The notes below the pieces were generated by a model. It did no database searches and was not told the DNA's origin. It saw only the letters and a list, made by a program, of their open reading frames with translations. The translations under genes and the position numbers were made by a program. DNA of 64,000 nucleotides. It comes from an uncultured delta proteobacterium. Lineage in GTDB: Bacteria; Desulfobacterota; Syntrophia; Syntrophales; Smithellaceae. Of this stretch, positions 1-64,000 are shown in pieces (within the stretch, counting starts at the first letter, position 1; the number at the start of each line of letters is the position of its first letter). The stretch is from the NCBI GenBank assembly GCA_963753975.1, contig CAVWEH010000005.1, forward strand, positions 288,001-352,000, in the 5' to 3' direction.

Positions 1-1
1 A

Positions 2-511
2 CTTTTTGCGGCATCCATTTATCCTCAGGCCAAATTGTTTTCCTTTGAACCGGTGCCGGTTAATTATGCTCAACTCAAGCGCCACCGAGACCTAAATGAT
101 GCCTGTAAAATCAGCTGTTTCCCTTTGGCGGTGGCCGGGCATTCCGGAAAAATTAATTTAACCTTTGATCGCGGTGATTCTTTTACCACAAGTGCGACCA
201 TGCTTGCCTCCAAGGAAAACAAGGGAGAATTTCTTAGTATTCCCTGTGTAACCTTAAAAGAAATAATGGATGAAAACGCAATCGGAAAATGTGATCTGTT
301 GAAAATGGATTGTGAAGGAGCAGAATACGATATTTTATATAATTGTCCTCCGGAATATTTACAGCGGATAAATCAGATTGCCATGGAAGTTCATCGCGGC
401 GAAAAGGAAACCCAGAATATTGACGCTTTGGAGGCTTTTTTCCGGCAGCAGGGATTTTTCACCCGTCGGAAGCCTGTCGGCATGCTCTGGGCTTGGCGAA
501 GATCAAAATAA
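2..511 (+). CDS. FkbM-family SAM methyltransferase, 5'-truncated by window edge
   Basis: Frame is open from base 2 (LFAASIYPQAKLFSFEP); FEP and LLKMDCEGAE motifs typical of FkbM. Confidence 0.85.
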   Translation, partial: LFAASIYPQAKLFSFEPVPVNYAQLKRHRDLNDACKISCFPLAVAGHSGKINLTFDRGDSFTTSATMLASKENKGEFLSIPCVTLKEIMDENAIGKCDLLKMDCEGAEYDILYNCPPEYLQRINQIAMEVHRGEKETQNIDALEAFFRQQGFFTRRKPVGMLWAWRRSK

Positions 512-517
512 TCAATA

Positions 518-1426
518 ATGGTGTTTTCTAAGGAGAAATATTTGAAAAAGATTCCCCTCGCGGCAGCCATAATAACAAAAAATGAAGAAGAAAATATTCG
601 CCAGTGCCTGCAAAGCATTGCTTTTGCCAGCCAGGTAGTCCTAGTTGATTCGGGTAGTACTGACGCTACTTTGGCCATTGCCAAAGAGTTCGGCTGTGAA
701 ATTTACAGTGAAGAGTGGCGGGGTTTCGGTCCGCAGAAACAGTCGGCAATTGAAAGGTGCCGCCTGCCCTGGATTTTAGTTCTGGATGCTGATGAACGCA
801 TTCCTCCTGACACGGCGGATATTATAAAAAAAATTGTTACTGACTCTAATGTCAAGGAAGCAGGGTTCAGCTTCCCCCGGAAGAATTATTTTCAAGGGCG
901 ATGGATCAAGCATGCCGGCTGGTGGCCGGATCGTGTTATCCGACTGTTTCGCAAAGAGTCAGGTCGAATAACCTCTGTTAAAGTTCATGAATCAGTAGAA
1001 GTGACGGGGATTGCTGGAGAGCTTAATGTTCCCATTGAGCATTTTACGGAAAGCTCTTTAAGTAAGATCATCCAAAAAATTGACAAATATTCAACTCTGG
1101 CAGCCGAAGAGGCTTTTAAAGAGGGAAAACATTCGTCGGCGTTTTCAGCTTTTGCGCGCGCGTTTTTCACATTTAACCAGGATTATTTTTTAAGGCTGGG
1201 TATTCTGGACGGCAGACAGGGGCTTATCCTTGCTGTTACCGATGCAGTTAATAAATTTTTTAAATACGCAAAATTAAGTGAGCTAGAACAAGCCAGCCGA
1301 GACGGTGGAGCTCCTCTGACAGGAGCCGTAGGCTCCTTTACAAAATACGACATCCCGCCGATTGCAGAACACATTCAATCCCCGGTGGGAGATGAGTATG
1401 TTCTGCGGCGGGGAAAAAACAAATGA
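518..1426 (+). CDS. GT2 glycosyltransferase, KdtX/WaaE-like LPS core beta-glucosyltransferase, with atypical C-terminal extension
   Basis: IITKNEE, VDSGSTD, LDADER, GWWPD, VHE motifs. Confidence 0.85.
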   Translation: MVFSKEKYLKKIPLAAAIITKNEEENIRQCLQSIAFASQVVLVDSGSTDATLAIAKEFGCEIYSEEWRGFGPQKQSAIERCRLPWILVLDADERIPPDTADIIKKIVTDSNVKEAGFSFPRKNYFQGRWIKHAGWWPDRVIRLFRKESGRITSVKVHESVEVTGIAGELNVPIEHFTESSLSKIIQKIDKYSTLAAEEAFKEGKHSSAFSAFARAFFTFNQDYFLRLGILDGRQGLILAVTDAVNKFFKYAKLSELEQASRDGGAPLTGAVGSFTKYDIPPIAEHIQSPVGDEYVLRRGKNK

Positions 1427-2385
1427 AAGACCGTGATGATGAAGATCAATCTGTGGAAATTGCTGTCTCCGTAATAATTATTAACTGGAATACGAAAGAT
1501 ATTCTCCAAAACTGCCTCGATTCAATTTATCAGACAATTGATAATCTGTCCTGCGAGATAATAGTTGTGGATAATGCATCTTCCGATGGTTCGCAGGAAT
1601 TGTTGCAGCAGCGTTATGCACAAGTAATCAAAATTTACAATGAGATCAACAGGGGTTTTGGCGCCGCCAATAATCAGGCATTTGCCGTTATGAAGGGCAA
1701 ATATGCCCTGCTTTTGAATACCGATACGATATTGACTCCCGGTGCGATAAACAAGTTGTATTCTTTTGCCAAGACTCATCCTCAAGCGGCAATTGTCTGT
1801 GGACAGCTTTTAAATGCCGATGGTAGCAAACAAAATTCCGTTGCCCCATTTCCCAGCATGCTTACGCTTGCCGCCAACATTTCTCTTCTGGAATACCTGT
1901 TTCCCCAATATTATCCCAGCAAAAGATACAAATATAGCACGCCGATTGAAGTAGATTCAGCGATCGGCGCCTGTATGATGATTAACAAAAAAGCGCTGGC
2001 TGAAGCCGGTTTTTTTGATGAGCGGTACTTTTTCTTCTTTGAAGAAACAGATTTAGCTTACGCCTTTCACAGCAAAGGATGGAGCGTTTTTCATGTGCCG
2101 GATGCTTTTATCTATCATCTGCAAGGACAAAGCATCGGCCATAATGTTGGATCAAGGATTGAATTTTACCGCTCCCGGTATCAATTTCTTCGCAAATGGC
2201 ATAGCCGGAAATATGTTTATCCGGCTGCCGCTATAATATTTTTTCGACTTTTAATTAATTGGTTATTTAGTTGCGCAGTTAACGTCCTCACCTTTGGTTT
2301 GGTTAAGGAACTGCGTCAAAAATTATTTGTTTATTCCCGGCTAATTCTTTGGCATCTGAAAAGCTGTATTATACGCCATGGCTAA
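1423..2385 (+). CDS. GT2 glycosyltransferase (WbbL/rhamnosyltransferase-like)
   Basis: IINWN, VDNASSDGS, NRGFGAANN, LNTD, FDERYFFFFEETD; ATGA overlap with upstream gene. Confidence 0.85.
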   Translation: MKDRDDEDQSVEIAVSVIIINWNTKDILQNCLDSIYQTIDNLSCEIIVVDNASSDGSQELLQQRYAQVIKIYNEINRGFGAANNQAFAVMKGKYALLLNTDTILTPGAINKLYSFAKTHPQAAIVCGQLLNADGSKQNSVAPFPSMLTLAANISLLEYLFPQYYPSKRYKYSTPIEVDSAIGACMMINKKALAEAGFFDERYFFFFEETDLAYAFHSKGWSVFHVPDAFIYHLQGQSIGHNVGSRIEFYRSRYQFLRKWHSRKYVYPAAAIIFFRLLINWLFSCAVNVLTFGLVKELRQKLFVYSRLILWHLKSCIIRHG

Positions 2386-2416
2386 ATATCTGCTAATTCG
2401 CTCTCCATTATTTTCC

Positions 2417-2466
2417 TTGACATTCATTCTTAATTTAAGTATTTCCGACATGTTCATGCTATGAAC
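2417..2466 (+). promoter_or_regulatory. Putative sigma70 promoter followed by a palindromic operator
   Basis: TTGACA (2417-2422), 17 bp spacer, TATTTC; perfect inverted repeat GTTCAT-gct-ATGAAC (2452-2466); GAGGT RBS at 2471-2475. Confidence 0.55.
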
Positions 2467-2479
2467 TAATGAGGTTGCA

Positions 2480-2860
2480 ATGCCAAGTTACCTAAAAATT
2501 GATCTTGAAACCGAAGAAACCTTAGGTGTACTCCGGGAAATCGAAGCCAACCCTGAAATGACCCAGCGGGCGCTTTCGTTGCGCCTGGGATTGAGTCTGG
2601 GTAAAATTAACTTCCTCGTTAAAGCTTTGATTGAAAAAGGTCTAATCAAAGTAGAAAATTTCAAAAATTCCAAAAACAAAAGTGCTTATCTTTATTCCCT
2701 GACTCCCCATGGTTTTGAGGAAAAAACAAAGGCCACATATCTCTTCCTTAAAAGAAAAATAGAAGAATACGAGAGATTGGAAGTGGAGATCAAGCAACTG
2801 AAAAAGGAAGCCGGTGTTGTTGATCTGCCGGTGAAAATTCAAGATAATATCCCTTCCTAG
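2480..2860 (+). CDS. MarR-family EPS-associated transcriptional regulator
   Basis: NPEMTQRALS..LGLSLGKINF..KALIEKGLIK..NF.NS.NK..YLY.LTP.G pattern. Confidence 0.85.
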   Translation: MPSYLKIDLETEETLGVLREIEANPEMTQRALSLRLGLSLGKINFLVKALIEKGLIKVENFKNSKNKSAYLYSLTPHGFEEKTKATYLFLKRKIEEYERLEVEIKQLKKEAGVVDLPVKIQDNIPS

Positions 2861-2942
2861 GGATATTATAAATATAAACCGTTTTGTTATCCAATGGATG
2901 CCCGCTTTTGTAATCCAGAGGGCGGAGCTGTATAATCATAGT

Positions 2943-3119
2943 GTGACTTTTGCAAAACTGTATAAAACCAACAATTATGTCATACCGGTCATGATGACCT
3001 TCAGGTTACGAAGGCCGACATCCAGTATTTTCAAGCATTTCCTAGATTCCCCCGTATCACGTACGGGGCAGGCTTAGTCAAGCCTGGAATGACGAATAGT
3101 GGAGTTGTGCAAAGGTCTC
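2943..3119. mobile_element. MITE/REP-like non-autonomous element
   Basis: Imperfect terminal inverted repeats GTGACTTTTGCAAAACT (2943-2959) and AGTTGTGCAAAGGTCTC (3103-3119), 14/17 match; internal GTCAT.CCGG...GGAATGAC palindromic core; no transposase. Confidence 0.6.
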
Positions 3120-3142
3120 AAAGCGAATTGGTATTAATCTGA

Positions 3143-3264
3143 ATTCGTTAGCGAGCGCATTCCCCGTATTCATGACGATGGCGTGACGGGGTAAGCGAAC
3201 GAATACTAAATAATATTTTTCCTTAAGAATCGAAGATTCTCCGGGGCTTGCCGCGGAGAGCTTC
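3143..3264. repeat. Two REP-like hairpins
   Basis: ATTCGTT...CCCCGT...ACGGGG...AACGAAT (3143-3203) and CTCCGGGGCTTGCCGCGGAG (3239-3258); related to hairpins near 17936, 23055 and 50060. Confidence 0.45.
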
Positions 3265-3294
3265 AAATATCCGGAATCAGGAGGTAGAAAATTT

Positions 3295-4059
3295 ATGGAG
3301 TATGTCTATATGCTTTTCAAAGGATTTATCGATCCCGTTTTCATCGTAATTTTATTGCTGCTTATCGCTTTCTTCATTTGCCTGATCGGCGGCAAGAAAA
3401 AAAACGGTGCTTTGATTCTATTATTATCGATTGTTTTACTTTACGGCGCGAGTATTTTTCCTGTGGCCAATTACCTTTGCTACTATTTAGAAAAGGACTA
3501 TATTAAGAACCAAAGTGATGGAGAGCAAAATATTGATGTGCTTGTCGTGCTGGGTGGCGGCGCTCAGGATATCAATTCCTTAAATAATACTTTCCCCACT
3601 GAAGCGACATCTACCCGCCTTCTTCACGCAGTAGATATTTATAATAAAAAGGGGGTGAAGTACTTTGTGTGCGTGGGCAAAGGAAGTGGTAAAATCACGG
3701 AAGCGGAGTTAATGGCTCAGTTGGCGCAGCGGCTGGGAGTGCCGAAGGAAAAAATCAGGATGGAACCTAAATCAATAAATACATGGGCCAATGCTGTGGA
3801 ACTAAATAAAATGTTTGCCAACAAAAATATTTATATCGGACTTGTTACTTCAGCCTCTCATCTAAAAAGAGCTGAGAAGGAATTCAAAAAATATTTCAAT
3901 AATGTAGTGCCGTTTCCGGCTAATTACTACTACGCATCATCTGCCGAAAATATTTTTGTCAAATACGCGCCACAGACTAGTTCGCTTTCTAAAACCTCTC
4001 TAGCTTTAAAAGAAATCGCCGGTCAGCTATGGTATAGCGTAAAAAGTGTAACGCAATAA
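3295..4059 (+). CDS. YdcF/DUF218 (ElyC/SanA-like) membrane-anchored envelope protein
   Basis: N-terminal TM helices; VVLGGG, EAELMA, EPKSINTWANA, LVTSASHLKRA, LKE..G motifs; AGGAGG RBS. Confidence 0.85.
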   Translation: MEYVYMLFKGFIDPVFIVILLLLIAFFICLIGGKKKNGALILLLSIVLLYGASIFPVANYLCYYLEKDYIKNQSDGEQNIDVLVVLGGGAQDINSLNNTFPTEATSTRLLHAVDIYNKKGVKYFVCVGKGSGKITEAELMAQLAQRLGVPKEKIRMEPKSINTWANAVELNKMFANKNIYIGLVTSASHLKRAEKEFKKYFNNVVPFPANYYYASSAENIFVKYAPQTSSLSKTSLALKEIAGQLWYSVKSVTQ

Positions 4060-4081
4060 TATGATTTGTATCCTCAATTTT

Positions 4082-4200
4082 GCCATTCCGGCAGGAAACC
4101 ACGGCGAATGCCTGGGAAGCCGGAATCCGGTAATATCAAGTGTTTCCTAGATTCCGGGTCAAGCCCGGAATGACGAATAGCAGAGTTTTACAAAGATTTC
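4082..4200. repeat. Second copy of the REP/MITE core found at 2979-3119
   Basis: Shares TTTCCTAGATTCC...GTCAAGCC.GGAATGACGAATAG..GAGTT.T.CAAAG.T.TC; hairpin ATTCCGGG-tcaag-CCCGGAAT at 4151-4171. Confidence 0.7.
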
Positions 4201-4203
4201 ATT

Positions 4204-5709
4204 ATGAGTCTGCTCAAACGAAATATTAGCGCAAATTTATTCGGGAATGCTTGGATGGCCCTGATGGGACTTGTGTTTGTACCCCTGTATATAAAATTTC
4301 TGGGGGTGGAATCATACGGGCTAATCGGTATTTTTACCATATTCCAAGTGATGACCGGACTTCTAGATATGGGGTTGAGCGGTACAGTGAACCGTGAAAT
4401 GGCGCGGCTTTCCGTGCTGCCGGGAAAAGAACAGGAAATACGCAATCTGGTCCGTTCTCTGGAAATTATTTACTGGTGTATAGCATTGTTTATCGGAATT
4501 GCGGTCATAGCAGCGTCGCCTTTTATTGCTCATCATTGGGTCAGGGCAGAGCAATTATCATCCTCAACTATTGAACAGGCAATTTTAATAATGGGATTTA
4601 CATTGATGCTGCAATGGCCAACCAGTCTTTACGTCGGCGGGCTTATCGGGCTGCAACGCCAAATTATATTAAACGTGGTTAATATTAGCATAAGCACTTT
4701 ACGCGGCGTTGGCGCTGTTGCGGTTTTATGGCTGATTTCTCCCACGATTCAGGCATTTTTTTTATGGCAGATCATTATCAGCGCAATACAAACTTTTCTT
4801 TTGATGCTTCTTCTCTGGCGCCGACTACCACGGGCTGGGAACCCGGCGGGCTTTCAAAAGCAACTGCTCCATGGCATCTGGCGGTTTGCGGCCGGCATTG
4901 GCGGAACCAGTATCCTGGGAATAATTCTTACTCAAGTGGATAAAATCATATTAAGCAAAATGCTGTCTCTCGAGATGTTTGGTTATTACGCCTTGGCCAG
5001 TATAATTGCCTTGAGCCCGCTACGTTTGAGCGGATCGCTATTCGTCAGTATTTATCCCCGATTCACCCAACTGGTTTCTCTCAACGAGAAGGAAAGGTTA
5101 AAACAACTTTATCATAAAGGCTGCCAGTTTATGTCTGTTTTGATTTTACCTGCTTCCATTGTTGTTGCCCTGTATTCTTATGAAATCATTTTGCTTTGGA
5201 CACAAAGCCCGATAACAGCTGAAAAATCGTACTTGCTGGTGAGTATTCTCATTTGCGGGACCGCCCTTAATGCCCTTATGTATCTTCCCCATGCGCTGCA
5301 ATTGTCATTTGGCTGGACCAGATTATATTTTTTCAGTAATTTGGTGGCCGTTGTCCTGTTTGTTACGTTGATAATTTACATGACGGCCAACTATGGTGCC
5401 GTCGGGGCGGCAAGTGTCTGGCTGATTTTAAACGTAGGTTATGTGCTATTTGAAGTTCCACTGATGCATCGCCGCCTGTTAAATAAAGAAAAATGGCGCT
5501 GGTATTGGCAGGATGTATTGCTTCCGCTTGCTGCGGCTTTAGTTATTGCCGCTTCCGGGAAATTATTTATCAACTCCTCAATGACACAATTTACGTCGTT
5601 GATTTATTTGTCGATAATTTCAGCATTAACGCTGGGAATAACAGCAATTATTACACCGGTAACAAGGGGATGGCTTTGGGGGCAGTTGCTGAAAATAAAA
5701 CTGGGATAG
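4204..5709 (+). CDS. wzx: Wzx-type oligosaccharide flippase
   Basis: 501 aa, many TM segments; PLYIKFLGVESYGLIG, QVDKIILSKML...GYY. Confidence 0.85.
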   Translation: MSLLKRNISANLFGNAWMALMGLVFVPLYIKFLGVESYGLIGIFTIFQVMTGLLDMGLSGTVNREMARLSVLPGKEQEIRNLVRSLEIIYWCIALFIGIAVIAASPFIAHHWVRAEQLSSSTIEQAILIMGFTLMLQWPTSLYVGGLIGLQRQIILNVVNISISTLRGVGAVAVLWLISPTIQAFFLWQIIISAIQTFLLMLLLWRRLPRAGNPAGFQKQLLHGIWRFAAGIGGTSILGIILTQVDKIILSKMLSLEMFGYYALASIIALSPLRLSGSLFVSIYPRFTQLVSLNEKERLKQLYHKGCQFMSVLILPASIVVALYSYEIILLWTQSPITAEKSYLLVSILICGTALNALMYLPHALQLSFGWTRLYFFSNLVAVVLFVTLIIYMTANYGAVGAASVWLILNVGYVLFEVPLMHRRLLNKEKWRWYWQDVLLPLAAALVIAASGKLFINSSMTQFTSLIYLSIISALTLGITAIITPVTRGWLWGQLLKIKLG

Positions 5710-5766
5710 AGAAACTAAATAGAGGTTATCACGTATTTAATTGCCTACGAATTGCCTCATTTTTCA

Positions 5767-5795
5767 TTGACATACAAGAATAATTTCCCTAAACT
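5767..5795 (+). promoter_or_regulatory. Putative sigma70 promoter for wzz-wzy
   Basis: TTGACA-17 bp-TAAACT; GGAGGT RBS before ATG 5850. Confidence 0.55.
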
Positions 5796-5849
5796 CATTT
5801 AATGGCTGAGCTCTAACTTAACATGTGGTAAAAGTATCGGAGGTAGGTC

Positions 5850-6707
5850 ATGCAGAAGCAAAGTCTTAACCATGAAAATGAAAAAGAAACCTTAAGTTTA
5901 GATTATTTATTTAATTTAATTAAAAGGAAATGGACAGTAGTTGTTTTTGTAACGTTTATATTTATTGTATTTGCCGTTTATAATGCTTTTTTTAAAAGGG
6001 ATGTTTATGTAGTTAAATTTTGTATGACATATATTACCTCAGTTAAAAATGATCCTCTTTTAATACCAATAGAAACATCAACACTTGAAACCATAGTTTA
6101 TAATTTTATTACGAAGTATGAAAATAAAAAGGCTGAAATCAATAGTGGCAAGATTATTTCAAATGCTAATAAATATATTAGTTTTAACAAATTAAGTGTA
6201 TCGCCGTTGGAAAGTGAAACTGCAGGTAGAAAAACTAAAACACTGGAAATGTCTTTATTTGTTTATAATACTTCTTATACAAAAGAAATAATAAATGATT
6301 TAATAGATTATGTTAATAAAAATGAACTGATAAAAAATTGGTTTGAGCAAAGAAATAAATCGCTTATTAATACAAAGAAAAATCTGGAATCAGGACTGGC
6401 TGGAATGATAAATTTCAAAAACAAAATAAGATCAGGTGAATTGCGATTATATAATTTTAATTTTAACATTTACAGGGACATTATGGATACCAAAACTGAA
6501 ATTGCAATAATAGAATTAAAATTGAAAGATGTTAGCGCAGTATATGTAGTTGCGGATCCCGAGAATCCTGTTAGACCAACCGGTTTGCCTCCTTTGGAAT
6601 GCTTTGTTATATTTAGTCTATTAGGATTTTTTTCTTCAATTATATTAATTATATTATTAGATAAAGTCCTTATTCTATCTAAGAAAACCAATAATATATC
6701 TATTTGA
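5850..6707 (+). CDS. wzz: Wzz-like chain-length determinant
   Basis: N- and C-terminal TM helices, central coiled region, proline-rich segment (PENPVRP) before TM2; lies between wzx and wzy. Confidence 0.65.
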   Translation: MQKQSLNHENEKETLSLDYLFNLIKRKWTVVVFVTFIFIVFAVYNAFFKRDVYVVKFCMTYITSVKNDPLLIPIETSTLETIVYNFITKYENKKAEINSGKIISNANKYISFNKLSVSPLESETAGRKTKTLEMSLFVYNTSYTKEIINDLIDYVNKNELIKNWFEQRNKSLINTKKNLESGLAGMINFKNKIRSGELRLYNFNFNIYRDIMDTKTEIAIIELKLKDVSAVYVVADPENPVRPTGLPPLECFVIFSLLGFFSSIILIILLDKVLILSKKTNNISI

Positions 6708-6948
6708 ACAATAAATGAAATTAAACATAGTGAGGAACGCAAATGATCTATTTGTATTACAAGCTGTGAGTTTTATTATGATTCAACGTGTTCTTTCAAA
6801 CACCCATATTCATAGAAAGAAATTCATAAGTTTAACAAACATTACTTCATTATTTTTGTTTTCTGTATTTTTTATTTTAATAATCGCTTTGAAGGCAAAT
6901 ACTTCATAACACGCTTAATCTATTTAATGAAAATTTTTAATTATAATA

Positions 6949-8220
6949 ATGATACAGAAAAAAACATTTAAATATATCTGGTCTTTTATTATAGCAATTC
7001 AAATGTTTGTCGGACGGTTTTATGATGAGCGTTTTTGTTTTTTTGATATTAACTTTTCTATAATTATTTCTGTTATATTTCTATTATTTATGTTAATTGG
7101 TTACACCCTTTACGAAAAAACACCGCTGGATTTTAATTTACAAATTTATTTGATTTTTGCATTCCTGTTGGTGTTGATCGCTTTATTTTTCTTTTTTATA
7201 AATAACTTTTCAAATGAATATGGATTAAAGAAATTTCTTGAATTTATTTTTATTACTTCTTTATTGGTAATTATTATCCTTTATTCGAAAGATATTGAAT
7301 TGCTTAAATATATAATTATAAGTATGTTCTTATTAGCAACATTTTTATTTATTTCAGCGTATATTCTTTCATTAAAAAACAAATTTGTGTTTGATGGTGA
7401 GAGATTGGCATTGTTTGGAGGAGGACCTATTGTTTTTGCACGATGGATTATTATGGCAATGTTGTGTTTTATATATGTAATAAAAACCAGGATGTTATAT
7501 AAAATATTATATGTTATTTTTGGAACGATATTGGTTTTATTTTCAGGAAGCAAAGGTCCTTTATTGGCTTTTTTAGTTTCTGTTTCATTAACTTATGCCA
7601 TATCAAATATACAATCGAAACGATTTATTTATTCTATTATATTGTTAATGGTTGGATTTACAATAACTTTCTTTTCTGTTTCATATTTAAATTCCGTGGT
7701 TTTATTGCCTGAAAGAATACACCAATTAACCGACCCCGATAAATTAGTTGTTACTGCTTCAGTTACCGATAGAGAAGAAATGTATCCTGCATCTTATGAG
7801 ATATTTCTTCAACACCCTCTTGGAATTGGACTTGGCAATTGGGCATATTATCACAATAATAATCACGTTAAACTAAATCTTAACGATTATCCACATAATG
7901 TTTTTTTAGAAATATTGAATGAATCAGGAATATTTGTTTTTATATTATTTGTCATCATAATTATAATGACATTTTGCAAATCGTACGTTTTTTATAAAAA
8001 TTATCACAAATCAGAATATTGCAAATCAAAAAATGAAAATTTAAAATTAATTAATTTCTTTTTTTCTTTTTTTCTTTTTACATTTATTAACAGCAACATT
8101 AGTGGAGATTTATCAAATAATAGGCATTTGTTTTTTGCAATAGCTTCTTTACTGGTTATTACTTCTTCGTTTAAAAAAAATGTGATTACACAGCAAAAAC
8201 GAATTAATAATATATGTTGA
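6949..8220 (+). CDS. wzy: O-antigen polymerase/ligase-family membrane protein (Wzy_C)
   Basis: Very hydrophobic and AT-rich; SGSKGP, HPLGIGLG, YPHNVFLEILNESG motifs. Confidence 0.75.
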   Translation: MIQKKTFKYIWSFIIAIQMFVGRFYDERFCFFDINFSIIISVIFLLFMLIGYTLYEKTPLDFNLQIYLIFAFLLVLIALFFFFINNFSNEYGLKKFLEFIFITSLLVIIILYSKDIELLKYIIISMFLLATFLFISAYILSLKNKFVFDGERLALFGGGPIVFARWIIMAMLCFIYVIKTRMLYKILYVIFGTILVLFSGSKGPLLAFLVSVSLTYAISNIQSKRFIYSIILLMVGFTITFFSVSYLNSVVLLPERIHQLTDPDKLVVTASVTDREEMYPASYEIFLQHPLGIGLGNWAYYHNNNHVKLNLNDYPHNVFLEILNESGIFVFILFVIIIIMTFCKSYVFYKNYHKSEYCKSKNENLKLINFFFSFFLFTFINSNISGDLSNNRHLFFAIASLLVITSSFKKNVITQQKRINNIC

Positions 8221-8346
8221 ATAATAAAATACCAATCATTATACCTTGCTGACCCAGCACTATCAGTTTACATACCCTCTGAAAGATGCACTTTGAATGT
8301 GCCAAATGGAAAGATACTTGGATACATGACCATACGAACACCTGCG

Positions 8347-8386
8347 ATTCAGGCAACCTTTTAATCTGGGTTTTTCAAACCGGTGA
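8347..8386 (+). repeat. Deleted duplicate of the GT4 start region (9491-9589)
   Basis: 8358-8386 is identical to 9561-9589 (29 bp); 8347-8356 is identical to 9491-9500 (ATTCAGGCAA). Confidence 0.75.
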
Positions 8387-8469
8387 GCCAAATCAATTAT
8401 TCCGGACCATCCCTCATACCGCAGATTAATTTATGATGAATGAGCTTAACTCTGAAAGGACAAGATCAA

Positions 8470-9440
8470 ATGTGGAAATTTAAAGTTTTAATTCAATTCA
8501 TCCTCAGCAAAATACCTTTCGGGGAAAAACTTAATTATCTTTTACAAAAAATATATGGCTCACATAATGCAAATAAATCCAGAGCAAGAGTGCCGGGCTT
8601 GGTAGAAGCAATGCTACACATTGATAAATTTAGACCTCTTTATGGCGCTACCGTTGTGGAAATTGGGACAGGATGGGAGGCTATATGCCCAGTGCTCTTA
8701 TATCTGATGGGAGCAAAGGCTGTTCATAGCTATGATCACATTCCGCATTTGCGCTTTGCGAGCTACCGAAGCTTGTTAGCACCATTGAGGATGAAATTGG
8801 ACCAATCTCACATCTTTCAGGAATTCCGATATCACTCATAGAACAACGCCTAAGTCGTCTTAAAAACCATAATTCCCTCGGCGAGTTGCTATCTGCCGCA
8901 AAAATTTTTTATTGCGCTCCTGGAGATGGTGCAAATACAAAATTAAAGGATAACAGCATTGACATAGTCTTCAGCCATGCGGTTCTTGAGCATGTGCCAG
9001 TGACGGTAGTAAAAGCTTTAACTCTAGAGGCTAAGCGAATTCTAAAACCAAACGGAATTGCTTATCATTTCATTGATCTGCATGATCACTACACAGGATT
9101 CGATCACCGCCTGACAAAAGTAAATTTTTTAAAGTATTCGGAAGCTATGTGGCTCTTCTTCGTTAAAAACAAAATAAGTTATCATAACAGATTAAGACAA
9201 AAACAATTTCTTGATATTTTTAGCCAATGTGGGGCTAAGATACTTAATTGCAAAAGTAAAACAGATCAAACCGATATTGATGCACTTAAAGACATGGTAA
9301 TTGACCCGAGTTTTCATGGAATGTCGCACGAAGAACTGGCAGTTCATCAGAGCGAGGTGATTATGTCTTTTCTTAAGAAGGAATGTATGTCCGACGAAAG
9401 TGAAATCCTTTCGAGTAGTTCAATCATAACAAACCTATAA
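8470..9440 (+). CDS. Class I SAM methyltransferase, split by a frameshift near 8755-8810
   Basis: VEIGTGW in ORF 8440..8841; DIVFSHAVLEH and RILKPNG in ORF 8886..9440, whose frame is open upstream into the first ORF. Confidence 0.75.
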
Positions 9441-9536
9441 TTGGTTTGCCTATTGGAGAGCATCTGTGTAACTAATGAATATGTCAATTTATTCAGGCAA
9501 TCATGGATTTCTTTCAAAAATTAAAATGGGGTTTAT

Positions 9537-10832
9537 ATGAATATAAACGATTCAAACTTGCTTTTAATCTGGGTTTTTCAAACCGGTGAACCGCTTCCCA
9601 TTGATGGGGAAAATGTTCGTCCAATGCGTGCTATCAATTTGTGTAATGCTTTAATTCAAGCAGGACATAAGGTAGTATTGTGGAGTTCGGCATTCTATCA
9701 TCAGGAAAAGCGCCATCGCAGTTTTACTACACAACCTATCAAGATTTCCGATAATCTCGAAGTAAGATTGATACCCAGCTGTGGTTATCAGCGCCATATT
9801 GGATTGGGGCGTCTTATCGATCACGCGCAATTAGCTATTAATCTAAAAAAAATGCTTAAACAGTCTAAAGACTTTCCGGATGTGGCCTTTATCGGCTATC
9901 CCCCTATTGAAACTGCCGCAGTTTTGGTTCGTTGGCTTGCCAAGCGTGGCGTGCCATCGTTGCTTGATGTAAAGGATCAGTGGCCCTCTTTGTTCTTGGA
10001 TGCTGTACCAGTGCCCTTGCGACGCCTGGGGCGCATGGTTCTCTGGCCCTATTTTCATCTGGCACAAAAGGCGATGCGGTATACGACAGGCCTCTCTGCC
10101 ATGACAAACAGTTTTCTTGACTGGGCGCTGGAATTCGCTGAGCGAAACCGTTCGGAAAATGATGGCGTCTTTCCGCTTACTACCCCCTTGGGCCAAGTAT
10201 CTGCAGCACAGCTAGCGGAAGGGCGGCGATGGTGGGACGAGCAAGGAGTTTTAGATGACGGACGCCCGCGCGTCTGTTTTGTGGGTAGTTTCATGTCCAT
10301 CTTCGATTTCAAACCCGTTCAAGAGGCAGCAAAAGAATTAAGTGCGTGTCAATTTGTCATCTGCGGCGATGGCGGTTCTTCCATTGAATTGCGTGCAATG
10401 ATGTCTGGTTTGCCAAATGTATACTTCCCGGGTTGGATAGACCGACCGAAGATTGAAGCATTAGCGGAGCGCTGCCAGGCGGCGCTTGCTCCTTACTTGA
10501 ATATTGAAAACTTTACCAAAAACCTTCCTAATAAAATTGTTGATGCCCTGTCGCTCGGTTTGCCCATCCTATGTCCTCTTCAGGGTGAAGTGGCTTCGCT
10601 AATCGCCGAGCATGGAGTGGGGATGCGCTACGGCACGGATTCCGGCAAGAGCCTCTATGACTGTATTCAGACCTTAATTAATGATCCAATGCTTCAGCGC
10701 AGCATGTCCCTGAAGGCGCGTGCGCTTTATGCAGAGCGCTTTTCATTTGATATGGTTTATGGTGGACTTGTTAAGCATCTCGAAAAGTTGGCAGGCGCTC
10801 GGTTAAGGGGTACACCCATTCATTTAAGATAG
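9537..10832 (+). CDS. GT4 glycosyltransferase (WbuB-like)
   Basis: LLDVKDQWP, ICGDG, LPNKIVDALSLGLPIL. Confidence 0.85.
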   Translation: MNINDSNLLLIWVFQTGEPLPIDGENVRPMRAINLCNALIQAGHKVVLWSSAFYHQEKRHRSFTTQPIKISDNLEVRLIPSCGYQRHIGLGRLIDHAQLAINLKKMLKQSKDFPDVAFIGYPPIETAAVLVRWLAKRGVPSLLDVKDQWPSLFLDAVPVPLRRLGRMVLWPYFHLAQKAMRYTTGLSAMTNSFLDWALEFAERNRSENDGVFPLTTPLGQVSAAQLAEGRRWWDEQGVLDDGRPRVCFVGSFMSIFDFKPVQEAAKELSACQFVICGDGGSSIELRAMMSGLPNVYFPGWIDRPKIEALAERCQAALAPYLNIENFTKNLPNKIVDALSLGLPILCPLQGEVASLIAEHGVGMRYGTDSGKSLYDCIQTLINDPMLQRSMSLKARALYAERFSFDMVYGGLVKHLEKLAGARLRGTPIHLR

Positions 10833-10841
10833 GTTTTTAAA

Positions 10842-11603
10842 ATGAATAAGGACAAGCAAACCGAATTAAAGCGCTATGACTCACGTGCTCAGGCCATTCT
10901 GGCGGCTGGAAAGTCTGCCGTCGGGAACGCCTCGGTATCTGGCGCTTTGACATATCCTGCCATTTTCCGAGCACCCTATAGCTATTACGAACAGTGTATT
11001 CGCCGGTATATATCTAAAAAACATAATGTACTCGAACTTGCTTCCGGGACAGGTCTGCACACATACGCGCTGGTGCAAACCGGGGCGCGGGTGGTGGCCA
11101 GCGACATTTCCAGTCACTCTCTCATGTTACTCAATCAACGCATCGAAGGCATAACGACACAAGTGGCCGACATAGAGTCCTTGCCCTTTGAATCCGAAAC
11201 CTTTGATGTTGTCACTATGGCGGGTAGCCTGAGTTATGGGGATCCGGCCCTGGTTGATGCAGAAATCCGGCGTGTGCTGCGTCCGGGCGGTATCTTTATT
11301 TGCGTAGATTCGCTTAATCATAACCCTGTCTATCGACTTAACCGGTGGCTGCACTATAAGCGGGGTGAACGTACCAAAAGCACCTTGCTCTATATGCCGA
11401 CGATGGAGCGCATTCAATCGATCTCCAGAGGATTCAAAAATACCAAGGTCAGCTACTTCGGCGCTGTTAGCCATATGATGCCCGTTTTGGCCAATATCAT
11501 TGGGCAACCCCGTGCTGCGCAATTCTCCGATTTTGTGGATAACCTGGTTCATGTGCGGCGTGCTGCCTTTAAATTTGTACTGGTGGCACATGGTCGTTTA
11601 TGA
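10842..11603 (+). CDS. Class I SAM methyltransferase
   Basis: VLELASGTG, DIS, ADIESLPF, RVLRPGG. Confidence 0.85.
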   Translation: MNKDKQTELKRYDSRAQAILAAGKSAVGNASVSGALTYPAIFRAPYSYYEQCIRRYISKKHNVLELASGTGLHTYALVQTGARVVASDISSHSLMLLNQRIEGITTQVADIESLPFESETFDVVTMAGSLSYGDPALVDAEIRRVLRPGGIFICVDSLNHNPVYRLNRWLHYKRGERTKSTLLYMPTMERIQSISRGFKNTKVSYFGAVSHMMPVLANIIGQPRAAQFSDFVDNLVHVRRAAFKFVLVAHGRL

Positions 11604-11820
11604 GGTGTACCTGGTTTTATATTTGCCGAATCGTTTCTAAAAGTTGTTTAGTTCTTTTTATATCGCAAAAAGCACGTCCAGTGTATATAGTAAAAAATGA
11701 CGAAATTTTTCGCTGCTATTATAATACCTTGAACAGTTGATCGTTGATTTATTAAAAGAAATATGACAACTTTCCGGGGTAGGTTCGAAGAATGACAAAC
11801 ACTAAGGAGTGAAAAGATAG

Positions 11821-12957
11821 ATGAACGGTAAAAAAACAATTCCTTTTTTTAATTACTCCGCGCTTTTTAAAAATCAGGAAAAGGAAATCATGGATACGCT
11901 GCGTGATGTAATGAGCCGCGGCGCGTATATTCTGCAGAAAGATCTAAGAGAATTTGAGGAAAACATAAAAGAGCTGATAGCTGTTAAGCATGTGCTGGGC
12001 GTGGCGGATGGCACGAATGCACTGATGCTGGCGCTCCGGGCCGCAGGGATCGGGCAAGGCGATGAAGTCATTATGTCGTCCCATACTTACATTGCGACCG
12101 CCGCGTCCGTTCATTTTGTTGGCGCAACACCGGTGTTGGTGGAATGCGGAGCAGATCATATGATCGATCCTGATAGTGTTAAAAAAGCTATTAGCGGGAG
12201 AACGCGCGTGATCATGCCCACGCAACTCAATGGCCGGACCTGTGACATGGATGCCCTGCAAGCGATTGCCGATCAGCATAATCTCATCATTATTGAGGAC
12301 GCCGCACAAGCGCTTTATTCTAAGTTCAAAGGGAAATGTGCCGGTACGTTTGGCCTGGCGGGGACATTCAGCTTTTACCCGGCTAAAGTTCTCGGGTGTT
12401 TTGGCGATGGTGGCGCTGTTGTAACCAATGACGATAGAATTGCCCAACGCGTGGCTTTGTTGCGAGATCACGGACGAAATGAGAAAGGTGAAGTTGTTAC
12501 CTGGGGAACAAACAGTCGTTTGGATAATATGCAAGCGGCTATTTTAAATTTGAAACTGAAAACATTTAAGAAGGATATAGAACGCAGACGTCAAATTGCA
12601 TCCATGTATCATCAGGCCTTAAAAGATATTGAAGATTTGATTTTGCCTCCTGCTCCCGACGCGGATAAGAATTACTATGATATTTATCAAAACTACGAAT
12701 TAGAATCGGGACAGCGGGATGAGCTGAAACGCTTTCTGGCTGATTGCGGTATAGGGTCTATTATTCAATGGGCAGGGAAGGCCGTGCATCAATTTAAGGG
12801 TCTTGGCTTTGATCATGTGCGCCTCCCTGTAGTAGAAAAAATGACCGGTCGTTTTTTAATGTTACCAATGCACACAGCATTGTCCGATGATGATGTTGCG
12901 TATATTTGTGATTGCATAAGAAAATTTTATGCCGAGAAGTTGCGCACAATTACTTGA
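11821..12957 (+). CDS. DegT/DnrJ/EryC1/StrS PLP-dependent sugar aminotransferase
   Basis: IIEDAAQA, FSFYPAKVLGCFGDGG, NSRLDNMQAA. Confidence 0.92.
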   Translation: MNGKKTIPFFNYSALFKNQEKEIMDTLRDVMSRGAYILQKDLREFEENIKELIAVKHVLGVADGTNALMLALRAAGIGQGDEVIMSSHTYIATAASVHFVGATPVLVECGADHMIDPDSVKKAISGRTRVIMPTQLNGRTCDMDALQAIADQHNLIIIEDAAQALYSKFKGKCAGTFGLAGTFSFYPAKVLGCFGDGGAVVTNDDRIAQRVALLRDHGRNEKGEVVTWGTNSRLDNMQAAILNLKLKTFKKDIERRRQIASMYHQALKDIEDLILPPAPDADKNYYDIYQNYELESGQRDELKRFLADCGIGSIIQWAGKAVHQFKGLGFDHVRLPVVEKMTGRFLMLPMHTALSDDDVAYICDCIRKFYAEKLRTIT

Positions 12958-13018
12958 TGTATATAAACTTTTTTGAATTTAATTTATAAAACTTTTATAA
13001 AAACAGAGTGGAAAATAT

Positions 13019-13753
13019 ATGAAAAGGATTTTTGATATTATTTGTTCTTTCTTTGGGTTGGTTCTGTTCAGCCCTTTGCTAATACCGGTGATGATATTGG
13101 TATGGCTACAGGATTTTAGCTCGCCTTTTTATGTTGCCCCGAGAGTAGCCAAAAATGGTGGAGTCTTTCGGATGGTCAAGCTTCGTTCAATGATTGTCAA
13201 TGCGGATAGATCGGGTGTTGATTCCACCTCGGCTAATGATGTCAGGATTACTTCCATCGGGCGATTTATAAGAAGATTCAAATTAGATGAGCTGACGCAG
13301 TTGTGGAATGTTCTTAAGGGTGATATGAGCCTTGTTGGTCCTCGTCCAAACGTGAAGCGGGAGACGGACCTTTATACAAATGTTGAGAAAGAACTTTTGA
13401 CGATAAAACCGGGAATAACAGATTTTTCATCGATTGTTTTTTCAGACGAAAACGATATTTTAAAGGACAGTAAAGATCCCGATATTGAATATAATCAATT
13501 GATCAGGCCATGGAAAAGCCGTTTGAGCCTGCTGTACGTCAAACATCAGTCCTTTTTGCTGGATTGTGCCCTTGTGTTGTTAACCGCAGTGGCAATAATG
13601 TCCCGCCAAAAAGCGCTCTGGGGTGTGAACAAATTACTTGTTCTAATAGAAGCTCCGGCTGATGTTATCCGTGTTGCTCAGAGAGAAGATGTGCTTGTTC
13701 CTCATCCCCCGCCTGGCGCGGATTCTATAGTGACTCATCGGTCTGTGGCGTGA
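13019..13753 (+). CDS. Initiating phosphoglycosyltransferase (PglC/WcaJ-type)
   Basis: MKRIFD, KLRSM, KLDELTQLWNVLKGDMSLVGPRP, KPGIT. Confidence 0.92.
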   Translation: MKRIFDIICSFFGLVLFSPLLIPVMILVWLQDFSSPFYVAPRVAKNGGVFRMVKLRSMIVNADRSGVDSTSANDVRITSIGRFIRRFKLDELTQLWNVLKGDMSLVGPRPNVKRETDLYTNVEKELLTIKPGITDFSSIVFSDENDILKDSKDPDIEYNQLIRPWKSRLSLLYVKHQSFLLDCALVLLTAVAIMSRQKALWGVNKLLVLIEAPADVIRVAQREDVLVPHPPPGADSIVTHRSVA

Positions 13754-13830
13754 ATTCTCCAATGCAACGGTCTATATAGAATAGGTATAAATGATATCAA
13801 AGAGCAATGGCTATTTGATTTGATCGAAAG

Positions 13831-14817
13831 GTGCCTATGAAAGAATATTCTCATAATTTTCTGCAGCAGCTATATAGAAGCATGCTGCGCATGAGAGCTT
13901 GTGAAGAAAGCCTCGTTGAACCGATCTTAAATCGCGAAATTCTTTGTCCGTGTCATCTTTATTCCGGCGAAGAGGCGATAGCTGCAGGCATTGGCGCTTC
14001 ACTGAACGTAAGGGATTACATCTTCAGTAATCATCGCGCACATGGTCATTTTTTAGCTAAAGGTGGATCTATGAATGCGATGGTTGCGGAAATTTATGGC
14101 CGAGAGCCCGGATGCTCCCATAGTAGAGGTGGGTCGATGCATCTTATTGATCCTGAGCATGGCATGCTGGGCTCAGCGCCAATTGTTTCCGGCACAATTT
14201 CTCTTGGCCTTGGTGCAGCTTTGGCAAGTGCCATCAGAAAAGATGATCGTGCAACGGTTGTCTTTTTCGGCGATGGTGCGGCAGGTGAAGGTGTGCTGTA
14301 TGAGTCCTTAAATTTTGCGGCGCTGATGAAACTTCCCATTACTTTTGTTTGCGAAAATAATTTTTACGCCACGCATATGCCGATACGTGATTGCCGCGTG
14401 CAAAATAATATCCGTACGATTGCGGATCCCTTCTGCATTGAGAATGCTGAAGTAGATGGCAATGATGTTCTGGCGGTCTATGAGGCAGGCAGTAAGGCTA
14501 TCGAAAAATGCAGGCGGGGCAACGGCCCTTTTTTTCTGGAATGTCTGACCTATCGATTACGGGGGCACGTGGGGCCGGACGATAACATTCAAGGCCTGCG
14601 CACTGACATTCGTCCTCCCGAAGAAGTTGAGAAATGGCGTAAGAAGGATCCGATTAATACTTATGAAGAATGCCTGCTTAATCACTACGCTTTTGATACG
14701 GAAACTTTGCGCAAAATAAAAATGGACGTGGATGCTGAAGTTGCTGCTGCGCATGCCTTTGCCAAAAGTAGTCCATACCCGGATCGAAAGGATTTACTCA
14801 ATAATGTCTTCCGCTAG
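13831..14817 (+). CDS. TPP-dependent dehydrogenase E1 alpha-like subunit
   Basis: HLYSGEEA, HRAHGH, GGSMH, GDGA...ENN TPP motif, TYRLRGH. Confidence 0.9.
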   Translation: MPMKEYSHNFLQQLYRSMLRMRACEESLVEPILNREILCPCHLYSGEEAIAAGIGASLNVRDYIFSNHRAHGHFLAKGGSMNAMVAEIYGREPGCSHSRGGSMHLIDPEHGMLGSAPIVSGTISLGLGAALASAIRKDDRATVVFFGDGAAGEGVLYESLNFAALMKLPITFVCENNFYATHMPIRDCRVQNNIRTIADPFCIENAEVDGNDVLAVYEAGSKAIEKCRRGNGPFFLECLTYRLRGHVGPDDNIQGLRTDIRPPEEVEKWRKKDPINTYEECLLNHYAFDTETLRKIKMDVDAEVAAAHAFAKSSPYPDRKDLLNNVFR

Positions 14818-15853
14818 AAAACTTCGCTACAGTCTGGCGATTAACGAGGCGTTTCATCAAATGATGGCCGCCGACGCTTCAGTTTTTCTAATGGGACAAG
14901 GAACGAAAAGCCCATGGTATGTCGGCAATACCGCGCAGGGCTTGTTAGACAGGTTCGGAAAATTACGGGTTATTGATACGCCCGTTTCTGAAAATGCAAT
15001 GACTGGGGCGGCTGTCGGGGCAGCTCTTGCTGGTATGAAGCCGATTATTGTTCATCCGCGCATGGATTTTATGCTTTATGCTTTCGATCCGATCATCAAT
15101 CAGGCGGCTAACTGGTACTATATGAACGGTGGCAAATTATCCGTGCCGGTGGTTATTTGGGGTATCATCAATCGCGGCGGTGAGCAGGCGGCGCAACACG
15201 CCCAGGCTTTACATGCCATGTTCGCGCATGTTCCGGGATTAAAGGTCGTAATGCCGGCCACACCTTATGATGCCAAGGGGCTAATGATTGCAGCAGTTCG
15301 TGATCCAAATCCGGTGGTTTACATCGATGATCGATTTTTATATAATGATGAAGGCATTGTCCCGGAAGATGCTTATGAAGTGGAAATCGGTAAAGGTATT
15401 ATTCGAAAAGAAGGTGCAGATGTAACAGTTGTCGCAATTTCATTAATGGCACGAGAGGCACTAAAAGCGGCTGGTAATTTGGCAAAAGAAGGCATTGATG
15501 TGGAGTGTATTGATCTTCGGACGGCAAAGCCCATCGATTGCGGTCTGATATTGGCTTCGGTTCAGAAAACGGGACGTTTAGTTGTTGCTGATGTCGGCTG
15601 GAAAACATGTGGTCTGGCGGCGGAAATATCGGCTATCGTTGCAGAACAGGCCTTTGAATATCTTAAAGCACCTATACAAAGAGTGGCGCTTCCCGACTGC
15701 CCTGCGCCTGCCAGTTCGGTTTTAGAAAAAGAATATTATAAAACACATGCGGATATTGAGCAGGCAATAAGACAATGCATGAAACAGAGGAAAGTGGACA
15801 CTCTGGTTCATCCATCAAGGATGGACAAACTCGTCTACATGAAACTCTTTTGA
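14804..15853 (+). CDS. TPP-dependent dehydrogenase E1 beta-like subunit
   Basis: DTPVSE, HVPGLKVVMP, DAKGL, IDLRT; ATG 14804 overlaps the end of alpha. Confidence 0.9.
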   Translation: MSSARKLRYSLAINEAFHQMMAADASVFLMGQGTKSPWYVGNTAQGLLDRFGKLRVIDTPVSENAMTGAAVGAALAGMKPIIVHPRMDFMLYAFDPIINQAANWYYMNGGKLSVPVVIWGIINRGGEQAAQHAQALHAMFAHVPGLKVVMPATPYDAKGLMIAAVRDPNPVVYIDDRFLYNDEGIVPEDAYEVEIGKGIIRKEGADVTVVAISLMAREALKAAGNLAKEGIDVECIDLRTAKPIDCGLILASVQKTGRLVVADVGWKTCGLAAEISAIVAEQAFEYLKAPIQRVALPDCPAPASSVLEKEYYKTHADIEQAIRQCMKQRKVDTLVHPSRMDKLVYMKLF

Positions 15854-15857
15854 CGCT

Positions 15858-15882
15858 GCCGGCGTGCGGCGCCGGCGCTTTT
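15858..15882 (+). terminator. Possible intrinsic terminator
   Basis: GCCGGCG-tgcgg-CGCCGGC stem followed by GCTTTT, just after the E1 beta stop. Confidence 0.35.
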
Positions 15883-15921
15883 CAACCAAGATAATTTGAT
15901 TGCTTTGCGGATGGGAAGGCG

Positions 15922-17838
15922 TTGTTCATTAATATGAATATGTATTTCCAAGTAAAAAACCCCCAAATATATTTGATGATTTTCAGCGATGTTTTAATAT
16001 TTGCGTTATCTATAGTTATCTCTTACTTATTTCGCTTTGAATTTTCACTTAGCCCATTTTACATTCAGCAAATAAAAACAGTTCTCCTCTGGATTGTTCC
16101 TTTGAAGGTTATTGTTTTTTTATTTTCCGGTATTTATCGGGGAATGTGGCGCTATACCAGCGTCAGGGATTTTTGGCTTTTAGCCCGGGCCTGTTTATTA
16201 TCCACTTTATTAATTCTGGCTGTAATTTTGTACATGAGCGGTTTTCAAGGATATTCCCGGGCTATTTTTATTATAGACGGTGTTTTGACTTTTCTATTGG
16301 TTGGCGGAAAACTCATGGCTATTCGTTCTTACTTTGCCGGTTTCGCCAATCCAAAAACCAGAGAAGAACTTTTCCCGAAAGTTACTTATAAGAAAGTACT
16401 GATTATCGGAGCGGGCGCTGCCGGTGAAAAAATATTGCGGGAAATTTTTGAAAACAATCAATTACACTATCGAGTAATCGGTTTCATTGACGATGATCCC
16501 CAAAAAAAAGGCCGGTCGATCCACGGCGTACCCGTGCTGGGAAATCTGGGAATAATTACATCTCTTCTGGAGAAAGAAGATGTGAAGGAAATACTTATTG
16601 CCATTCCTTCGGCCAACGGCGATCAAATTAGAAGTATAGTGGAAACCTGTCAGGATTGTAATGTTTCTTATAAAATATTGCCGGGAATGGGCGAGCTTAT
16701 TGACGGCCGTGTAAGTATTAAAATACTGCGCGATATAAGCTATGAAGATCTGTTGGGCAGGCCGCCGGTACAATTAGATGCTACGGGTATTCACGGCTAT
16801 CTGGACGGCAAGACCGTTTTAATTACCGGCTGCGGTGGTTCGATTGGTGCCGAGTTGTGCCGGCAAGTAATAAAATATCAACCCAGCTACCTTATCTTGT
16901 TGGATGCCAGTGAAATGAACCTTTTCAATATTCAAATGGAACTGCAAAATGAAAGAGATTTCCATAAATGCGAGGCAATACTGGGGCAGGTGCAGAATAC
17001 ACACCTCATGGAGGACATCTTTAAAAAATACAAGCCGCAGGTCGTTTTCCATGCCGCGGCTTATAAGCATGTGCCGATGCTGGAAAAAAATCCCTGGGAA
17101 GCAGTATTCAATAATATAATCGGCAGCCGAATAGCCATGGAAATGTCAATTAAATATCATGTGGAACGATTCGTGCTGGTGTCTACGGACAAGGCTGTCC
17201 GTCCCGCCAATGTCATGGGGGCAAGTAAAAGGGTGACTGAATTAATTATGCAGTCTTTACAGGGCAAAAGCACACTGCTGATGGCGGTGAGGTTCGGCAA
17301 TGTTATCGGCTCTTCCGGTTCCGTGATACCTGTTTTCCGGCGGCAAATAGAAAAAGGTGGCCCCGTAACCGTTACTCATCCCGAAGTAAACCGCTATTTT
17401 ATGACCATTCCCGAGTCGACACAACTGATTTTGCAGGCAGCTGCGATGGGAGAGGGCGGAGAAGTCTTTATTTTAGAAATGGGAACGCCGGTTAAGATAG
17501 CCGACATGGCGAGGGATTTAATTCGCCTTTCCGGAAAAGAGCCGGATGTTGATATTAAAATCATTTATACCGGTTTACGTGACGGAGAAAAACTCTACGA
17601 AGAGCTCATTACGGAGGGAGAGGATATTCTGCCGACAGGGCATAGGAAAATTATGGTATTACGTTCCAATTGCCATGCTGATGAAGCAAATTATTTGCAG
17701 GAAATAAGAGCGAAATTGGAAAGCGATATCGATGAATTAATAAAATATTCTCTTCTCCACGATACGAAAGCCATAAAGAAAAAGTTCAAAGAAATTGTTC
17801 CCGAATACACGCCGCAGGAAAATGAAGCTGTTCTTTAA
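15922..17838 (+). CDS. Membrane-bound UDP-GlcNAc 4,6-dehydratase (PglF/WbpM/CapD family)
   Basis: Four N-terminal TM segments; IGAGAAG, TGCGGSIG, FHAAAYKHVP, STDKAV, MGASK, VRFGNV, GLRDGEKLYEEL. Confidence 0.93.
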   Translation: MFINMNMYFQVKNPQIYLMIFSDVLIFALSIVISYLFRFEFSLSPFYIQQIKTVLLWIVPLKVIVFLFSGIYRGMWRYTSVRDFWLLARACLLSTLLILAVILYMSGFQGYSRAIFIIDGVLTFLLVGGKLMAIRSYFAGFANPKTREELFPKVTYKKVLIIGAGAAGEKILREIFENNQLHYRVIGFIDDDPQKKGRSIHGVPVLGNLGIITSLLEKEDVKEILIAIPSANGDQIRSIVETCQDCNVSYKILPGMGELIDGRVSIKILRDISYEDLLGRPPVQLDATGIHGYLDGKTVLITGCGGSIGAELCRQVIKYQPSYLILLDASEMNLFNIQMELQNERDFHKCEAILGQVQNTHLMEDIFKKYKPQVVFHAAAYKHVPMLEKNPWEAVFNNIIGSRIAMEMSIKYHVERFVLVSTDKAVRPANVMGASKRVTELIMQSLQGKSTLLMAVRFGNVIGSSGSVIPVFRRQIEKGGPVTVTHPEVNRYFMTIPESTQLILQAAAMGEGGEVFILEMGTPVKIADMARDLIRLSGKEPDVDIKIIYTGLRDGEKLYEELITEGEDILPTGHRKIMVLRSNCHADEANYLQEIRAKLESDIDELIKYSLLHDTKAIKKKFKEIVPEYTPQENEAVL

Positions 17839-17893
17839 TCAATGACACCTGCTGAAAACAAGCGTAGCGAAGTTTGAAGTGTTGGTGGAATTG

Positions 17894-17964
17894 ATCCCGA
17901 AAGCGAAGCTTTTCGGGATATAAGCGGGTTCAATTCCCCGCGGTTTGCGGCGGGGTTGTTCATT
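17894..17964. repeat. Paired REP-like hairpins
   Basis: ATCCCGAAAGC-gaa-GCTTTTCGGGAT (17894-17919) and CCCCGCGGTTTGCGGCGGGG (17936-17955). Confidence 0.5.
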
Positions 17965-18009
17965 AATATTTGTCCGCGAAATTAAATCGTAAAGATTAAT
18001 CTGCAAAAA

Positions 18010-19098
18010 ATGATTATTGCCGCTCACCATAAAATAAATATTCCCATCAGGAAAATATTAATTATCCAATTAGGCGACATCGGCGATGTTGTCTGGGCGA
18101 TTCCTGCGTTTTGGGCGCTGAAAGCTACATTTCCGCAAGTCGTCCTCTCGGTGCTATCGAGAAATCCCTACGGAGATTTGCTTCTTGATGATCCCCACAT
18201 AGATAAGATATTTCAAGTCGACCAACAAAGCATTTTCAGAGAATTGCAATTACTAACAAATCTGCGTAGGGAAAAATTTGATTTGATTTTTGATTTACGC
18301 GCCGATGACCGCGGGGCATACACCTCCTTTCTTGTCGGGGCGAAGATGAGAGCTGCCCTTTATTATCAAGGATTGTCATGGCGCAATAGAATGTTTACTC
18401 ATCTTATAGATCCGCCACCAGCAACAGAAAGAGAAAGAACATACCGAGCCGCTGAACAATCGCTGAAAATTATCAGGGGGTTCGGAATAAAAGAAAATAC
18501 TGTCATTCCCCAACTCTTTGTTTCTTCGACAACAAAAAATAAGATAGGGGAATTATTGGCGGCAGAAAATGTTGCCGCTCGAGACGGTTATGTCACAATC
18601 AATCCTTTTTCGCGTTGGTCTTATAAGGAATGGGGGATTGATAAATGGCGACAGCTTATAGCTTTCATTTGGCAAAAATATAAAATGCCTGCGCTGATCC
18701 TGGGATCAGAAGACGAAAGGGGGCGGGCTGATAAGTTGACAGTTGCCGGCCCCTCTTCCGTATCCGTATATAATTTTGCCGGTAAAACATCCCTGCGCGA
18801 AATGGCCGGCCTTTTACAGACAAGCCGGTTGCACATTGGTGTAGATAGCGCGGCGCCGCATATAGCAGCGGCAGTCGGTACCCCGACTTTGACTATTTAC
18901 GGACCGTCCGACTGGCGTGAATGGGCGCCGCCGGGAGAAAAAAATAAGGTTGTTGTACCGGATATGGATTGTTCACCCTGTCATAAAAAAGGCTGCAATG
19001 GAAGTGGCCGAAGCGATTGCCTCGATAATTTATCCGTTGCCAAAGTTGGGAATGTCGTAGAAATAATGTTAAATAATTTTGTGTTTGATAAATCTTGA
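18010..19098 (+). CDS. GT9 LPS heptosyltransferase-family protein
   Basis: IGDVV, KEW, AGKTSL, GVDSAAPHIAAAVGTP..IYGP. Confidence 0.88.
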   Translation: MIIAAHHKINIPIRKILIIQLGDIGDVVWAIPAFWALKATFPQVVLSVLSRNPYGDLLLDDPHIDKIFQVDQQSIFRELQLLTNLRREKFDLIFDLRADDRGAYTSFLVGAKMRAALYYQGLSWRNRMFTHLIDPPPATERERTYRAAEQSLKIIRGFGIKENTVIPQLFVSSTTKNKIGELLAAENVAARDGYVTINPFSRWSYKEWGIDKWRQLIAFIWQKYKMPALILGSEDERGRADKLTVAGPSSVSVYNFAGKTSLREMAGLLQTSRLHIGVDSAAPHIAAAVGTPTLTIYGPSDWREWAPPGEKNKVVVPDMDCSPCHKKGCNGSGRSDCLDNLSVAKVGNVVEIMLNNFVFDKS

Positions 19099-19162
19099 TT
19101 TCTTTATAGTGTCTAAGTTTTTAAATTTTAAAAGACAACTTGAAAAAGATTAATAACATGCC

Positions 19163-21379
19163 ATGAAGACAAGTAAATATCTAATCATCGGATTAATTTT
19201 TCTACTTCTTTCTGCAGCCATTATTTTTTCTGCAAAGCTAACCGTTTTATTTTTTCCGACCCAGGAAGTTGAATTAAAAGGAAACTTTGAATTAGGAGCT
19301 TTGACAAAAAAGTTTGTAATTACCCAGGAAGTCACGATGACAAAGGAATACCTGACAGCCGTAGAGTTGGCCATGGTTTCTTCTGGTGTGTCATATCTGA
19401 ATGAAAATACGCTTATGGTGCTGGATACCAATTATAAGACGCTCTATGTCCAGCGCTTCACCAATGAAAATTTGGATAGACCCCAATATAAGCTCTTTAA
19501 ATTTCCAGAAAAGATCCATGTGGGAAAGAGAAAGAAAGTAATTCTCTGTTTATCCACCGAAACCGGCGACAAAGATAACCATCTGGCTGTACCGAGAATG
19601 CCGACAGGAAAATTAGGGAAACTTTTAGTGAGGCAAGTTGTCAATGAAGATGTGATCGGAACCTTAAAAGGCACTGGGCAGGTTTTTCCGATAGAAGGTA
19701 GTTTATGTATGCGGACATATGAATCGAATTTTGGTTCTGTAAATTGGTTTAAAATCTTTCTTTTCTTTTTGGCCTCAATTCTGGCTTTACTTATAGTGTT
19801 TGCAGAAAAATCCCAGTCATTCGTCGTTCAATTGACCTTTGTACCGGAAAAAATTTATGTTGTTTTGGCATTGGTTTTTGGATTGTCATTGGTATTTATC
19901 ACACCTCCACTTCAGGTCCCTGACGAACACGACCATCTTAACAGGGCATACCAGCTTGCGGAATTCAATGTTTTTCAATTTGACTCTACCGTTCCTGCTT
20001 CGCTTATAAAATTGTTTGATACCTTCGAGGGAATGAATTTCAATCCCTTGGAAAAAACAAATATTAATGAAATCCTTTCTCAGAGAGAGGTAAAATTAAA
20101 TCCACAAGTCAGATCAGCAATACTTGCTCGTGGCTTTATTTTCCCTTACTTTCCCCAAGCATTAGGGATGTTCATTGGAAAAATGTTTAACTGTTCACCT
20201 GTAATACTTTTATACATGGGAAGAATTTTTAACCTGTTGTTTTCCATTGTGCTTATTTTTTTCGCGATCCGAACCGCGCCTTTTTTAAAATGGACTTTTT
20301 TTCTACTGGGGCTCATGCCCATGACTTTATTTTTATGTGCTTCTTTATCCAAAGACGCGATGATCATCAGCCTCTCCTTTTTGTTGATTGCTCTTTTCCT
20401 TCGGTTTGCCTATGATCAGGCCAAGAAAATCAGCACTAAGGATTTGGTTATTTTATTTGCCGTCTCTTTTTTGGTGGCAACCTCCAGATCCATTTATGCC
20501 ATATTAATAGGAATGTTTTTTTTAATTCCTGTATACCGGATAGGGCCTTTAAAAAAATACACCGTTATCTTCATGAGTTTAGTAATTACTGTTTTTCTGG
20601 CAACTCAAATCGAAACCCTCAAGCCGCTTTTTCAACCCAAAACTGCTAACTCGACAAAGCCAACTATGAATTTTACGTTATCCCCAGATGCACTTTCAAC
20701 TCCGGCACCAACACCAACTCCGATTGAGAATTTCCAGCGATCTGATCGAAACAAGATCCCTGAAGGAATAAATTCCATTGAACAAAAACGCTTTATCCTG
20801 AATAACCCCATCCAATACATGGGAATTGTATTTAACTCGGTTTTTATTTCCCAAGGAGCTTTTCAACTGGATAGTTTTATCGGTATTCTAGGTTGGTTGA
20901 ATAAGCCCTTGCCAAAATGGCTGATCAATTTCTATTTATTGATATTAATCATCACAGCGATGCTGCTTTCCAATAACGATATTAAAATTGGATTGACTAA
21001 TAAACTAATTATTCTAGCCATCTTTACCGCTGGGGTGATATTAATCGAAACTGGTCTTTATTTAACTTGGAATCCGGTCGGGCAAAACTACATCATGGAT
21101 GTTCAAGGAAGATACTTTATTCCTTATGCCCCGCTCTTTTTCGCTTTACTATATAATACTTTTTGGGGACAATATTTGAACACCATCTTTACGCCACGCA
21201 AAAAGAAACAGGTTAAAATCAAACGAAAAAGCACGCTAAAGCCGGGTTCCTTGGTGCAGAATAATAGGCAAATTATCCTATACAATTTCTCCTATTTACT
21301 AATCGTCTGTTTTTCTGTTATTTCTTTATTATCTACTGTTTATGTAGTTTTAGCAGGTTACTATATTGTTTTAATTTAG
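19163..21379 (+). CDS. DUF2142-like polytopic membrane protein (putative GT-C) with extra N-terminal soluble domain
   Basis: TPPLQVPDEHDH..RAY, LMPMTLF..AS.S.D, VQGRYFIP motifs. Confidence 0.7.
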   Translation: MKTSKYLIIGLIFLLLSAAIIFSAKLTVLFFPTQEVELKGNFELGALTKKFVITQEVTMTKEYLTAVELAMVSSGVSYLNENTLMVLDTNYKTLYVQRFTNENLDRPQYKLFKFPEKIHVGKRKKVILCLSTETGDKDNHLAVPRMPTGKLGKLLVRQVVNEDVIGTLKGTGQVFPIEGSLCMRTYESNFGSVNWFKIFLFFLASILALLIVFAEKSQSFVVQLTFVPEKIYVVLALVFGLSLVFITPPLQVPDEHDHLNRAYQLAEFNVFQFDSTVPASLIKLFDTFEGMNFNPLEKTNINEILSQREVKLNPQVRSAILARGFIFPYFPQALGMFIGKMFNCSPVILLYMGRIFNLLFSIVLIFFAIRTAPFLKWTFFLLGLMPMTLFLCASLSKDAMIISLSFLLIALFLRFAYDQAKKISTKDLVILFAVSFLVATSRSIYAILIGMFFLIPVYRIGPLKKYTVIFMSLVITVFLATQIETLKPLFQPKTANSTKPTMNFTLSPDALSTPAPTPTPIENFQRSDRNKIPEGINSIEQKRFILNNPIQYMGIVFNSVFISQGAFQLDSFIGILGWLNKPLPKWLINFYLLILIITAMLLSNNDIKIGLTNKLIILAIFTAGVILIETGLYLTWNPVGQNYIMDVQGRYFIPYAPLFFALLYNTFWGQYLNTIFTPRKKKQVKIKRKSTLKPGSLVQNNRQIILYNFSYLLIVCFSVISLLSTVYVVLAGYYIVLI

Positions 21380-21697
21380 GCTGAATAATTTATGGCATCG
21401 CTGACAATTCTTTTGCCCCGACTTTACTTCCGATATAGATGGTTTGACTACCCATGAATGGTGATCACCTCTATCGAGACACCCAATACCCCGGAAATAC
21501 CAACATCTATCATGAAGGATACGAGCAATCATAATGCATCGTGAAAAAGAGCCGTGAAAGGGAAAGAGAAGGTTGTTCGAAAATCTATCCTTAAGATTTC
21601 GCTATTGGTTCTAATATTGGAATTAGTTCACTTTATTTCGAGCGTAGCTCCTACAGGAATTTTGCAAATATCTTATATTGAGTAAAGAAACACTAGC

Positions 21698-22810
21698 ATG
21701 AAATATAATCGTGAAAGAGGAAATAGCAGGTTTCGCTTTTTGGACAGGTATGTCGGCATTCTGATCATCTTTATATTAGGCTTGCTTAAGAAAAGAAGTA
21801 AACCCCTCCCAAAAAGCATAAAAAAGGTGGCTTTTTTGAAAACCGCAGGAATAGGGGATACTGCCCTCCTGTCCGCTGTTATCAGAGACTTCAAAGATGC
21901 CTATCCACATGTTCAGCTAACTTTTTTTGTCGCTTCCAATAATTATGAAATGGCACAGCTGATATCCGGAATCGATAAAATCATCAAACTCCCGGTGGCT
22001 AAACCTTTGACGTGTCTTCATATCATAAAGGAATCGGGTAAATATGATATCTGGGTTGATTTCGGCCCTTGGCCCAGGATCAATGCATTATTGTCGTGGT
22101 TTTCTAAGGCACGCCTTAAAGTTGGCTTCAAGACAAAAGGCCAGTACCGACATTACATATATGATTTAACTGTAGAACATTCCGCCCATCTGCATGAATT
22201 AGACAATTACAAAAACCTGCTGAAACAGCTAGGTTTAGATTGCCATAATCTCCCGTCTATCAACATGCAGATTCAGGAATGTAGTAATAACAGAATCATC
22301 ATTCACATGTTTCCCGGCGGGTCTCGATCATATTTAAAAGAATGGCCTGATGCAAATTGGATAGAAATTATAGATCAATTAACAGCACATCATTATGAAG
22401 TATTCCTTACGGGCGCGAAAATTGATCGTGAAAAAGCGGAGCAAATCAAAGCACAAATAGCGAACAGGGGCAGCGTCAATATTGTTGCCGGAACACTTAA
22501 TTTAAAACAAACCGCTGAACTCCTGAAATCATCAATGCTGGTAATCAGTGTAGATACCGGTATCATGCATTTAGCCTCCGCCCTAGGGTGCAACCTCATT
22601 GCCTTACATGGCCCTACGTCGGCCAAACGATGGGGTCCCCTGGACGCAAATGCAATTTCTTTGCAAAGTGGCCTGCAATGTTCTCCTTGCCTCAACCTGG
22701 GTTTTGAGAGCCGGTGTCGGACGAACTCCTGCATGAAATCCATTACTACCACAGCACTCATGGATGCCACAAAAAAATTCTGCCCGTCTGAGTTATCCTT
22801 AAATGTGTAA
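21698..22810 (+). CDS. GT9 LPS heptosyltransferase-family protein
   Basis: GIGD, KEWP, SVDTGIMHLASALG..LHGPT..WGP. Confidence 0.88.
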   Translation: MKYNRERGNSRFRFLDRYVGILIIFILGLLKKRSKPLPKSIKKVAFLKTAGIGDTALLSAVIRDFKDAYPHVQLTFFVASNNYEMAQLISGIDKIIKLPVAKPLTCLHIIKESGKYDIWVDFGPWPRINALLSWFSKARLKVGFKTKGQYRHYIYDLTVEHSAHLHELDNYKNLLKQLGLDCHNLPSINMQIQECSNNRIIIHMFPGGSRSYLKEWPDANWIEIIDQLTAHHYEVFLTGAKIDREKAEQIKAQIANRGSVNIVAGTLNLKQTAELLKSSMLVISVDTGIMHLASALGCNLIALHGPTSAKRWGPLDANAISLQSGLQCSPCLNLGFESRCRTNSCMKSITTTALMDATKKFCPSELSLNV

Positions 22811-22986
22811 TGGCTTTATTGTATTCTATGGAATTCAAGAAATCAATTTTGGTAAAGCTCATGTTGGTGTCCATTTGTCTATATCCCATATTATCTTCTT
22901 CAATCACCTAAACTTTAGAGGAATTATGTCAGAAAATAACCTTCAAATCAATCAATATTGATAATTATATCAATATATTAGTGTTG

Positions 22987-23468
22987 ACTACAATTTATTA
23001 CCGTAAATATGAGGATCACAGGTATAACGCCAAAGCAAGCTTTGGAAACATTTCGTAGCAAGCTGCGGGGTATTATACCCTCCGCATCGCGGGATAATTC
23101 GACCTCCAGTCTCAGCGGTGACGTGACCTTTAGGTTATGCACTCTGCTTCTGAAACTTGGGTATCATTGAAATAGTCCCACTTAGCTTCGCACGTGGGAT
23201 AATTTCCAATAGCCACCAGCTATTGGATAATTCGGCTAAAAAACTTCAATGCGCCTATAATGACCTTTAGGTTATTTGCTTTTGAAGTTTTAGTCTCATT
23301 ACAACTGACAGATATTACTGTACTGCGTTTGTGGAGCACCTCCGGAAGAAGCCGAAGGCTATTTTCAAAGACGCGACATCCCGTAACGGGATAATATCTG
23401 AGTTTCATTGGAATTGGAAGTTCACCAATAAAAAAGTTGAAGTTGCTGATTAGTTGTGCAAAAGTCTC
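22987..23468 (+). repeat. Long copy of junction repeat (other copies 34803-34871 and 50000-50197)
   Basis: Shared 5' block TATT.C.GTAA.TATGAGGAT and 3' block ATAAA.AAGTTGAA.TTG.TG.TTAGTTGTG.AAA.GT; internal hairpins. Confidence 0.75.
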
Positions 23469-23518
23469 GTATGATGAATAATAATATAACCGCACTAAAA
23501 TAATACAGAGGTGATTGA

Positions 23519-23878
23519 GTGCAAGTGAATCCTCATGCCGGGCGTCCAACGTCGCCTATGTCCTTGTTGCGTAGTCTCTGGCGCAACCGCCAACTCATCG
23601 CGCAAATGACCAAGCGCGAAGTAGTCGGTCGTTACAAGGGCTCGGTCCTGGGTATCGCCTGGTCATTCTTCAATCCCTTGATCATGCTTACCATCTATAC
23701 ATTTGTGTTCTCAGTTGTTTTCAAAGCCCGCTGGAATGTAAGTACTGATGAGACTAAAACGCAGTTTGCCATTGTGCTGTTTGTGGGCATGATCGTCCAT
23801 GGCCTTTTTGCCGAGGTGATCAACCGCGCACCAACGCTAATTACCTCTTTTGTAGAAGTGAGAAAATGCATCTTTTAA
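23519..23878 (+). pseudogene. wzm: Truncated duplicate of the wzm 5' end
   Basis: 23501-23848 matches 43399-43746 with 5 substitutions by eye; the ORF then runs into the pstS-like start. Confidence 0.85.
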
Positions 23879-24837
23879 AAAATACATTATTGAGTCGAAC
23901 TGTTCTCCTGATGATTTTATTTACCCTCTGTACTTGTGGACCGGGTGGCGATAAAGATAATAAAAAAAACAGTTCTCCGGGTACCATTCGCATATCGGGG
24001 GCTTGGGCGCTCTATCCCATGATGATTCGCTGGGCTGACGAATATAAAAAAACTCATCCGGGCTGTCAAATCGATGTCACTGCGGGCGGCGCCGGCAAAG
24101 GAGTAGCTGAAGCCCTTACAGGTCTGGTAGATATAGGCATGGTCTCCCGGGATATCAAACCCGAAGAAATACAGCGAGGCGCTAAATATATCCCTGTTGT
24201 CAAAGATGCTGTTTTCCCAATCATGAATGCGAACAATCCTGTCGCACGGGAAATGATGTTTAGGGGACTTACGAAGAAGCAATTCATCGGCCTTTGGATA
24301 GAGGGGAAAACGTTCACCTGGGGAGAATTAGCAAGTGTTACAAATGCTGCTATTGTTAATGTTTATACACGCTCTGATTCCTGTGGGGCAGCGGAAACAT
24401 GGGCGGCCTATCTGGGAAAACACCAGGAAGAGCTCCAGGGTGTAGGTGTTTATGGCGATCCCGGCATCACGGAAGCGGTAAAAAAAGACACGCTGGGTGT
24501 TGGATATAATAATCTGAACTATGCTTATGATATGAAAACGGGACTTCCGCAGAAAGGTGTCCGAATTATTCCCATCGACATCAATGAAAACGGACGGATT
24601 GATCCTGAAGAAGATGTAAGCACCAAAGAAAAAGCAATCCATGCAGTCCGTAAAGGACGCTACCCTTCGCCTCCGGCGCGCGACCTGAATATTGTTGTCA
24701 AAGGAAAATTTTCCGGAGCGGTTCGGGAATTTGTCCTCTGGATATTGAATGATGGGCAACAGTTCGTAGACGAAGTAGGCTATATCAAGCTCACTGATGC
24801 CCAAATCCAAGAAGCCTTCAGGAAGGTAAAAAATTGA
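23866..24837 (+). CDS. PstS-family oxyanion-binding lipoprotein, divergent (possibly sulfate-binding)
   Basis: Lipobox-like LCTC; PstS-type blocks SGAWALYP, GGAGKG, DIGMVSR, RSDSCGA; followed by pstC/A/B-like genes. Confidence 0.8.
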   Translation: MHLLKNTLLSRTVLLMILFTLCTCGPGGDKDNKKNSSPGTIRISGAWALYPMMIRWADEYKKTHPGCQIDVTAGGAGKGVAEALTGLVDIGMVSRDIKPEEIQRGAKYIPVVKDAVFPIMNANNPVAREMMFRGLTKKQFIGLWIEGKTFTWGELASVTNAAIVNVYTRSDSCGAAETWAAYLGKHQEELQGVGVYGDPGITEAVKKDTLGVGYNNLNYAYDMKTGLPQKGVRIIPIDINENGRIDPEEDVSTKEKAIHAVRKGRYPSPPARDLNIVVKGKFSGAVREFVLWILNDGQQFVDEVGYIKLTDAQIQEAFRKVKN

Positions 24838-25733
24838 AGAAAATTATTTACAGAAATATAAAAAGCGTCGGCGCCGGAGCGCTGATCCGTTTTTCCCTTT
24901 TTCTGCTTTACGGGATTGCGTTCCTGATCCTGGTTATCATCGCAGTCAAAGCCGCACCGATTCTGAACTCAATATCTCTGAAGCAACTGCTGTTCTCATC
25001 GGTCTGGCATCCTGAACAGGGGCAATTCGGTTTTTTACCTTTCATTTTTGGCTCGCTTGCCGTCACCGCCCTTGCCATGACCTTTGCAATACCTATCTGT
25101 TTGATGAGCACCGTTTATATTACGGAATACATGAATCATCGTCTGCGCAAATGGATTCGTTTGTCGATTGATATTCTAGCTGGTATTCCTTCCGTTATTT
25201 TCGGCCTCTTCGGTGTGTTGGCGATTGTGCCGGCGGTCCGGTTGCTTGGCGAATTGACCGGCAGACCCAGCACCGGATATAGCCTCCTGGCTGCAGGTAT
25301 TATCTTGGCATTGATGGTGAGCCCATTTATTATTTCTTTGTCCATTGAAGTGCTGACAAACGTTCCCGGAGAAGTAAGGGAAAGCGCCATTTCCTTAGGA
25401 GCTACTCGATGGGAAGTTATTTGGCATGTCCTGCTGAAAACAGCATGGCCGGGAATTGTTGCTGCCGTTGTCCTTGGTTTGGCCAGGGCTATTGGCGAAA
25501 CGATGGCTGTGATGATGGTAGCGGGCAACGTTGCCAAGATTTCCGGTCATCTGCTTGATCCTGTATATCCTTTACCGGCTCTGATTGCCAACAACTATGG
25601 AGAGATGATGTCGATTCCGAAATATGACTCGGCTCTGATGTTTGCCGCTTTAATCCTTATGGTGATAGTTGGAGGGTTCAGCTTTGCTGCTTACATGATT
25701 CTTCCCCGAATGCACAGGAGATATTCTTTTTAA
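24834..25733 (+). CDS. pstC: PstC-family ABC permease
   Basis: LAGIPSVIFGLFG, SLGATRWE, ARAIGETMAV.MVAGN. Confidence 0.85.
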   Translation: MKKIIYRNIKSVGAGALIRFSLFLLYGIAFLILVIIAVKAAPILNSISLKQLLFSSVWHPEQGQFGFLPFIFGSLAVTALAMTFAIPICLMSTVYITEYMNHRLRKWIRLSIDILAGIPSVIFGLFGVLAIVPAVRLLGELTGRPSTGYSLLAAGIILALMVSPFIISLSIEVLTNVPGEVRESAISLGATRWEVIWHVLLKTAWPGIVAAVVLGLARAIGETMAVMMVAGNVAKISGHLLDPVYPLPALIANNYGEMMSIPKYDSALMFAALILMVIVGGFSFAAYMILPRMHRRYSF

Positions 25734-26579
25734 ATGCTAAATCGTAAACAGCAAGAGATTTTTTTTAAGAGGTTGATGCAGCTTTCCTTGATTCTACTGC
25801 TTGGTCTGCTTGGCGGCATTGTTCTTGTGATATTACTCAGGGGGGCTTCCGCACTTAGTGTCTCCATGCTTATTGACACGCCAAAAGGAGGATATTACCT
25901 TGGTGGTGAAGGAGGGATTGCCAATGCAATTGCCGGTTCGCTGTGTCTTGCTTTTGGAGCATCTATATTAGCGCTGCTTTTCAGTCTGCCGGTTGCCTTT
26001 GCCTTGCAAAAAGAATATGCCAGTTCCCGCCTTGCCGCTATAAGCCGAATCGTCCTGGATGTCCTGTGGGGAACCCCTTCCATTGTTTACGGCGCTGTTG
26101 GCTTTGTGGTAATGGTCTATTTCGGTATTCGTGCCTCTCTGCTGGGCGGGATCTTCGTGCTGACCCTTCTGACCATGCCCATTATGATCCGCTCGATGGA
26201 AGAGATATTACACCTGGCTCCCAGGGAATTAAAGGAAATTGCCGTCTCGCTGGGCACGACGCGGTTGGAAACCGCCTGGATAGTTTTCAGGCAGGTTATT
26301 CCCGGTATAGTTACGGCCGTTATTCTCGCTTTCGGCCGGGCTATCGGAGATGCCGCATCAATCCTCTTTACGTCCGGATACACAGATAGTATGCCGCGCT
26401 CCCTGCTGGATCCGGTTGCTTCTTTACCGTTGGCCATCTTTTTCCAGATTGGAACACCCATCCCGGAAGTACAGGAACGGGCTTATGCTGCCGCGCTGGT
26501 TTTGCTTTTGATTGTCCTTATAGTCAATATTGCGGCAAGGATACTGAGTGAACGTTTCTCCAAGCACGTTATCCACTAG
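25734..26579 (+). CDS. pstA: PstA-family ABC permease
   Basis: GTPSIVYG, SLGTTR, FGRAIGDAA, AYAAALVL. Confidence 0.85.
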   Translation: MLNRKQQEIFFKRLMQLSLILLLGLLGGIVLVILLRGASALSVSMLIDTPKGGYYLGGEGGIANAIAGSLCLAFGASILALLFSLPVAFALQKEYASSRLAAISRIVLDVLWGTPSIVYGAVGFVVMVYFGIRASLLGGIFVLTLLTMPIMIRSMEEILHLAPRELKEIAVSLGTTRLETAWIVFRQVIPGIVTAVILAFGRAIGDAASILFTSGYTDSMPRSLLDPVASLPLAIFFQIGTPIPEVQERAYAAALVLLLIVLIVNIAARILSERFSKHVIH

Positions 26580-26590
26580 AAAATTAAATT

Positions 26591-27388
26591 ATGCCGCATA
26601 TACAATTACATAATCTATCTGTTCACTACGGCAATTTCCAAGTGCTCAACCAGATCACTCTCAATATTCCCGACCGCCAGATTGTGGCTATTATCGGTCC
26701 CTCCGGTTGCGGTAAAACGACATTGCTCAAGAGCATGAACCGGCTGCTGGATCTCTATGAAGAAGCAACACTAACCGGATCGGTAGTCATTGATGGAATA
26801 GATATTTATAATCCAGATGCCGATATTCTTGCCTTGCGGAAAAAGGTTGGTTTTCTTTCCCAGCGGCCTTATCCGCTACCTATGTCGATTTACAACAATG
26901 TCGCTTTCGGACCGAAGATTCACGGACTAAACGGCAAGGCAATATCCAAAAATTCAGCAACACCAATTTCCCAAAGTGCCGAATCCACAATAGATTATTG
27001 TGTCGAACACTATTTGCAACTTGCCGGTCTCTGGGACGAGGTGAAGGACCGCTTACATAGTCCTGCAGCGAAACTTTCCATTGGTCAGTTGCAGCGTCTG
27101 GCACTGGCCAGAACCCTGGCTGTGGAACCGGAGGTTATCCTCGCTGATGAACCCACCTCGGCATTAGATCCAATTTCCGCCAAGATTGTAGAGTCCCAGT
27201 TTAGAATCTTAAAACAGGACTATACCATTGTTGTTGTGACCCATATCCTTCGCCAGGCAAGACGCCTTGCCGATTACGTGGTTTTTATGTTTATGGGTGA
27301 AGTGGTGGAGTATGGACCAGCCGAAGATATATTCAATGCCCCGAAAGATGAACGGACACGGGCCTATATTTCAGGAGAAATCAGCTGA
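26591..27388 (+). CDS. pstB: PstB-family ABC ATPase
   Basis: Walker A GPSGCGKT, variant signature LSIGQLQR, ADEPTSALDP, VTH, P.DERTRAYISG. Confidence 0.88.
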   Translation: MPHIQLHNLSVHYGNFQVLNQITLNIPDRQIVAIIGPSGCGKTTLLKSMNRLLDLYEEATLTGSVVIDGIDIYNPDADILALRKKVGFLSQRPYPLPMSIYNNVAFGPKIHGLNGKAISKNSATPISQSAESTIDYCVEHYLQLAGLWDEVKDRLHSPAAKLSIGQLQRLALARTLAVEPEVILADEPTSALDPISAKIVESQFRILKQDYTIVVVTHILRQARRLADYVVFMFMGEVVEYGPAEDIFNAPKDERTRAYISGEIS

Positions 27389-27389
27389 C

Positions 27390-28316
27390 ATGTCTTTTTA
27401 TAGTATGCCTTACCTGAAGCAGCTCGAATCGGAATCCATCTATATTCTGCGGGAAGTGGCCGCGGAATTTAAAAACCCTGTTTTGCTATACTCTGTGGGT
27501 AAGGACTCCAGCGTACTGGTGCGCCTGGCTCTAAAGGCTTTTTATCCCGGCAAGATTCCATTCCCCCTGATGCATGTAGATACCGGCTTCAAGTTTCCGG
27601 AAATGTATGCCTTTAGGGATGCTTTCTGCAAGAAGCTGGATGTCCGGCTGATTGTGGAGCGCAACGAGGAGTGGATTGCCAAAGGGTGTCATCCCCTCAA
27701 GATGGGTGTTGATAAATGTTGCAGCCATCTCAAGACCGGGGCATTGCTCACAGCCATTAAAAAACATGGCTTTGATGCGGCCATCGGCGGGGCAAGAAGA
27801 GAAGAAGAAAAATCACGAGCCAAAGAACGTGTCTTTTCCCTTCGGGATGCTTTCGGTCAGTGGGATCCGAAGAATCAGCGGCCGGAGGTCTGGGATCTAT
27901 ACAATACCCGTATTAATGAAGGAGAAACAGTGCGCGTCTTTCCTCTCAGCAACTGGACAGAAAAGGATATCTGGCAGTACATCAAACTGGAAAATATACC
28001 GGTTGTGCCCATCTATTTTGCCCTGGAGCGGAAAGTCGTCCGGCGTAACGGTATTTTGATTCCACTTTCGGCAGCGTCGGTAATTGACGAACATTCTGCT
28101 GGTCATACAGGGAGCGAACCGGTGGAAACAGTGCGCTGCCGTTTCCGAAGTCTGGGATGCATTCCTTGCACTGGAGCTATTGCTTCGACAGCGACGAGCA
28201 TTGACGAGATCATTGCAGAAGTTATCATGGCCAAAAAGTCCGAGCGGGAAAACCGTGTAATCGATTTAACCAGCGATGCCTCCATGGAACAAAAGAAGAA
28301 AGAGGGATACTTTTGA
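27390..28316 (+). CDS. cysD: Sulfate adenylyltransferase subunit 2
   Basis: YSVGKDS, GGARREEEKSRAKER, WDPKNQRPE, KKKEGYF; ATG 1 nt after the pstB-like stop. Confidence 0.95.
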   Translation: MSFYSMPYLKQLESESIYILREVAAEFKNPVLLYSVGKDSSVLVRLALKAFYPGKIPFPLMHVDTGFKFPEMYAFRDAFCKKLDVRLIVERNEEWIAKGCHPLKMGVDKCCSHLKTGALLTAIKKHGFDAAIGGARREEEKSRAKERVFSLRDAFGQWDPKNQRPEVWDLYNTRINEGETVRVFPLSNWTEKDIWQYIKLENIPVVPIYFALERKVVRRNGILIPLSAASVIDEHSAGHTGSEPVETVRCRFRSLGCIPCTGAIASTATSIDEIIAEVIMAKKSERENRVIDLTSDASMEQKKKEGYF

Positions 28317-30217
28317 CAACAACCAAGGAAAAAACTCTGCTGCGTTTTTCCACAACCGGTAGTGTGGACGATGGCAAGTCAACGCTGCTCGGGCGGCTGT
28401 TGTACGAAACAAAGACCATTTTCGAAGATCAGTATGCCGCTATAGAAAAAACCTCGCGAAAAAAGGGATTGGCCGAAGTTGACCTGGCGCTCCTTTTGGA
28501 TGGCTTGTCGGCGGAGCGGGAACAGGGAATTACGATTGATGTTGCCCATCGCTATTTCGAGACATCTTCAAGAAAGTTTATTATTACGGACAGCCCCGGT
28601 CATGTTCAATATACCAAAAATATGATCACCGGAGCTTCAACAGCCGACTGCGCCATTATTCTCATCGACGCTCGCAACGGCGTCCTTACCCAATCCAAAC
28701 GTCATGGATTCATTGTATCGCTCCTGCGGATTCCCCATTTGGTTGTGGCCATAAACAAGATGGATCTAGTGGAATATTCTGAAAATGTTTATAACCAAAT
28801 CGTCGAGCAATATACGGACTTTTCCGAAAAACTGGATATTCATGATATTGTCTTTATCCCGGTTTCCGCTCTCAAGGGCGACAATGTGGTGGAGAAAAGC
28901 AATAACATGCCCTGGTATGAAGGCGGCACGTTGCTCCATTATCTGGAGAATGTGCACGTTTCCGCCGACCGGAACCTGGTGGACTTCCGTTTTCCCGTTC
29001 AGTATGTTATCCGGCCGCATCAGGATTTCCGGGGCTTTGCCGGCAAGATTGTTTCCGGTACTTTGAGCCCGGGAGAGGAGATTGTCGTCCTTCCCTCGGG
29101 AAAAACGACGCGGGTGCGTTCTGTAGTAACCTATGATGGAGAACTATCAGAAGCCTTTGCCCCGCAATCTGTTGTGTTGACCTTCGAAGACGAGGTTGAC
29201 GTCAGCCGGGGCAATATGATCGTCAGGAAGAATAATCTTCCCCAGGTTGGAACGAGCTTTGAGGGCATGATCTGCTGGATGGATGATGTTCCCCTGTCCC
29301 TCAACAAGCCGTATCTTTTACAGCATACAACAAGGATTGTTAAAGCTTTTGTTTCCAGAATCGTTTATCTCGTGGATGTGAACAATCTCCATCGCCATCA
29401 GACAGAATCCCTCTCTCTTAACGATATCGGCCGGGTTGAGTTTGAAGTGACCTCGCCAATCTTTTGTGATCCTTATAAAATTAACCGTGGTACCGGCTGT
29501 TTTATTCTAATCGATCCCCTGACGCAGCACACAGTGGCGGCAGGTATGATTCGTGGTTTATCCCGAACAGTCGATGATATTGTTCCGAGAGATGAGAATA
29601 TATCGTCCAAGCAATACAAATCTCCGCACACGGTTTGGAGGGATTGGAACATTGATCGTCAGGCCAGGGAAGCCCGCAACCAGCACAAGGCCGCGGTGCT
29701 ATGGCTTACCGGATTATCCGGAGCGGGAAAATCAACTGTCGCCATGGCTCTGGAAAAAACACTTTTTCAATTAGGTTGCCAAACCATGCTTTTGGACGGG
29801 GATCAGCTTCGCCACGGCCTATCAGCAGATCTTGGATTTTCCGGAAAAGACCGGGAAGAAAATATCCACAGAGCTGCTCAAGTGGCGAGGTTGTTTTTCG
29901 AATCCGGGCATTTGGTCATTTGCACATTCATTTCTCCTTTTGCCAAAGACAGAGCCGTTGCCCGTTTACTAATTCCCGAAGGACGATTTTTTGAAATCTA
30001 TGTATCGTGCGATCTGGCTGTGTGCAAACGGCGTGATCCCAACGGATTATATGAGAAGGCCGTGCGTGGAGAAATTAAAAATTTTACCGGCGTATCATCA
30101 CCGTATGAAGCGCCGGATAATCCGGAAATCCTGTTGAATACAGATGTGCAGAGCGTAGAAGACAGCGTTGCCTGTATTATGGATATGCTGAAGAAGCGTG
30201 AAATTATAAGGCGCTAA
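28313..30217 (+). CDS. cysNC: Bifunctional sulfate adenylyltransferase subunit 1 / APS kinase (NodQ-like)
   Basis: GSVDDGKST, EREQGITID, NKMD; C-terminal WLTGLSGAGKST, LLDGD, NFTGVSSPYEAP. Confidence 0.95.
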   Translation: MTTTKEKTLLRFSTTGSVDDGKSTLLGRLLYETKTIFEDQYAAIEKTSRKKGLAEVDLALLLDGLSAEREQGITIDVAHRYFETSSRKFIITDSPGHVQYTKNMITGASTADCAIILIDARNGVLTQSKRHGFIVSLLRIPHLVVAINKMDLVEYSENVYNQIVEQYTDFSEKLDIHDIVFIPVSALKGDNVVEKSNNMPWYEGGTLLHYLENVHVSADRNLVDFRFPVQYVIRPHQDFRGFAGKIVSGTLSPGEEIVVLPSGKTTRVRSVVTYDGELSEAFAPQSVVLTFEDEVDVSRGNMIVRKNNLPQVGTSFEGMICWMDDVPLSLNKPYLLQHTTRIVKAFVSRIVYLVDVNNLHRHQTESLSLNDIGRVEFEVTSPIFCDPYKINRGTGCFILIDPLTQHTVAAGMIRGLSRTVDDIVPRDENISSKQYKSPHTVWRDWNIDRQAREARNQHKAAVLWLTGLSGAGKSTVAMALEKTLFQLGCQTMLLDGDQLRHGLSADLGFSGKDREENIHRAAQVARLFFESGHLVICTFISPFAKDRAVARLLIPEGRFFEIYVSCDLAVCKRRDPNGLYEKAVRGEIKNFTGVSSPYEAPDNPEILLNTDVQSVEDSVACIMDMLKKREIIRR

Positions 30218-30395
30218 TCAGACGCCCTAAAGGTATTGCTTGTTTATTAACAGATTTTTTGTAGGTAGAAAAGCGATTGAGCTTCAGAAAGTATAGCATT
30301 GAAGAGGGCAGAGAGGATTTGTTTTCCTTCAGAGACTTTATAGGCCTTAATTTGTGCTGGGGCGGATCGTGCCCGGTCAGAAAGGTTAGTTTGAA

Positions 30396-32457
30396 TTGAC
30401 TAATTCAGCAATCACAATGCATTCTCGATTACACAATACTAATGTTGAAGTCGTGGTGGCCTGGATTTCGATGTTCTTTATGCTACTCTTTGCGATGTGG
30501 ACTCTGGCGCATCACGCAGCAACGTTTCTTTACATTCCATGGCAATCTCTAAGCAGGGCGGCGGTTATGGCGAGTCTGCCCGCAACATTGCTGGCTGCCT
30601 GGGGAGCGTGGCGATTTTCAAATGCTTATTGTGAAGAGGTCACAAAAACCACATACCCGGCAGGTTTCCGGAGCATATCATCTATAATTATATTTATTGC
30701 GATAACAGCGTTGTTATTGGTTACACCGACTTATGGCTTGCGTTTTGCGCTCGCCGTGGCTGGATTTTTATTTATATGGTGGCTAACAAGACAAGAAGAT
30801 ACTCCATCTCAGTCAACGGCAGCAACCCCAGAAGCTAGCACTTCATTTTCAGGGCGCAGTGCCGCGTGTATCCTGGCGGCATTCTCTTTTATCGCCGTTG
30901 TAGTAACACTGGCAGTTCACCGACCTGATCTGGATGATTCAAGTTTCATACAAATCGCCGCCCAAACCTTGCGTCATCCAAAGCTCGCACCTCTCACCTT
31001 TGATGCATCTCTGGGATTCATCTTGGAGCCTTTTCGCTTTGCGCCTTATCGGCTTGCCTCATACGAGACGCTCGTTGCACTTCTTACTGGTTGGACCGGT
31101 TTAAATATCCTTACCGTCTATTATCTGTTACTGCCGGGGTTAACAGCAGTTTTGACAATCGGTGTCGCGTACTTGTTTGCTCGATGGTTTCTGCCGTCCG
31201 GCCCGGCGGTTTTGGCCACAGCGATATTTCTTTTAATCATGCTGGCGTGGGGAGAATCGCACTATACTTATGGGAACCGTGTATTTGTCAGGTTGTTCCA
31301 GGGCAAAGGACTTCTCATCGCACTGACAACTCCCATGTCTGTCATTGTCGGGCTTCTGCTTTTGCGTCACCCTTCTGTCTGGAATTGGATCTTTCTTGCT
31401 TTAGCACAGGTTGCAGCAATCGGCGTATCTTCTTCCGGTTTGGTTTGCACTTTTGCTACAACTGCGCTGATATTGGTCACAGCAATAAGGCGCGATCTTA
31501 AAGCTGTTGTTTTTGCGTCAGGAATAGTGGCTGCGACACTCATCTATCCGGCGATACTAGGTGTCTGGCTTAAGTTCTACAGTGGCTCGGCCATACCATT
31601 AAGTAAAATAGGCACATATCTCCCAATCAATTCTTCGCTCGGTCTGGGCATACGTGAGGCACTGGCACTAACCGCATTAGCGCTGGGGTTTGGGGCACTG
31701 CGCGTAAGTATTCAAAAACGGGAATATGGGTTGCTTGCCGGCGCGGCACTTTTGCTAATATTCAACCCATGGTTTTCCGATCTGTTATCCGGTCTATCGA
31801 CTCGAAATATGAGTTGGCGCTTAGCCTGGGCAGCGCCAATGCCGCTTCTGCTGGCTGTTGCCTTCGCGGCAGTCATTTCGCCTTTATTTTGGATGCGACC
31901 ACCGATAAAGAATCTACCCTTGTTCAGTTCGTTTATCGGAGTTGTGACGCTTATTTTTTTCTTAGCGGCGGCACGTTGGACTCTGGTGGCGTCTAACGGC
32001 GTAACATGGAGCTGGCCTTCAACCAAACTTCCTGTTGAATACAATATGGCGACGGATATCTCAGCAGAAATAAGTGAAGCTCACTTCGTCAGGGACAGTT
32101 CTTGCTAGTCGTGATATTGGCGCCTGGCTGCCACTCGTTGCACCCGACCTCAAACTAATTATGCCGGGGCACACCTACCCGGGAATGCTGAGAACTGTTC
32201 TCCCCTCGTCCGAATTCGATAGCCGCAAGCGACTTTTTAACGCGATAAATGGGCAGGAAGTAGACCTCCTGAGTACGGTGGTACTGATGAAACAATATAA
32301 AGTTGGTACGCTGGTAATACCGAATGGTTCAAACGCAGGAAAATTTATTGAATTTATTAACTCACGCGCAGATATTAAGATCAAGGAGATTCCCGCAGTC
32401 GCTGGACACCGCATATTCTTTCTGACTTATGGCCAGGGCATTCTCAATGAACATTAA
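30396..32457 (+). CDS. Polytopic membrane protein (DUF6077-like, putative GT-C), +1 frameshift near 32072
   Basis: Many TM segments, HRPDLDD acidic loop, RLFQGK; removing one A from ATAAGTG joins ORFs 30396 and 32074. Confidence 0.6.
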
Positions 32458-32562
32458 AAAATGATTTATCGGACGCCATGTGACATTGTTAGTGACCGTG
32501 CTGCACTGTTTGCTGGAAATCGCCAGATTTTCTGATTCATATGCTTCGGCAAAGGATGGAAA

Positions 32563-33537
32563 ATGAAACTAATAATACAAATCCCCTGCTACAACGAAGC
32601 TGAAACACTGACTATTACCCTTTCTGCGCTTCCGCGTGAAGTACCGGGTTTTGATAAAGTCGAATGGCTGATCATTGATGACGGCAGCACGGATAAAACG
32701 ATAAAAGTTGCTCAGGAAAATGGCGCGGACTATATTGTGAAGCATACTCGAAATCAAGGCTTAGCGCGCGCGTTTATGACCGGTATCCGGGAAGCTGTTC
32801 GTCTGGGTGCGGATGTGATTGTAAACACGGACGCTGATAATCAATATAACGCGAACGATATTCCAACTTTAACTCAGCCTATTATCGACGGGCAGGCGGA
32901 TATTGTTGTCGGTGCCAGACCAATCAATAATATCAGTCACTTCTCTCCAATTAAAAAAATTCTCCAGAAAATCGGGAGCTGGGTTCTCCGGATGGCAAGC
33001 CAGACAGACATTCCTGATGTAACCAGCGGTTTTCGAGCAATGACCCACAATGCCGCCCAGCAACTGGTCGTATTTGATAACTACACCTATACACTGGAAA
33101 CCATCATTCAGGCCGGACAAAAAAATATGGCGATCACATCTGTCCCCGTGCGTGTTAACGCTGATTTACGTCCTTCGAAGCTGGTTAAAGGCATTCCATC
33201 GTACATCATGCATAGTATAGTTACTATTGTTCGAATCTTTATCATTTATCGGCCATTTCGTTTTTTTTGCGCGATTGGCATTATATTGTTTGGGTTCGGT
33301 ATTTTGGTTGGCATCCGTTTTATATGGTTTTATCTCAACGGCCATGGATCCGGACATGTGCAATCACTTATTCTGGCCAGTGTTCTAATTGGTATGGGTT
33401 TTCAGACGCTTCTTATTGCTGTCATCGCTGATTTACTCTCAGCAAACCGTAAATTGCTGGAGGATGTGCGCTACAACTTAAAAATCCTTTCGCACAATAA
33501 TGATGATATTGAACAAAAGCATAGAAATAATCGCTGA
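32563..33537 (+). CDS. GT2 polyprenol-phosphate glycosyltransferase (GtrB/DPM1-like)
   Basis: IPCYNE, DDGSTD, NTDADNQY, SGFRA, two C-terminal TM helices. Confidence 0.85.
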   Translation: MKLIIQIPCYNEAETLTITLSALPREVPGFDKVEWLIIDDGSTDKTIKVAQENGADYIVKHTRNQGLARAFMTGIREAVRLGADVIVNTDADNQYNANDIPTLTQPIIDGQADIVVGARPINNISHFSPIKKILQKIGSWVLRMASQTDIPDVTSGFRAMTHNAAQQLVVFDNYTYTLETIIQAGQKNMAITSVPVRVNADLRPSKLVKGIPSYIMHSIVTIVRIFIIYRPFRFFCAIGIILFGFGILVGIRFIWFYLNGHGSGHVQSLILASVLIGMGFQTLLIAVIADLLSANRKLLEDVRYNLKILSHNNDDIEQKHRNNR

Positions 33538-33724
33538 AGATGGTACAGAAGGGCGAGGATAAAGAAGAGAAGGCTATTTCTGCAATCGGAACGACTAAGC
33601 GAGCGGTTATGTGCGCGACTCTCCGTCACGGATCGCCATCCACCTACGATCACTAGTACCTCATTTGAATGTTTTTGCTTCTGATGGTGGGATGTTACCC
33701 ATCGATTTTTTAGGATAGTAATTT

Positions 33725-34741
33725 ATGTCAAAGCAAATAAGACATAAAAAGATTAGACTCGAAGCTTCATCGGGATGTCAACTGCGGTGTCATTCTTGTC
33801 CAAATGCTAGTAAAGCGATCTTACCAACTGTAGGAAGAGGTTTTCTTCGGTTGAGCAATTTTCAAAAGCTTCTGGATGAAAATCCATGGATTGCAGAAAT
33901 CGAACTTTCTAACTATGGCGAGATATTTCTAAATCCTGATCTGTTGGAAATTATTGAGTATGCGTATGAGCGGAAAATTACTTTAACTGCTGATAATGGG
34001 GTAAACTTTAATAACGTCAGGATAGAAGTGCTGGAGGGCTTAGTTAAATACAAGTTTCGAAGGATAACTGTCAGTATAGATGGTGCGAGTAATAAAACTT
34101 ATAAACAGTATCGAATAGGCGGAAACTATGACGTAGTAATTGAAAATATAAAGAAGGTAAATCTCTTTAAACAGCAGTATCAGTCAAAATATCCTTTGTT
34201 GTCATGGCAGTTCGTAATCTTTGGTCACAACGAGCACGAATTACTAACGGCAAGAAAATTGGCTAACGAACTAAATATGTATTTCTACACAAAACTATCA
34301 TGGGATGCTAAATTTTCACCTGTGCAAAATCAAGAAGTTATCAGAAAAGAACTTGGTGCTGTTTCACGGGGCGAATACAAAGAAAAATATGGCGTGGACT
34401 ATGCACAGGGAATCTGCCGTCAGTTGTGGGAGCAACCACAAATAAACTGGGACGGCAAAGTGTTGGGGTGTTGTCGCAACTTTTGGGGAGATTTTGGTGG
34501 AAATGTATTTACCGATGGGCTTTTGGAGAGTCTCAATAATGAAAAGATTAATTACGCCAAGGATATGCTCATGGGTCGGCAAGGGGCGAGGGATGACATT
34601 CCTTGTGCCACTTGTGGGATTTATTTAGACATGAAAAGAGAAGGGCATTGGCTCAAGAGAAGCGTAAAAAGACGGTTAATTTCTTCAATTCCCCCTAAGC
34701 TTAAGCACATAATTGAGAGGTTATTATGTAAAAAAGGTTAG
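33725..34741 (+). CDS. Radical SAM protein with SPASM/twitch domain
   Basis: CQLRCHSC (CxxxCxxC); C-terminal C...WDGKVLGCC...PCATC. Confidence 0.85.
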   Translation: MSKQIRHKKIRLEASSGCQLRCHSCPNASKAILPTVGRGFLRLSNFQKLLDENPWIAEIELSNYGEIFLNPDLLEIIEYAYERKITLTADNGVNFNNVRIEVLEGLVKYKFRRITVSIDGASNKTYKQYRIGGNYDVVIENIKKVNLFKQQYQSKYPLLSWQFVIFGHNEHELLTARKLANELNMYFYTKLSWDAKFSPVQNQEVIRKELGAVSRGEYKEKYGVDYAQGICRQLWEQPQINWDGKVLGCCRNFWGDFGGNVFTDGLLESLNNEKINYAKDMLMGRQGARDDIPCATCGIYLDMKREGHWLKRSVKRRLISSIPPKLKHIIERLLCKKG

Positions 34742-34802
34742 CAGAAAGCCACACTTCAGTCAAGGTATATATTCAATAATATTAGTAAGTAATCTTTGAA
34801 TA

Positions 34803-34871
34803 ACTACAACTTATTGCCGTAAATATGAGGATAAAAAAGTTGAAGTTGATGGTTAGTTGTGCAAAGGTTTC
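34803..34871 (+). repeat. Short, internally deleted copy of junction repeat
   Basis: 5' block ACTACAACTTATTGCCGTAAATATGAGGAT fused directly to 3' block AAAAAAGTTGAAGTTGATGGTTAGTTGTGCAAAGGTTTC. Confidence 0.75.
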
Positions 34872-34968
34872 TTACCGTTTAAAATATTTAAAAATATATT
34901 TTAAAAACTATTGACTAAAATCAACCAAGTCTCGGAACATAAAATAACTGTTAAATGAGAGACTGTTA

Positions 34969-36312
34969 TTGATGATCGATCTTGTCAAACGTAAAATCCA
35001 AAATCTGATTTTAGATAAGAAATTTTCTGAGATTTTGATCGGATCGTCTTGGGCTCTGTCCGCCAGTGTTATTGCCGCCGGCCTGGGACTGGTATCCAGT
35101 ATAATTATTGCCAGAGCCTATGGAGCGGAAATGCTGGGCATTGTGGCAGTGCTTAACTCCTTTTTTACTTTGGTCACTATTTTTACTGTCCTGGGCACTG
35201 GGACATCTATCCTGCGCCTTATCCCGGAGCATCTGGTTAAATATTCACCCACATCAGCTTTTAAAGTCTATCGCAAGACCCAGTACTTTGTGGTCGGAAT
35301 TTCCATTCTTACCGGTAGCCTGCTTTTTTTTGCCTCAGGATTTATTGCGGAAACCGTGTTTTCCAAACCACACCTTAGATTTTATTTTGCTTTGGCCGCA
35401 GTGCTTATCGTGTTCCCGTCGCTCATTCAATTCAACACCCAGGCTGTGCGCGGGTTACGCCTGATCCGGGGATTTGCCTTCATGCAGGTGCTGCCTTCAT
35501 TTACCAAACTGCTCATTTTGATCCCCATAACCATTTTCTTTTTTCACCAGGACAATCCCATCTATGCCATGTTCGCGTCCATGGCCGTCACCGCTCTGGC
35601 CGGGGTTTGGATCATGAACAGGGCATTTAAAGTCAAAACAGGGTCAAACGACATTATTCAGCCCATGCCGGTGAAAGATATCCTGGCCATTTCCCTGCCC
35701 ATGTTTTTGACTTCAACTATGACCTTTGTAATCGGCCAGACCGGTGTGATCATGCTGGGTATATTCCGGCCTGAGGCGGAAGTGGGGTATTACTCCGTCG
35801 CCGTCAGCATGGCATCCTTGACCAGTTTTGTCTTGTCAGCTATCAACTCCATGGCCGCGCCTAAATTTTCCGAACTATTTAACAGCGATAAAATTGCCGG
35901 ACTTTTTTATGTAGCCCAAAAATCGACCAAGCTCATTTTCTGGGCTACTATTCCCATACTTTTCTTCTTAGTTTTGCTGGGTAAACCAGCACTTTCTCTG
36001 TTGTTCGGCCGTGATTTTACGGTGGCGTACTGGGCAATGTTTTTCCTTGTTCTTGGTCAATTTGTAAACTCGATTTCCGGCTCAACTGGCATTTTCATGA
36101 ACATGACCGGCCATCAGATTGTGTTTCGTAATGTTATGTTTATGGCAGCGGTAATGAATGTGATTCTCAACCTGATACTTATTCCTAACCTTGGCATTTA
36201 CGGTGCAGCTTTGGCCGGGATGTCCAGTCTGATTTTTTGGAACGTATATTTATTGATTTATATCAAAATGAAATATGGTAGAATCATTGGGTATTTGCCT
36301 TTGGGACGCTGA
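34969..36312 (+). CDS. wzx: Second Wzx-type flippase
   Basis: Many TM segments; ARAYGAEMLG, MLG...EVGYY.VA, LN.ILIP.LGIYGAA. Confidence 0.85.
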   Translation: MMIDLVKRKIQNLILDKKFSEILIGSSWALSASVIAAGLGLVSSIIIARAYGAEMLGIVAVLNSFFTLVTIFTVLGTGTSILRLIPEHLVKYSPTSAFKVYRKTQYFVVGISILTGSLLFFASGFIAETVFSKPHLRFYFALAAVLIVFPSLIQFNTQAVRGLRLIRGFAFMQVLPSFTKLLILIPITIFFFHQDNPIYAMFASMAVTALAGVWIMNRAFKVKTGSNDIIQPMPVKDILAISLPMFLTSTMTFVIGQTGVIMLGIFRPEAEVGYYSVAVSMASLTSFVLSAINSMAAPKFSELFNSDKIAGLFYVAQKSTKLIFWATIPILFFLVLLGKPALSLLFGRDFTVAYWAMFFLVLGQFVNSISGSTGIFMNMTGHQIVFRNVMFMAAVMNVILNLILIPNLGIYGAALAGMSSLIFWNVYLLIYIKMKYGRIIGYLPLGR

Positions 36313-36368
36313 GGAGGATTCAATGCCATACCCAGTTGACCTGATATCTATTTTTGTTGGAGGCTTTT

Positions 36369-37280
36369 ATGAAATATGCTTTGCCTAATCTTTTTGTAAT
36401 TGGTGCACCCAAATCGGGCACCTCTGCTTTGGTGCACGCATTGGGCCAACATCCGGATATTTATGTACCTTTAAAAAAAGAGTTAAGATACTTTGATGCT
36501 CGTACATTTTATGATTATAAAGAAGACTATCCAATCAAATCTATTGATGATTATTTATCATTCTATAAATCGCCAGATGCCAAAGATGCATCGTATAGAG
36601 TAGATGGTAGTGTTTATAATATGTATAGTCCAGAATCTATCAAAAACATATTAGAGTTTTCCTCTAATGCTAAATTTATTATAATGCTTAGAGATCCTGT
36701 AATGGCATCTAAGTCAATGCATGCGCAAAGATTGAAATACGGCTCTGGCGGCATGCGGGAAATCTCCGACGATTTTTGCACGTGCTGGAAAAGTCTTGAA
36801 ATGAGAAAATTGGGGAAAATGTACCCTAAGCACTGCCGAAACAAATTTCTTTTTAGATATGATCTTTTATACTCATATGAATTATATGTTCCAAAAATTT
36901 TAAGCATGGTTTCACCAAAGAATATCTATATAGGTAGACATGAGCAGCTTAAAAGCAATCCTGTAACCGTATATAAAGATATTTTTTCATTTCTTAATGT
37001 CAAATTTGATTTTATACCCGAAACAAAAATAATAAATCCGTCTTATATTATTAAGTCAACATTATATAATAAAATAGCTCGTCATTTAGCTGGCAAAAGC
37101 TTAAGATTGAGAAAGTCAATGGGTTTATCTGGCAAAAGAGTTGACATGTTTGCGAAATTGATTTTTCAAAAAATCGAAACGACGCATTACGCTAATTCTT
37201 ATTGTGATAATGAGGTCCGTGCCTTTTTCCAAAGCACATACAAATTTCTGGATACTCTTCAAATCTTAAATAGAGGTTAA
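36369..37280 (+). CDS. PAPS-dependent sulfotransferase
   Basis: 5'-PSB loop IGAPKSGTSAL, KE..YF, 3'-PB motif LRDPV..S.S; GGAGG RBS. Confidence 0.85.
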   Translation: MKYALPNLFVIGAPKSGTSALVHALGQHPDIYVPLKKELRYFDARTFYDYKEDYPIKSIDDYLSFYKSPDAKDASYRVDGSVYNMYSPESIKNILEFSSNAKFIIMLRDPVMASKSMHAQRLKYGSGGMREISDDFCTCWKSLEMRKLGKMYPKHCRNKFLFRYDLLYSYELYVPKILSMVSPKNIYIGRHEQLKSNPVTVYKDIFSFLNVKFDFIPETKIINPSYIIKSTLYNKIARHLAGKSLRLRKSMGLSGKRVDMFAKLIFQKIETTHYANSYCDNEVRAFFQSTYKFLDTLQILNRG

Positions 37281-37548
37281 AGCTAAAGTTTGGGAATTTT
37301 TCATAACTTGAAAACTGAATGATGATTTGGCAGTCCATCTTGGCGGTGACATTGAAACAGTAGTTATCGATGCGGAATTAAACCCGGATCATGCGGCCTC
37401 AGCAACAGACCTTCCCTGCGGTTAGAGGGAAAAATGATTTCATGCTTCTCAATTCACACTACATTAAATCAACAAGTATTTTTAATAGAGCGGATTATTT
37501 AAAATTTGAAAAAAGTAAGAAAGATTATACTTTACCGAGGAATATAAA

Positions 37549-38637
37549 ATGAAAATCCTTTATTGCATAAGTAAAGATCCTTATTTAGATGAGAAGCGTG
37601 GTGGACAATTATCTACTCTTGCTTTAAAAAAAGAATTCAATAAGTATTCATGTAAATCAGGATTGGTATCGAATTTTTCTGAAAAGCCAAATACTAAGGA
37701 AGATTATAAACTGGCATTACCCAAATCTAAAATAACTCGGAAGTTAATATTGGACTATTTTAATCCTAGAGTTGAAAAAGAAATGTGCAGTATATTAAAA
37801 GATTTTGAACCGGATTTAATTCATTTTAATAGTATTTGGGGATTCCCTTTAAATACATTAAATAAAATAGCAAAAATATATCCAGTAGTTATAACTATAA
37901 GGGACACTTGGATATTGGAATATTCCCCAAAATTACCCAAATTCATAAATAATATACATAAAAAAATAGCATTAAAAAAACTAAAAAATATACTTCTTAT
38001 CGCTCCAAGCAAATTTATTTATAAAAAATTAAAAAACACGGGTTATAAAAAAGTTAAATTAATATATAATTCTGTAGATATGTCTCCTAAAAGAACGTCG
38101 TATAAAAAAACGATAATGTATTCTGGAAGAATAAGTTCGGAAAAAGGATTACAAACAATTATAGGAATTTTAGACAAAATAAAGAATTATAGGATTCTTA
38201 TTTTAGGTGAAGGCCCAATGAAAAAAAAGCTTCAAGAATCTTATAAAAATATTGAATTTCTGGGATTTCAAAATCCTGAAAGATATTATCAGAAGAGTAG
38301 TATTCTTGTGATGCCGTCTATTTGGGAGGAAGCTTTTGGAAGATCTACGCTGGAAGCTATGTCTTATGGATTATGCGTTATAGGCTCTAACACGGGAGGT
38401 ACTCCGGAATTAATTGTTCCTTATAAAACTGGTTTATTATTTGAACCTGGAAATGCAGACGATTTTGAAAAAAAGATAAATTATCTGTTGGAAAATCCTG
38501 AAAAAATTAAATTAATGGGTAATAATGCAAGCAACTTTATTAAAAAGAAATATAATTATAAAGAGATGATACGAAATTATAAAGAAGCTTATCAAGAAAC
38601 CATAAATCTTTTTGAAATAAAAAAAGAAATAAATTAG
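37549..38637 (+). CDS. GT4 glycosyltransferase (very AT-rich)
   Basis: GRISSEKG, GEGP, PSIWEEAFGRSTLEAMSYG. Confidence 0.88.
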   Translation: MKILYCISKDPYLDEKRGGQLSTLALKKEFNKYSCKSGLVSNFSEKPNTKEDYKLALPKSKITRKLILDYFNPRVEKEMCSILKDFEPDLIHFNSIWGFPLNTLNKIAKIYPVVITIRDTWILEYSPKLPKFINNIHKKIALKKLKNILLIAPSKFIYKKLKNTGYKKVKLIYNSVDMSPKRTSYKKTIMYSGRISSEKGLQTIIGILDKIKNYRILILGEGPMKKKLQESYKNIEFLGFQNPERYYQKSSILVMPSIWEEAFGRSTLEAMSYGLCVIGSNTGGTPELIVPYKTGLLFEPGNADDFEKKINYLLENPEKIKLMGNNASNFIKKKYNYKEMIRNYKEAYQETINLFEIKKEIN

Positions 38638-38730
38638 ATTAAAAGAAATAGTTAATAAACAATTGAAACTTATAAAAAATTTAAACCCGCTGGCTAGTTA
38701 GATAAAAGACTCGAAAGGTTTTTAGAAAAT

Positions 38731-39684
38731 ATGATGTTCTTTTTACCTAAAAAAAACAAACCCATTTCCACCCTGCCTAATTTCCTAATCGTTGGAGCAC
38801 AAAGATGCGGCACGACCTCACTGTATTACTACCTACAGCAGCATCCTGATGTCTATATGAGTCCGATCAAGGAGCCTAAATTTCTAAGCAATCGCGCGGC
38901 CAACCAGGGTAGAGGTCCCGGTGACTATTTAATTACGCAAAGCAGTGTGAGCTCATTTGACAATTACCGCAAACTGTTTGAAAAAAGTGTTGGCAAGAAA
39001 GCGGTGGGTGAGGCCAGTGTGGATACCATGTTTTTTTATCAAGAGGCCATACCGGCCGTTAAACGTCATCTGGGCGATCCGCGGATTATCATTATTCTAA
39101 GAGATCCGGTGAAACGCGCCTATTCCGCTTATAATTTTCTGGTCCGTGATGGCTGGGAATATCTGCCCTTTGCGGACACCCTGAACCAGGAGGAGCGGCG
39201 CAAGCGCGACGGATATTGCTGGCATTGGCTTTATCGCGAAGTCGGCTTGTATGCCGGCCAGGTGCGCGCCTTTCAAGAAAACTTCAGCCGGGTGTCTGTC
39301 CTGTTCTATGATGATCTGAAAATCAATGCCGACGCACTGATGCGGTCTGTATTCACATTTCTTGACATAAACCCCGATTTCGTTTCGTACATCAGCCACA
39401 GACACAATATTTCCGGTATTCCTCGCTGGTCATTTCTGAATGCGCTTTTCGTCAAACCCAAGCGGCTGCACAAAGTAGCCCGCGCCGTCGGTGGAGCGAT
39501 ATTAGGTGCTGATCGATGGGTTCGCCTGCGCGAGCATCTTCGTTCCACTATTCTGCAAAAGCCCGAAGCTATCGATCCTGAAATAGAACAACAACTCAGG
39601 CTGTTCTATCGCGATGATATTCTTAAGCTGCAGGACTACATCGGTAGAGACTTGAGTTCGTGGCTCGAGAAAGAACATAGATGA
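38731..39684 (+). CDS. PAPS-dependent sulfotransferase
   Basis: VGAQRCGTTSL, QHPDV..SPIKEP.F, GEAS, LRDPVKRAYS. Confidence 0.88.
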   Translation: MMFFLPKKNKPISTLPNFLIVGAQRCGTTSLYYYLQQHPDVYMSPIKEPKFLSNRAANQGRGPGDYLITQSSVSSFDNYRKLFEKSVGKKAVGEASVDTMFFYQEAIPAVKRHLGDPRIIIILRDPVKRAYSAYNFLVRDGWEYLPFADTLNQEERRKRDGYCWHWLYREVGLYAGQVRAFQENFSRVSVLFYDDLKINADALMRSVFTFLDINPDFVSYISHRHNISGIPRWSFLNALFVKPKRLHKVARAVGGAILGADRWVRLREHLRSTILQKPEAIDPEIEQQLRLFYRDDILKLQDYIGRDLSSWLEKEHR

Positions 39685-40733
39685 AAATATTTAATCCCGT
39701 TGACGTGCTGCCGCGAGATCAATCAGTAAGCATTATTATTCCGGTTTATAATGTAGAGCAGTACTTGGTCGAATGTTTGGATTCTGTTGTCAATCAGAGT
39801 TTCAGAGATATAGAGATCATTGTAATAAACGATGGTTCTACCGATAATAGCCTTAATATTATTAAGCAGTACATGGGAAAAGATGACAGGATTACATTGA
39901 TTGATAAGAAAAACGAGGGTACGGGACTTACGCGCAACGCTGGCATAAAAATGGCGAAGTCGAAATACTTTTTGCTGCTCGATTCCGACGATTGTCTTGC
40001 GCTCAATGCAATAGAGGTTTTGTATAATAAAATGCTTCAGGCTGATTTTGATATTTTGATTTTCAACGGTCTGTCTTTTGAAGATTATGGCGAAAACAGG
40101 TGTTGGAACAAAAATCCTTATTTTGAACTCGACCAAAAAGATGAGAATATTTTTGCAACAGGTTTGGAATGGATTGAACATACTGGCGGCGAAATCCAGC
40201 AACCGGGCATGAAAATGTATAATCGTAATTTTATCCTTGAAAATAATGTGAAGTTTTCCGACACATGTGCAGGAGAGGACAACTATTTCTTTTATTTGAG
40301 CATGATTCGGGCACAAAGAGTTGGTTACATTCATTATGTCGGGTACTTTAGGCGCTATAGGCCCGGCTCATGCATAACCGATAAATCCATAAAAAGCACA
40401 CAAGGGAGAATAAATTCATTTCGCTACATAGTATCAACACTGGATTTGGTCAGCAGTAAAAAATATAGGAGCCTCATAGGTAAACAGCACGCATACTACG
40501 CCAGCTTACTTTGGATTCTTTGCATGATCAGAGATAACGGGAATGATAGGAATGCGTTATTGAGCAACTATCAAAGGTGCAACCTTCAGGATTTTATCCG
40601 ACAAAACAGGAAAGATTGGAAACTATATATTTTGTACTTTTTTATATCACTACCGAAGGCGATGCGGTCTCTACAGATACTTTTTGCTCGTACGATTCAA
40701 TTTTTATATAAATCCAGGTCCAGGCTACTCTAA
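39681..40733 (+). CDS. GT2 glycosyltransferase
   Basis: IPVYNVE.YL.ECLDS, NDGSTD, LDSDD, GED. Confidence 0.88.
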   Translation: MKIFNPVDVLPRDQSVSIIIPVYNVEQYLVECLDSVVNQSFRDIEIIVINDGSTDNSLNIIKQYMGKDDRITLIDKKNEGTGLTRNAGIKMAKSKYFLLLDSDDCLALNAIEVLYNKMLQADFDILIFNGLSFEDYGENRCWNKNPYFELDQKDENIFATGLEWIEHTGGEIQQPGMKMYNRNFILENNVKFSDTCAGEDNYFFYLSMIRAQRVGYIHYVGYFRRYRPGSCITDKSIKSTQGRINSFRYIVSTLDLVSSKKYRSLIGKQHAYYASLLWILCMIRDNGNDRNALLSNYQRCNLQDFIRQNRKDWKLYILYFFISLPKAMRSLQILFARTIQFLYKSRSRLL

Positions 40734-40737
40734 AAAG

Positions 40738-41653
40738 ATGCTAAAAGAACACAAAAAGACGAATTCGCCTCAAATCAGCTTGATTTTGCTGACCATGAAC
40801 CGGAAAGAAATGCTGGAGAACTGTCTGCGGTCAGTTCAAAAACAGAAGTTTCCGGATATGGAAATCATTGTTGTGGATAATGCGTCTTGTGACGGAACGG
40901 GGGATATGGTTCAAAGTCTGTTTCCAGGACGTGCGGTATTTTTACCTCAGCGCCAACATGGGAGCTCCGGGTGGAAGAAATTATGGAGTGCGGATGGCCG
41001 GCGGAGAGTTCTGTGTTTTTCTGGATGATGACGCGGTTTTCGCTGACGAAAACGCCCTTAGCCTCGTGGTTTCTTACTTTCGCTCCAATGGCGGCTTGGG
41101 CTGCATTGCCTTTCGGATTCTTCAGCCAAGCGACGGTTGCGAGGAATATAAGAGCATTCCCCGGGCGGATAAAAAAATCGTTCACGAGGACTACGAGTGC
41201 AGCTATTTCTGCGGCGCCGGTTTTGCTATCAGGCGTAACCTTTTTCTGGAGATCGGGATGTTCTGGGAGCCTCTGTTTTTTATCGCTGAAGAACTGGACT
41301 TCAGTTATCGACTGGTAAATCAAGGATATAAGATTTTGCGTTCCTCCGCCATATCCGTTATTCATTATGAAACGCCTCAGGCCAGAGTCAAGGGAAAGTG
41401 GATTTATTATGGCGTAAGAAATCGATGTTGGGTGGCGGCAAGACATTTACCCTGGTTCAATGTTTTTTCACATACGTTGTTGTGGTGGGGATATTATTTT
41501 ATAAAGGCTCTTCGCTATCGTCATCCGCTCTATTTTATGCAAGGCCTTAAAGATACTGTGATTGGCTTCCGGAAAGCGCTACGCAGCCGAGCTTGCATCA
41601 CCAAAGAAACCGTTGGCAAATTAAAAATATTATCCGGAAGAGTCTATTACTGA
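40738..41653 (+). CDS. GT2 glycosyltransferase, +1 frameshift near 40927
   Basis: VVDNASCDGT in the first frame; GGRN.G, FLDDDA, EELD in the second; removing one G gives LFPDVRYF. Confidence 0.8.
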
Positions 41654-41692
41654 GCGGCGTCTAGGGCATTCAAGGGTCGGTTTAAAACAGAA

Positions 41693-42328
41693 ATGAATAT
41701 TAAGACAAAGGTCCTTTATGTTTGGTCGCATGGATTGATGGCTCTAACCCTTTTGCGCTGGTTATCCCGGTTAGGAATAAAAATTGTTCCCTATTATCTT
41801 TTTGAAGAGTCAAAAAATTTTCTGAGTACGGACATCAAGCCGCTGCTGGATGAACCTTTTGAAACGATTTTGCTGGGTCGAAGCGATGTCGAGCTGCTTA
41901 AAGGATTGGAGAATCTGTCTGAAACGCCGGCAGATTTTTCAAAACTGTGGAATGCCGGCTGCTCATGCATTGGTTTGAAAAGCGAGGGGGCGATTCTGGC
42001 TTATGGCTGGTTTGATCTATTAAGATGCAATTACAAGTATTTGTCATTTGCGCTTCAAGGCGATGAGGCTTACGCGTTCAATTTTCATACCGCCAGACAT
42101 ATGCGGGGGCGAAATATCGCCCCGTTTCTAAGAACAATTCTGTATGCTTATCTTGAAAGTATGGGGCGAAACAAAATTTACAGCATTTCGGAAAAATTTA
42201 ATACTTCGGCGATGAAATTTAAAGAAAAAATAAATGCAAAGCCCCTGTGTTATTATGTTTATGTGAATTTATTCAACATGGTCAGCAAAAATATTATGAT
42301 CAAAACATTGAAAGATCGTATGACATGA
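41693..42328 (+). CDS. Putative GNAT-fold protein
   Basis: AYGW, EAY.FNFHT...RGRNIA and N.SA..F patterns resembling acetyl-CoA-binding motifs. Confidence 0.5.
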   Translation: MNIKTKVLYVWSHGLMALTLLRWLSRLGIKIVPYYLFEESKNFLSTDIKPLLDEPFETILLGRSDVELLKGLENLSETPADFSKLWNAGCSCIGLKSEGAILAYGWFDLLRCNYKYLSFALQGDEAYAFNFHTARHMRGRNIAPFLRTILYAYLESMGRNKIYSISEKFNTSAMKFKEKINAKPLCYYVYVNLFNMVSKNIMIKTLKDRMT

Positions 42329-43092
42329 CACAAAAAACAGGTTCCCGCAAAAGTGGTCTGCTCAACCGCGATGTCATCACGTCTTCTCTTTTAAAAGGTG
42401 CTTCATGGGCCGATTCGCACGGCGCCGATCCTAATGCCGGATTTTTAGGAGCGGGCCTGCTCTATTATACAATGGCCTATATGCTGCGCGCGAAATTGTG
42501 CGTTTGTATCGGTTCGGGCGGCGGTTTTGTGCCACGCCTGATGCGGCAAGCGCAGAGGGATTTGGGTCTGGTGAATGCCAGAACTGTTCTGATTGATGCC
42601 GATACGGAAGAATGGAGCCGTCCGGACTGGACCGATCAAGCGTCTTTCTTTCGAAGTCACTATAACGATATTGAAATTATCATCGACAGATCATCGAATG
42701 TTTTCAAGCGCAGCGCAACAAAAGCGTGGAAAATAGATTATCTGCATATCGACGGCGATCATTCTCATAGTGGCAGCCTGGAAGATCTTCAAAATTATAA
42801 GAGCTTGATGTCCCCGCGAGGCATTATCACTTTTCATGATACCAAACCCTATGAATACTATAATATCACATGCTGGAAGACCATCAGTGACGTGCGCAAC
42901 AATGGTCATCACGTGCTTGATTTCCCGTGGCTAGGAAGTGGTACCGCCATCATTCAACTGAATAACGGCGTTTATCGGTGTAGCGCTTTGAATATGTTCC
43001 ATAAGCAATACATCTTTAATTTTTTCTCGACGATCCAAAAACGCTTAATCGGAAAAATCCATTCATTATTTCAGAAAATATCATGCAAATGA
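42325..43092 (+). CDS. Class I SAM methyltransferase (Methyltransf_24-like)
   Basis: CIGSGGG, IDYLHIDGDHS, GIITFHD; ATGA overlap with upstream gene. Confidence 0.75.
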   Translation: MTQKTGSRKSGLLNRDVITSSLLKGASWADSHGADPNAGFLGAGLLYYTMAYMLRAKLCVCIGSGGGFVPRLMRQAQRDLGLVNARTVLIDADTEEWSRPDWTDQASFFRSHYNDIEIIIDRSSNVFKRSATKAWKIDYLHIDGDHSHSGSLEDLQNYKSLMSPRGIITFHDTKPYEYYNITCWKTISDVRNNGHHVLDFPWLGSGTAIIQLNNGVYRCSALNMFHKQYIFNFFSTIQKRLIGKIHSLFQKISCK

Positions 43093-43416
43093 TCATGCCG
43101 AATGATTTCAGGAAATGAGGATATTGTTGATTGTCCAGGCTAACACCCGCTATTACTGGATAGAAATTTTTCAGATCTGCGCCGGATTTTCCTTCAGGGT
43201 CTTCCCCTGGGCACGGCCATGCTTTTGATGGCTTTGCCGTATCAGGGTCCTTTGATTATTAGCTCAGCCGGTTGTCATAGCTATAAACGGGTTAAGAAAT
43301 CCGAATATAAGTCATGATCTTTAAAAATATTTCAAAATCCTTCGGCTTGTAAAAAGAAGTAAAATAATGTTAGCTTTTAATATAATCAAACCAACAGGTA
43401 ATACAGAGGTGATTGA

Positions 43417-44254
43417 GTGCAGGTGAATCCTCATGCCGGGCAACCAACGTCGCCTATGTCCTTGTTGCGTAGTCTCTGGCGCAACCGCCAACTCATCGCG
43501 CAAATGACCAAGCGCGAAGTAGTCGGTCGTTACAAGGGCTCGGTCTTGGGTATCGCCTGGTCATTCTTCAATCCCTTGATCATGCTTACCATCTATACAT
43601 TTGTGTTCTCAGTTGTTTTCAAAGCCCGCTGGAATGTAAGTACTGATGAGACTAAAACGCAGTTTGCCATTGTGCTGTTTGTGGGCATGATCGTCCATGG
43701 CCTTTTTGCCGAGGTGATCAACCGCGCACCAACGCTGATTACCTCTAACGTAAATTTTGTTAAAAAAGTTGTATTCCCGTTGGATATTTTGCCATCAGTT
43801 GCTATAGGAGCAGCTCTTTTCCACAGCTTCGTCAGTCTTGGCGTACTCATGGTTGCCTTATGTATTATTTAACGGTTACCTGAATTGGACGATAATATTC
43901 ATCCCCTTAGTGTTGTTGCCGCTTACTATCCTTACTCTTGGTTTTGCCTGGATGCTGGCATCACTGGGTGTATTCCTTCGTGATTTAGGGCAAACCACCG
44001 GCATTATCACTATGATAATGATGTTTGCCTCCCCCATCTTTTATCCGGTGACGGCGTTGCCGGCAGCATTGCGCCCCTGGATTATGGCCAATCCGCTCAC
44101 CTTCATTATCGAGCAGGCTCGCGCAGTGCTGATCTGGGGACATTTGCCGAACTGGATAGGCTTGGGCATTTACACACTTACCGCCACTGTAGTCGCCTGG
44201 CTGGGCTATGTCTGGTTCCAGAAGACCAGAAAAGGATTTGCCGATGTCCTCTAA
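43417..44254 (+). CDS. wzm: Polysaccharide ABC exporter permease, +1 frameshift near 43858
   Basis: REVVGRYKGSVLG.AWS, VKKVVFP, FLRD, SPIFYP, NPL, F..TRKGFADVL. Confidence 0.9.
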
Positions 44255-45662
44255 TGATATTGCTATACGAGTCAGCAATCTGGGCAAATGTTACGAGATT
44301 TACAACAATCCGCGTGACCGGCTCAAACAATTTGTCATTCCTCGCCTACAGCGGCTTTTCGGACAGCCTCCCAGGCAATACTTCCGCGAGTTCTGGGCGT
44401 TGAAGGATGTCTCTTTTGAAGTAAAGAAAGGCGAAACTGTCGGCATCATCGGACGCAATGGCTCGGGTAAATCCACCCTGCTGCAACTTATTTGTGGAAC
44501 GCTGACACCTACTATTGGAACCGTCGAAACAAATGGCCGCATCGCAGCCTTACTTGAACTGGGTTCCGGATTTAACCCGGAATTTACCGGACGCGAAAAT
44601 GTTTTTATGAATGCCGCTGTGCTGGGTTTAAGTAACAAAGAAATCGACGCTCGCTATGATGACATCGTTGTCTTCGCCGACATCGGACAGTTCATTGAAC
44701 AGCCTGTCAAAACTTACTCTAGTGGTATGATTGTGCGGCTGGCGTTTGCAGTCGCCATCAGTGTTGACCCACAAATACTCATAGTGGATGAAGCGCTCTC
44801 GGTAGGCGACGAGATGTTTCAGCGCAAATGCTTCTCGCGTATTGAAGCCATTAAGAAAAATGGCGCTACTATCCTGTTTGTTTCACACTCAGGGAGTGTG
44901 ATAGTGGAACTTTGTGACCATGCTATGCTCCTGGAGTCAGGCGAAGAACTGGCAATGGGAGTTCCGAAAACTATCGTCGGAAAATACCAAAAACTGATTT
45001 ATGCTCCTCAGGATAAGCGTCATGCCATACTCGAAGAGATACGCGCATCCGGGGTCGGTGGCCGGGCTCGTTCGGCTTCTCAAACATTGCCGGCAACATC
45101 ATCTCCGTCACCCGGTGAAAAAAATGTCACTGACAATGATCTAGAAAATTTTTTCGATCCTAACCTCAAACCACAGAGCACCTTAGAATATGAATCACAC
45201 GGGGCTTACATCATGTCCCCAGAAATACTTACCGTGTCCGGCGAAAAAGTGAATTGCCTCAAACGCGGCAAGAGTTATCGTTATACGTACAAAGTTAGGT
45301 TCGATAAGGCTTCAACCAATGTCCGCTTCGGTATGATGATTAAAACTATCTCTGGTTTGGAGCTAGGTGGCGCAGCATCTGTTCCTCATACTGGTCAGGG
45401 CATTACTTATCTATCGCCGGGAACAATGGTCAGCGTTGAATTCCGATTTACCTGCAATTTAAACCCGGGTTCGTACTACCTCAATGCAGGCGTGATGGGA
45501 AGTAATCGTGAAGGAATGGAAACCTTTTTACATCGTGTACTGGACCTTTGTATGTTCAAGGTAATGCCTGTTTCCAAGAATACTACAACCGCAATAATAG
45601 ATTTCAACTGTGTAGCAGAAATTGAACTTATGAATAATCCCTTGCAGAAAGTTGTAACATAA
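44244..45662 (+). CDS. wzt: Polysaccharide ABC exporter ATPase with C-terminal carbohydrate-binding domain
   Basis: GRNGSGKST, YSSGM, ILIVDEALSVGD; beta-rich C-terminal domain (LNPGSYYLNAGV). Confidence 0.92.
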   Translation: MSSNDIAIRVSNLGKCYEIYNNPRDRLKQFVIPRLQRLFGQPPRQYFREFWALKDVSFEVKKGETVGIIGRNGSGKSTLLQLICGTLTPTIGTVETNGRIAALLELGSGFNPEFTGRENVFMNAAVLGLSNKEIDARYDDIVVFADIGQFIEQPVKTYSSGMIVRLAFAVAISVDPQILIVDEALSVGDEMFQRKCFSRIEAIKKNGATILFVSHSGSVIVELCDHAMLLESGEELAMGVPKTIVGKYQKLIYAPQDKRHAILEEIRASGVGGRARSASQTLPATSSPSPGEKNVTDNDLENFFDPNLKPQSTLEYESHGAYIMSPEILTVSGEKVNCLKRGKSYRYTYKVRFDKASTNVRFGMMIKTISGLELGGAASVPHTGQGITYLSPGTMVSVEFRFTCNLNPGSYYLNAGVMGSNREGMETFLHRVLDLCMFKVMPVSKNTTTAIIDFNCVAEIELMNNPLQKVVT

Positions 45663-46732
45663 TGAACCAAGAAAACAAGAAACGCGTTATCGTCGTTCTC
45701 GGTATGCATCGCAGCGGCACCAGTGCCGTTACGCGTGGGCTCAAAGTACTCGGAGTGGATTTAGGTAACAATCTTCTAGGCCCTCTTGTCAACGATAACG
45801 TGAAGGGGTTTTGGGAAGACTTTGATCTTATGACGCTGAATATCGAGATGTTAAGCGTTATAGGCAGTGATTGGCACTATCTTGCTCCTATTCAACCCAA
45901 CGATATCGAAGTTTTACGGAAAAAAGGTTACTTCCTTCGTGCGGTTGAATTGTTACGCCTGAAGATTGGTAATGTACCTATTTTTGGGTTCAAAGATCCG
46001 CGCGTAGCAAAGTTACTTCCATTTTGGAAAGAGGTATTTAGCCAATGTCAATTAGATGTGAGCTACGTGCTGACTATACGCCACCCCCTCAGCGTGGTCA
46101 AGTCTTTGGCCAAGCGAAATGGTTTTGATCCGGGAAAGAGCTATCTACTTTGGTTGGGACATGTGATCGCTAGTTTGTCAATGACCGTTAATGAAAAGTG
46201 CGTAATTATCGATTATGATCGTCTGATGCAATCACCGGATTACGAATTGAATCGTATTGCAAAAAATCTCAATTTGGCAATTGATCCGACCGAGCTGCAA
46301 AGCTACAAAAGCGAGTTTCTTGATCAAGTCCTGCGGCACACGGTTTACGATCCTAGTGATTTATCGTCGGATGAAGCAAGCCCTCCGCTTATCCGGGAAA
46401 TTTACTCCGAACTTTTGGAAGCAGCGTCGGATAAAAAAAAGGTTGATGATCTATCCCTACATAAGAAAATCAATATCTGGGTAAGTGAATTTGAACGCCT
46501 TAAAACACCTTTAACTCTACTTGATAAGCTTACAAAAACCATACTTGAACGGGATGGGCGGATCGCCACTCTCAATCAGGCATTGGTAGAGATTGCAAGT
46601 AGCAGGGCATGGAAATTAGTAACAGTATTGCGTAAGATAAGAACGTGCTTAACCCCGAAAGATAGCTATCGCGAACATCTTGCAAAAAAAGTATGGCGTG
46701 GAATCAAAAATGAAAAATCCCATAAAAATTAA
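45662..46732 (+). CDS. Sulfotransferase-family protein with coiled-coil/amphipathic tail (candidate chain terminator)
   Basis: LGMHRSGTS, KDPR, RHPLSV..SL; tail ERDGRIATLNQAL...SSRAWKL. Confidence 0.7.
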   Translation: MNQENKKRVIVVLGMHRSGTSAVTRGLKVLGVDLGNNLLGPLVNDNVKGFWEDFDLMTLNIEMLSVIGSDWHYLAPIQPNDIEVLRKKGYFLRAVELLRLKIGNVPIFGFKDPRVAKLLPFWKEVFSQCQLDVSYVLTIRHPLSVVKSLAKRNGFDPGKSYLLWLGHVIASLSMTVNEKCVIIDYDRLMQSPDYELNRIAKNLNLAIDPTELQSYKSEFLDQVLRHTVYDPSDLSSDEASPPLIREIYSELLEAASDKKKVDDLSLHKKINIWVSEFERLKTPLTLLDKLTKTILERDGRIATLNQALVEIASSRAWKLVTVLRKIRTCLTPKDSYREHLAKKVWRGIKNEKSHKN

Positions 46733-46877
46733 AAGTGCAGTCTGTTATTCATTTGATTTGAATCATGAAGGCATATTAGCTTGTCTGCGGCTTATTGGAT
46801 CTCTCAGCACGATTAGGTATGAATATCGTTAGTGGGATTAAAAATAATAATCAAATTATCATAAACCGTGCTTCTGA

Positions 46878-47331
46878 ACGATTAATGAAAACAAATTAGA
46901 ACAATTAAGGGCAGAGGTTAAAGCTCAGCAGGCGGAAGCTGTTCTGAATGCGGTTTATAGCAGCCACGCGTGGCCGTGGATCGCACCCCACAATGGATAA
47001 TGGGGGCTTTGAAGATTATACGGGGGAAGTTGAGATGACGACGTTGAAGAATTCACTCAAGCAATTTGTTAAAACGGGGCTCCGGATGGGGCTGAATTTT
47101 GTGAAGGACCATCCGAAGCTTCGGTTTTACGCTACTGCAGTTGTTCGCAAACTTGGGTCGAACAGCTTTACACGTTTTGTTTATACACGTTTAACGATGG
47201 GGGCGTACAATCCGATAATTAATTTTAATTATTTCATTCCGAAGGATGTGAGTCATCTTTCCCCCCGTGCTCGTCAGATCTATTTAGATTTGAAGAAAGC
47301 AATTGAACACTCTTCAGCAGGAGAATCGTTG
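46878..47331 (+). pseudogene. Remnant C-terminus of a WbdD-like terminator, partly in frame with the downstream GT
   Basis: EQLRAEVKAQQAEAVLNAVYSSHAW (frame from 46878) parallels the tail of the 57117 FkbM; LSPRARQIYLDLKKAI in the 46948 frame. Confidence 0.55.
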
Positions 47332-49914
47332 ATGCGCATTGTCATTGATATGCAGGGCGCGCAAACACCGTTTTCCCGACATCGGGGTGTTGGGCGTTAT
47401 ACGATGGGATTAGTGAAAGCTCTCTTGCGCGATCCGCGGGATCACGAAATTTACCTGGCACTAAACGGAGCGTTCCAGGATGCTATAGATGCCATTAGGG
47501 GAGAATTTGAAGGACTACTGCCACAGGAAAACATACGTGTATGGCAGCAATTTTACGATTGTTCGGCAATTAATCCTGACTTGGCACCAAGGAAATGGGC
47601 TGCTGAAGTATCGCGCGAGGTATTTTTGAACAATCTTAATCCTGATATTATCTTCTCGACAAATTTACAGGAAGGTTGGTATGACCCGGCTCCTACCAGT
47701 GCCAAAGCATTGCCTTCGCGCGCTCTTTTTTGCACAACGCTGCATGATGTGATTCCTTTGGTTTATCCGGAGCGTTACTTGGCCTCGCAGTCAATTCGCA
47801 CCTGGTATAATGAAAAAATTGAGGGGGTGCGAAAGTCAGACATAATTTTAACTGATTCGGAGCATTCCAAGAAGGAAATTGTAGATCTTGTCGGTGTGCC
47901 GTACGACCGAGTAACAGTAATCTGCGCTGCTGTCGATAGTCTGAAATTTAACCAACGGAACATTTCTTCAGACAAGCGTGATGCGCTCCTAACCGGTCTG
48001 GGGATTAGCAGCCCTTTCTTGCTCTATTCCGGCGGTGGTGACGCCCATAAAAATCTTTATCGTCTATACCAGGCATTCGCCAGACTCCCGTTGGAATTGA
48101 GAAAATCTCACCAACTTGTGATGGTGGGCAAGGAACTGCACCGTGAGCAGGACATTCATCGAAGAACACTTAAAAAACTTGGAATCAATGCCAGCGTGGT
48201 TTTTACGGGTTACGTGGATGACGACGATTTAATTTCGCTGTACAATTTATGCAAACTATTTGTGTTCCCGTCGATTCACGAAGGCTTTGGTCTGCCCCCA
48301 CTGGAAGCAATGGCCTGCGGTGCGCCTGTGATAGCATCGCGGGCTTCCAGCCTTCCCGAGGTTGTGGGATTGAATGAGGCGCTTTTTGATCCCTACGACG
48401 AAATCGATATTGCGCGAAAAATGGAGAGTGCTTTGAGTGATTTCAAATTTCGCGAACGGCTCAAATTAAATGGTATTGCCAGTGCCGCCTCTTTTTCCTG
48501 GGATAATAGCGCCGGTAAGCTTCTCGACCTATTCGATATGACGGGCGATAAACTAAAAAATAATAATGTATCAATTGGAAATGAGCGCCTTAATATTCCT
48601 TCTGCCGGAGATTTTTCTGAACCTGTGCAAGCCGTTATTGAAGGTATTATAACTAACCCCATCGCAGCTCAACTCAAGCCACAGGACATGATGGCAATAG
48701 CTATTTCCTTAGCAGAAACTTATTCGGCTGAAACAGGTCGATCGCGTAAGCTTTTTCTTGATGTTAGTGCTGTTATAAAAACAGGAGATTACACTGGTAT
48801 TCAGCGTGTAGTTCGCGCTATTTGCTACGAACTTGTACGTGAATGTAAAGAGATAGAGGTGGTGCCTGTTTACACTAATGTAGATGATCACGAGTTTTAT
48901 CGTGCTGGATTACTAATCGATAACATTCTCGGTAATTTGGCTGATACTACAGAGAATTCTCATATTGAATTTTGTTCGGGAGATATTTTGTTATATTTGG
49001 ATCATCACCCAGGTGTGGCAATATCTCAAATTGATAAAACCCGCTATTTGCGGAATAAAGGAGTTAGGGTTTACCACATAGTGCATGACCTGCTACCTGC
49101 TCAATACCCGCAATATTTCTGGCCTGGTCTGTGCGAAGAATTTGTTACGTGGTTAAAAGCAGTGTCGTATGCTGATGGCGCACTGTGTGTATCTCATAAA
49201 GTGGCACTTGAACTTCGTCAATGGCTGGATACGAACATGCCTGGGCGTAAAAGACCTTTTAAGATTGGCTGGTTCCACCATGGAGCCGATTTTGAGAACT
49301 CGATTCCTTCTCTTGGCATATCCTCTGCCGGATATGACATGATCGGAAAACTTGCCTCCGGCTCGAGTTTTCTTGTTGTAGGGACTATCGAGCCGCGTAA
49401 AGGGCAAGCGCAAATACTTGATGCTTTCGAACAGCTTTGGGCGGCTGGTGTGGATGTAAATCTTGTCCTTCTAGGCAAAAAAGGTTGGGGTATGAAAAAT
49501 TTTGTCGACAAACTATTATCTCACCCCCAACTGGGAAATCGTTTGCACTGGCTTGAGGGCATTAGCGACGAATATCTGGAAAAGGTCTACGATGCATCTA
49601 CTTGTCTGATTGCTGCCTCGGAAGACGAGGGCTTTGGTTTACCACTGATCGAAGCAGCTCAACATAAATTGCCGATTATCGCGCGTGATATTCCCGTATT
49701 TCGTGAGGTTGCCGGAGATCATGCGTTTTACTTTAACGGTCGTGAGCCGCAAGCGCTGGCAGAGGCTGTTCGGCAATGGCTTGAGCTAAGTTTGCAGGGT
49801 AGTGTTCCTAAATCCGGCAACATGCCGCGGCTAACATGGAAGCAAAGTGCCGGGCAATTGATCAAAGTCGTTTTGGGGTTGTCACAGAAAGATGGCCCTC
49901 AATTTTTAGACTAG
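47332..49914 (+). CDS. Two-domain GT4 glycosyltransferase (WbdA-like); ORF open upstream to 46948
   Basis: MRIVIDMQGAQT..SRHRGVGRY after an AGGAG RBS; two EGFGLP..EA motifs; TGIQRVVR, GTIEPRKG. Confidence 0.85.
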   Translation: MRIVIDMQGAQTPFSRHRGVGRYTMGLVKALLRDPRDHEIYLALNGAFQDAIDAIRGEFEGLLPQENIRVWQQFYDCSAINPDLAPRKWAAEVSREVFLNNLNPDIIFSTNLQEGWYDPAPTSAKALPSRALFCTTLHDVIPLVYPERYLASQSIRTWYNEKIEGVRKSDIILTDSEHSKKEIVDLVGVPYDRVTVICAAVDSLKFNQRNISSDKRDALLTGLGISSPFLLYSGGGDAHKNLYRLYQAFARLPLELRKSHQLVMVGKELHREQDIHRRTLKKLGINASVVFTGYVDDDDLISLYNLCKLFVFPSIHEGFGLPPLEAMACGAPVIASRASSLPEVVGLNEALFDPYDEIDIARKMESALSDFKFRERLKLNGIASAASFSWDNSAGKLLDLFDMTGDKLKNNNVSIGNERLNIPSAGDFSEPVQAVIEGIITNPIAAQLKPQDMMAIAISLAETYSAETGRSRKLFLDVSAVIKTGDYTGIQRVVRAICYELVRECKEIEVVPVYTNVDDHEFYRAGLLIDNILGNLADTTENSHIEFCSGDILLYLDHHPGVAISQIDKTRYLRNKGVRVYHIVHDLLPAQYPQYFWPGLCEEFVTWLKAVSYADGALCVSHKVALELRQWLDTNMPGRKRPFKIGWFHHGADFENSIPSLGISSAGYDMIGKLASGSSFLVVGTIEPRKGQAQILDAFEQLWAAGVDVNLVLLGKKGWGMKNFVDKLLSHPQLGNRLHWLEGISDEYLEKVYDASTCLIAASEDEGFGLPLIEAAQHKLPIIARDIPVFREVAGDHAFYFNGREPQALAEAVRQWLELSLQGSVPKSGNMPRLTWKQSAGQLIKVVLGLSQKDGPQFLD

Positions 49915-49999
49915 CGTATAAATTAAGTTTGGCTGATAGTTCCGACTCAGCAAAATTACGGAAACCGATGCAGAAAAACAGGTTGAATATGAAAAGAAG

Positions 50000-50197
50000 T
50001 ATTGCTGTAAGTATGAGGATCACGGATATGAACGCCAAAGCAAGATTTGGAAATAATTTCCGCAGCAAGCTGTGGTGTATTATACCCTCCGCTTTGCGGG
50101 ATTGTTCAACTTACCAATTCCGCTGCGCTGCTCTTTCGGAATTGGAGTTTCACCAATAAAGAAGTTGAATTTGATGGTTAGTTGTGTAAAGGTTCTC
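50000..50197 (+). repeat. Medium copy of junction repeat
   Basis: Shares TGAGGATCAC...AACGCCAAAGCAAG.TTTGGAAA...AGCAAGCTG.GG.GTATTATACCCTCCGC...GGAATTGGA..TTCACCAATAAA with 22987-23468. Confidence 0.75.
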
Positions 50198-50234
50198 AAT
50201 CAAAAAGGCACTTCAAAAACAAGATAACTAATTC

Positions 50235-51941
50235 ATGATCTTCATTGTATACTCTGAAATCAGCGAGGAAAAACTCAGCGGCAGCTTAGGTATGCCGGAA
50301 TACAGTTATTACTTTGTCCTTCGGGGGTTTCTCCCCGTGTTGCGGGAATTAGGGCAGGTTGTTGTAGTGGAGAACCCTGAGCAGGAAGTGGATGACATTT
50401 ATGCTGATTGCCGAAAGCGGGGGGAAAACTGCGTCTTTATCACCTTTTCCCCTCCCAATAAATCGGCAATGGGATTGCGTTGTCCAACGGTTTGTGTGCT
50501 TGCCTGGGAGTTTGATCGTATTCCTGATGAAGTGTGGGATGACGACCCGAAAAACGATTGGCGGTATGTGCTTTCAAACCATGGCCGCACAATAACCCTT
50601 TCCCAATATGCAGCGGCCGCGGTGAAAAAAGCAATGGGTAATGATTATCCCGTTGTAGCAATTCCGGTCCCGGTATGGGATACCTTCGCAGCGTATAGAA
50701 ACCAAACTACTGGCAATTGTTCGGCTGAAAAAATGGATATTACTATCAGGGGTGACGTTATTGATAGCCGCAACTATCACATCAGATCTGATTCCTTTGA
50801 GTTGATAGAACCTTTTGAAAGTTTCCAATTTCAAAATTGGTCGGGTGAAACACTTCATTTGGGATTTTCCACGGCAGATGAATTCAGTGCATGTTTAGGC
50901 GGTTTCTACCCATCCGAAACATGGGGAACATGGTCGCGTATTGCCAAGCCCTGGGTTTTACTTCCCTATAAGCTTAGCGGCACGGTTAATTTGAAAATTA
51001 CCGCTCGCGGGCATGGTCATAATGCCAATAAAGAGATATTTGTTTCTATAGGCAATGAGAAAAAGAAGATACTTCTCCGTAATTTTTTTACCGAAATGGC
51101 TGTCAGCTTTCACCTGAGCAAGCCGGAAAATGTTCTTAATTTCTCCGGTTTGGATTTAACGCCATTCCCTGGCGCAAAAGATCAGCGGTTTTTGGGAATA
51201 GGGCTTCGTCATATTGAAATATCAGGCAATCCATCTGTGGAAACCAGAAAGAATACAATGCAAGAAAAAAAACCTAGTCACAGAATCACCTTTGAAGAGG
51301 TTGTCTACACTTCTGTGTTTAGTCCTACCGATGGCCGAAAAAATTGGAAGGACATAGTGACAGCGTTTTGCACGGCGTTTCAAGACGTGGAAGATGCGAC
51401 GTTGGTGCTTAAAATGGTACATCATTCTCTAGCATCTTTCCTGGTGCAATTAAATTCACTACTCGAGCAACTGTGGCCTTTTAAATGCAGGGTTGTGGCC
51501 TTGCATGGCTATATGGATTCAGTTGAATATGAAAAATTGATAACCGCCACCCATTTTTATATCAACGCCTCCAAAGCTGAGGGATTATGTTTGCCTCTCA
51601 TGGAATATATGGCTTGTTGCAAGCCCTCTATTGCGCCATGTCACACATCAATGGTTGATTATGTTGATTCTTCATCCACGCTAATTGTCGATTCCAGCCT
51701 TGAACCCTGCATGTGGCCGGCCGATCCTCGCAGTATATTTCGATCTATGTGGTATCGCATCGATTGGGAGTCTTTGGTGAATGCCTACCAGCAAAGCTAT
51801 GATATTGCTAAAAATAAACCCGCTGTATACAGGAAAATGGCTGAATCTGCATCGTCGCAAATGAATAAATTTTCGTCCAATATCGTTGTTAAAGAGAAAC
51901 TGCAAAAATTCTTTGCTCCAAGAACTGGGATGTCAATCTAA
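50235..51941 (+). CDS. GT-B (GT4-like) glycosyltransferase with inserted beta-rich domain
   Basis: LGMPEYSYYFVL, AWEF, DGRKNW, AEGLCLPLMEYM; insert containing GFYPSETWGTWS. Confidence 0.75.
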   Translation: MIFIVYSEISEEKLSGSLGMPEYSYYFVLRGFLPVLRELGQVVVVENPEQEVDDIYADCRKRGENCVFITFSPPNKSAMGLRCPTVCVLAWEFDRIPDEVWDDDPKNDWRYVLSNHGRTITLSQYAAAAVKKAMGNDYPVVAIPVPVWDTFAAYRNQTTGNCSAEKMDITIRGDVIDSRNYHIRSDSFELIEPFESFQFQNWSGETLHLGFSTADEFSACLGGFYPSETWGTWSRIAKPWVLLPYKLSGTVNLKITARGHGHNANKEIFVSIGNEKKKILLRNFFTEMAVSFHLSKPENVLNFSGLDLTPFPGAKDQRFLGIGLRHIEISGNPSVETRKNTMQEKKPSHRITFEEVVYTSVFSPTDGRKNWKDIVTAFCTAFQDVEDATLVLKMVHHSLASFLVQLNSLLEQLWPFKCRVVALHGYMDSVEYEKLITATHFYINASKAEGLCLPLMEYMACCKPSIAPCHTSMVDYVDSSSTLIVDSSLEPCMWPADPRSIFRSMWYRIDWESLVNAYQQSYDIAKNKPAVYRKMAESASSQMNKFSSNIVVKEKLQKFFAPRTGMSI

Positions 51942-52021
51942 AAAATAATGGAGTGCATGGACAAGTGTACTGAATATTTGAAGCGCTCCTGTGAGCAGAT
52001 TAATAAGGCAAATTGGCAATT

Positions 52022-53522
52022 ATGGTAATTATTATATATTCGGCTGAAACGGGAAAAAGCATACTGGCTAATATGGGCCTCCCGGAATATAGTTATTTCT
52101 TTGTCTTAAAAAAATTCCGTGCTGTTCTATGTAAATTTGCCACTGTTGTCGAGATTAGAAATCCGGGAATAGAAGTTGATATTATTTACGAAGAGTGTCG
52201 GACGAGAGGAGTGCCGTGCTTGTTTTTTTCCTTTTCGCCTCCTCATAAGACGGTTACAGGGCTTAAGTGTCCCACGATATCTGTATTTGCCTGGGAGTTT
52301 ACGACGATACCTACAGATACGTGGGGGGGAGACCCTTGCAATGATTGGAGGAATGTATTCCATAAACATGGTTGCGCCATTACCCATTCCAGCTTTGCTG
52401 TCAGAGCCGTCCAAAAAGCGATGGGAAACGATTTTCCGGTATGGTCCATCCCTGCGCCCGTATGGGATAATTACACGAAACTTTATAGAAAAGAAGAGGC
52501 CTCTGCCCAATCAAAAGGATTCGATTTGACTTTTAAAGGAAGTTTTATCGACTTTAATGGATGCGACGCTCCATGGGTATCAGAAGAAAGCAGAAAGGAC
52601 TTCATTAAACAACGATCATCACCCAAAAAAGACAAAAATGTTAGCCTGCACTTGAAAGGAATCATTTACACAACGGTTCTTAATCCTAACGATGGCCGAA
52701 AGAATTGGATAGATCAGCTAAAAGGGTTTATCTGGGCATTCAGAAAATTGAAAGACGTAACATTAGTATTGAAAATAATTTTTCATGATTTCGAGAAAGT
52801 CCGCGGACCCTTAGCTGATGAAATATTTAAGCTTACGCCCTTCCAATGCCGGGTGGTCATTCTGCACGGCTATTTGAATGATGACGAATATGCCAAGCTT
52901 GTCCGGGGATCTACATACATTGTCAACGCTGCATACGGGGAAGGTCAATGTTTGCCGTTGATGGAATATATGTCCGCGGGCAAACCGGCTATTGCGCCTT
53001 CGCATACGGCCATGGAAGATTATATCAATGATGGTAATTCTTTTGTTGTTAAGTCGAGTTTGGAGAGGGGAATTTGGCCGGATGATCCCAGGGGTGCTTT
53101 GCGTACATTTCGTTACCGGATAAATTGGGAATCCTTGTATAATGCCTACCTGGAAAGTTATCAGGTTGCAAAAAATGATCCTGCTCGTTATGCGCGCATG
53201 TCGGATTGTGCGGTGGAAAGTCTGAGAAAAGTATTGTTCAAAAGCGGTTGTAGAAGAACGGTTAATAAATGTATTTCAGCAATGTGGAGTACCCCATGAA
53301 GTCGTACTAAATTCAACTCCCACAAAGGAGCACATGGCATTAAGGCGAATATTCTTATGGAAAATATGGCGCTTTCGTTTGTTTTCAAAAAAAAGCTCTT
53401 TTTTTAGAGGGCCCGTGAAAACCGGGTTGTTACGATTGCTTACTTTTTCAAGGAATTATTATGTTTGGTTTAAAAATAAATCTATTTGGAAAATGCGTCG
53501 TCTCATTGAAAAAATTTTGTAA
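52022..53522 (+). CDS. Paralogous GT-B glycosyltransferase, +1 frameshift near 53227
   Basis: Same motifs as 50235; removing one A gives LRKYCSKAVVEERL, matching the paralog's MNKFSSNIVVKEKL, and joins ORF 53334..53522. Confidence 0.75.
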
Positions 53523-53715
53523 GGGAAAACATCGGCAGGAAAACGATCATACGGTTTCATCTAATCCGGAAACGCTTGCTGGAAACAAAAGACGGGCCAT
53601 GGGTGAAGAGCGCGTTGGATGATTTTATGCCTAAAAGCCAGGCGATTATAGCAAAAAAACCAAATCAATCATGTTAAGGTTCAGCTAAAATAAAAAAATT
53701 CCGCATATTAAAGCA

Positions 53716-53982
53716 TTGAAAACATTGTTCCCCTGTAATACAGGAGTGTATGTTCGGTCCATACTACCTGCAAACGGGAAGGTTCTAAACAATGAAGATA
53801 TAAAGCGATTGAATGCAGAGATAAAAAGAATAACTACTCTAACTAAGAATACTTATATAGATATGTATGCAAAGTTTATTGGGGCAGATGGTAACATTAA
53901 ACCTGAGTATGTTACAGACGGCCTTCATTTAAATGAGGCTGGATATATTGCGTGGATAAGAGAATTCTCCATCTTTTTATAG
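53716..53982 (+). pseudogene. C-terminal fragment of an SGNH/GDSL hydrolase
   Basis: SILP...LN...IDMY...TDGLHLNEAGY (block V DxxH); no upstream GDS block in frame. Confidence 0.6.
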
Positions 53983-54073
53983 ATAAGACTATGTTTGAAG
54001 ATGAGGTTTGGCATTTAAGTTTGGATATCCGGCTGGTAAATGCTTACTTAATAATAGAAGGGGGGAAAGGATA

Positions 54074-55000
54074 ATGGGTTTTAAAAAGCTGCTCCGTATT
54101 ATCATCAATAAATTGCTGAATAGTTCTGTCATCAGCAGAAAATTAGATGCTTTGGCTTACGCTGTTGCAGATCGTGTATATGGCTATGTCGATAAAGGCA
54201 CTCAAATTCTTTTGGCTTTGAAATATCGTCAACTCTACGAACGAGGCAAAATGCTTCCTTTTGAAGAAGTAGAATTCAGAAATCATTCCCAATTTGGCGA
54301 AGATGGGATTTTGTGGTATATTTTTTCATTGGTAGGAACAACCAATAAAAAAGCGGTGGAAATTTGTGCGGGAAACGGCAAGGAGTGCAACACTGCAAAT
54401 CTTGTCGTAAACCACGGCTGGAACGCATTGATGGCTGAAGGGGACAAAGCGAAGGCTGATTTTGCAAAGGAATATTACGCTAAGCACCCTGATACGTTTC
54501 TCATTCCTCCTTCTGTCGCAAACGAATGGATCACGGCCGAAAACGTAAACGATATAATAAAACGGAATGGCTTTGAGGGTGAGATAGATTTTCTTGCGAT
54601 TGACGTTGACGGTATGGACTACTGGCTATGGAAAGCCATTAACGTGGCGGTGCCGAGGGTCGTTATGGTGGAAATACAGGTAGTATGGCGCTGTACAGCA
54701 TCAGTGACGGTGCCATATCGCCCTGATTTTAAATTCACGCTCTTGCAAGATATCAAAGATGGTTTGGTAAGCTATGGGGGAGCATCCTTGCCGGCTTTCG
54801 TTAAACTGGCCAAAGAGAAAGGATATCGACTCATTGGAGCCAATAGATTCGGACAAAATGTTGTTTTTATGCGCAACGATGTTGGTGTTGATGTATTTCC
54901 AGAGATAGACCCAGAAAGCGTTTTTTCAAATGCAACTTGCAATTTCGCTTATGATAGCGCCCGACCACTTTATGAAGGGCTGGAGTGGGAAGAGGTCTGA
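54074..55000 (+). CDS. FkbM-like methyltransferase-fold protein
   Basis: SQFGEDGI, VEICAGNG..CNT, IDFLAIDVDGMDYW. Confidence 0.65.
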   Translation: MGFKKLLRIIINKLLNSSVISRKLDALAYAVADRVYGYVDKGTQILLALKYRQLYERGKMLPFEEVEFRNHSQFGEDGILWYIFSLVGTTNKKAVEICAGNGKECNTANLVVNHGWNALMAEGDKAKADFAKEYYAKHPDTFLIPPSVANEWITAENVNDIIKRNGFEGEIDFLAIDVDGMDYWLWKAINVAVPRVVMVEIQVVWRCTASVTVPYRPDFKFTLLQDIKDGLVSYGGASLPAFVKLAKEKGYRLIGANRFGQNVVFMRNDVGVDVFPEIDPESVFSNATCNFAYDSARPLYEGLEWEEV

Positions 55001-55080
55001 AATGGTTTTATCACCTACTTTGAATTGGAAAAACCGGAAACCCTGACAGCACTAGTCCGGCATTGTGAGAGAAGGTACTT

Positions 55081-55948
55081 ATGTCGAATTTATTTAAGGA
55101 TTGTATTAAAAAAGCATACAAAAAGATATACTTATTCATTTATGATAATAATATCTACCGTCCGACTTATAGATATAAGTATACAAAATATAACATACCA
55201 TCTAGGGATGACGTGCCGTATATTATAAATATTGTATATGAAGATATATTTGGGTATAAAACAAATGGAATTTTCGTAGAAATAGGAGCATTTGATGGAG
55301 AAATTTCTAGTTTTACATGTTTTTTGGCTGATATTGGATGGACTGGACATTATGTCGAGCCTATTAAAAGATATTTTATAAACTGCTTGAAACGTCATGA
55401 AAAAAATAAAGTTTCTTGTTACAATTTTTTTATTGGAGATTTTGCAGGAAAATCCACAATGTTCGATTATGGCCCATTTTCTAAAAAAACCGTTGTAAAT
55501 AATTTTAAGGCAATTTCTTCCTTATAATAAAGAAACCGGGGAATCTGTAAATATTAATTGCCTCTCTATGGATATGTTTTTAAAGAATCAAGAAATTCCT
55601 CATGAAATTGATCTCCTATTAATAGATGTAGAAGATGGTGAAATGAATGTTTTAAAATCATTTTCATTATTGGGAAAAGAATATAACCCAACTGCAATTA
55701 TTATAGAGACTACTCACGAAAAAGAGACTAAAGATATACTGACAAGTTCGGGGTATGTCCAATATTGTTCTTTGGATACCGATGATCCCTGGACCAAGAA
55801 TCTAATATTTGTCTCCCAAAAAAGAGCAAATGAACAGTTCCCTTTACTGAATAAAATGAAAAAAATGAAAAATATCTCTTTGCTGGATGAAGTGAAAGAA
55901 GTGAAAATTATCAATTTTTCAGACATAGATTCATTAAAACCAATTTAA
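55081..55948 (+). CDS. FkbM-family methyltransferase, +1 frameshift near 55522 (AT-rich)
   Basis: FVEIGAFDG, GW.G..VEP, then IDLLLIDVEDGE. Confidence 0.7.
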
Positions 55949-56134
55949 AATTTTGTTATTATTTTTTGTTTTCTGCAATATTTAGAAGGGCCTATCATTT
56001 TTCTGCTATACAAATATTTCATTTTGTGGCGATATCTAATATAGTAATTCTAATTCATTTTTATAAATCCAGCGCACGATTATGCGCAAAAAAACGTGGA
56101 ATTTGAATGTTTTCGAAAGGGAAAGGAGTTATTC

Positions 56135-57103
56135 ATGGGCGCAAAAAAAGCATTAATCATCGGTATCTCCGGTCAGGATGGAACTTATCTGGCCGATCTT
56201 CTGCTGAATAAGGGTTATACGGTCATTGGCACGTCCCGAGACGCCATGTTGTCGTCTTTTTCCAATCTGCAGAGGATGGGAATCCGCGACAAAATTACCG
56301 TCGAGTCCGTGTCGCTCAATGATTTTCGCAGCGTCCTGCAAGTCCTGAAAAAATACTGTCCTGATGAAATATACAATTTAGCCGGGCAAAGTTCCGTCGG
56401 ACTTTCTTTCGAACAGCCTGTGGAAACATTTGAAAGTGTTTGTGTGGCAACATTGAATTTACTGGAAGCCATGCGCTTCTTAGAAATACCCGCCCGGTTG
56501 TATAATGCCGCATCGAGCGAATGCTTCGGCAATACCAATGCAGAACCCGCCGGCGAAACGACGCCGTTTCATCCCCGAAGTCCATATGCCGTCGCCAAGT
56601 CAGCCGCTTTTTGGCAGGTTGCCAACTATCGGGAGGCCTATAACTTGTACGCCTGTTCGGGGATCTTGTTTAATCATGAATCGCCTCTGCGGCCCAGCCG
56701 TTTCGTGACCAGCAAAATTGTCCAGACAGCCTGCCGTATTGCTAAAGGAAGTAATGAAAAATTACATTTGGGAAATATTTCCATCAAAAGAGATTGGGGC
56801 TGGGCGCCGGAATTTGTGGATGCCATGTGGCGAATGCTGCAACAGGATGAACCCCGGGACTATGTTGTGGCAACAGGAAAGACATCTTCGCTGAAAGATT
56901 TTATCCAGGAAACATTTTCCCTGCTGAATTTGGACATGAATCAACATCTAAGGCATGTTTCGGATTTTGAAAGACCGACGGACATAAACGTATCCGTGGC
57001 CGATACAAAAAAAGCTGAAAAAGAACTTGGCTGGAAGACCAAATTTTTTATGAAAGATGTTGTCCGGATGATGGTCGAAGCTGAGTTAGCAAGGATAACA
57101 TAG
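56135..57103 (+). CDS. gmd: GDP-mannose 4,6-dehydratase
   Basis: GISGQDG.YLA, YNLAGQSSV, SSE.FG, PRSPYAVAK, NHESPLR..FVT.KI, RDWG; AAGGAG RBS. Confidence 0.88.
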   Translation: MGAKKALIIGISGQDGTYLADLLLNKGYTVIGTSRDAMLSSFSNLQRMGIRDKITVESVSLNDFRSVLQVLKKYCPDEIYNLAGQSSVGLSFEQPVETFESVCVATLNLLEAMRFLEIPARLYNAASSECFGNTNAEPAGETTPFHPRSPYAVAKSAAFWQVANYREAYNLYACSGILFNHESPLRPSRFVTSKIVQTACRIAKGSNEKLHLGNISIKRDWGWAPEFVDAMWRMLQQDEPRDYVVATGKTSSLKDFIQETFSLLNLDMNQHLRHVSDFERPTDINVSVADTKKAEKELGWKTKFFMKDVVRMMVEAELARIT

Positions 57104-57116
57104 GAATTTTAGAATA

Positions 57117-57965
57117 ATGAGTTTTATCTCTTACGCCCAAAATTTTGAAGATGTGATGCTTTGGCGGGCCCTCAAGCATGTCAAACGGGGTTTTTATGTT
57201 GATGTTGGAGCTGCCGGGCCTGATGAGAACTCTGTCACTATGGCCTTTTACAATCGCGGCTGGAAAGGTATCAATATTGAACCCGATCCGAAATTACATC
57301 GTCAATTACAGGAGAGCCGACCCCGCGACCAAAACCTGCGCTTGGCTGTTGGCGATAGTGAAGGGTATCTGGTTATGAACTTCCTGGAAGGTACCGGGCT
57401 ATCCACACTGGATGATGCCGTTGCTGACAAGCACCAGCATGCCAGGCGGAACCCGAATCGTCAAGAAATACAAGTAACAACACTGACCAACTTATGGCTT
57501 CAGTATATACCGGCCGGGCAAGATGTTCATTTTCTGAAAGTGGATGTCGAAGGTATGGAAGAAGCCGTTCTAAGGGGTAACGACTGGACAAAAAATCGTC
57601 CATGGATTGTGGTAGTGGAAGCAACGTCGCCACTATCTCGGATGGAATTACACGAAACATGGGAGCCCATACTTTTTTCCGCCAATTATCTCTTTGCTTA
57701 TGCGGACGGCCTTAACCGCTTCTATGTGGCGGTAGAACACCCTGAAATTCTATCAGCATTTCATTATCCACCAAATTTCTTTGATGAATTTGTTTTAACG
57801 ACGCAAGTGAAGGCAGAAGAAAAAGCTCGGCTGGCCGAAGAAAAAGCTCGGCTGGCGGAGATTGCTCTGAACGAGGTTTGTAATAGCCGCTCGTGGCGGT
57901 GGACTCGGTCGCTACGATGGATTGGAGAAAAATTGAGGATTGTTCTGGGAAAGAAGAAAAATTAG
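57117..57965 (+). CDS. FkbM methyltransferase with short coiled-coil tail (WbdD-like terminator)
   Basis: SYAQNFED, YVDVGA, FLKVDVEG.E, DGLNRFY; tail (AEEKARL)x2...NSRSWRWT. Confidence 0.85.
   Translation: MSFISYAQNFEDVMLWRALKHVKRGFYVDVGAAGPDENSVTMAFYNRGWKGINIEPDPKLHRQLQESRPRDQNLRLAVGDSEGYLVMNFLEGTGLSTLDDAVADKHQHARRNPNRQEIQVTTLTNLWLQYIPAGQDVHFLKVDVEGMEEAVLRGNDWTKNRPWIVVVEATSPLSRMELHETWEPILFSANYLFAYADGLNRFYVAVEHPEILSAFHYPPNFFDEFVLTTQVKAEEKARLAEEKARLAEIALNEVCNSRSWRWTRSLRWIGEKLRIVLGKKKN
57812..57853 (+). repeat. In-frame 21-bp tandem repeat encoding heptad AEEKARL
   Basis: GGCAGAAGAAAAAGCTCGGCT followed by GGCCGAAGAAAAAGCTCGGCT. Confidence 0.85.
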
Positions 57966-58014
57966 GTATGACAAATTTTAATAGAAGGATGGGCAAAGCT
58001 CTCACGGTACCAAT

Positions 58015-58884
58015 ATGGCAGTAAAACGCAAACAGCAATCGCCGCGATCGCGTAAAGCATCAAAGCCAAAGAAAATTAATAGCACTAAGGCAGCTACGCA
58101 ACAAGATGTAGATCCTCGGATGTGTGGATTAATAGATGCGATGAAGCGAGGATGGTATCAGTCAAAAACCGGGGAACTATTTACTGGATTTAAAATCACA
58201 GCGGATGATATCGTTTTAGATGTAGGATGTGGTGATGGAGGCGCTACGCTGTTTTGTGCGAGGCAGGGCGCTCACGTAGTTTTTTCGGATGTCAATGCGA
58301 CTAAAATTAAGGCGCTTATAAAGAAAGCCAATAAAACTAAGGCCAGAAAAGTCGAAGGTTTCGTTAGTGATACAACGCCATTGCCACTACCGGATGAGTA
58401 TGCGACTAAAATCCTGTCGATGGAGATGTTGGAACACACTGCAAACCCTGAAAATATTTTAGCTGAGCTTGTCAGAGTGGGCAAGCCTGGCGCTCAGTAT
58501 TTAATCACAGTTCCTGATTCCCGATCAGAAATGGTGCAGAAGCCTTTTGCGAATTCTATCTACTTTTCGGAACCAAATCACATTCAGATCTTTAATAAAA
58601 AAAACTTTTTCCGGTTGGTGAAAAATTCAGGATTAAAAGTGGAAAGATATGATTCATATAGTTTCTACTGGACCGTTTTTATGTCACTATTCTGGATAGT
58701 TCAGCAGCAGGAATGTTTTAAGGACGCTGTCTTAGACCATATCAAGCCTCCTTATCATCCTGTCTTGCAGAGTTGGGCAAATACCTGGGCTCGATTGCTG
58801 GAATTGAATGGCTCTGAAAAACTGCTAGCGTCCTTTGATAAATATCTACCAAAGGCCCAAATAATCATTGCAAGAAAGCCTTAA
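58015..58884 (+). CDS. Class I SAM methyltransferase
   Basis: VLDVGCGDG, EMLEH, RVGKPGA..LITVP. Confidence 0.85.
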   Translation: MAVKRKQQSPRSRKASKPKKINSTKAATQQDVDPRMCGLIDAMKRGWYQSKTGELFTGFKITADDIVLDVGCGDGGATLFCARQGAHVVFSDVNATKIKALIKKANKTKARKVEGFVSDTTPLPLPDEYATKILSMEMLEHTANPENILAELVRVGKPGAQYLITVPDSRSEMVQKPFANSIYFSEPNHIQIFNKKNFFRLVKNSGLKVERYDSYSFYWTVFMSLFWIVQQQECFKDAVLDHIKPPYHPVLQSWANTWARLLELNGSEKLLASFDKYLPKAQIIIARKP

Positions 58885-58997
58885 TTCTATCGGCATTTAT
58901 GGCAGAAAGAGGTTTATGATTGTATCACAGAAATAGAGAGTAAAAAAATAATTCAGTTTAGTAATATCACCTACTGAAGTCTCAATAATAATATGTC

Positions 58998-59883
58998 TTA
59001 ATTATTATTTACAAAAAATTCGTCGATATTTTTTGTAAATGTTATTTCTTGAAAAAAATTATTTGTTGTTCCTCTATTTAGATAAAGAAAAAATGAACTA
59101 TTTCCGGTATATGATATCAAATATTTAGATTTTGAATGAATGCATAATGATGCCATATAATATTCAGCCCATTCTAATTTATTTTCAATTTTTTCTAAAA
59201 AAATAGGTTGTACCGATGTTTGTGGTGTTAAAGTTTCTTCGAAAAATGTTGCTCTTAATTTTTTTTGAAAAAACAATTTTAATCCAAGATTTTCTGTTTG
59301 AATAAGAATTTTATAATCGGGATTTTTGTCCATTATCTGGGTCACTAATCTAAAATACGGAGCAGGGCAAAGATAATCAAACCCCCCCAAATCAGTCCAT
59401 TTATCAGTATCTCGATAAATTATTGAAATTGAATTATTGGAGTTTACATCATATTTCCTTTTTCAAAAATTCGATTTTTTTTTGTATGTTTTCATTTAAA
59501 TTAAAATATCTATCGAAAAACGGTTTAAAATATTTAATATTTTTTTCGGCATAAATTGTATGATGCTCATTTGGAGTAGCGGGAACAGGCAATTCTTCGT
59601 CAAAATTTATTTCAATTTTTTTATTTATGTTAAAAAAATGGTGGTACATATCGGGTATATTGTGATTAGGGTTAAGATTACTCAAAATATTTTTCCCATC
59701 GATATCTACGGGTAAACGTTTAAATTTTTTATAAATCGTCATTATAGATGTTAACAATAAAGTAAATGGTGCAAAAAACCCGTACTCCGAAATATCTTTT
59801 CTCCCAATTAAAATATTTTTTTTATCGTCGTAATCATACCCAAACAAAATGAGTGAATGTATCATATTTAATTGTTTAACCAT
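58998..59883 (-). CDS. NodZ/fucosyltransferase-like GT, +1 frameshift near 59457; only convincing minus-strand gene
   Basis: Removing one base gives LKKKYDVNSNNSISIIYRDTDKW; GFF near the N-terminus, IQTE, SKYLISYTGNSS; very AT-rich. Confidence 0.55.
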
Positions 59884-60034
59884 TTTTCTAATCCTAATTG
59901 ATCATAAGGATTACATCTCTTCAGGCAGGCGAGATGCATTTCTAGTGTGCCTATAGGATTAATAGCCCTTTCTTCTTGCTTTATTCTGGTGGTGACACCA
60001 AATAATTTTGATAAAATATTATCTTTATGATTAA

Positions 60035-60063
60035 ACTATAAGAAACTCGGTTTTGTATGTCAA
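60035..60063 (-). promoter_or_regulatory. Near-consensus sigma70 promoter for the minus-strand gene
   Basis: Minus strand TTGACA (60063-60058), 17 bp spacer, TATAGT (60040-60035). Confidence 0.65.
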
Positions 60064-60071
60064 GGAAATCT

Positions 60072-60087
60072 TGGCGACAGAATTGCA
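60072..60087 (+). promoter_or_regulatory. Putative sigma54 (-24/-12) promoter
   Basis: TGGCGACAGAATTGCA has GG-N10-GC spacing with TGGC and TTGCA blocks; lacks the consensus AC. Confidence 0.4.
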
Positions 60088-60145
60088 TTGACATCTGATT
60101 GTAAAAGTATGACCAAGTAGTTAGTTAATCAAGGAGAGGTTAAAA

Positions 60146-61183
60146 ATGAAACACGCGGGAAAGGTTGTCTTTGCACTTATAAGTTGCTTAATTACCCTGT
60201 TATTTGTTGAATTGATTTATTCTACAATGCATAAGAACGTTTATCGTCAAGCAAGTTTACAGCTTCGAGCCTGGCCATGGATAATTTATGATCCATTGAT
60301 GGGATGGATGAACAAACCCTTGTATATTCAGCCCGGCCATTTCCGAATCGATAAAAATGGATTTCGGATAATTGAATCATCCCCTGCTTCTGACAAGAGA
60401 AAACGCCTCATAGTATGCATGGGCGACTCCGGTACGTTTGGGATATGGGCAGCACGAAAAGACCCTGTATTTGGTGGATTTGAATTTGATAGTTTTCCGT
60501 CGTATCTGCAAGATATCCTTTCCAGAAACAATGATATGGTCATAAATGCCGGAACAATTGGGTATACGTCTGCCAATTTACTCAGACAATACCTGTCTTC
60601 AATTCGCCGGTTGAAACCTCAAATCATTGTGATCAGGATCGGCCATAACGATCATCTGGAAACCTGCCAACTCGACATTCAACAGCCAAAAAATGTCGTT
60701 CTAAGATATCTCTACAAAACGTTCCCTTCGACTTTAACAGTACAAACCATTGCCCACTATAAATTTTTGTTAACACAAAAAAGCACGTCTGGACTTTGTA
60801 GCACCCCAGATGAATATGAATATAATTTAAGAACATTAATAAACATCGCGAATAATGATGGAATTAAAGTTTTTCTTGTAGACTACCCTTTGCGGTCTCC
60901 AAGCATCCCACCTGCCTCGGAAGCAGATTATCAAGAAAGTTTGAAAAGACTAAAATTAAAATCAGCTGCATCTTATATCGAACTTCATGAAAAATATATG
61001 CAAAGGATGGAAACTGTTGCAAAATCAACCGGCACCCAGATTATTAGAACGAGACACCGGCTGGAAGATCCGAAAGAAAACGCATTTTCCAGATGGGACC
61101 AGCAGCATCCCAATAAGCAAGGTATGCGCATCATTGCCGAGGAGATCGCCAAGGTCTTGAACAAAAATGCAGGGAGTCAATAA
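60146..61183 (+). CDS. Membrane-anchored SGNH/GDSL-family protein
   Basis: N-terminal TM; blocks GDSGTFG, NAGTIGY, GHND, DQQHPN. Confidence 0.85.
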   Translation: MKHAGKVVFALISCLITLLFVELIYSTMHKNVYRQASLQLRAWPWIIYDPLMGWMNKPLYIQPGHFRIDKNGFRIIESSPASDKRKRLIVCMGDSGTFGIWAARKDPVFGGFEFDSFPSYLQDILSRNNDMVINAGTIGYTSANLLRQYLSSIRRLKPQIIVIRIGHNDHLETCQLDIQQPKNVVLRYLYKTFPSTLTVQTIAHYKFLLTQKSTSGLCSTPDEYEYNLRTLINIANNDGIKVFLVDYPLRSPSIPPASEADYQESLKRLKLKSAASYIELHEKYMQRMETVAKSTGTQIIRTRHRLEDPKENAFSRWDQQHPNKQGMRIIAEEIAKVLNKNAGSQ

Positions 61184-61283
61184 CAGGGTATTAGGAATTT
61201 GAAAGTTATGATATAGAGAAAATGGTGGTTTCGAAGATATAACTCAGAACAATATGTAGCATGGATATGATAAAAAAGGGCAT

Positions 61284-61718
61284 ATGATGGACTCACGACA
61301 GCTGCATGAAGATTTATGCCGTCAGCCGGCCGAAGAAAAATCAAGCGCACGTGGACTGGGGATCACTTTTGCTGTCGTATTTTCTATTATAGGTTTTGCG
61401 CGGCTATATCAAGGCCATGATTGGTGGGCAGTATGTCTTTCCGTAGCTGCTGTATTTCTTTTTCTTGCCTATTTCTGGGTAGCTCCTTTGCGCCCGCTTA
61501 ACAATCTTTGGCATCGCTTTAGCTTGCTTTTATTTCATGTTGTAAATCCTGTCATTATGGGAATCATTTTCTTTTCGACTATTTTCCCGATCGGGGTATT
61601 GATGCGGATCTTCGGAAAAGACGAGCTTAAATTGAAATTTGATCGTGAAGCGCATACGTATTGGCAAAAGCGGACACCCTCCCAAAACCTGTCACAAAAT
61701 ATGAAAAATCAATTTTAA
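61284..61718 (+). CDS. SxtJ-family membrane protein
   Basis: SSAR.LG..F, TM hairpin, PL.PLN.LW, IFPIG.LMR.FGKD.L, TYW, C-terminal MKNQF. Confidence 0.8.
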   Translation: MMDSRQLHEDLCRQPAEEKSSARGLGITFAVVFSIIGFARLYQGHDWWAVCLSVAAVFLFLAYFWVAPLRPLNNLWHRFSLLLFHVVNPVIMGIIFFSTIFPIGVLMRIFGKDELKLKFDREAHTYWQKRTPSQNLSQNMKNQF

Positions 61719-61731
61719 AGGGGAATCAATA

Positions 61732-61884
61732 ATGTTGAGCATTATACGAGAACTATGGGCTTTCCTGGTTGTACGAAAGAAGTATTGGCTTTTGCCTATC
61801 ATACTGATGCTGGCTTTGTTGGGCGGGCTTATTGTCTTGGGTAAGGGTTCCGCCATCGCGCCCTTTATCTACACCATATTCTGA
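61732..61884 (+). CDS. 50-aa SxtK/DUF5989-like membrane peptide (absent from the ORF track)
   Basis: MLSIIRELWAFLVVRKKYWLLPIILMLALLGGLIVLGKGSAIAPFIYTIF; AGGGGA RBS; fills the gap between neighbouring genes. Confidence 0.85.
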   Translation: MLSIIRELWAFLVVRKKYWLLPIILMLALLGGLIVLGKGSAIAPFIYTIF

Positions 61885-61901
61885 AACACGAAAGAATATT
61901 C

Positions 61902-63735
61902 ATGCGCATCTTAGGAATCTCAGCGTATTATCACGATAGTGCCGCATGTCTGATTGAGGATGGCCGGATAATTGCCGCTGCCCAGGAAGAGCGTTTTACC
62001 CGCAAGAAGCATGATGCGAGTTTTCCACAAAACGCAATTCGGTATTGCTTGAATGCAGGGGCAATCAAACTTGATCAGATTGACCATGTTACATTTTACG
62101 AAAAGCCTTTCTTGAAATTCGAACGACTTCTGGAGACGTATGTTGCTTTTACGCCGCATGGCTTTCGCTCGTTTCTAATGGCGATGCCGCTCTGGCTGAA
62201 AGAAAAACTTTTTCAGAAAATATTGCTACGGGATGAACTGAAAAAGTTGGGCGCGGCTGAGCATATCGAAGGTCGTTTGCTATTCGCTGAACATCACCAA
62301 AGTCACGCTGCTTCCGCTTTTTTTGCTTCGCCATTCGAAGAGGCGGTTATACTGACAATGGATGGCGTCGGTGAATGGACAACTGCTTCAGCCGCGGTAG
62401 GACGTGGGAATTACCTGGAGATGACAAAAGAAATCCATTTCCCGCATTCAATAGGCCTCCTATACTCTGCATTTACCTACTATCTTGGTTTTAAAGTTAA
62501 TTCGGGCGAATACAAGGTGATGGGGTTGGCTCCGTATGGAGAAGCAAAATATACCGACATTATCCTGGACAACCTTATTGATTTAAAGGCTGACGGTACT
62601 TTCCGGCTTGATATGCAATATTTTGATTATTGCACCGGTCTTAAGATGATCAAATGAGAAGTTCAATGAGCTTTTTGGTAATCTACCACGGAAACCCGAG
62701 GAACCTCTGACGCAAAAACATATGGATCTCGCTGCCTCGATTCAATGGGTTACAGAAGAAATAGTGCTTCGGCTGACGCGCACGCTTTCCAGTGAAACCG
62801 GCAGTAAAAATCTTTGTCTTGCCGGAGGCGTCGCTCTTAATTGCGTGGCTAATGGGAAAATCTTGCGCGACGGCAAATTTGAGCAAATTTGGATTCAGCC
62901 TGCTGCGGGAGATGCCGGAGGTGCTGTTGGTGCAGCCTTGGTGACTTACTATACGCATTTTGGCAAGACACGCCGGGCTAATGGAAGAGATGCAATGTCT
63001 GGCAGTTACCTTGGGCCTAGTTACGAAAACAGTGAAATTGAGCAACAACTGTCCGTCGCCGGCGCACGTTTCGAAAAACTTAACGATTCCGATTTAATTG
63101 CGGCCACTGTAGAAGCATTGGTGGCAGGGAAAGCGGTAGGTTGGTTTCAGGGGCGTATGGAGTTTGGCCCGCGCGCTCTTGGAGCGCGCTCTATACTTGC
63201 AGATCCCCGCAGCGTGACAATGCAGCGGACTTTAAATCTGCGAGTCAAGTATCGCGAGAGCTTTCGTCCTTTTGCACCAGCAGTGTTACGAGAGGATGTG
63301 GCCGACTGGTTTGAACTTGATCGCGACAGCCCATATATGCTTTTCGTTGCAAATGTAGTGAAAAATAGGCAAAGGCAAATGACCGAAAAAGAGCAGGCAC
63401 TGTTTGGAATCGATAAACTTAGCGTGCCGCGTTCCGAAATACCTGCAGTGACCCATGTCGACTATTCCGCAAGGATACAAACTGTGGATCGTGAAACTAA
63501 TCCGAGATTTCACGAGCTCCTGTCCGTTTTCAAAGCTCGCACTGGCTGCCCTGTCCTCGTGAATACGAGCTTCAACATTCGCGGTGAGCCTATTGTTTGC
63601 AGCCCACAGGATGCCTTCCGCTGCTTCATGGGGACAGAGATCGAATTGCTGGTTATTGGTAACTTTATTCTTTACAAAGAAAAGCAGGACACTCGCCTGA
63701 AAATGAATTACAGTGCTATGTTCAATTTGGACTAG
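61902..63735 (+). CDS. CmcH/NodU/SxtI-family O-carbamoyltransferase, +1 frameshift near 62652
   Basis: HDSAA, QEERF.R.KH, EHHQSHAASAF, GEYKVMGLAPYG, then AGGVALNCVANG, GRMEFGPRALG, RESFRPFAP, NTSFN. Confidence 0.9.
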
Positions 63736-63774
63736 AAAAGGAGAAATATCCCACGCAAGTTGGGAAATAACAAA

Positions 63775-64000
63775 ATGTTATTTGACGAAAACATTGTATG
63801 TCCAGTAACAGGCGAAGCACTGACTCTCCAGCAAGACAAATGGCTAGTGTCGCCTTCAGGCCGGAAGTATCGAATAATCGATGAAATCCCTTTGATGTTT
63901 GTCGAAGAGGTCGGCTCAATTCCTGCTGAAACGACTAAACTGCCAGACATGGCTGGGAAGGTGACTCATGCCGTACAGAATTTTTACGAAAAAGCGCCTT
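63775..64000 (+). CDS. Trm112-like N-terminal domain, probably of a methyltransferase; runs off window (absent from the ORF track)
   Basis: MLFDENIVCPVTGEALT...SPSGRKYRIIDEIPLMF...VTHAVQNFYEKAP. Confidence 0.6.
   Translation, partial: MLFDENIVCPVTGEALTLQQDKWLVSPSGRKYRIIDEIPLMFVEEVGSIPAETTKLPDMAGKVTHAVQNFYEKAP

Follow-up and report, generated by a model that had tools for sequence, protein, structure and literature searches.

A Pst-type transporter cassette joined to cysD-cysNC is a probable sulfate importer

A six-gene cassette in 64,000 nucleotides of DNA from an uncultured delta proteobacterium (the window, meaning the whole stretch analysed) probably encodes a Pst-derived sulfate importer that feeds PAPS synthesis in this genome. 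It would be a type I ABC importer of S-type PstSCAB descent in which the binding protein has switched to sulfate, while its permeases and ATPase would retain a generic oxyanion pathway. The fold, the separate clade, the lost ligands, the missing phoU and the genomic associations were observed directly; because the phosphate-gripping residues are lost and the gene context is sulfate activating, sulfate is the most likely substrate predicted from sequence. We also consider it fairly likely that the clade is a widespread, unrecognised family of transporters that use ATP to bring in sulfate, with an origin inside PstSCAB separate from that of Sbp/CysPUWA and an Arg/Ser/Cys pocket unlike that of any solved sulfate-binding protein; many Bacteroidota, KSB1, Omnitrophota, Syntrophales and some archaea would owe to it the high-affinity system for sulfate uptake that they seemed to lack.

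PstS is the textbook case of discrimination against sulfate. If the proposal is true, a natural clade of reversed preference would reveal the few changes that flip phosphate/sulfate selectivity on one scaffold, annotation would be corrected, and many microbes may carry the same mislabelled importer. The five families for sulfate uptake named in PMC5840216 would also gain a sixth; that paper offers a precedent for a phosphate-to-sulfate switch in B. subtilis CysP, a sulfate permease of the PiT family that lost conserved phosphate residues. CysP, however, works by secondary transport, has an unrelated fold, and is functionally characterised. A literature search of titles and abstract openings, with subscription journals mostly outside its reach, returned no description of a Pst-derived sulfate importer.

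Organization of the cassette

The six genes are as follows.

23866..24837, + strand: PstS-fold binding protein, 323 aa, with an N-terminal hydrophobic segment and the clade motifs GA[W/F]AL / GGAGKG / RSD[A/S]CGA
24834..25733, + strand: PstC-like permease, above the TIGR02138 cut-off
25734..26579, + strand: PstA-like permease, NCBIfam score 174 (cut-off 193)
26591..27388, + strand: PstB-like ATPase, NCBIfam score 311 (cut-off 343), signature LSIGQ at 27074-27088
27390..28316, + strand: cysD, ATP sulfurylase small subunit, passing its NCBIfam cut-off, start codon ATG at 27390
28313..30217, + strand: cysNC, fused ATP sulfurylase large subunit and APS kinase (makes PAPS), PRK05506 906 bits (cut-off 715)

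The spacings between them, 5' to 3', are -4, 0, 11, 1 and -4 nt, which bears out the earlier claim that the pstS/C/A/B-like genes continue into cysD-cysNC with cysD 1 nt past the pstB stop. In 9 of 9 related Syntrophales-type loci examined, cysD likewise starts -1 to +2 nt from that stop, and contigs from four DNA runs of relatives span pstA-pstB-cysD and cysD-cysN. NCBIfam cut-offs were passed by pstC, cysD and cysNC, so that pstC alone among the Pst-type genes clears its threshold; pstA, pstB and the binding protein (105.7 bits against TIGR02136, cut-off 206.6) did not.

The preliminary description had also read the motifs GAWAL, GGAGKG, GMVSR, RSDSCGA and LSIGQ, all five of which were found, and had reported neither phoU nor phoBR in the window and no pho box, as we also observed. 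The sole phoU match of the genome lies on another contig, C4; no phoBR occurred among the ORF starts inspected; and two pho-box-like patterns, based on a general consensus, had no match at 22810-23866, while the same two patterns gave a match upstream of the canonical pstS on C4.

The binding protein forms a separate PstS clade

By structural comparison, the binding protein adopts the PstS fold (Z about 26 to 4omb, 4gd5 and 4q8r; rmsd 2.2-2.7 A over 237-264 residues), and on the PstS tree it groups in a separate clade (SH-aLRT 99). Its best sequence matches are the S-type PstS proteins, C. perfringens PBP-1 (PDB 4Q8R/4GD5) and Synechocystis SphX, which have the same fold (Z 26, rmsd 2.2 A) and share Ser59, Arg125 and the Asp-Arg pair of the triad with the clade protein, but lack its additional EF-hand-like loop. 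The distinguishing features are listed below; the loop pattern follows the EF-hand consensus.

23998..24012, + strand: pocket motif 1, GAWAL, with Ala46/Trp47/Ala48 in place of PBP-1 Ser11/Thr12/Ser13
24085..24102, + strand: pocket motif 2, GGAGKG, with Ala76 in place of PBP-1 Ser41
24370..24390, + strand: pocket motif 3, RSDSCGA, with Arg169 retained and Cys173 and Ala175 for PBP-1 Ser129 and Thr131
24577..24612, + strand: EF-hand-like loop, residues 238-249, not in canonical PstS; pattern in 139/158 clade proteins

An earlier by-eye comparison with E. coli PstS had given T10W, S38A, D56S, S139C and T141A with R135 kept. This residue mapping holds in our alignment to the E. coli pstS gene, but the right comparator is S-type PstS, and its use strengthens the case for a lost grip on phosphate. 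Against the PBP-1 phosphate ligand list (PMC5381212), Ser11, Thr12, Ser13, Ser41 and Thr131 have become Ala, Trp, Ala, Ala and Ala, and Ser129 has become Cys; thus, of seven Ser/Thr ligands the clade retains only Ser94. Among 158 clade proteins, we found Ala46, Trp/Phe47, Ala48 and Ala175 in 158, Ala76 in 157 and Cys173 in 150, while Ser94, Arg169, Asp114 and Arg272 were retained in all. In contrast, Ser or Thr occupied positions 46, 48 and 76 in 14 of 14 alignable controls and positions 173 and 175 in 13. The joint loss of hydroxyls, singled out earlier as the signal, is therefore a clade-wide property, with five lost together in 157-158 of the 158 proteins.

Both Ser/Thr proton-acceptor positions of S-type PstS (48 and 175 here) are Ala in 158/158 loci. 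PBP-1 Ser13 is the proposed proton acceptor, and according to PMC13614923, SphX no longer bound Pi after Thr17Ala (position 48) and bound it less well after Thr148Ala (position 175). These replacements leave no proton acceptor in the binding protein. Since sulfate has no proton to donate, such a pocket should take SO4(2-) over HPO4(2-); it would hold the ion through backbone NH groups, Arg169 and Ser94, as in Sbp.

Sbp/CysP-CysUWA (SulT), which has the same proposed substrate, uses mostly backbone NH donors and no proton acceptor (ligand list of PMC7177696), and Sbp shares with the cassette an aromatic residue at the Tyr10 position, a GG[S/A]GK second motif and a cys-operon context. However, Sbp and our binding protein gave no significant match (blastp E about 7; TIGR00971 negative), and the latter has a pocket Arg, a Cys where Sbp has Ser130, and a Trp47 that does not correspond to Sbp Trp192. 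No Sbp or CysP entry appeared among the 50 fold matches listed, although some likeness may still exist. The preliminary description had mentioned the Trp indole of sulfate-binding proteins; such a donor is no part of the signal here, because position 47 is Trp in 93 and Phe in 65 of the 158 proteins and aligns with Sbp Tyr10, ruling out Trp47 as a sulfate donor like Sbp Trp192.

Cys173 is placed at Sbp Ser130, the one side-chain hydroxyl donor of Sbp, and stands as a counterpoint to the sulfate reading. Salmonella Sbp Ser130Cys reportedly binds sulfate much more weakly.

Clade proteins are annotated at source as 'phosphate transport system substrate-binding protein', and matching ESM Atlas clusters carry phosphate names only, which fits the expectation that pipelines would mislabel the system as phosphate uptake. 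Because of this naming, and because 91 of the 251 genomes that we sampled in a single Bacteroidota order carry a clade member, sulfur genes may be hidden in the pstS counts that serve as markers of phosphorus stress for anoxic metagenomes.

Permeases and ATPase

The four-gene transporter layout is that of E. coli PstSCAB-PhoU (PDB 9K3X; PMC12976172), with permeases 31-32% and an ATPase 44% identical; unlike that system, it has no Asp56, the proton acceptor of D-type PstS, no phoU and no pho-box-like match, and it has an LS[I/V/L/A/T]GQ signature and cys-gene coupling. The PstC-like permease retains the equivalents of Arg237/Glu241, and the PstA-like permease retains that of Arg220, with Glu224 replaced by Asp (GDAA) throughout the clade. 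PstC Arg237/Glu241 and PstA Arg220 are Pi-specificity determinants according to PMC12976172, but we dropped the arginines as phosphate-specific, since the R..GE motif is also found in E. coli CysU, CysW and ModB and these membrane-site residues thus do not discriminate phosphate.

The permeases and ATPase are nearer to PstCAB than to CysUWA, falling far under the cut-offs of the CysT/CysW/CysA models and scoring better with Pst models. The permeases were also far under the cut-offs of the ModB/WtpB models, and the binding protein had no ModA or TupA match. The variant ATPase signature noted earlier extends to the whole clade, as [L/M]S[I/V/L/A/T]GQ in 111/111 alignable ATPases, while LSGGQ was found in 29 of 36 controls. 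Judged by its retained Ser, second Gly, Walker B and H-loop, and by the clade-wide occurrence of the variant, a dead ATPase seems unlikely.

Genomic neighbourhood of the clade

The phoU gene adjoins none of 158 clade loci but 34 of 40 canonical pstS loci of the same genomes. Of 64 genome-sampled clade loci, 12 lie beside sulfate-assimilation (sulfur-core) genes and 12 beside Rrf2, against 0 of 40 canonical loci in each case; the counted loci and genomes are mutually related, which overstates the significance of the associations, and several marker queries came from clade loci themselves. Thus, this is not a sole Pst system tied to phoU and lacking a cys link, the case earlier named as refuting, but a separate clade enriched in sulfate-activation genes relative to paired canonical loci. 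The architectures comprise CysDN, Sat/CysC, CysH, sulfite reductase and CysK; Sat accompanies CysC in locus L057, so two kinds of ATP sulfurylase (CysDN and Sat) are linked. On the clade tree the sulfur link requires 18 gains or losses, at least 11 of them forced. The neighbouring Rrf2 proteins scanned (3/3) scored above the superfamily cut-off and below those of CymR and IscR, and 29 of 33 rows of Rrf2 neighbours had three or more Cys.

That the substrate is a different oxyanion of sulfur or selenium (thiosulfate above all), or sulfate together with thiosulfate, is unlikely. Cys-based thiosulfate recognition is a property of YeeE/TsuA, and Cys173, conserved in 150/158, could touch the outer sulfur; in addition, the links of some loci to CysK, Rrf2 and TauE suit any sulfur source. 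However, the genes most often found nearby encode ATP sulfurylases, which act on sulfate and belong to two unrelated types; neither YeeE nor rhodanese families recurred among the clustered neighbours; and here, as in kindred genomes, the cassette is joined to a reductase-free, PAPS-only module.

A sulfur-core gene or Rrf2 was found at 21 of the 64 loci and neither within about 8 kb at 43, most loci having unrelated neighbours; these 43 loci and the retained permease Arg/Glu are further counterpoints to the sulfate reading. Such neighbours, the suitability of an acceptor-free pocket for molybdate or tungstate, and divergent relatives that differ at the pocket (some of which, such as L112 and L120, have a binding protein without permeases) would suit a non-sulfur oxyanion (molybdate, tungstate, nitrate or phosphite) or a subclade-dependent substrate, with sulfate only in cys-linked members. 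We regard this as quite improbable, given that the pocket is near-invariant across linked and unlinked core-clade loci, that the clustered neighbours included no recurrent family specific for molybdenum or nitrate, and that a TupABC-like system, though its matches stay under the cut-offs, is encoded separately in this genome.

Co-occurrence among genomes

In the sample of 251 genomes, cysD was present in 83 of the 91 clade-bearing genomes and 96 of the 160 others; among clade-negative genomes, canonical PstS had no comparable effect (17/28 with it, 79/132 without). Canonical PstS itself occurred in 39/91 clade-bearing genomes versus 28/160 others, and this positive co-occurrence rules out the clade as its substitute. 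Of 69 clade genomes, a single one gave an Sbp/CysP match.

That the cassette still imports phosphate, as a paralogue of low affinity that is independent of Pho and binds its ligand in another way, with a merely historical cys link, is very doubtful. Its best sequence and fold matches are all phosphate-binding proteins, the permease arginines are retained, PBP-1 Ser13Ala shows residual binding, the canonical pstB of this genome is frameshifted, and a PF01663 phosphodiesterase-family gene lies near 7 clade loci; in five such loci inspected, however, that gene adjoins cysD/N or sat/cysC. Against phosphate also stand the joint loss of two acceptor positions and three more hydroxyls, the absence of phoU from every clade locus, the positive association with canonical PstS and the recurrence of the sulfur link across the tree.

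Proposed sulfate use in this genome

The genome (95% complete) has a separate phoU-linked pst operon on C4, the canonical system that the preliminary description had suggested looking for; its pstB, as assembled, carries two frameshifts. A PiT transporter and four TauE/TSUP matches, which could supply sulfate, are also encoded, and no Sbp, SulP or DASS match was found in this 95% complete genome. The frameshifted pstB, the absence of an over-cut-off TIGR02136 PstS from 52 of the 91 clade-bearing genomes, and the four TauE/TSUP matches are additional counterpoints to the sulfate reading.

Under the preferred reading, sulfate import, the ion would pass through CysD/CysNC to APS and PAPS and on to sulfotransferases of the surrounding surface-glycan cluster. 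This fate is proposed because the genome, at its 95% completeness, yielded no CysH, APS/PAPS reductase or sulfite reductase. The two presumed PAPS consumers, and a possible third sulfotransferase, are as follows.

36354..37280, + strand: sulfotransferase-family protein, PF13469 above cut-off
38731..39684, + strand: sulfotransferase-family protein, PF13469 above cut-off
45662..46732, + strand: possible third sulfotransferase, PF13469 24.8 bits, under the cut-off of 27

The earlier idea of a Pst-derived importer serving glycan sulfation thus stands for the importer, with sulfate as its predicted substrate, while the glycan role would be confined to this lineage. Relatives tie the cassette to full assimilatory reduction, and in other lineages the same importer may supply sulfate for making cysteine or homocysteine, in many cases controlled by an Rrf2 regulator.

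One further feature is joined directly upstream of the cassette; its ORF and the beginning of the binding-protein gene have 13 nt in common.

23482..23848, + strand: truncated 5' duplicate of the wzm gene (copy at 43378-43746, 96.7% nt)

Organization of the cassette in the window

The preliminary description had interpreted the pstS/C/A/B-like genes and cysD-cysNC (23866..30217) as a Pst-derived sulfate importer supplying PAPS for glycan sulfation. The six-gene layout stands as it was placed, with gaps of -4, 0, 11, 1 and -4 nt, and the cysD ATG at 27390 lies one base past the pstB-like stop. The transporter genes were nearest to the PstS, PstC, PstA and PstB models of NCBIfam, where only the PstC-like gene exceeded its cut-off, while cysD and cysNC both exceeded theirs. 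The pocket and ATPase motifs that had been quoted are all present in the window genes, and alignment to the fetched E. coli gene confirmed the residue mapping onto E. coli PstS. The closest loci among named genomes belong to Smithellaceae and Syntrophaceae, and cysD starts -1 to +2 nt from the pstB stop in 9/9 of the loci checked in these families. The window is a surface-glycan cluster encoding two sulfotransferases that exceed the Pfam cut-off and one more that does not reach it.

Directly joined to the cassette is a 367-nt copy (23482-23848; 96.7% nt identity) of the 5' part of wzm (43378-43746). In the closest relative (L001), cysNC is followed by wzm-wzt and a different gene precedes the binding protein; this difference in gene order shows that the cluster was rearranged, and the cassette may now be driven from the wzm upstream region. 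Compared with L001, the full-length wzm (43417-44251) is frameshifted near 43860. Dispersed MITE- or REP-like repeats of ~130 nt, with many copies on 5 of the 6 contigs, occupy 23015-23435 and include a 15-nt direct repeat with a spacing of 137 nt.

Phylogeny and distribution of the clade

Relatives of the binding protein (23866..24837) from the clade typified by the pocket motifs GA[W/F]AL, GGAGKG and RSD[A/S]CGA were collected from 158 loci. In a quick IQ-TREE phylogeny, built with one third of the canonical pstS controls and without L015, L016, L112 and any locus below 8 kb, the 111 clade rows grouped on a single branch (SH-aLRT 99); the 17 canonical or sister rows fell outside it. Clade matches were found in Bacteroidota (8/301), the phylum of the window (5/301), KSB1 (10/121) and Omnitrophota (6/151), and in 91 of 251 genomes from the order of the Bacteroidota genome G001; one metagenome locus carrying the cassette also encodes an archaeal EF-1 alpha. 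In four Bacteroidota loci (L112, L120, L109 and L133) the binding protein is an orphan or a duplicate, and its pocket is divergent.

Each of the 111 clade loci that could be aligned has [L/M]S[I/V/L/A/T]GQ as its ATPase signature; 29 of 36 controls have LSGGQ. The clade permeases keep the arginines named as Pi determinants in the available text of PMC12976172, and the same motif is present in E. coli CysU, CysW and ModB. The cassette descends from PstSCAB, yet it lacks the defining pocket and regulatory features of that system; it would work in the manner of Sbp/CysPUWA, yet it falls outside that family. In the part of PMC5840216 available to us, sulfate transporters are given as five families and Pst goes unmentioned; B. 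subtilis CysP is presented there as an earlier case of a switch from phosphate to sulfate. A literature search at the level of listings returned no description of the clade.

Loss of the proton acceptors in the binding pocket

The AlphaFold model of the binding protein (mean pLDDT 86.5) gave the phosphate-binding proteins 4omb, 4gd5 and 4q8r as best fold matches (Z ~26, rmsd 2.2-2.7 A), and its proper comparators are the S-type PstS proteins, C. perfringens PBP-1 and Synechocystis SphX.

Ligands of PBP-1 (PMC5381212, available text), residues of the binding protein aligned to them by HMMER sequence alignment, not structural superposition, and counts in the clade (n=158)
Ser11; Ala46; Ala 158
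Thr12; Trp47; Trp 93, Phe 65
Ser13; Ala48; Ala 158
Ser41; Ala76; Ala 157
Ser59; Ser94; Ser 158
Arg125; Arg169; Arg 158
Ser129; Cys173; Cys 150, Ser 5, Ala 3
Gly130; Gly174
Thr131; Ala175; Ala 158

Among the alignable controls (14/40 proteins), Ser or Thr occupies the corresponding places in 13 or 14 of 14. Ser13 is the proton acceptor proposed for PBP-1 (PMC5381212, same text). In the accessible part of PMC13614923, Thr17Ala abolished and Thr148Ala reduced Pi binding by SphX, Ser13Ala caused a ~30-fold loss in PBP-1, with Thr131 proposed as compensating, and neither Synechocystis protein responded to sulfate. Both acceptor positions are Ala in the clade, yet the Asp-Arg pair (Asp114, Arg272) is kept in 158/158. 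A pocket without a proton acceptor would suit an unprotonated oxyanion.

The sulfate ligands of Sbp are given as Asp11, Ser45, Ser130, Gly131, Gly132, Ala173 and Trp192 in the available portion of PMC7177696. Trp47 aligns with Sbp Tyr10, not Trp192, and the idea that it acts as an Sbp-type indole donor therefore falls. Sbp has Ser130 where the clade has Cys173, a difference that speaks against a plain Sbp-type site, and the Ser130Cys variant of Sbp is reportedly greatly weakened.

Three 50%-cluster representatives retain the S-type hydroxyls together with the acidic loop after the hinge seen in the clade, which suggests that they may represent the lineage from which it arose; the tree leaves their placement unsettled. 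An acidic loop of the binding protein, at 24577-24612, is EF-hand-like; its pattern occurs in 139/158 clade members, and it may bind Ca2+. A similar loop occurs in the S-type relatives P0183, P0188 and P0251.

Gene neighbourhoods of clade and control loci

All loci were searched with a single tblastn marker panel, some queries of which were taken from clade loci. The genome-sampled set (n=64) comprised 6 of 8 Bacteroidota hits (excluding G001, counted elsewhere, and one divergent orphan), the first 40 of 91 order-level hits with E < 1e-100 and a leading contig of >= 8 kb, and every new hit (18) from three other phyla; the 40 control loci came from 39 of the same genomes and from G000, the source genome of the window. 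Sulfur-core genes were present at 12 of the 64 clade loci, Rrf2 genes at 12, and either at 21, versus none of the 40 controls in each case, while phoU was found at 34 controls and at no clade locus. The panel likewise detected phoU at 0/94 of the 14 loci nearest the query (9 with sulfur-core genes) and the 80 metagenome loci, many of them short (sulfur-core 16, Rrf2 19). Of 33 Rrf2 rows, two of which represent one locus, 29 contain at least three cysteines.

The linked genes differ among lineages: cysD-cysNC in Syntrophales; cysH-cysD-cysN together with genes for sulfite reductase and siroheme in L106, L111 and L119; sat with cysC in L057; cysK with sulfite reductase in L146; and cysH with a sulfhydrylase in L170 and L171. 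Their common denominator is sulfate activation, via two unrelated ATP sulfurylases. Judged from these gene links and the pocket, the substrate is probably sulfate; beside the same links, thiosulfate or another S/Se oxyanion is an unlikely substrate. Counted against the sulfate reading are the 43 of 64 loci without a sulfur gene or Rrf2 nearby, and the kinship of loci and genomes, which are not independent. On the tree, the sulfur label requires 18 changes, at least 11 of them forced by well-supported branches. Other or mixed substrates are rather improbable.

Several further neighbours recur. A PF01663 gene (phosphodiesterase/alkaline-phosphatase superfamily) adjoins cysD/cysN or sat/cysC in L022, L030, L042, L057 and L156 and may act in the use or turnover of PAPS. 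In archaeal-type loci (L042:6564-7829, L052, L065), the GTPase encoded next to cysD scores higher with EF-1 alpha than with CysN models, both below cut-off, and is a putative CysN-like EF-1 alpha paralogue. In L119 and L170 the cassette lies together with genes for ThiF/MoeZ, a JAB protease and sulfite reductase, and in L170 also for a sulfhydrylase; we take this set to resemble the sulfur-carrier route to homocysteine. Outer-membrane proteins of three kinds (alginate-export-like, Porin O/P-like, DUF2490) that recur within the cassette in L107, L109, L110, L136, L159 and L166 may be dedicated anion porins. Instead of Rrf2, a sigma-54 activator lies beside the cassette in five KSB1 loci (L161, L163, L164, L166, L167), and a NarL-type two-component pair in five Bacteroidota loci (L134, L142, L143, L148, L152).

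Co-occurrence at the genome level

cysD was present in 83 of 91 clade-bearing genomes versus 96 of 160 others; within clade-negative genomes, canonical PstS had no effect on cysD (17/28 vs 79/132). Canonical PstS itself was found in 39/91 clade-bearing versus 28/160 other genomes, so the clade accompanies it and is not a replacement for it. The 52 of 91 clade-bearing genomes without an over-cut-off TIGR02136 PstS are counted against the sulfate reading. Import of phosphate is highly improbable. A match to Sbp/CysP turned up in 1 of 69 clade genomes, a count not controlled for how seldom these proteins occur in those phyla.

Other transport and sulfur genes of the source genome

The separate canonical operon whose presence was to be checked exists in G000 (completeness 95.1%), on contig C4, in the order response regulator, pstS, pstC, pstA, pstB, phoU and histidine kinase. 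Its PstS has ordinary motifs (GATFP, GSGGG, GASDA, RSDGSGT), and a pho-box-like repeat lies upstream of pstS. Its pstB (L212, G000:C4:81441-82291) is split by two frameshifts within ~120 nt, reflecting either decay or assembly error; wzm at 43417 in the same genome is also frameshifted.

G000 further encodes a PiT transporter scoring closer to PitA than to the CysP sulfate permease, a TupABC-like system with matches below the cut-offs, and four TauE/TSUP matches; searches of this genome gave zero matches to Sbp, SulP and DASS. Neither CysH nor sulfite reductase was found in G000, and therefore its CysDNC can make PAPS and apparently cannot feed reduction. On contig C1 (125510-129407), an Rrf2 gene is followed by an mnmA-like gene, a split sulfhydrylase gene and cysK, a run that shows a predicted route of sulfide-based cysteine synthesis elsewhere in the genome.

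Follow-up and report, generated by a model that had tools for sequence, protein, structure and literature searches.

Near the end of the window, by which we mean the whole 64,000-nt stretch of DNA analysed here, four genes follow one another. They encode an SGNH protein, an SxtJ-like protein, a DUF5989/SxtK peptide and a carbamoyltransferase (CT), the last of which is broken in this assembly (Table 1). Across the whole 64-kb window the surroundings form a glycan locus, with genes for glycosyltransferases, Wzx, Wzy, Wzm/Wzt, sulfotransferases, CysDN/C and methyltransferases, which bears out the setting given to the module in a preliminary description of this DNA. Judged from its sequence relatives, the SGNH–SxtJ–DUF5989/SxtK–CT arrangement is one copy of a widespread gene module.

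Table 1 Features of the four-gene module and of the genes just beyond the window
Feature	Position (nt)	Strand	Evidence or remark
SGNH/GDSL protein, 345 aa	60146..61183	+	Pfam Lipase_GDSL_2, 60.8 bits (cut-off 32.9)
SxtJ-like small membrane protein, 144 aa	61284..61718	+	Pfam SxtJ (PF19588), E 0.0017, 19.5 bits
DUF5989/SxtK microprotein, 50 aa	61732..61884	+	Pfam DUF5989 (PF19451), 1.5e-24, 86.2 bits (cut-off 27)
C-terminal hexapeptide F45-I-Y47-T-I-F50, candidate shuttle motif	61864..61881	+	Stop codon directly 3′
CT first piece, 251 aa	61902..62657	+	Carbam_trans_N positions 1–251, 1.1e-75
CT frameshift site	62640..62650	+	+1 shift in CAAATG at ~62,645, one extra A
CT second piece, 337 aa from first ATG	62722..63735	+	Carbam_trans_N 275–346 and Carbam_trans_C (4.7e-74)
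MBOAT, beyond window	window-equivalent 66,245–67,657 (L003:7245–8657)	same strand	Pfam MBOAT 3.5e-29
AlgX-like SGNH, directly after MBOAT	L003:8669–9853		Pfam ALGX 8.8e-10

Proteins of the module

The SGNH protein begins with a predicted transmembrane (TM) helix (residues 4–28), followed by a small β subdomain (around residues 46–68) and the SGNH core. Catalytic blocks I, III and V are all present, as Ser95 in GDS (nt 60428–60430), GHND, and D318-Q-Q-H321 (Asp318 and His321 within nt 61097–61108), and the protein is, as the preliminary description had it, a membrane-anchored SGNH protein with intact catalytic blocks. In an alignment of 39 SGNH sequences (A2), G72, G93 and S95 are invariant, with N134 and H321 almost fully conserved, and an N-terminal TM segment is present in 38 of the 39 proteins; the SGNH domain is predicted to lie outside the cytoplasmic membrane. 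Foldseek matches the AF2 model (pLDDT 87.8, pTM 0.89) best to GDSL esterases (E ~1e-10), and against PDB sequences the SGNH profile ranks esterases (9e-19) ahead of AlgX (6.8e-11), AlgJ (3.6e-5) and PatB (2.5e-4), with DltD absent among the matches listed.

The SxtJ-like protein comprises three predicted helices (residues 22–43, 48–64 and 69–109) and a basic C-terminal tail that ends in NQF; its AF2 model has a pLDDT of 86.3. The earlier assignment to SxtJ is upheld by alignment and by position before DUF5989, but the Pfam score falls below the cut-off of 24.4 bits. In an alignment of 33 sequences (A3), the window's ORF is 21–44% identical to the other 32, which were taken from the position before DUF5989, and 32 of the 33 members match Pfam SxtJ at E ≤ 0.01. 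Pro102 is the only invariant residue of this alignment, and an invariant histidine or other catalytic residue in SxtJ was rejected as a candidate, none being seen.

Both domains of the NodU/CmcH architecture, Carbam_trans_N (~1e-75) and Carbam_trans_C (~5e-74), are present in the CT, but not in one polypeptide. The NodU/CmcH assignment of the preliminary description therefore holds for the domains and fails for the gene, which is divided between two ORFs in different frames. Reading across the shift gives ...TGLKMIK and a stop, resumed in another frame as ...NEKFNELFG, where relatives run uninterrupted as ...TGLTMTN-x-KF. The frameshifted CT is the only one in the genome; in three relatives the CT is intact (611, 643 and 559 aa).

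A free-standing microprotein with an FxYxxF tail

The microprotein is a full-length match to DUF5989, its residues 3–50 covering positions 2–49 of the 49-position Pfam profile. Its N-terminal segment is amphipathic and closes with RKK; one TM span follows, then a tail, GSAIAPFIYTIF. The codon of Tyr47 occupies nt 61870–61872. The analysis bears out the 50-aa peptide with RKK, one hydrophobic span and C-terminal FIYTIF that had been noted earlier. DUF5989 is large (5397 clusters at 90% identity; 3016 representatives at 50% identity) and keeps the tyrosine motif family-wide, the first point on which the preliminary description had asked for a check: F-x-Y-x-x-F forms the C-terminal end in 120/120 close relatives and in 122 of 150 representatives at 50% identity. 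Of the remaining 28 representatives, 20 have the motif at an internal position with unrelated sequence after it (taken as read-through calls); two terminate in [LM]IYTIF, FIY-x-x-[LM] stands in another three, and the last three are without the motif. The window's FIYTIF fits the published FxYxxF consensus of DltX and PatA-type MBOATs. As a measure of chance, 13 of 43,727 stop-to-stop segments (≥30 aa) in the whole genome end in F-x-Y-x-x-F, and only two of these are gene-like, namely the DUF5989 peptide and an MBOAT downstream of the window; the other 11 (31–52 aa) are non-genes by eye.

Across 128 DUF5989 sequences the flank N-terminal to the TM span has a mean of 4.6 lysines plus arginines, versus 0.57 in the C-terminal flank. 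This bias agrees with the earlier argument that the positive-inside rule puts FIYTIF in the periplasm, and the predicted orientation is N-in/C-out.

Stand-alone DUF5989 accounts for 5397 clusters and longer forms for 75, none of the latter with more than two member sequences. Natural SxtJ–peptide or peptide–CT fusions were rejected on account of these near-singleton clusters; the four SxtJ–peptide forms examined are interpreted as read-through gene calls because in them the junction coincides with the end of the window's SxtJ, with a Trp as the joining residue in three. Pfam DltX (PF12459) gave no match at the peptide, either in a genome search at E ≤ 1 or by hmmscan at E ≤ 10, and none to the tail of the downstream MBOAT. 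The peptide profile had no match among PDB sequences at E ≤ 10, and the protein atlas held no usable look-alike outside DUF5989. Searching by name, we found no literature on DUF5989.

Gene neighbourhood and co-occurrence

We compared 78 loci related to the window's module. SxtJ is directly upstream of the peptide in 67 of them, a CT adjoins in 72, and the window's order of SxtJ, peptide and CT recurs in 66, tying the CT to both partners there. In 39 loci a TM-anchored SGNH protein is encoded no more than 1 kb from the module edge, on the same strand in 27 of these, and SGNH density per 10 kb declines from 2.82 in the first kb through 0.72, 0.38 and 0.24 to ≤0.15 beyond 4 kb; some SGNH-type Pfam match (E ≤ 0.01) was obtained for 46 of the 56 ORFs labelled SGNH, many of them under the cut-off. 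The other 39 loci have no SGNH adjoining and show the SxtJ–peptide–CT trio amid unrelated housekeeping genes. One cyanobacterial locus of the set (L081) has the order CT–SxtJ–peptide–SGNH ×3.

In a sample of 301 genomes from the window's phylum, with the SGNH type called at E ≤ 1e-8, the window's SGNH type is found in 65 of 66 peptide-bearing genomes versus 49 of 231 others, and at least 29 of the 66 have it no more than 5 kb from the peptide. The association of peptide and SGNH, which the preliminary description had proposed to examine, is thus far above chance positioning, although relatedness among the genomes, and an SGNH model derived from peptide-adjacent proteins, make the counts overstate independence. 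Peptide, CT and SGNH occur together in each of the three examined relatives that belong to the window's family and order; SxtJ was not found in one of these.

An MBOAT beyond the window

The preliminary description saw no MBOAT in the window and supposed that one beyond base 64000 might complete the system. An MBOAT is indeed absent from the window and present 2.2 kb past its end, in the same locus, but the expectation that it completes the peptide system found no support. This MBOAT, the only one in the genome, has its own C-terminal tail, FLYFRF, and its own AlgX-like SGNH partner, and the two therefore form a module separate from that of the peptide. Only 6 of the 78 loci have an MBOAT within 9 kb, a count that bears on the co-occurrence which the preliminary description had proposed to test, and the four of these six with a readable C terminus all carry their own tail; with the downstream MBOAT as query, 32 of the 66 peptide-bearing genomes of the phylum sample gave no match. 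The downstream MBOAT was rejected as the peptide's partner on these three grounds, and by gene content the peptide module is independent of MBOAT. That the microprotein nevertheless works for its neighbour as DltX does for DltB, with acetyl or another acyl group as its cargo and not carbamoyl, would suit the presence of an MBOAT so close by on the same strand; given the evidence above, and with SxtJ and CT as the peptide's constant neighbours, we consider it highly improbable.

The MBOAT tail is informative in another respect. Of 30 MBOAT homologues from the window's phylum, 29 end in F-x-Y-x-x-F, mostly as NPFIYFRF, and a profile–profile comparison aligned the peptide with the C-terminal 55 residues of the MBOAT (P 3.1e-5, probability 72.9%, 12 columns). 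The match is confined to the tail, with P ≥ 0.011 for seventeen other MBOAT windows.

Comparison with known systems

According to passages of PMC12148441, the tyrosine of FXYXXF carries the acyl group in DltX and at the C terminus of PatA, and a synthetic acetylated FIYANF peptide is a donor to the SGNH enzyme PatB. The same passages agree with the earlier statement that the DltX tyrosine hands its acyl group to the SGNH protein DltD: in the D-alanylation of teichoic acids by DltX/DltB/DltD, the group moves outside the membrane from the microprotein's FxYxxF tyrosine to a TM-anchored SGNH protein. The window's peptide resembles DltX in size class, single TM span, predicted outside tail and motif, and differs in its lack of a sequence match to Pfam DltX. 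Its four-gene module is without MBOAT and carrier protein, whereas DltX works with a tail-less DltB and with DltC; a soluble-type CT would take the place of the donor enzyme and the three-helix SxtJ that of the membrane partner. The group would be carbamoyl instead of D-alanyl, and the DUF5989 peptide occurs in lineages that, as named in the records, are Gram-negative.

PatA–PatB and AlgI–AlgJ/AlgX share with the module a PF-I/L-Y-x-x-F end, a preceding helix and an SGNH partner. In such pairs the tail is part of the MBOAT itself, which provides the tunnel and the catalytic His, whereas the window's tail is free-standing and requires no MBOAT. MBOAT–SGNH O-acetylation pathways are described in parts of PMC12148441 as lacking a DltX-like microprotein; here it is the downstream pair, outside the window, that shows a C-terminal FxYxxF MBOAT followed by an SGNH gene. 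OatA-type AT3–SGNH systems pass an acyl-Tyr intermediate to an SGNH domain outside the membrane (PMC12148441, in part), as the relay proposed below would; unlike the free peptide and CT, they have the tyrosine in a loop of the ten-helix AT3 domain and use acetyl-CoA as donor.

The same four gene kinds, sxtI (CT), sxtJ, sxtK and sxtL (GDSL lipase), are listed for saxitoxin clusters in passages of PMC2885083. In those clusters the carbamoyl group goes to a small alkaloid instead of a glycan, a comparison made by description only. We take sxtL to adjoin sxtK in these clusters. The window-type CT has Carbam_trans_N and Carbam_trans_C in common with NodU, NolO, CmcH and TobZ; it is tied to SxtJ and the peptide, and its gene is split here, whereas the characterised CTs of that family, to our knowledge, act alone and directly on the final acceptor in the cytoplasm.

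Proposed relay and alternatives

The four-gene module likely represents an undescribed route by which sugars are carbamoylated outside the cell membrane. We propose an MBOAT-free relay in which Tyr47 of the predicted periplasmic FIYTIF tail would receive a carbamoyl group from the cytoplasmic CT, Ser95 of the SGNH protein would take it over from carbamoyl-Tyr47, and a glycan outside the cytoplasmic membrane would be the final acceptor; SxtJ, we infer, may serve as a scaffold, keeping the peptide in place and docking the CT at the membrane. This reading we put somewhat short of an even chance. We found no literature that joins an acyl shuttle with carbamoyl, and a search on O-carbamoyl polysaccharide, carbamoyltransferase and periplasm found only a figure legend on LPS core.

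Several observations go against the relay. No route for carbamoyl through the membrane is evident, SxtJ having three helices and no invariant His, and carbamoyl-AMP, as far as we know, has no long arm such as that of phosphopantetheine. Half of the loci are without an SGNH adjoining the module, and the SGNH model and profile are closest to ordinary esterases, with AlgX, AlgJ and PatB ranking lower. Carbamoylated serine hydrolases usually turn over slowly, and the direct cytoplasmic action of the characterised CTs speaks against a relay too. The Pfam DltX model does not recognise the peptide, and the genome's sole CT is frameshifted.

The frameshift bears on whether this copy works at all, since the module can be active in this assembly only if the shift is a sequencing error. 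A decaying remnant, with a real frameshift and no carbamoylation in this organism, would accord with a sole CT split at ~62,645 and unbroken in relatives. Yet both CT halves are otherwise undamaged, with high Pfam scores, and the shift is one base within a short A run. Two further genes are frameshifted in the same 64 kb (43417–44254 and 55081–55948), a pattern suggestive of indel errors in this 6-contig assembly. We regard a remnant as rather unlikely.

Alternatively, the role of SxtJ and the microprotein could be limited to tethering or regulating the CT at the membrane, with a lipid-linked glycan carbamoylated by the CT on the cytoplasmic face, a structural role for the tyrosine tail, and the SGNH protein an independent esterase, for example a deacetylase or a decarbamoylase. 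The occurrence of the trio by itself in 39/78 loci, the likeness of the SGNH protein to esterases and the lack of an evident membrane conduit all favour this, as does the proposal that SxtL hydrolyses the carbamoyl group (PMC2885083, in part). A merely structural tail, however, gives little reason for an exact, free C-terminal F-I/V-Y-x-x-F to persist through thousands of sequences or for it to match a catalytic shuttle motif, and against an independent esterase stand the near-universal presence of this SGNH type in peptide-bearing genomes and its place directly at the module edge; taken as a whole, this account seems to us improbable, if a serious competitor. Less probable again, and in our view quite unlikely, is that the likeness of tail and shuttle is convergence or chance and that the peptide does something unrelated, for instance helping an SxtJ–enzyme complex to assemble or stay stable. 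The match is short, the peptide finds no counterpart in Pfam DltX, the PDB or the protein atlas, and the motif does end 13 random frames of the genome; chance would nonetheless leave unexplained the extreme C-terminal invariance, the SGNH association and the common helix-plus-tail layout.

Implications

If the relay operates as proposed, DUF5989/SxtK could be the first free-standing tyrosine shuttle outside Dlt and the first for carbamoyl, with SxtJ helping a soluble, ATP-dependent CT to feed an outward-facing SGNH transferase without MBOAT or AT3, a generalisation that we hold possible but doubtful. It would give a function to two orphan families, DUF5989 and SxtJ, present in thousands of genomes, and would bear on the long-open role of SxtJ and SxtK: with SxtL, these would be parts of a carbamoyl-transfer machine in saxitoxin clusters, not bystanders or hydrolases, and SGNH proteins such as CgnD might be so likewise. 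The relay would account for the carbamoylation of glycans and other molecules beyond the cytoplasmic membrane, and would add to the MBOAT and AT3 systems a third, MBOAT-free form of acyl-tyrosine shuttling with different chemistry, in a small and easily tested system of a 50-residue peptide, one Tyr and one Ser. In this genome, one surface polymer would then be served by two parallel Tyr-shuttle modules, for carbamoyl and for acyl groups, besides sulfation and methylation.

The carbamoyltransferase module

The preliminary description placed four genes here, encoding an SGNH protein, an SxtJ-like membrane protein, a 50-amino-acid DUF5989 (SxtK) peptide ending FIYTIF and a NodU/CmcH-type carbamoyltransferase (CT), and proposed that the tail tyrosine of the peptide (Tyr47) could carry a carbamoyl group from the cytoplasmic CT to the SGNH protein, as in DltX. 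All four are present as plus-strand open reading frames (ORFs), but the SxtJ match falls below its Pfam cut-off and the CT consists of two ORFs rather than one gene. The reading frames of the two pieces differ, the first ending ...FDYCTGLKMIK-stop and another frame resuming ...NEKFNELFG...MDLAASIQ, where the CT of relatives reads uninterrupted through ...FDYCTGLTMTN-x-KF...; the break comes down to one extra A in CAAATG, at around 62,645. The CT is unbroken in all three relatives examined from the family and order of the window, in which the module is ordered CT(611 aa)-SxtJ-peptide-SGNH, SGNH-SxtJ-peptide-CT(559 aa) and SGNH-CT(643 aa)-SGNH-peptide. By genome-wide search, the CT, SxtJ-like and DUF5989 genes occur in one copy each in the 2.43-Mb, 6-contig genome.

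Features of the module and of the downstream MBOAT gene (L003, locus that runs on past the window end)
Feature	Position	Strand	Evidence
SGNH/GDSL protein, 345 aa	60146-61183	+	Pfam Lipase_GDSL_2, 60.8 bits (cut-off 32.9)
SxtJ-like membrane protein, 144 aa	61284-61718	+	Pfam SxtJ, weak, 19.5 bits (cut-off 24.4)
DUF5989 peptide, 50 aa	61732-61884	+	Pfam DUF5989, full-length match, 86.2 bits
CT, first piece	61902-62657	+	Carbam_trans_N positions 1-251
CT, second piece	62722-63735	+	Remainder of Carbam_trans_N plus Carbam_trans_C
MBOAT	L003:7245-8657 (window-equivalent 66,245-67,657, outside the window)	same as module	Ends ...NPFLYFRF

A conserved peptide with a free tyrosine tail

DUF5989 is a very large and very conserved family: its members fall into 5397 clusters at 90% identity, and at 50% identity 3016 representatives match (E <= 0.001). 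Its C-terminal tyrosine proves to be conserved: the sequence F-x-Y-x-x-F ends 120 of 120 close relatives among the matches listed, mostly as PFIYTIF or PFIYTLF, and 122 of the best 150 of the 3016 representatives. The 28 exceptions comprise 20 in which the motif is internal and followed by unrelated residues, which are read-through or miscalled stops, two that end [LM]IYTIF, three with FIY-x-x-[LM] and three without the motif. E7, K16, K17, W19, L20, P22, G39, P44, F45, Y47 and F50 are invariant among 21 diverse aligned members.

Longer proteins with a DUF5989 domain form only 75 clusters, of one or two sequences each, and Pfam lists show SxtJ or CT families in the multi-domain forms. The four SxtJ-peptide forms that we inspected pick up where the SxtJ of the window ends, with a Trp at the junction in three. 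We took all the longer forms as gene-calling artefacts, which leaves the peptide as a free-standing protein with a free C terminus. An alignment of 33 SxtJ sequences (A3) has a conserved end, ...[MLF]-x-x-QF, and the database 'fusions' P0248, P0250 and P0254 run on through Trp into the peptide, which looks like a read-through stop codon, perhaps TGA taken as Trp. The family averages 4.6 K+R residues ahead of the hydrophobic span and 0.57 behind it (n = 128), predicting an N-in orientation with the tail outside, as the positive-inside argument of the preliminary description had held.

Likeness to the acyl shuttle

Passages of a 2025 study describe how, in DltX, the tyrosine of a six-residue 'acyl shuttle', FXYXXF, takes D-alanine from the MBOAT protein DltB and hands it to the SGNH protein DltD, and how other bacterial MBOATs carry the motif at their own C terminus, on two extra helices (PMC12148441). 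In these passages, PatA acetylates the tyrosine of its C-terminal motif, a synthetic acetylated FIYANF peptide acts as donor for PatB, and the MBOAT-SGNH pathways other than Dlt have no DltX-like microprotein (PMC12148441).

The same motif ends 29 of 30 MBOAT homologues from the phylum of the window, mostly as NPFIYFRF, with one ending YIYFQF. A profile-profile comparison of the peptide (131 sequences) with the last 55 MBOAT residues gave P 3.1e-5 and a probability of 72.9% over 12 columns, aligning LtqGSAiAPFIYT of the peptide against l..g..npFIYF of the MBOAT, whereas 17 further stretches of 55 residues from that MBOAT alignment, used as a control, reached at best P 0.011 and a probability of 3.8%. 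This sequence likeness is at the level of a motif and is not proof of common descent; against the Pfam DltX model the peptide gave no match.

Genomic neighbours of the peptide

Of 80 loci retrieved from named genomes spanning many phyla, 78 allowed the peptide to be placed uniquely. SxtJ lies directly upstream of the peptide in 67 of these, a CT is adjacent in 72 (mostly after the peptide, in a minority before SxtJ), and 66 loci have both. In 39 loci the module has a divergent, transmembrane-anchored SGNH gene no more than 1 kb from its edge, on the same strand in 27 of them; the SGNH labels come from a local profile built iteratively on the same loci, and 46 of the 56 ORFs so labelled have some SGNH-type Pfam match at E <= 0.01, many below cut-off. 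The frequency of SGNH matches per 10 kb falls with distance past the module, from 2.82 in the first kilobase to 0.72, 0.38 and 0.24 in the next three and at most 0.15 beyond 4 kb. Where no SGNH gene is adjacent, SxtJ, peptide and CT stand among unrelated neighbours, such as PntB, MutL, RsmB, EF-G and regulators; this trio is thus the core, and the SGNH protein a frequent fourth member. Only 6 of the 78 loci have an MBOAT within 9 kb of the peptide; the four of these MBOATs with a readable C terminus end in FIYF[DQ]F, and the other two are fragmentary. One alphaproteobacterial locus (L056:9037-10538) pairs the peptide with a following SGNH gene, and neither SxtJ nor a CT occurs in the 18 kb examined; a GT2 gene, a DedA/VTT protein and an apparently frameshifted ORF for a polytopic membrane protein lie upstream, and the other strand carries a tail-bearing MBOAT and a second SGNH gene.

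A second sample comprised 301 genomes of the phylum of the window, searched with a peptide criterion of E <= 1e-14 and with four weaker matches set aside. The peptide is found in 66 of them and a homologue of the window-adjacent MBOAT in 78, with no such match in 32 of the 66 peptide-bearing genomes. The SGNH profile A2 (39 sequences; E <= 1e-8) has a match in 65 of the 66 peptide-bearing genomes and in 49 of the 231 that lack the peptide, 114 genomes in all, although these genomes are related rather than independent, A2 was built from peptide-adjacent proteins, generic SGNH proteins may cross-match and genome size may confound the counts. At least 29 of the 66 genomes have an SGNH match within 5 kb of the peptide, a lower bound drawn from 150 of the 340 matches.

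By description, the module is the same four-part set as sxtI-J-K-L of saxitoxin clusters, in which sxtL presumably adjoins sxtK. Closest to that published set is the arrangement in an Oscillatoriales cyanobacterium (L081:1-6702), CT-SxtJ-peptide followed by three tandem SGNH genes. Passages of a review of cyanobacterial toxins give sxtI as an O-carbamoyltransferase, sxtJ and sxtK as adjacent short ORFs of unknown function and sxtL as a GDSL lipase (PMC2885083).

The glycan locus and its own MBOAT

The window is throughout a glycan-assembly locus, with many glycosyltransferases, Wzx-type flippases, a Wzy-like polymerase, Wzm/Wzt and several methyltransferases, as well as three clear sulfotransferases and a weaker fourth with CysD/CysNC. 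CysD-like and CysN/CysC genes adjoin three sulfotransferase-family genes (27267-30217, 36354-37280, 38731-39684 and 45662-46732), the third of which is weak and below the Pfam cut-off. Sulfation of the polysaccharide, in addition to methylation, is probable. G+C content is low (0.27-0.30, against 0.40-0.48 around) at 55000-56000 and at 58500-60100, the latter directly upstream of the module and containing two minus-strand ORFs (58998-59390 and 59449-59883), neither with a Pfam match; these stretches suggest a mosaic, cassette-like make-up.

An MBOAT had been thought possible beyond base 64000, and one is present, starting 2.2 kb past the window end and about 2.5 kb past the CT, with a methyltransferase and then a GT4 gene between, but it is not the partner of the peptide. 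It has its own fused FxYxxF tail and is directly followed by an AlgX-like SGNH gene (the pair spans L003:7245-9853, window-equivalent 66,245-68,853), so that the two form a self-sufficient MBOAT-SGNH unit like PatA/PatB or AlgI/AlgJ. Through it the same glycan probably also acquires O-acyl groups outside the membrane.

SGNH and SxtJ models

A hydrophobic N-terminal span is present in 38 of the 39 SGNH sequences, with K+R higher before it in 20 and lower in 8, which mildly supports an SGNH domain outside the membrane, as in DltD and PatB. The SGNH model is confident (pLDDT 87.8, pTM 0.89) and has a helix (4-28), a small β subdomain (46-68) and then the SGNH core. Ordinary GDSL esterases rank first by Foldseek (3rjt, Axe2 and TesA), and in the profile search AlgX (6.8e-11), AlgJ (3.6e-5) and PatB (2.5e-4) all rank behind esterases, with no DltD among the best 60 matches. 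Neither the fold nor the sequence thus discriminates between a transferase and a hydrolase. CgnD (8a2n) gives the highest query TM-score, 0.51-0.52; passages of one paper characterize it as an SGNH-fold 'putative esterase' encoded in the crocagin cluster, alongside the carbamoyltransferase CgnI, and as a very slow leader peptidase (PMC10070186). The A2 match to CgnD begins at residue 48 and so takes in the β subdomain preceding the GDS block, a subdomain that generic esterases lack; we treat this likeness as a lead only. The SxtJ model (pLDDT 86.3) has helices at 22-43 and 48-64 and a long one at 69-109, and its basic C-terminal tail should be cytoplasmic. Pro102 is the only invariant residue across the 33 aligned SxtJ sequences, among which there is no invariant His.

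A candidate carbamoyl relay

We tentatively propose a relay from the CT through Tyr47 and Ser95 of the SGNH protein to the glycan. The analysis shows its parts, the motif, their synteny and their independence from MBOAT; the topology is predicted, and the chemistry we infer throughout. The CT would make an activated carbamoyl group in the cytoplasm, and SxtJ and the conserved N-terminal helix of the peptide would hold the enzyme at the membrane; Tyr47 of the outside tail would be O-carbamoylated and pass the group to Ser95, and the SGNH protein would carbamoylate a hydroxyl of the glycan made by the locus. The weakest link is how a carbamoyl group made inside would reach a tyrosine outside without an MBOAT-like tunnel. 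The main rival, which has SxtJ and the peptide merely tethering the CT and the SGNH protein acting as a separate esterase, would suit the top ranking of esterases and the loci in which the trio stands alone; set against the near-invariance of the tail motif, it seems to us somewhat less probable than the relay. A chance likeness of the tail to the shuttle motif, improbable in our view, would fit a motif-level resemblance. F-x-Y-x-x-F ends 13 of the 43,727 stop-to-stop segments of at least 30 amino acids in the whole genome, and only the peptide and the MBOAT look like real genes among these, the remaining segments (31-52 amino acids) being judged non-genes by eye. That the peptide serves an MBOAT is very improbable, given that the nearest one has its own tail and that few loci have any; what speaks for it is the presence of that MBOAT in the same locus.

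Independently of these readings, the frameshift may be real and this copy of the module inactive, which we think somewhat unlikely. Two further genes of the window, for an ABC-2 permease (43417-44254) and an FkbM methyltransferase (55081-55948), are broken by frame changes too, and three split genes in 64 kb of a 6-contig assembly make assembly indel errors a serious possibility; the three are either such errors or several real pseudogenes.

Our literature search found no mention of DUF5989 and no paper joining 'acyl shuttle' with 'carbamoyl'. To the candidate carbamoyl relay this analysis adds a control-tested profile match of the peptide to MBOAT tails and a phylum-wide association of peptide and SGNH protein. 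The locus itself contributes the caveat of a frameshifted CT, a pair of neighbouring Tyr-tail modules within a single glycan cluster and a nearby MBOAT that is self-sufficient.
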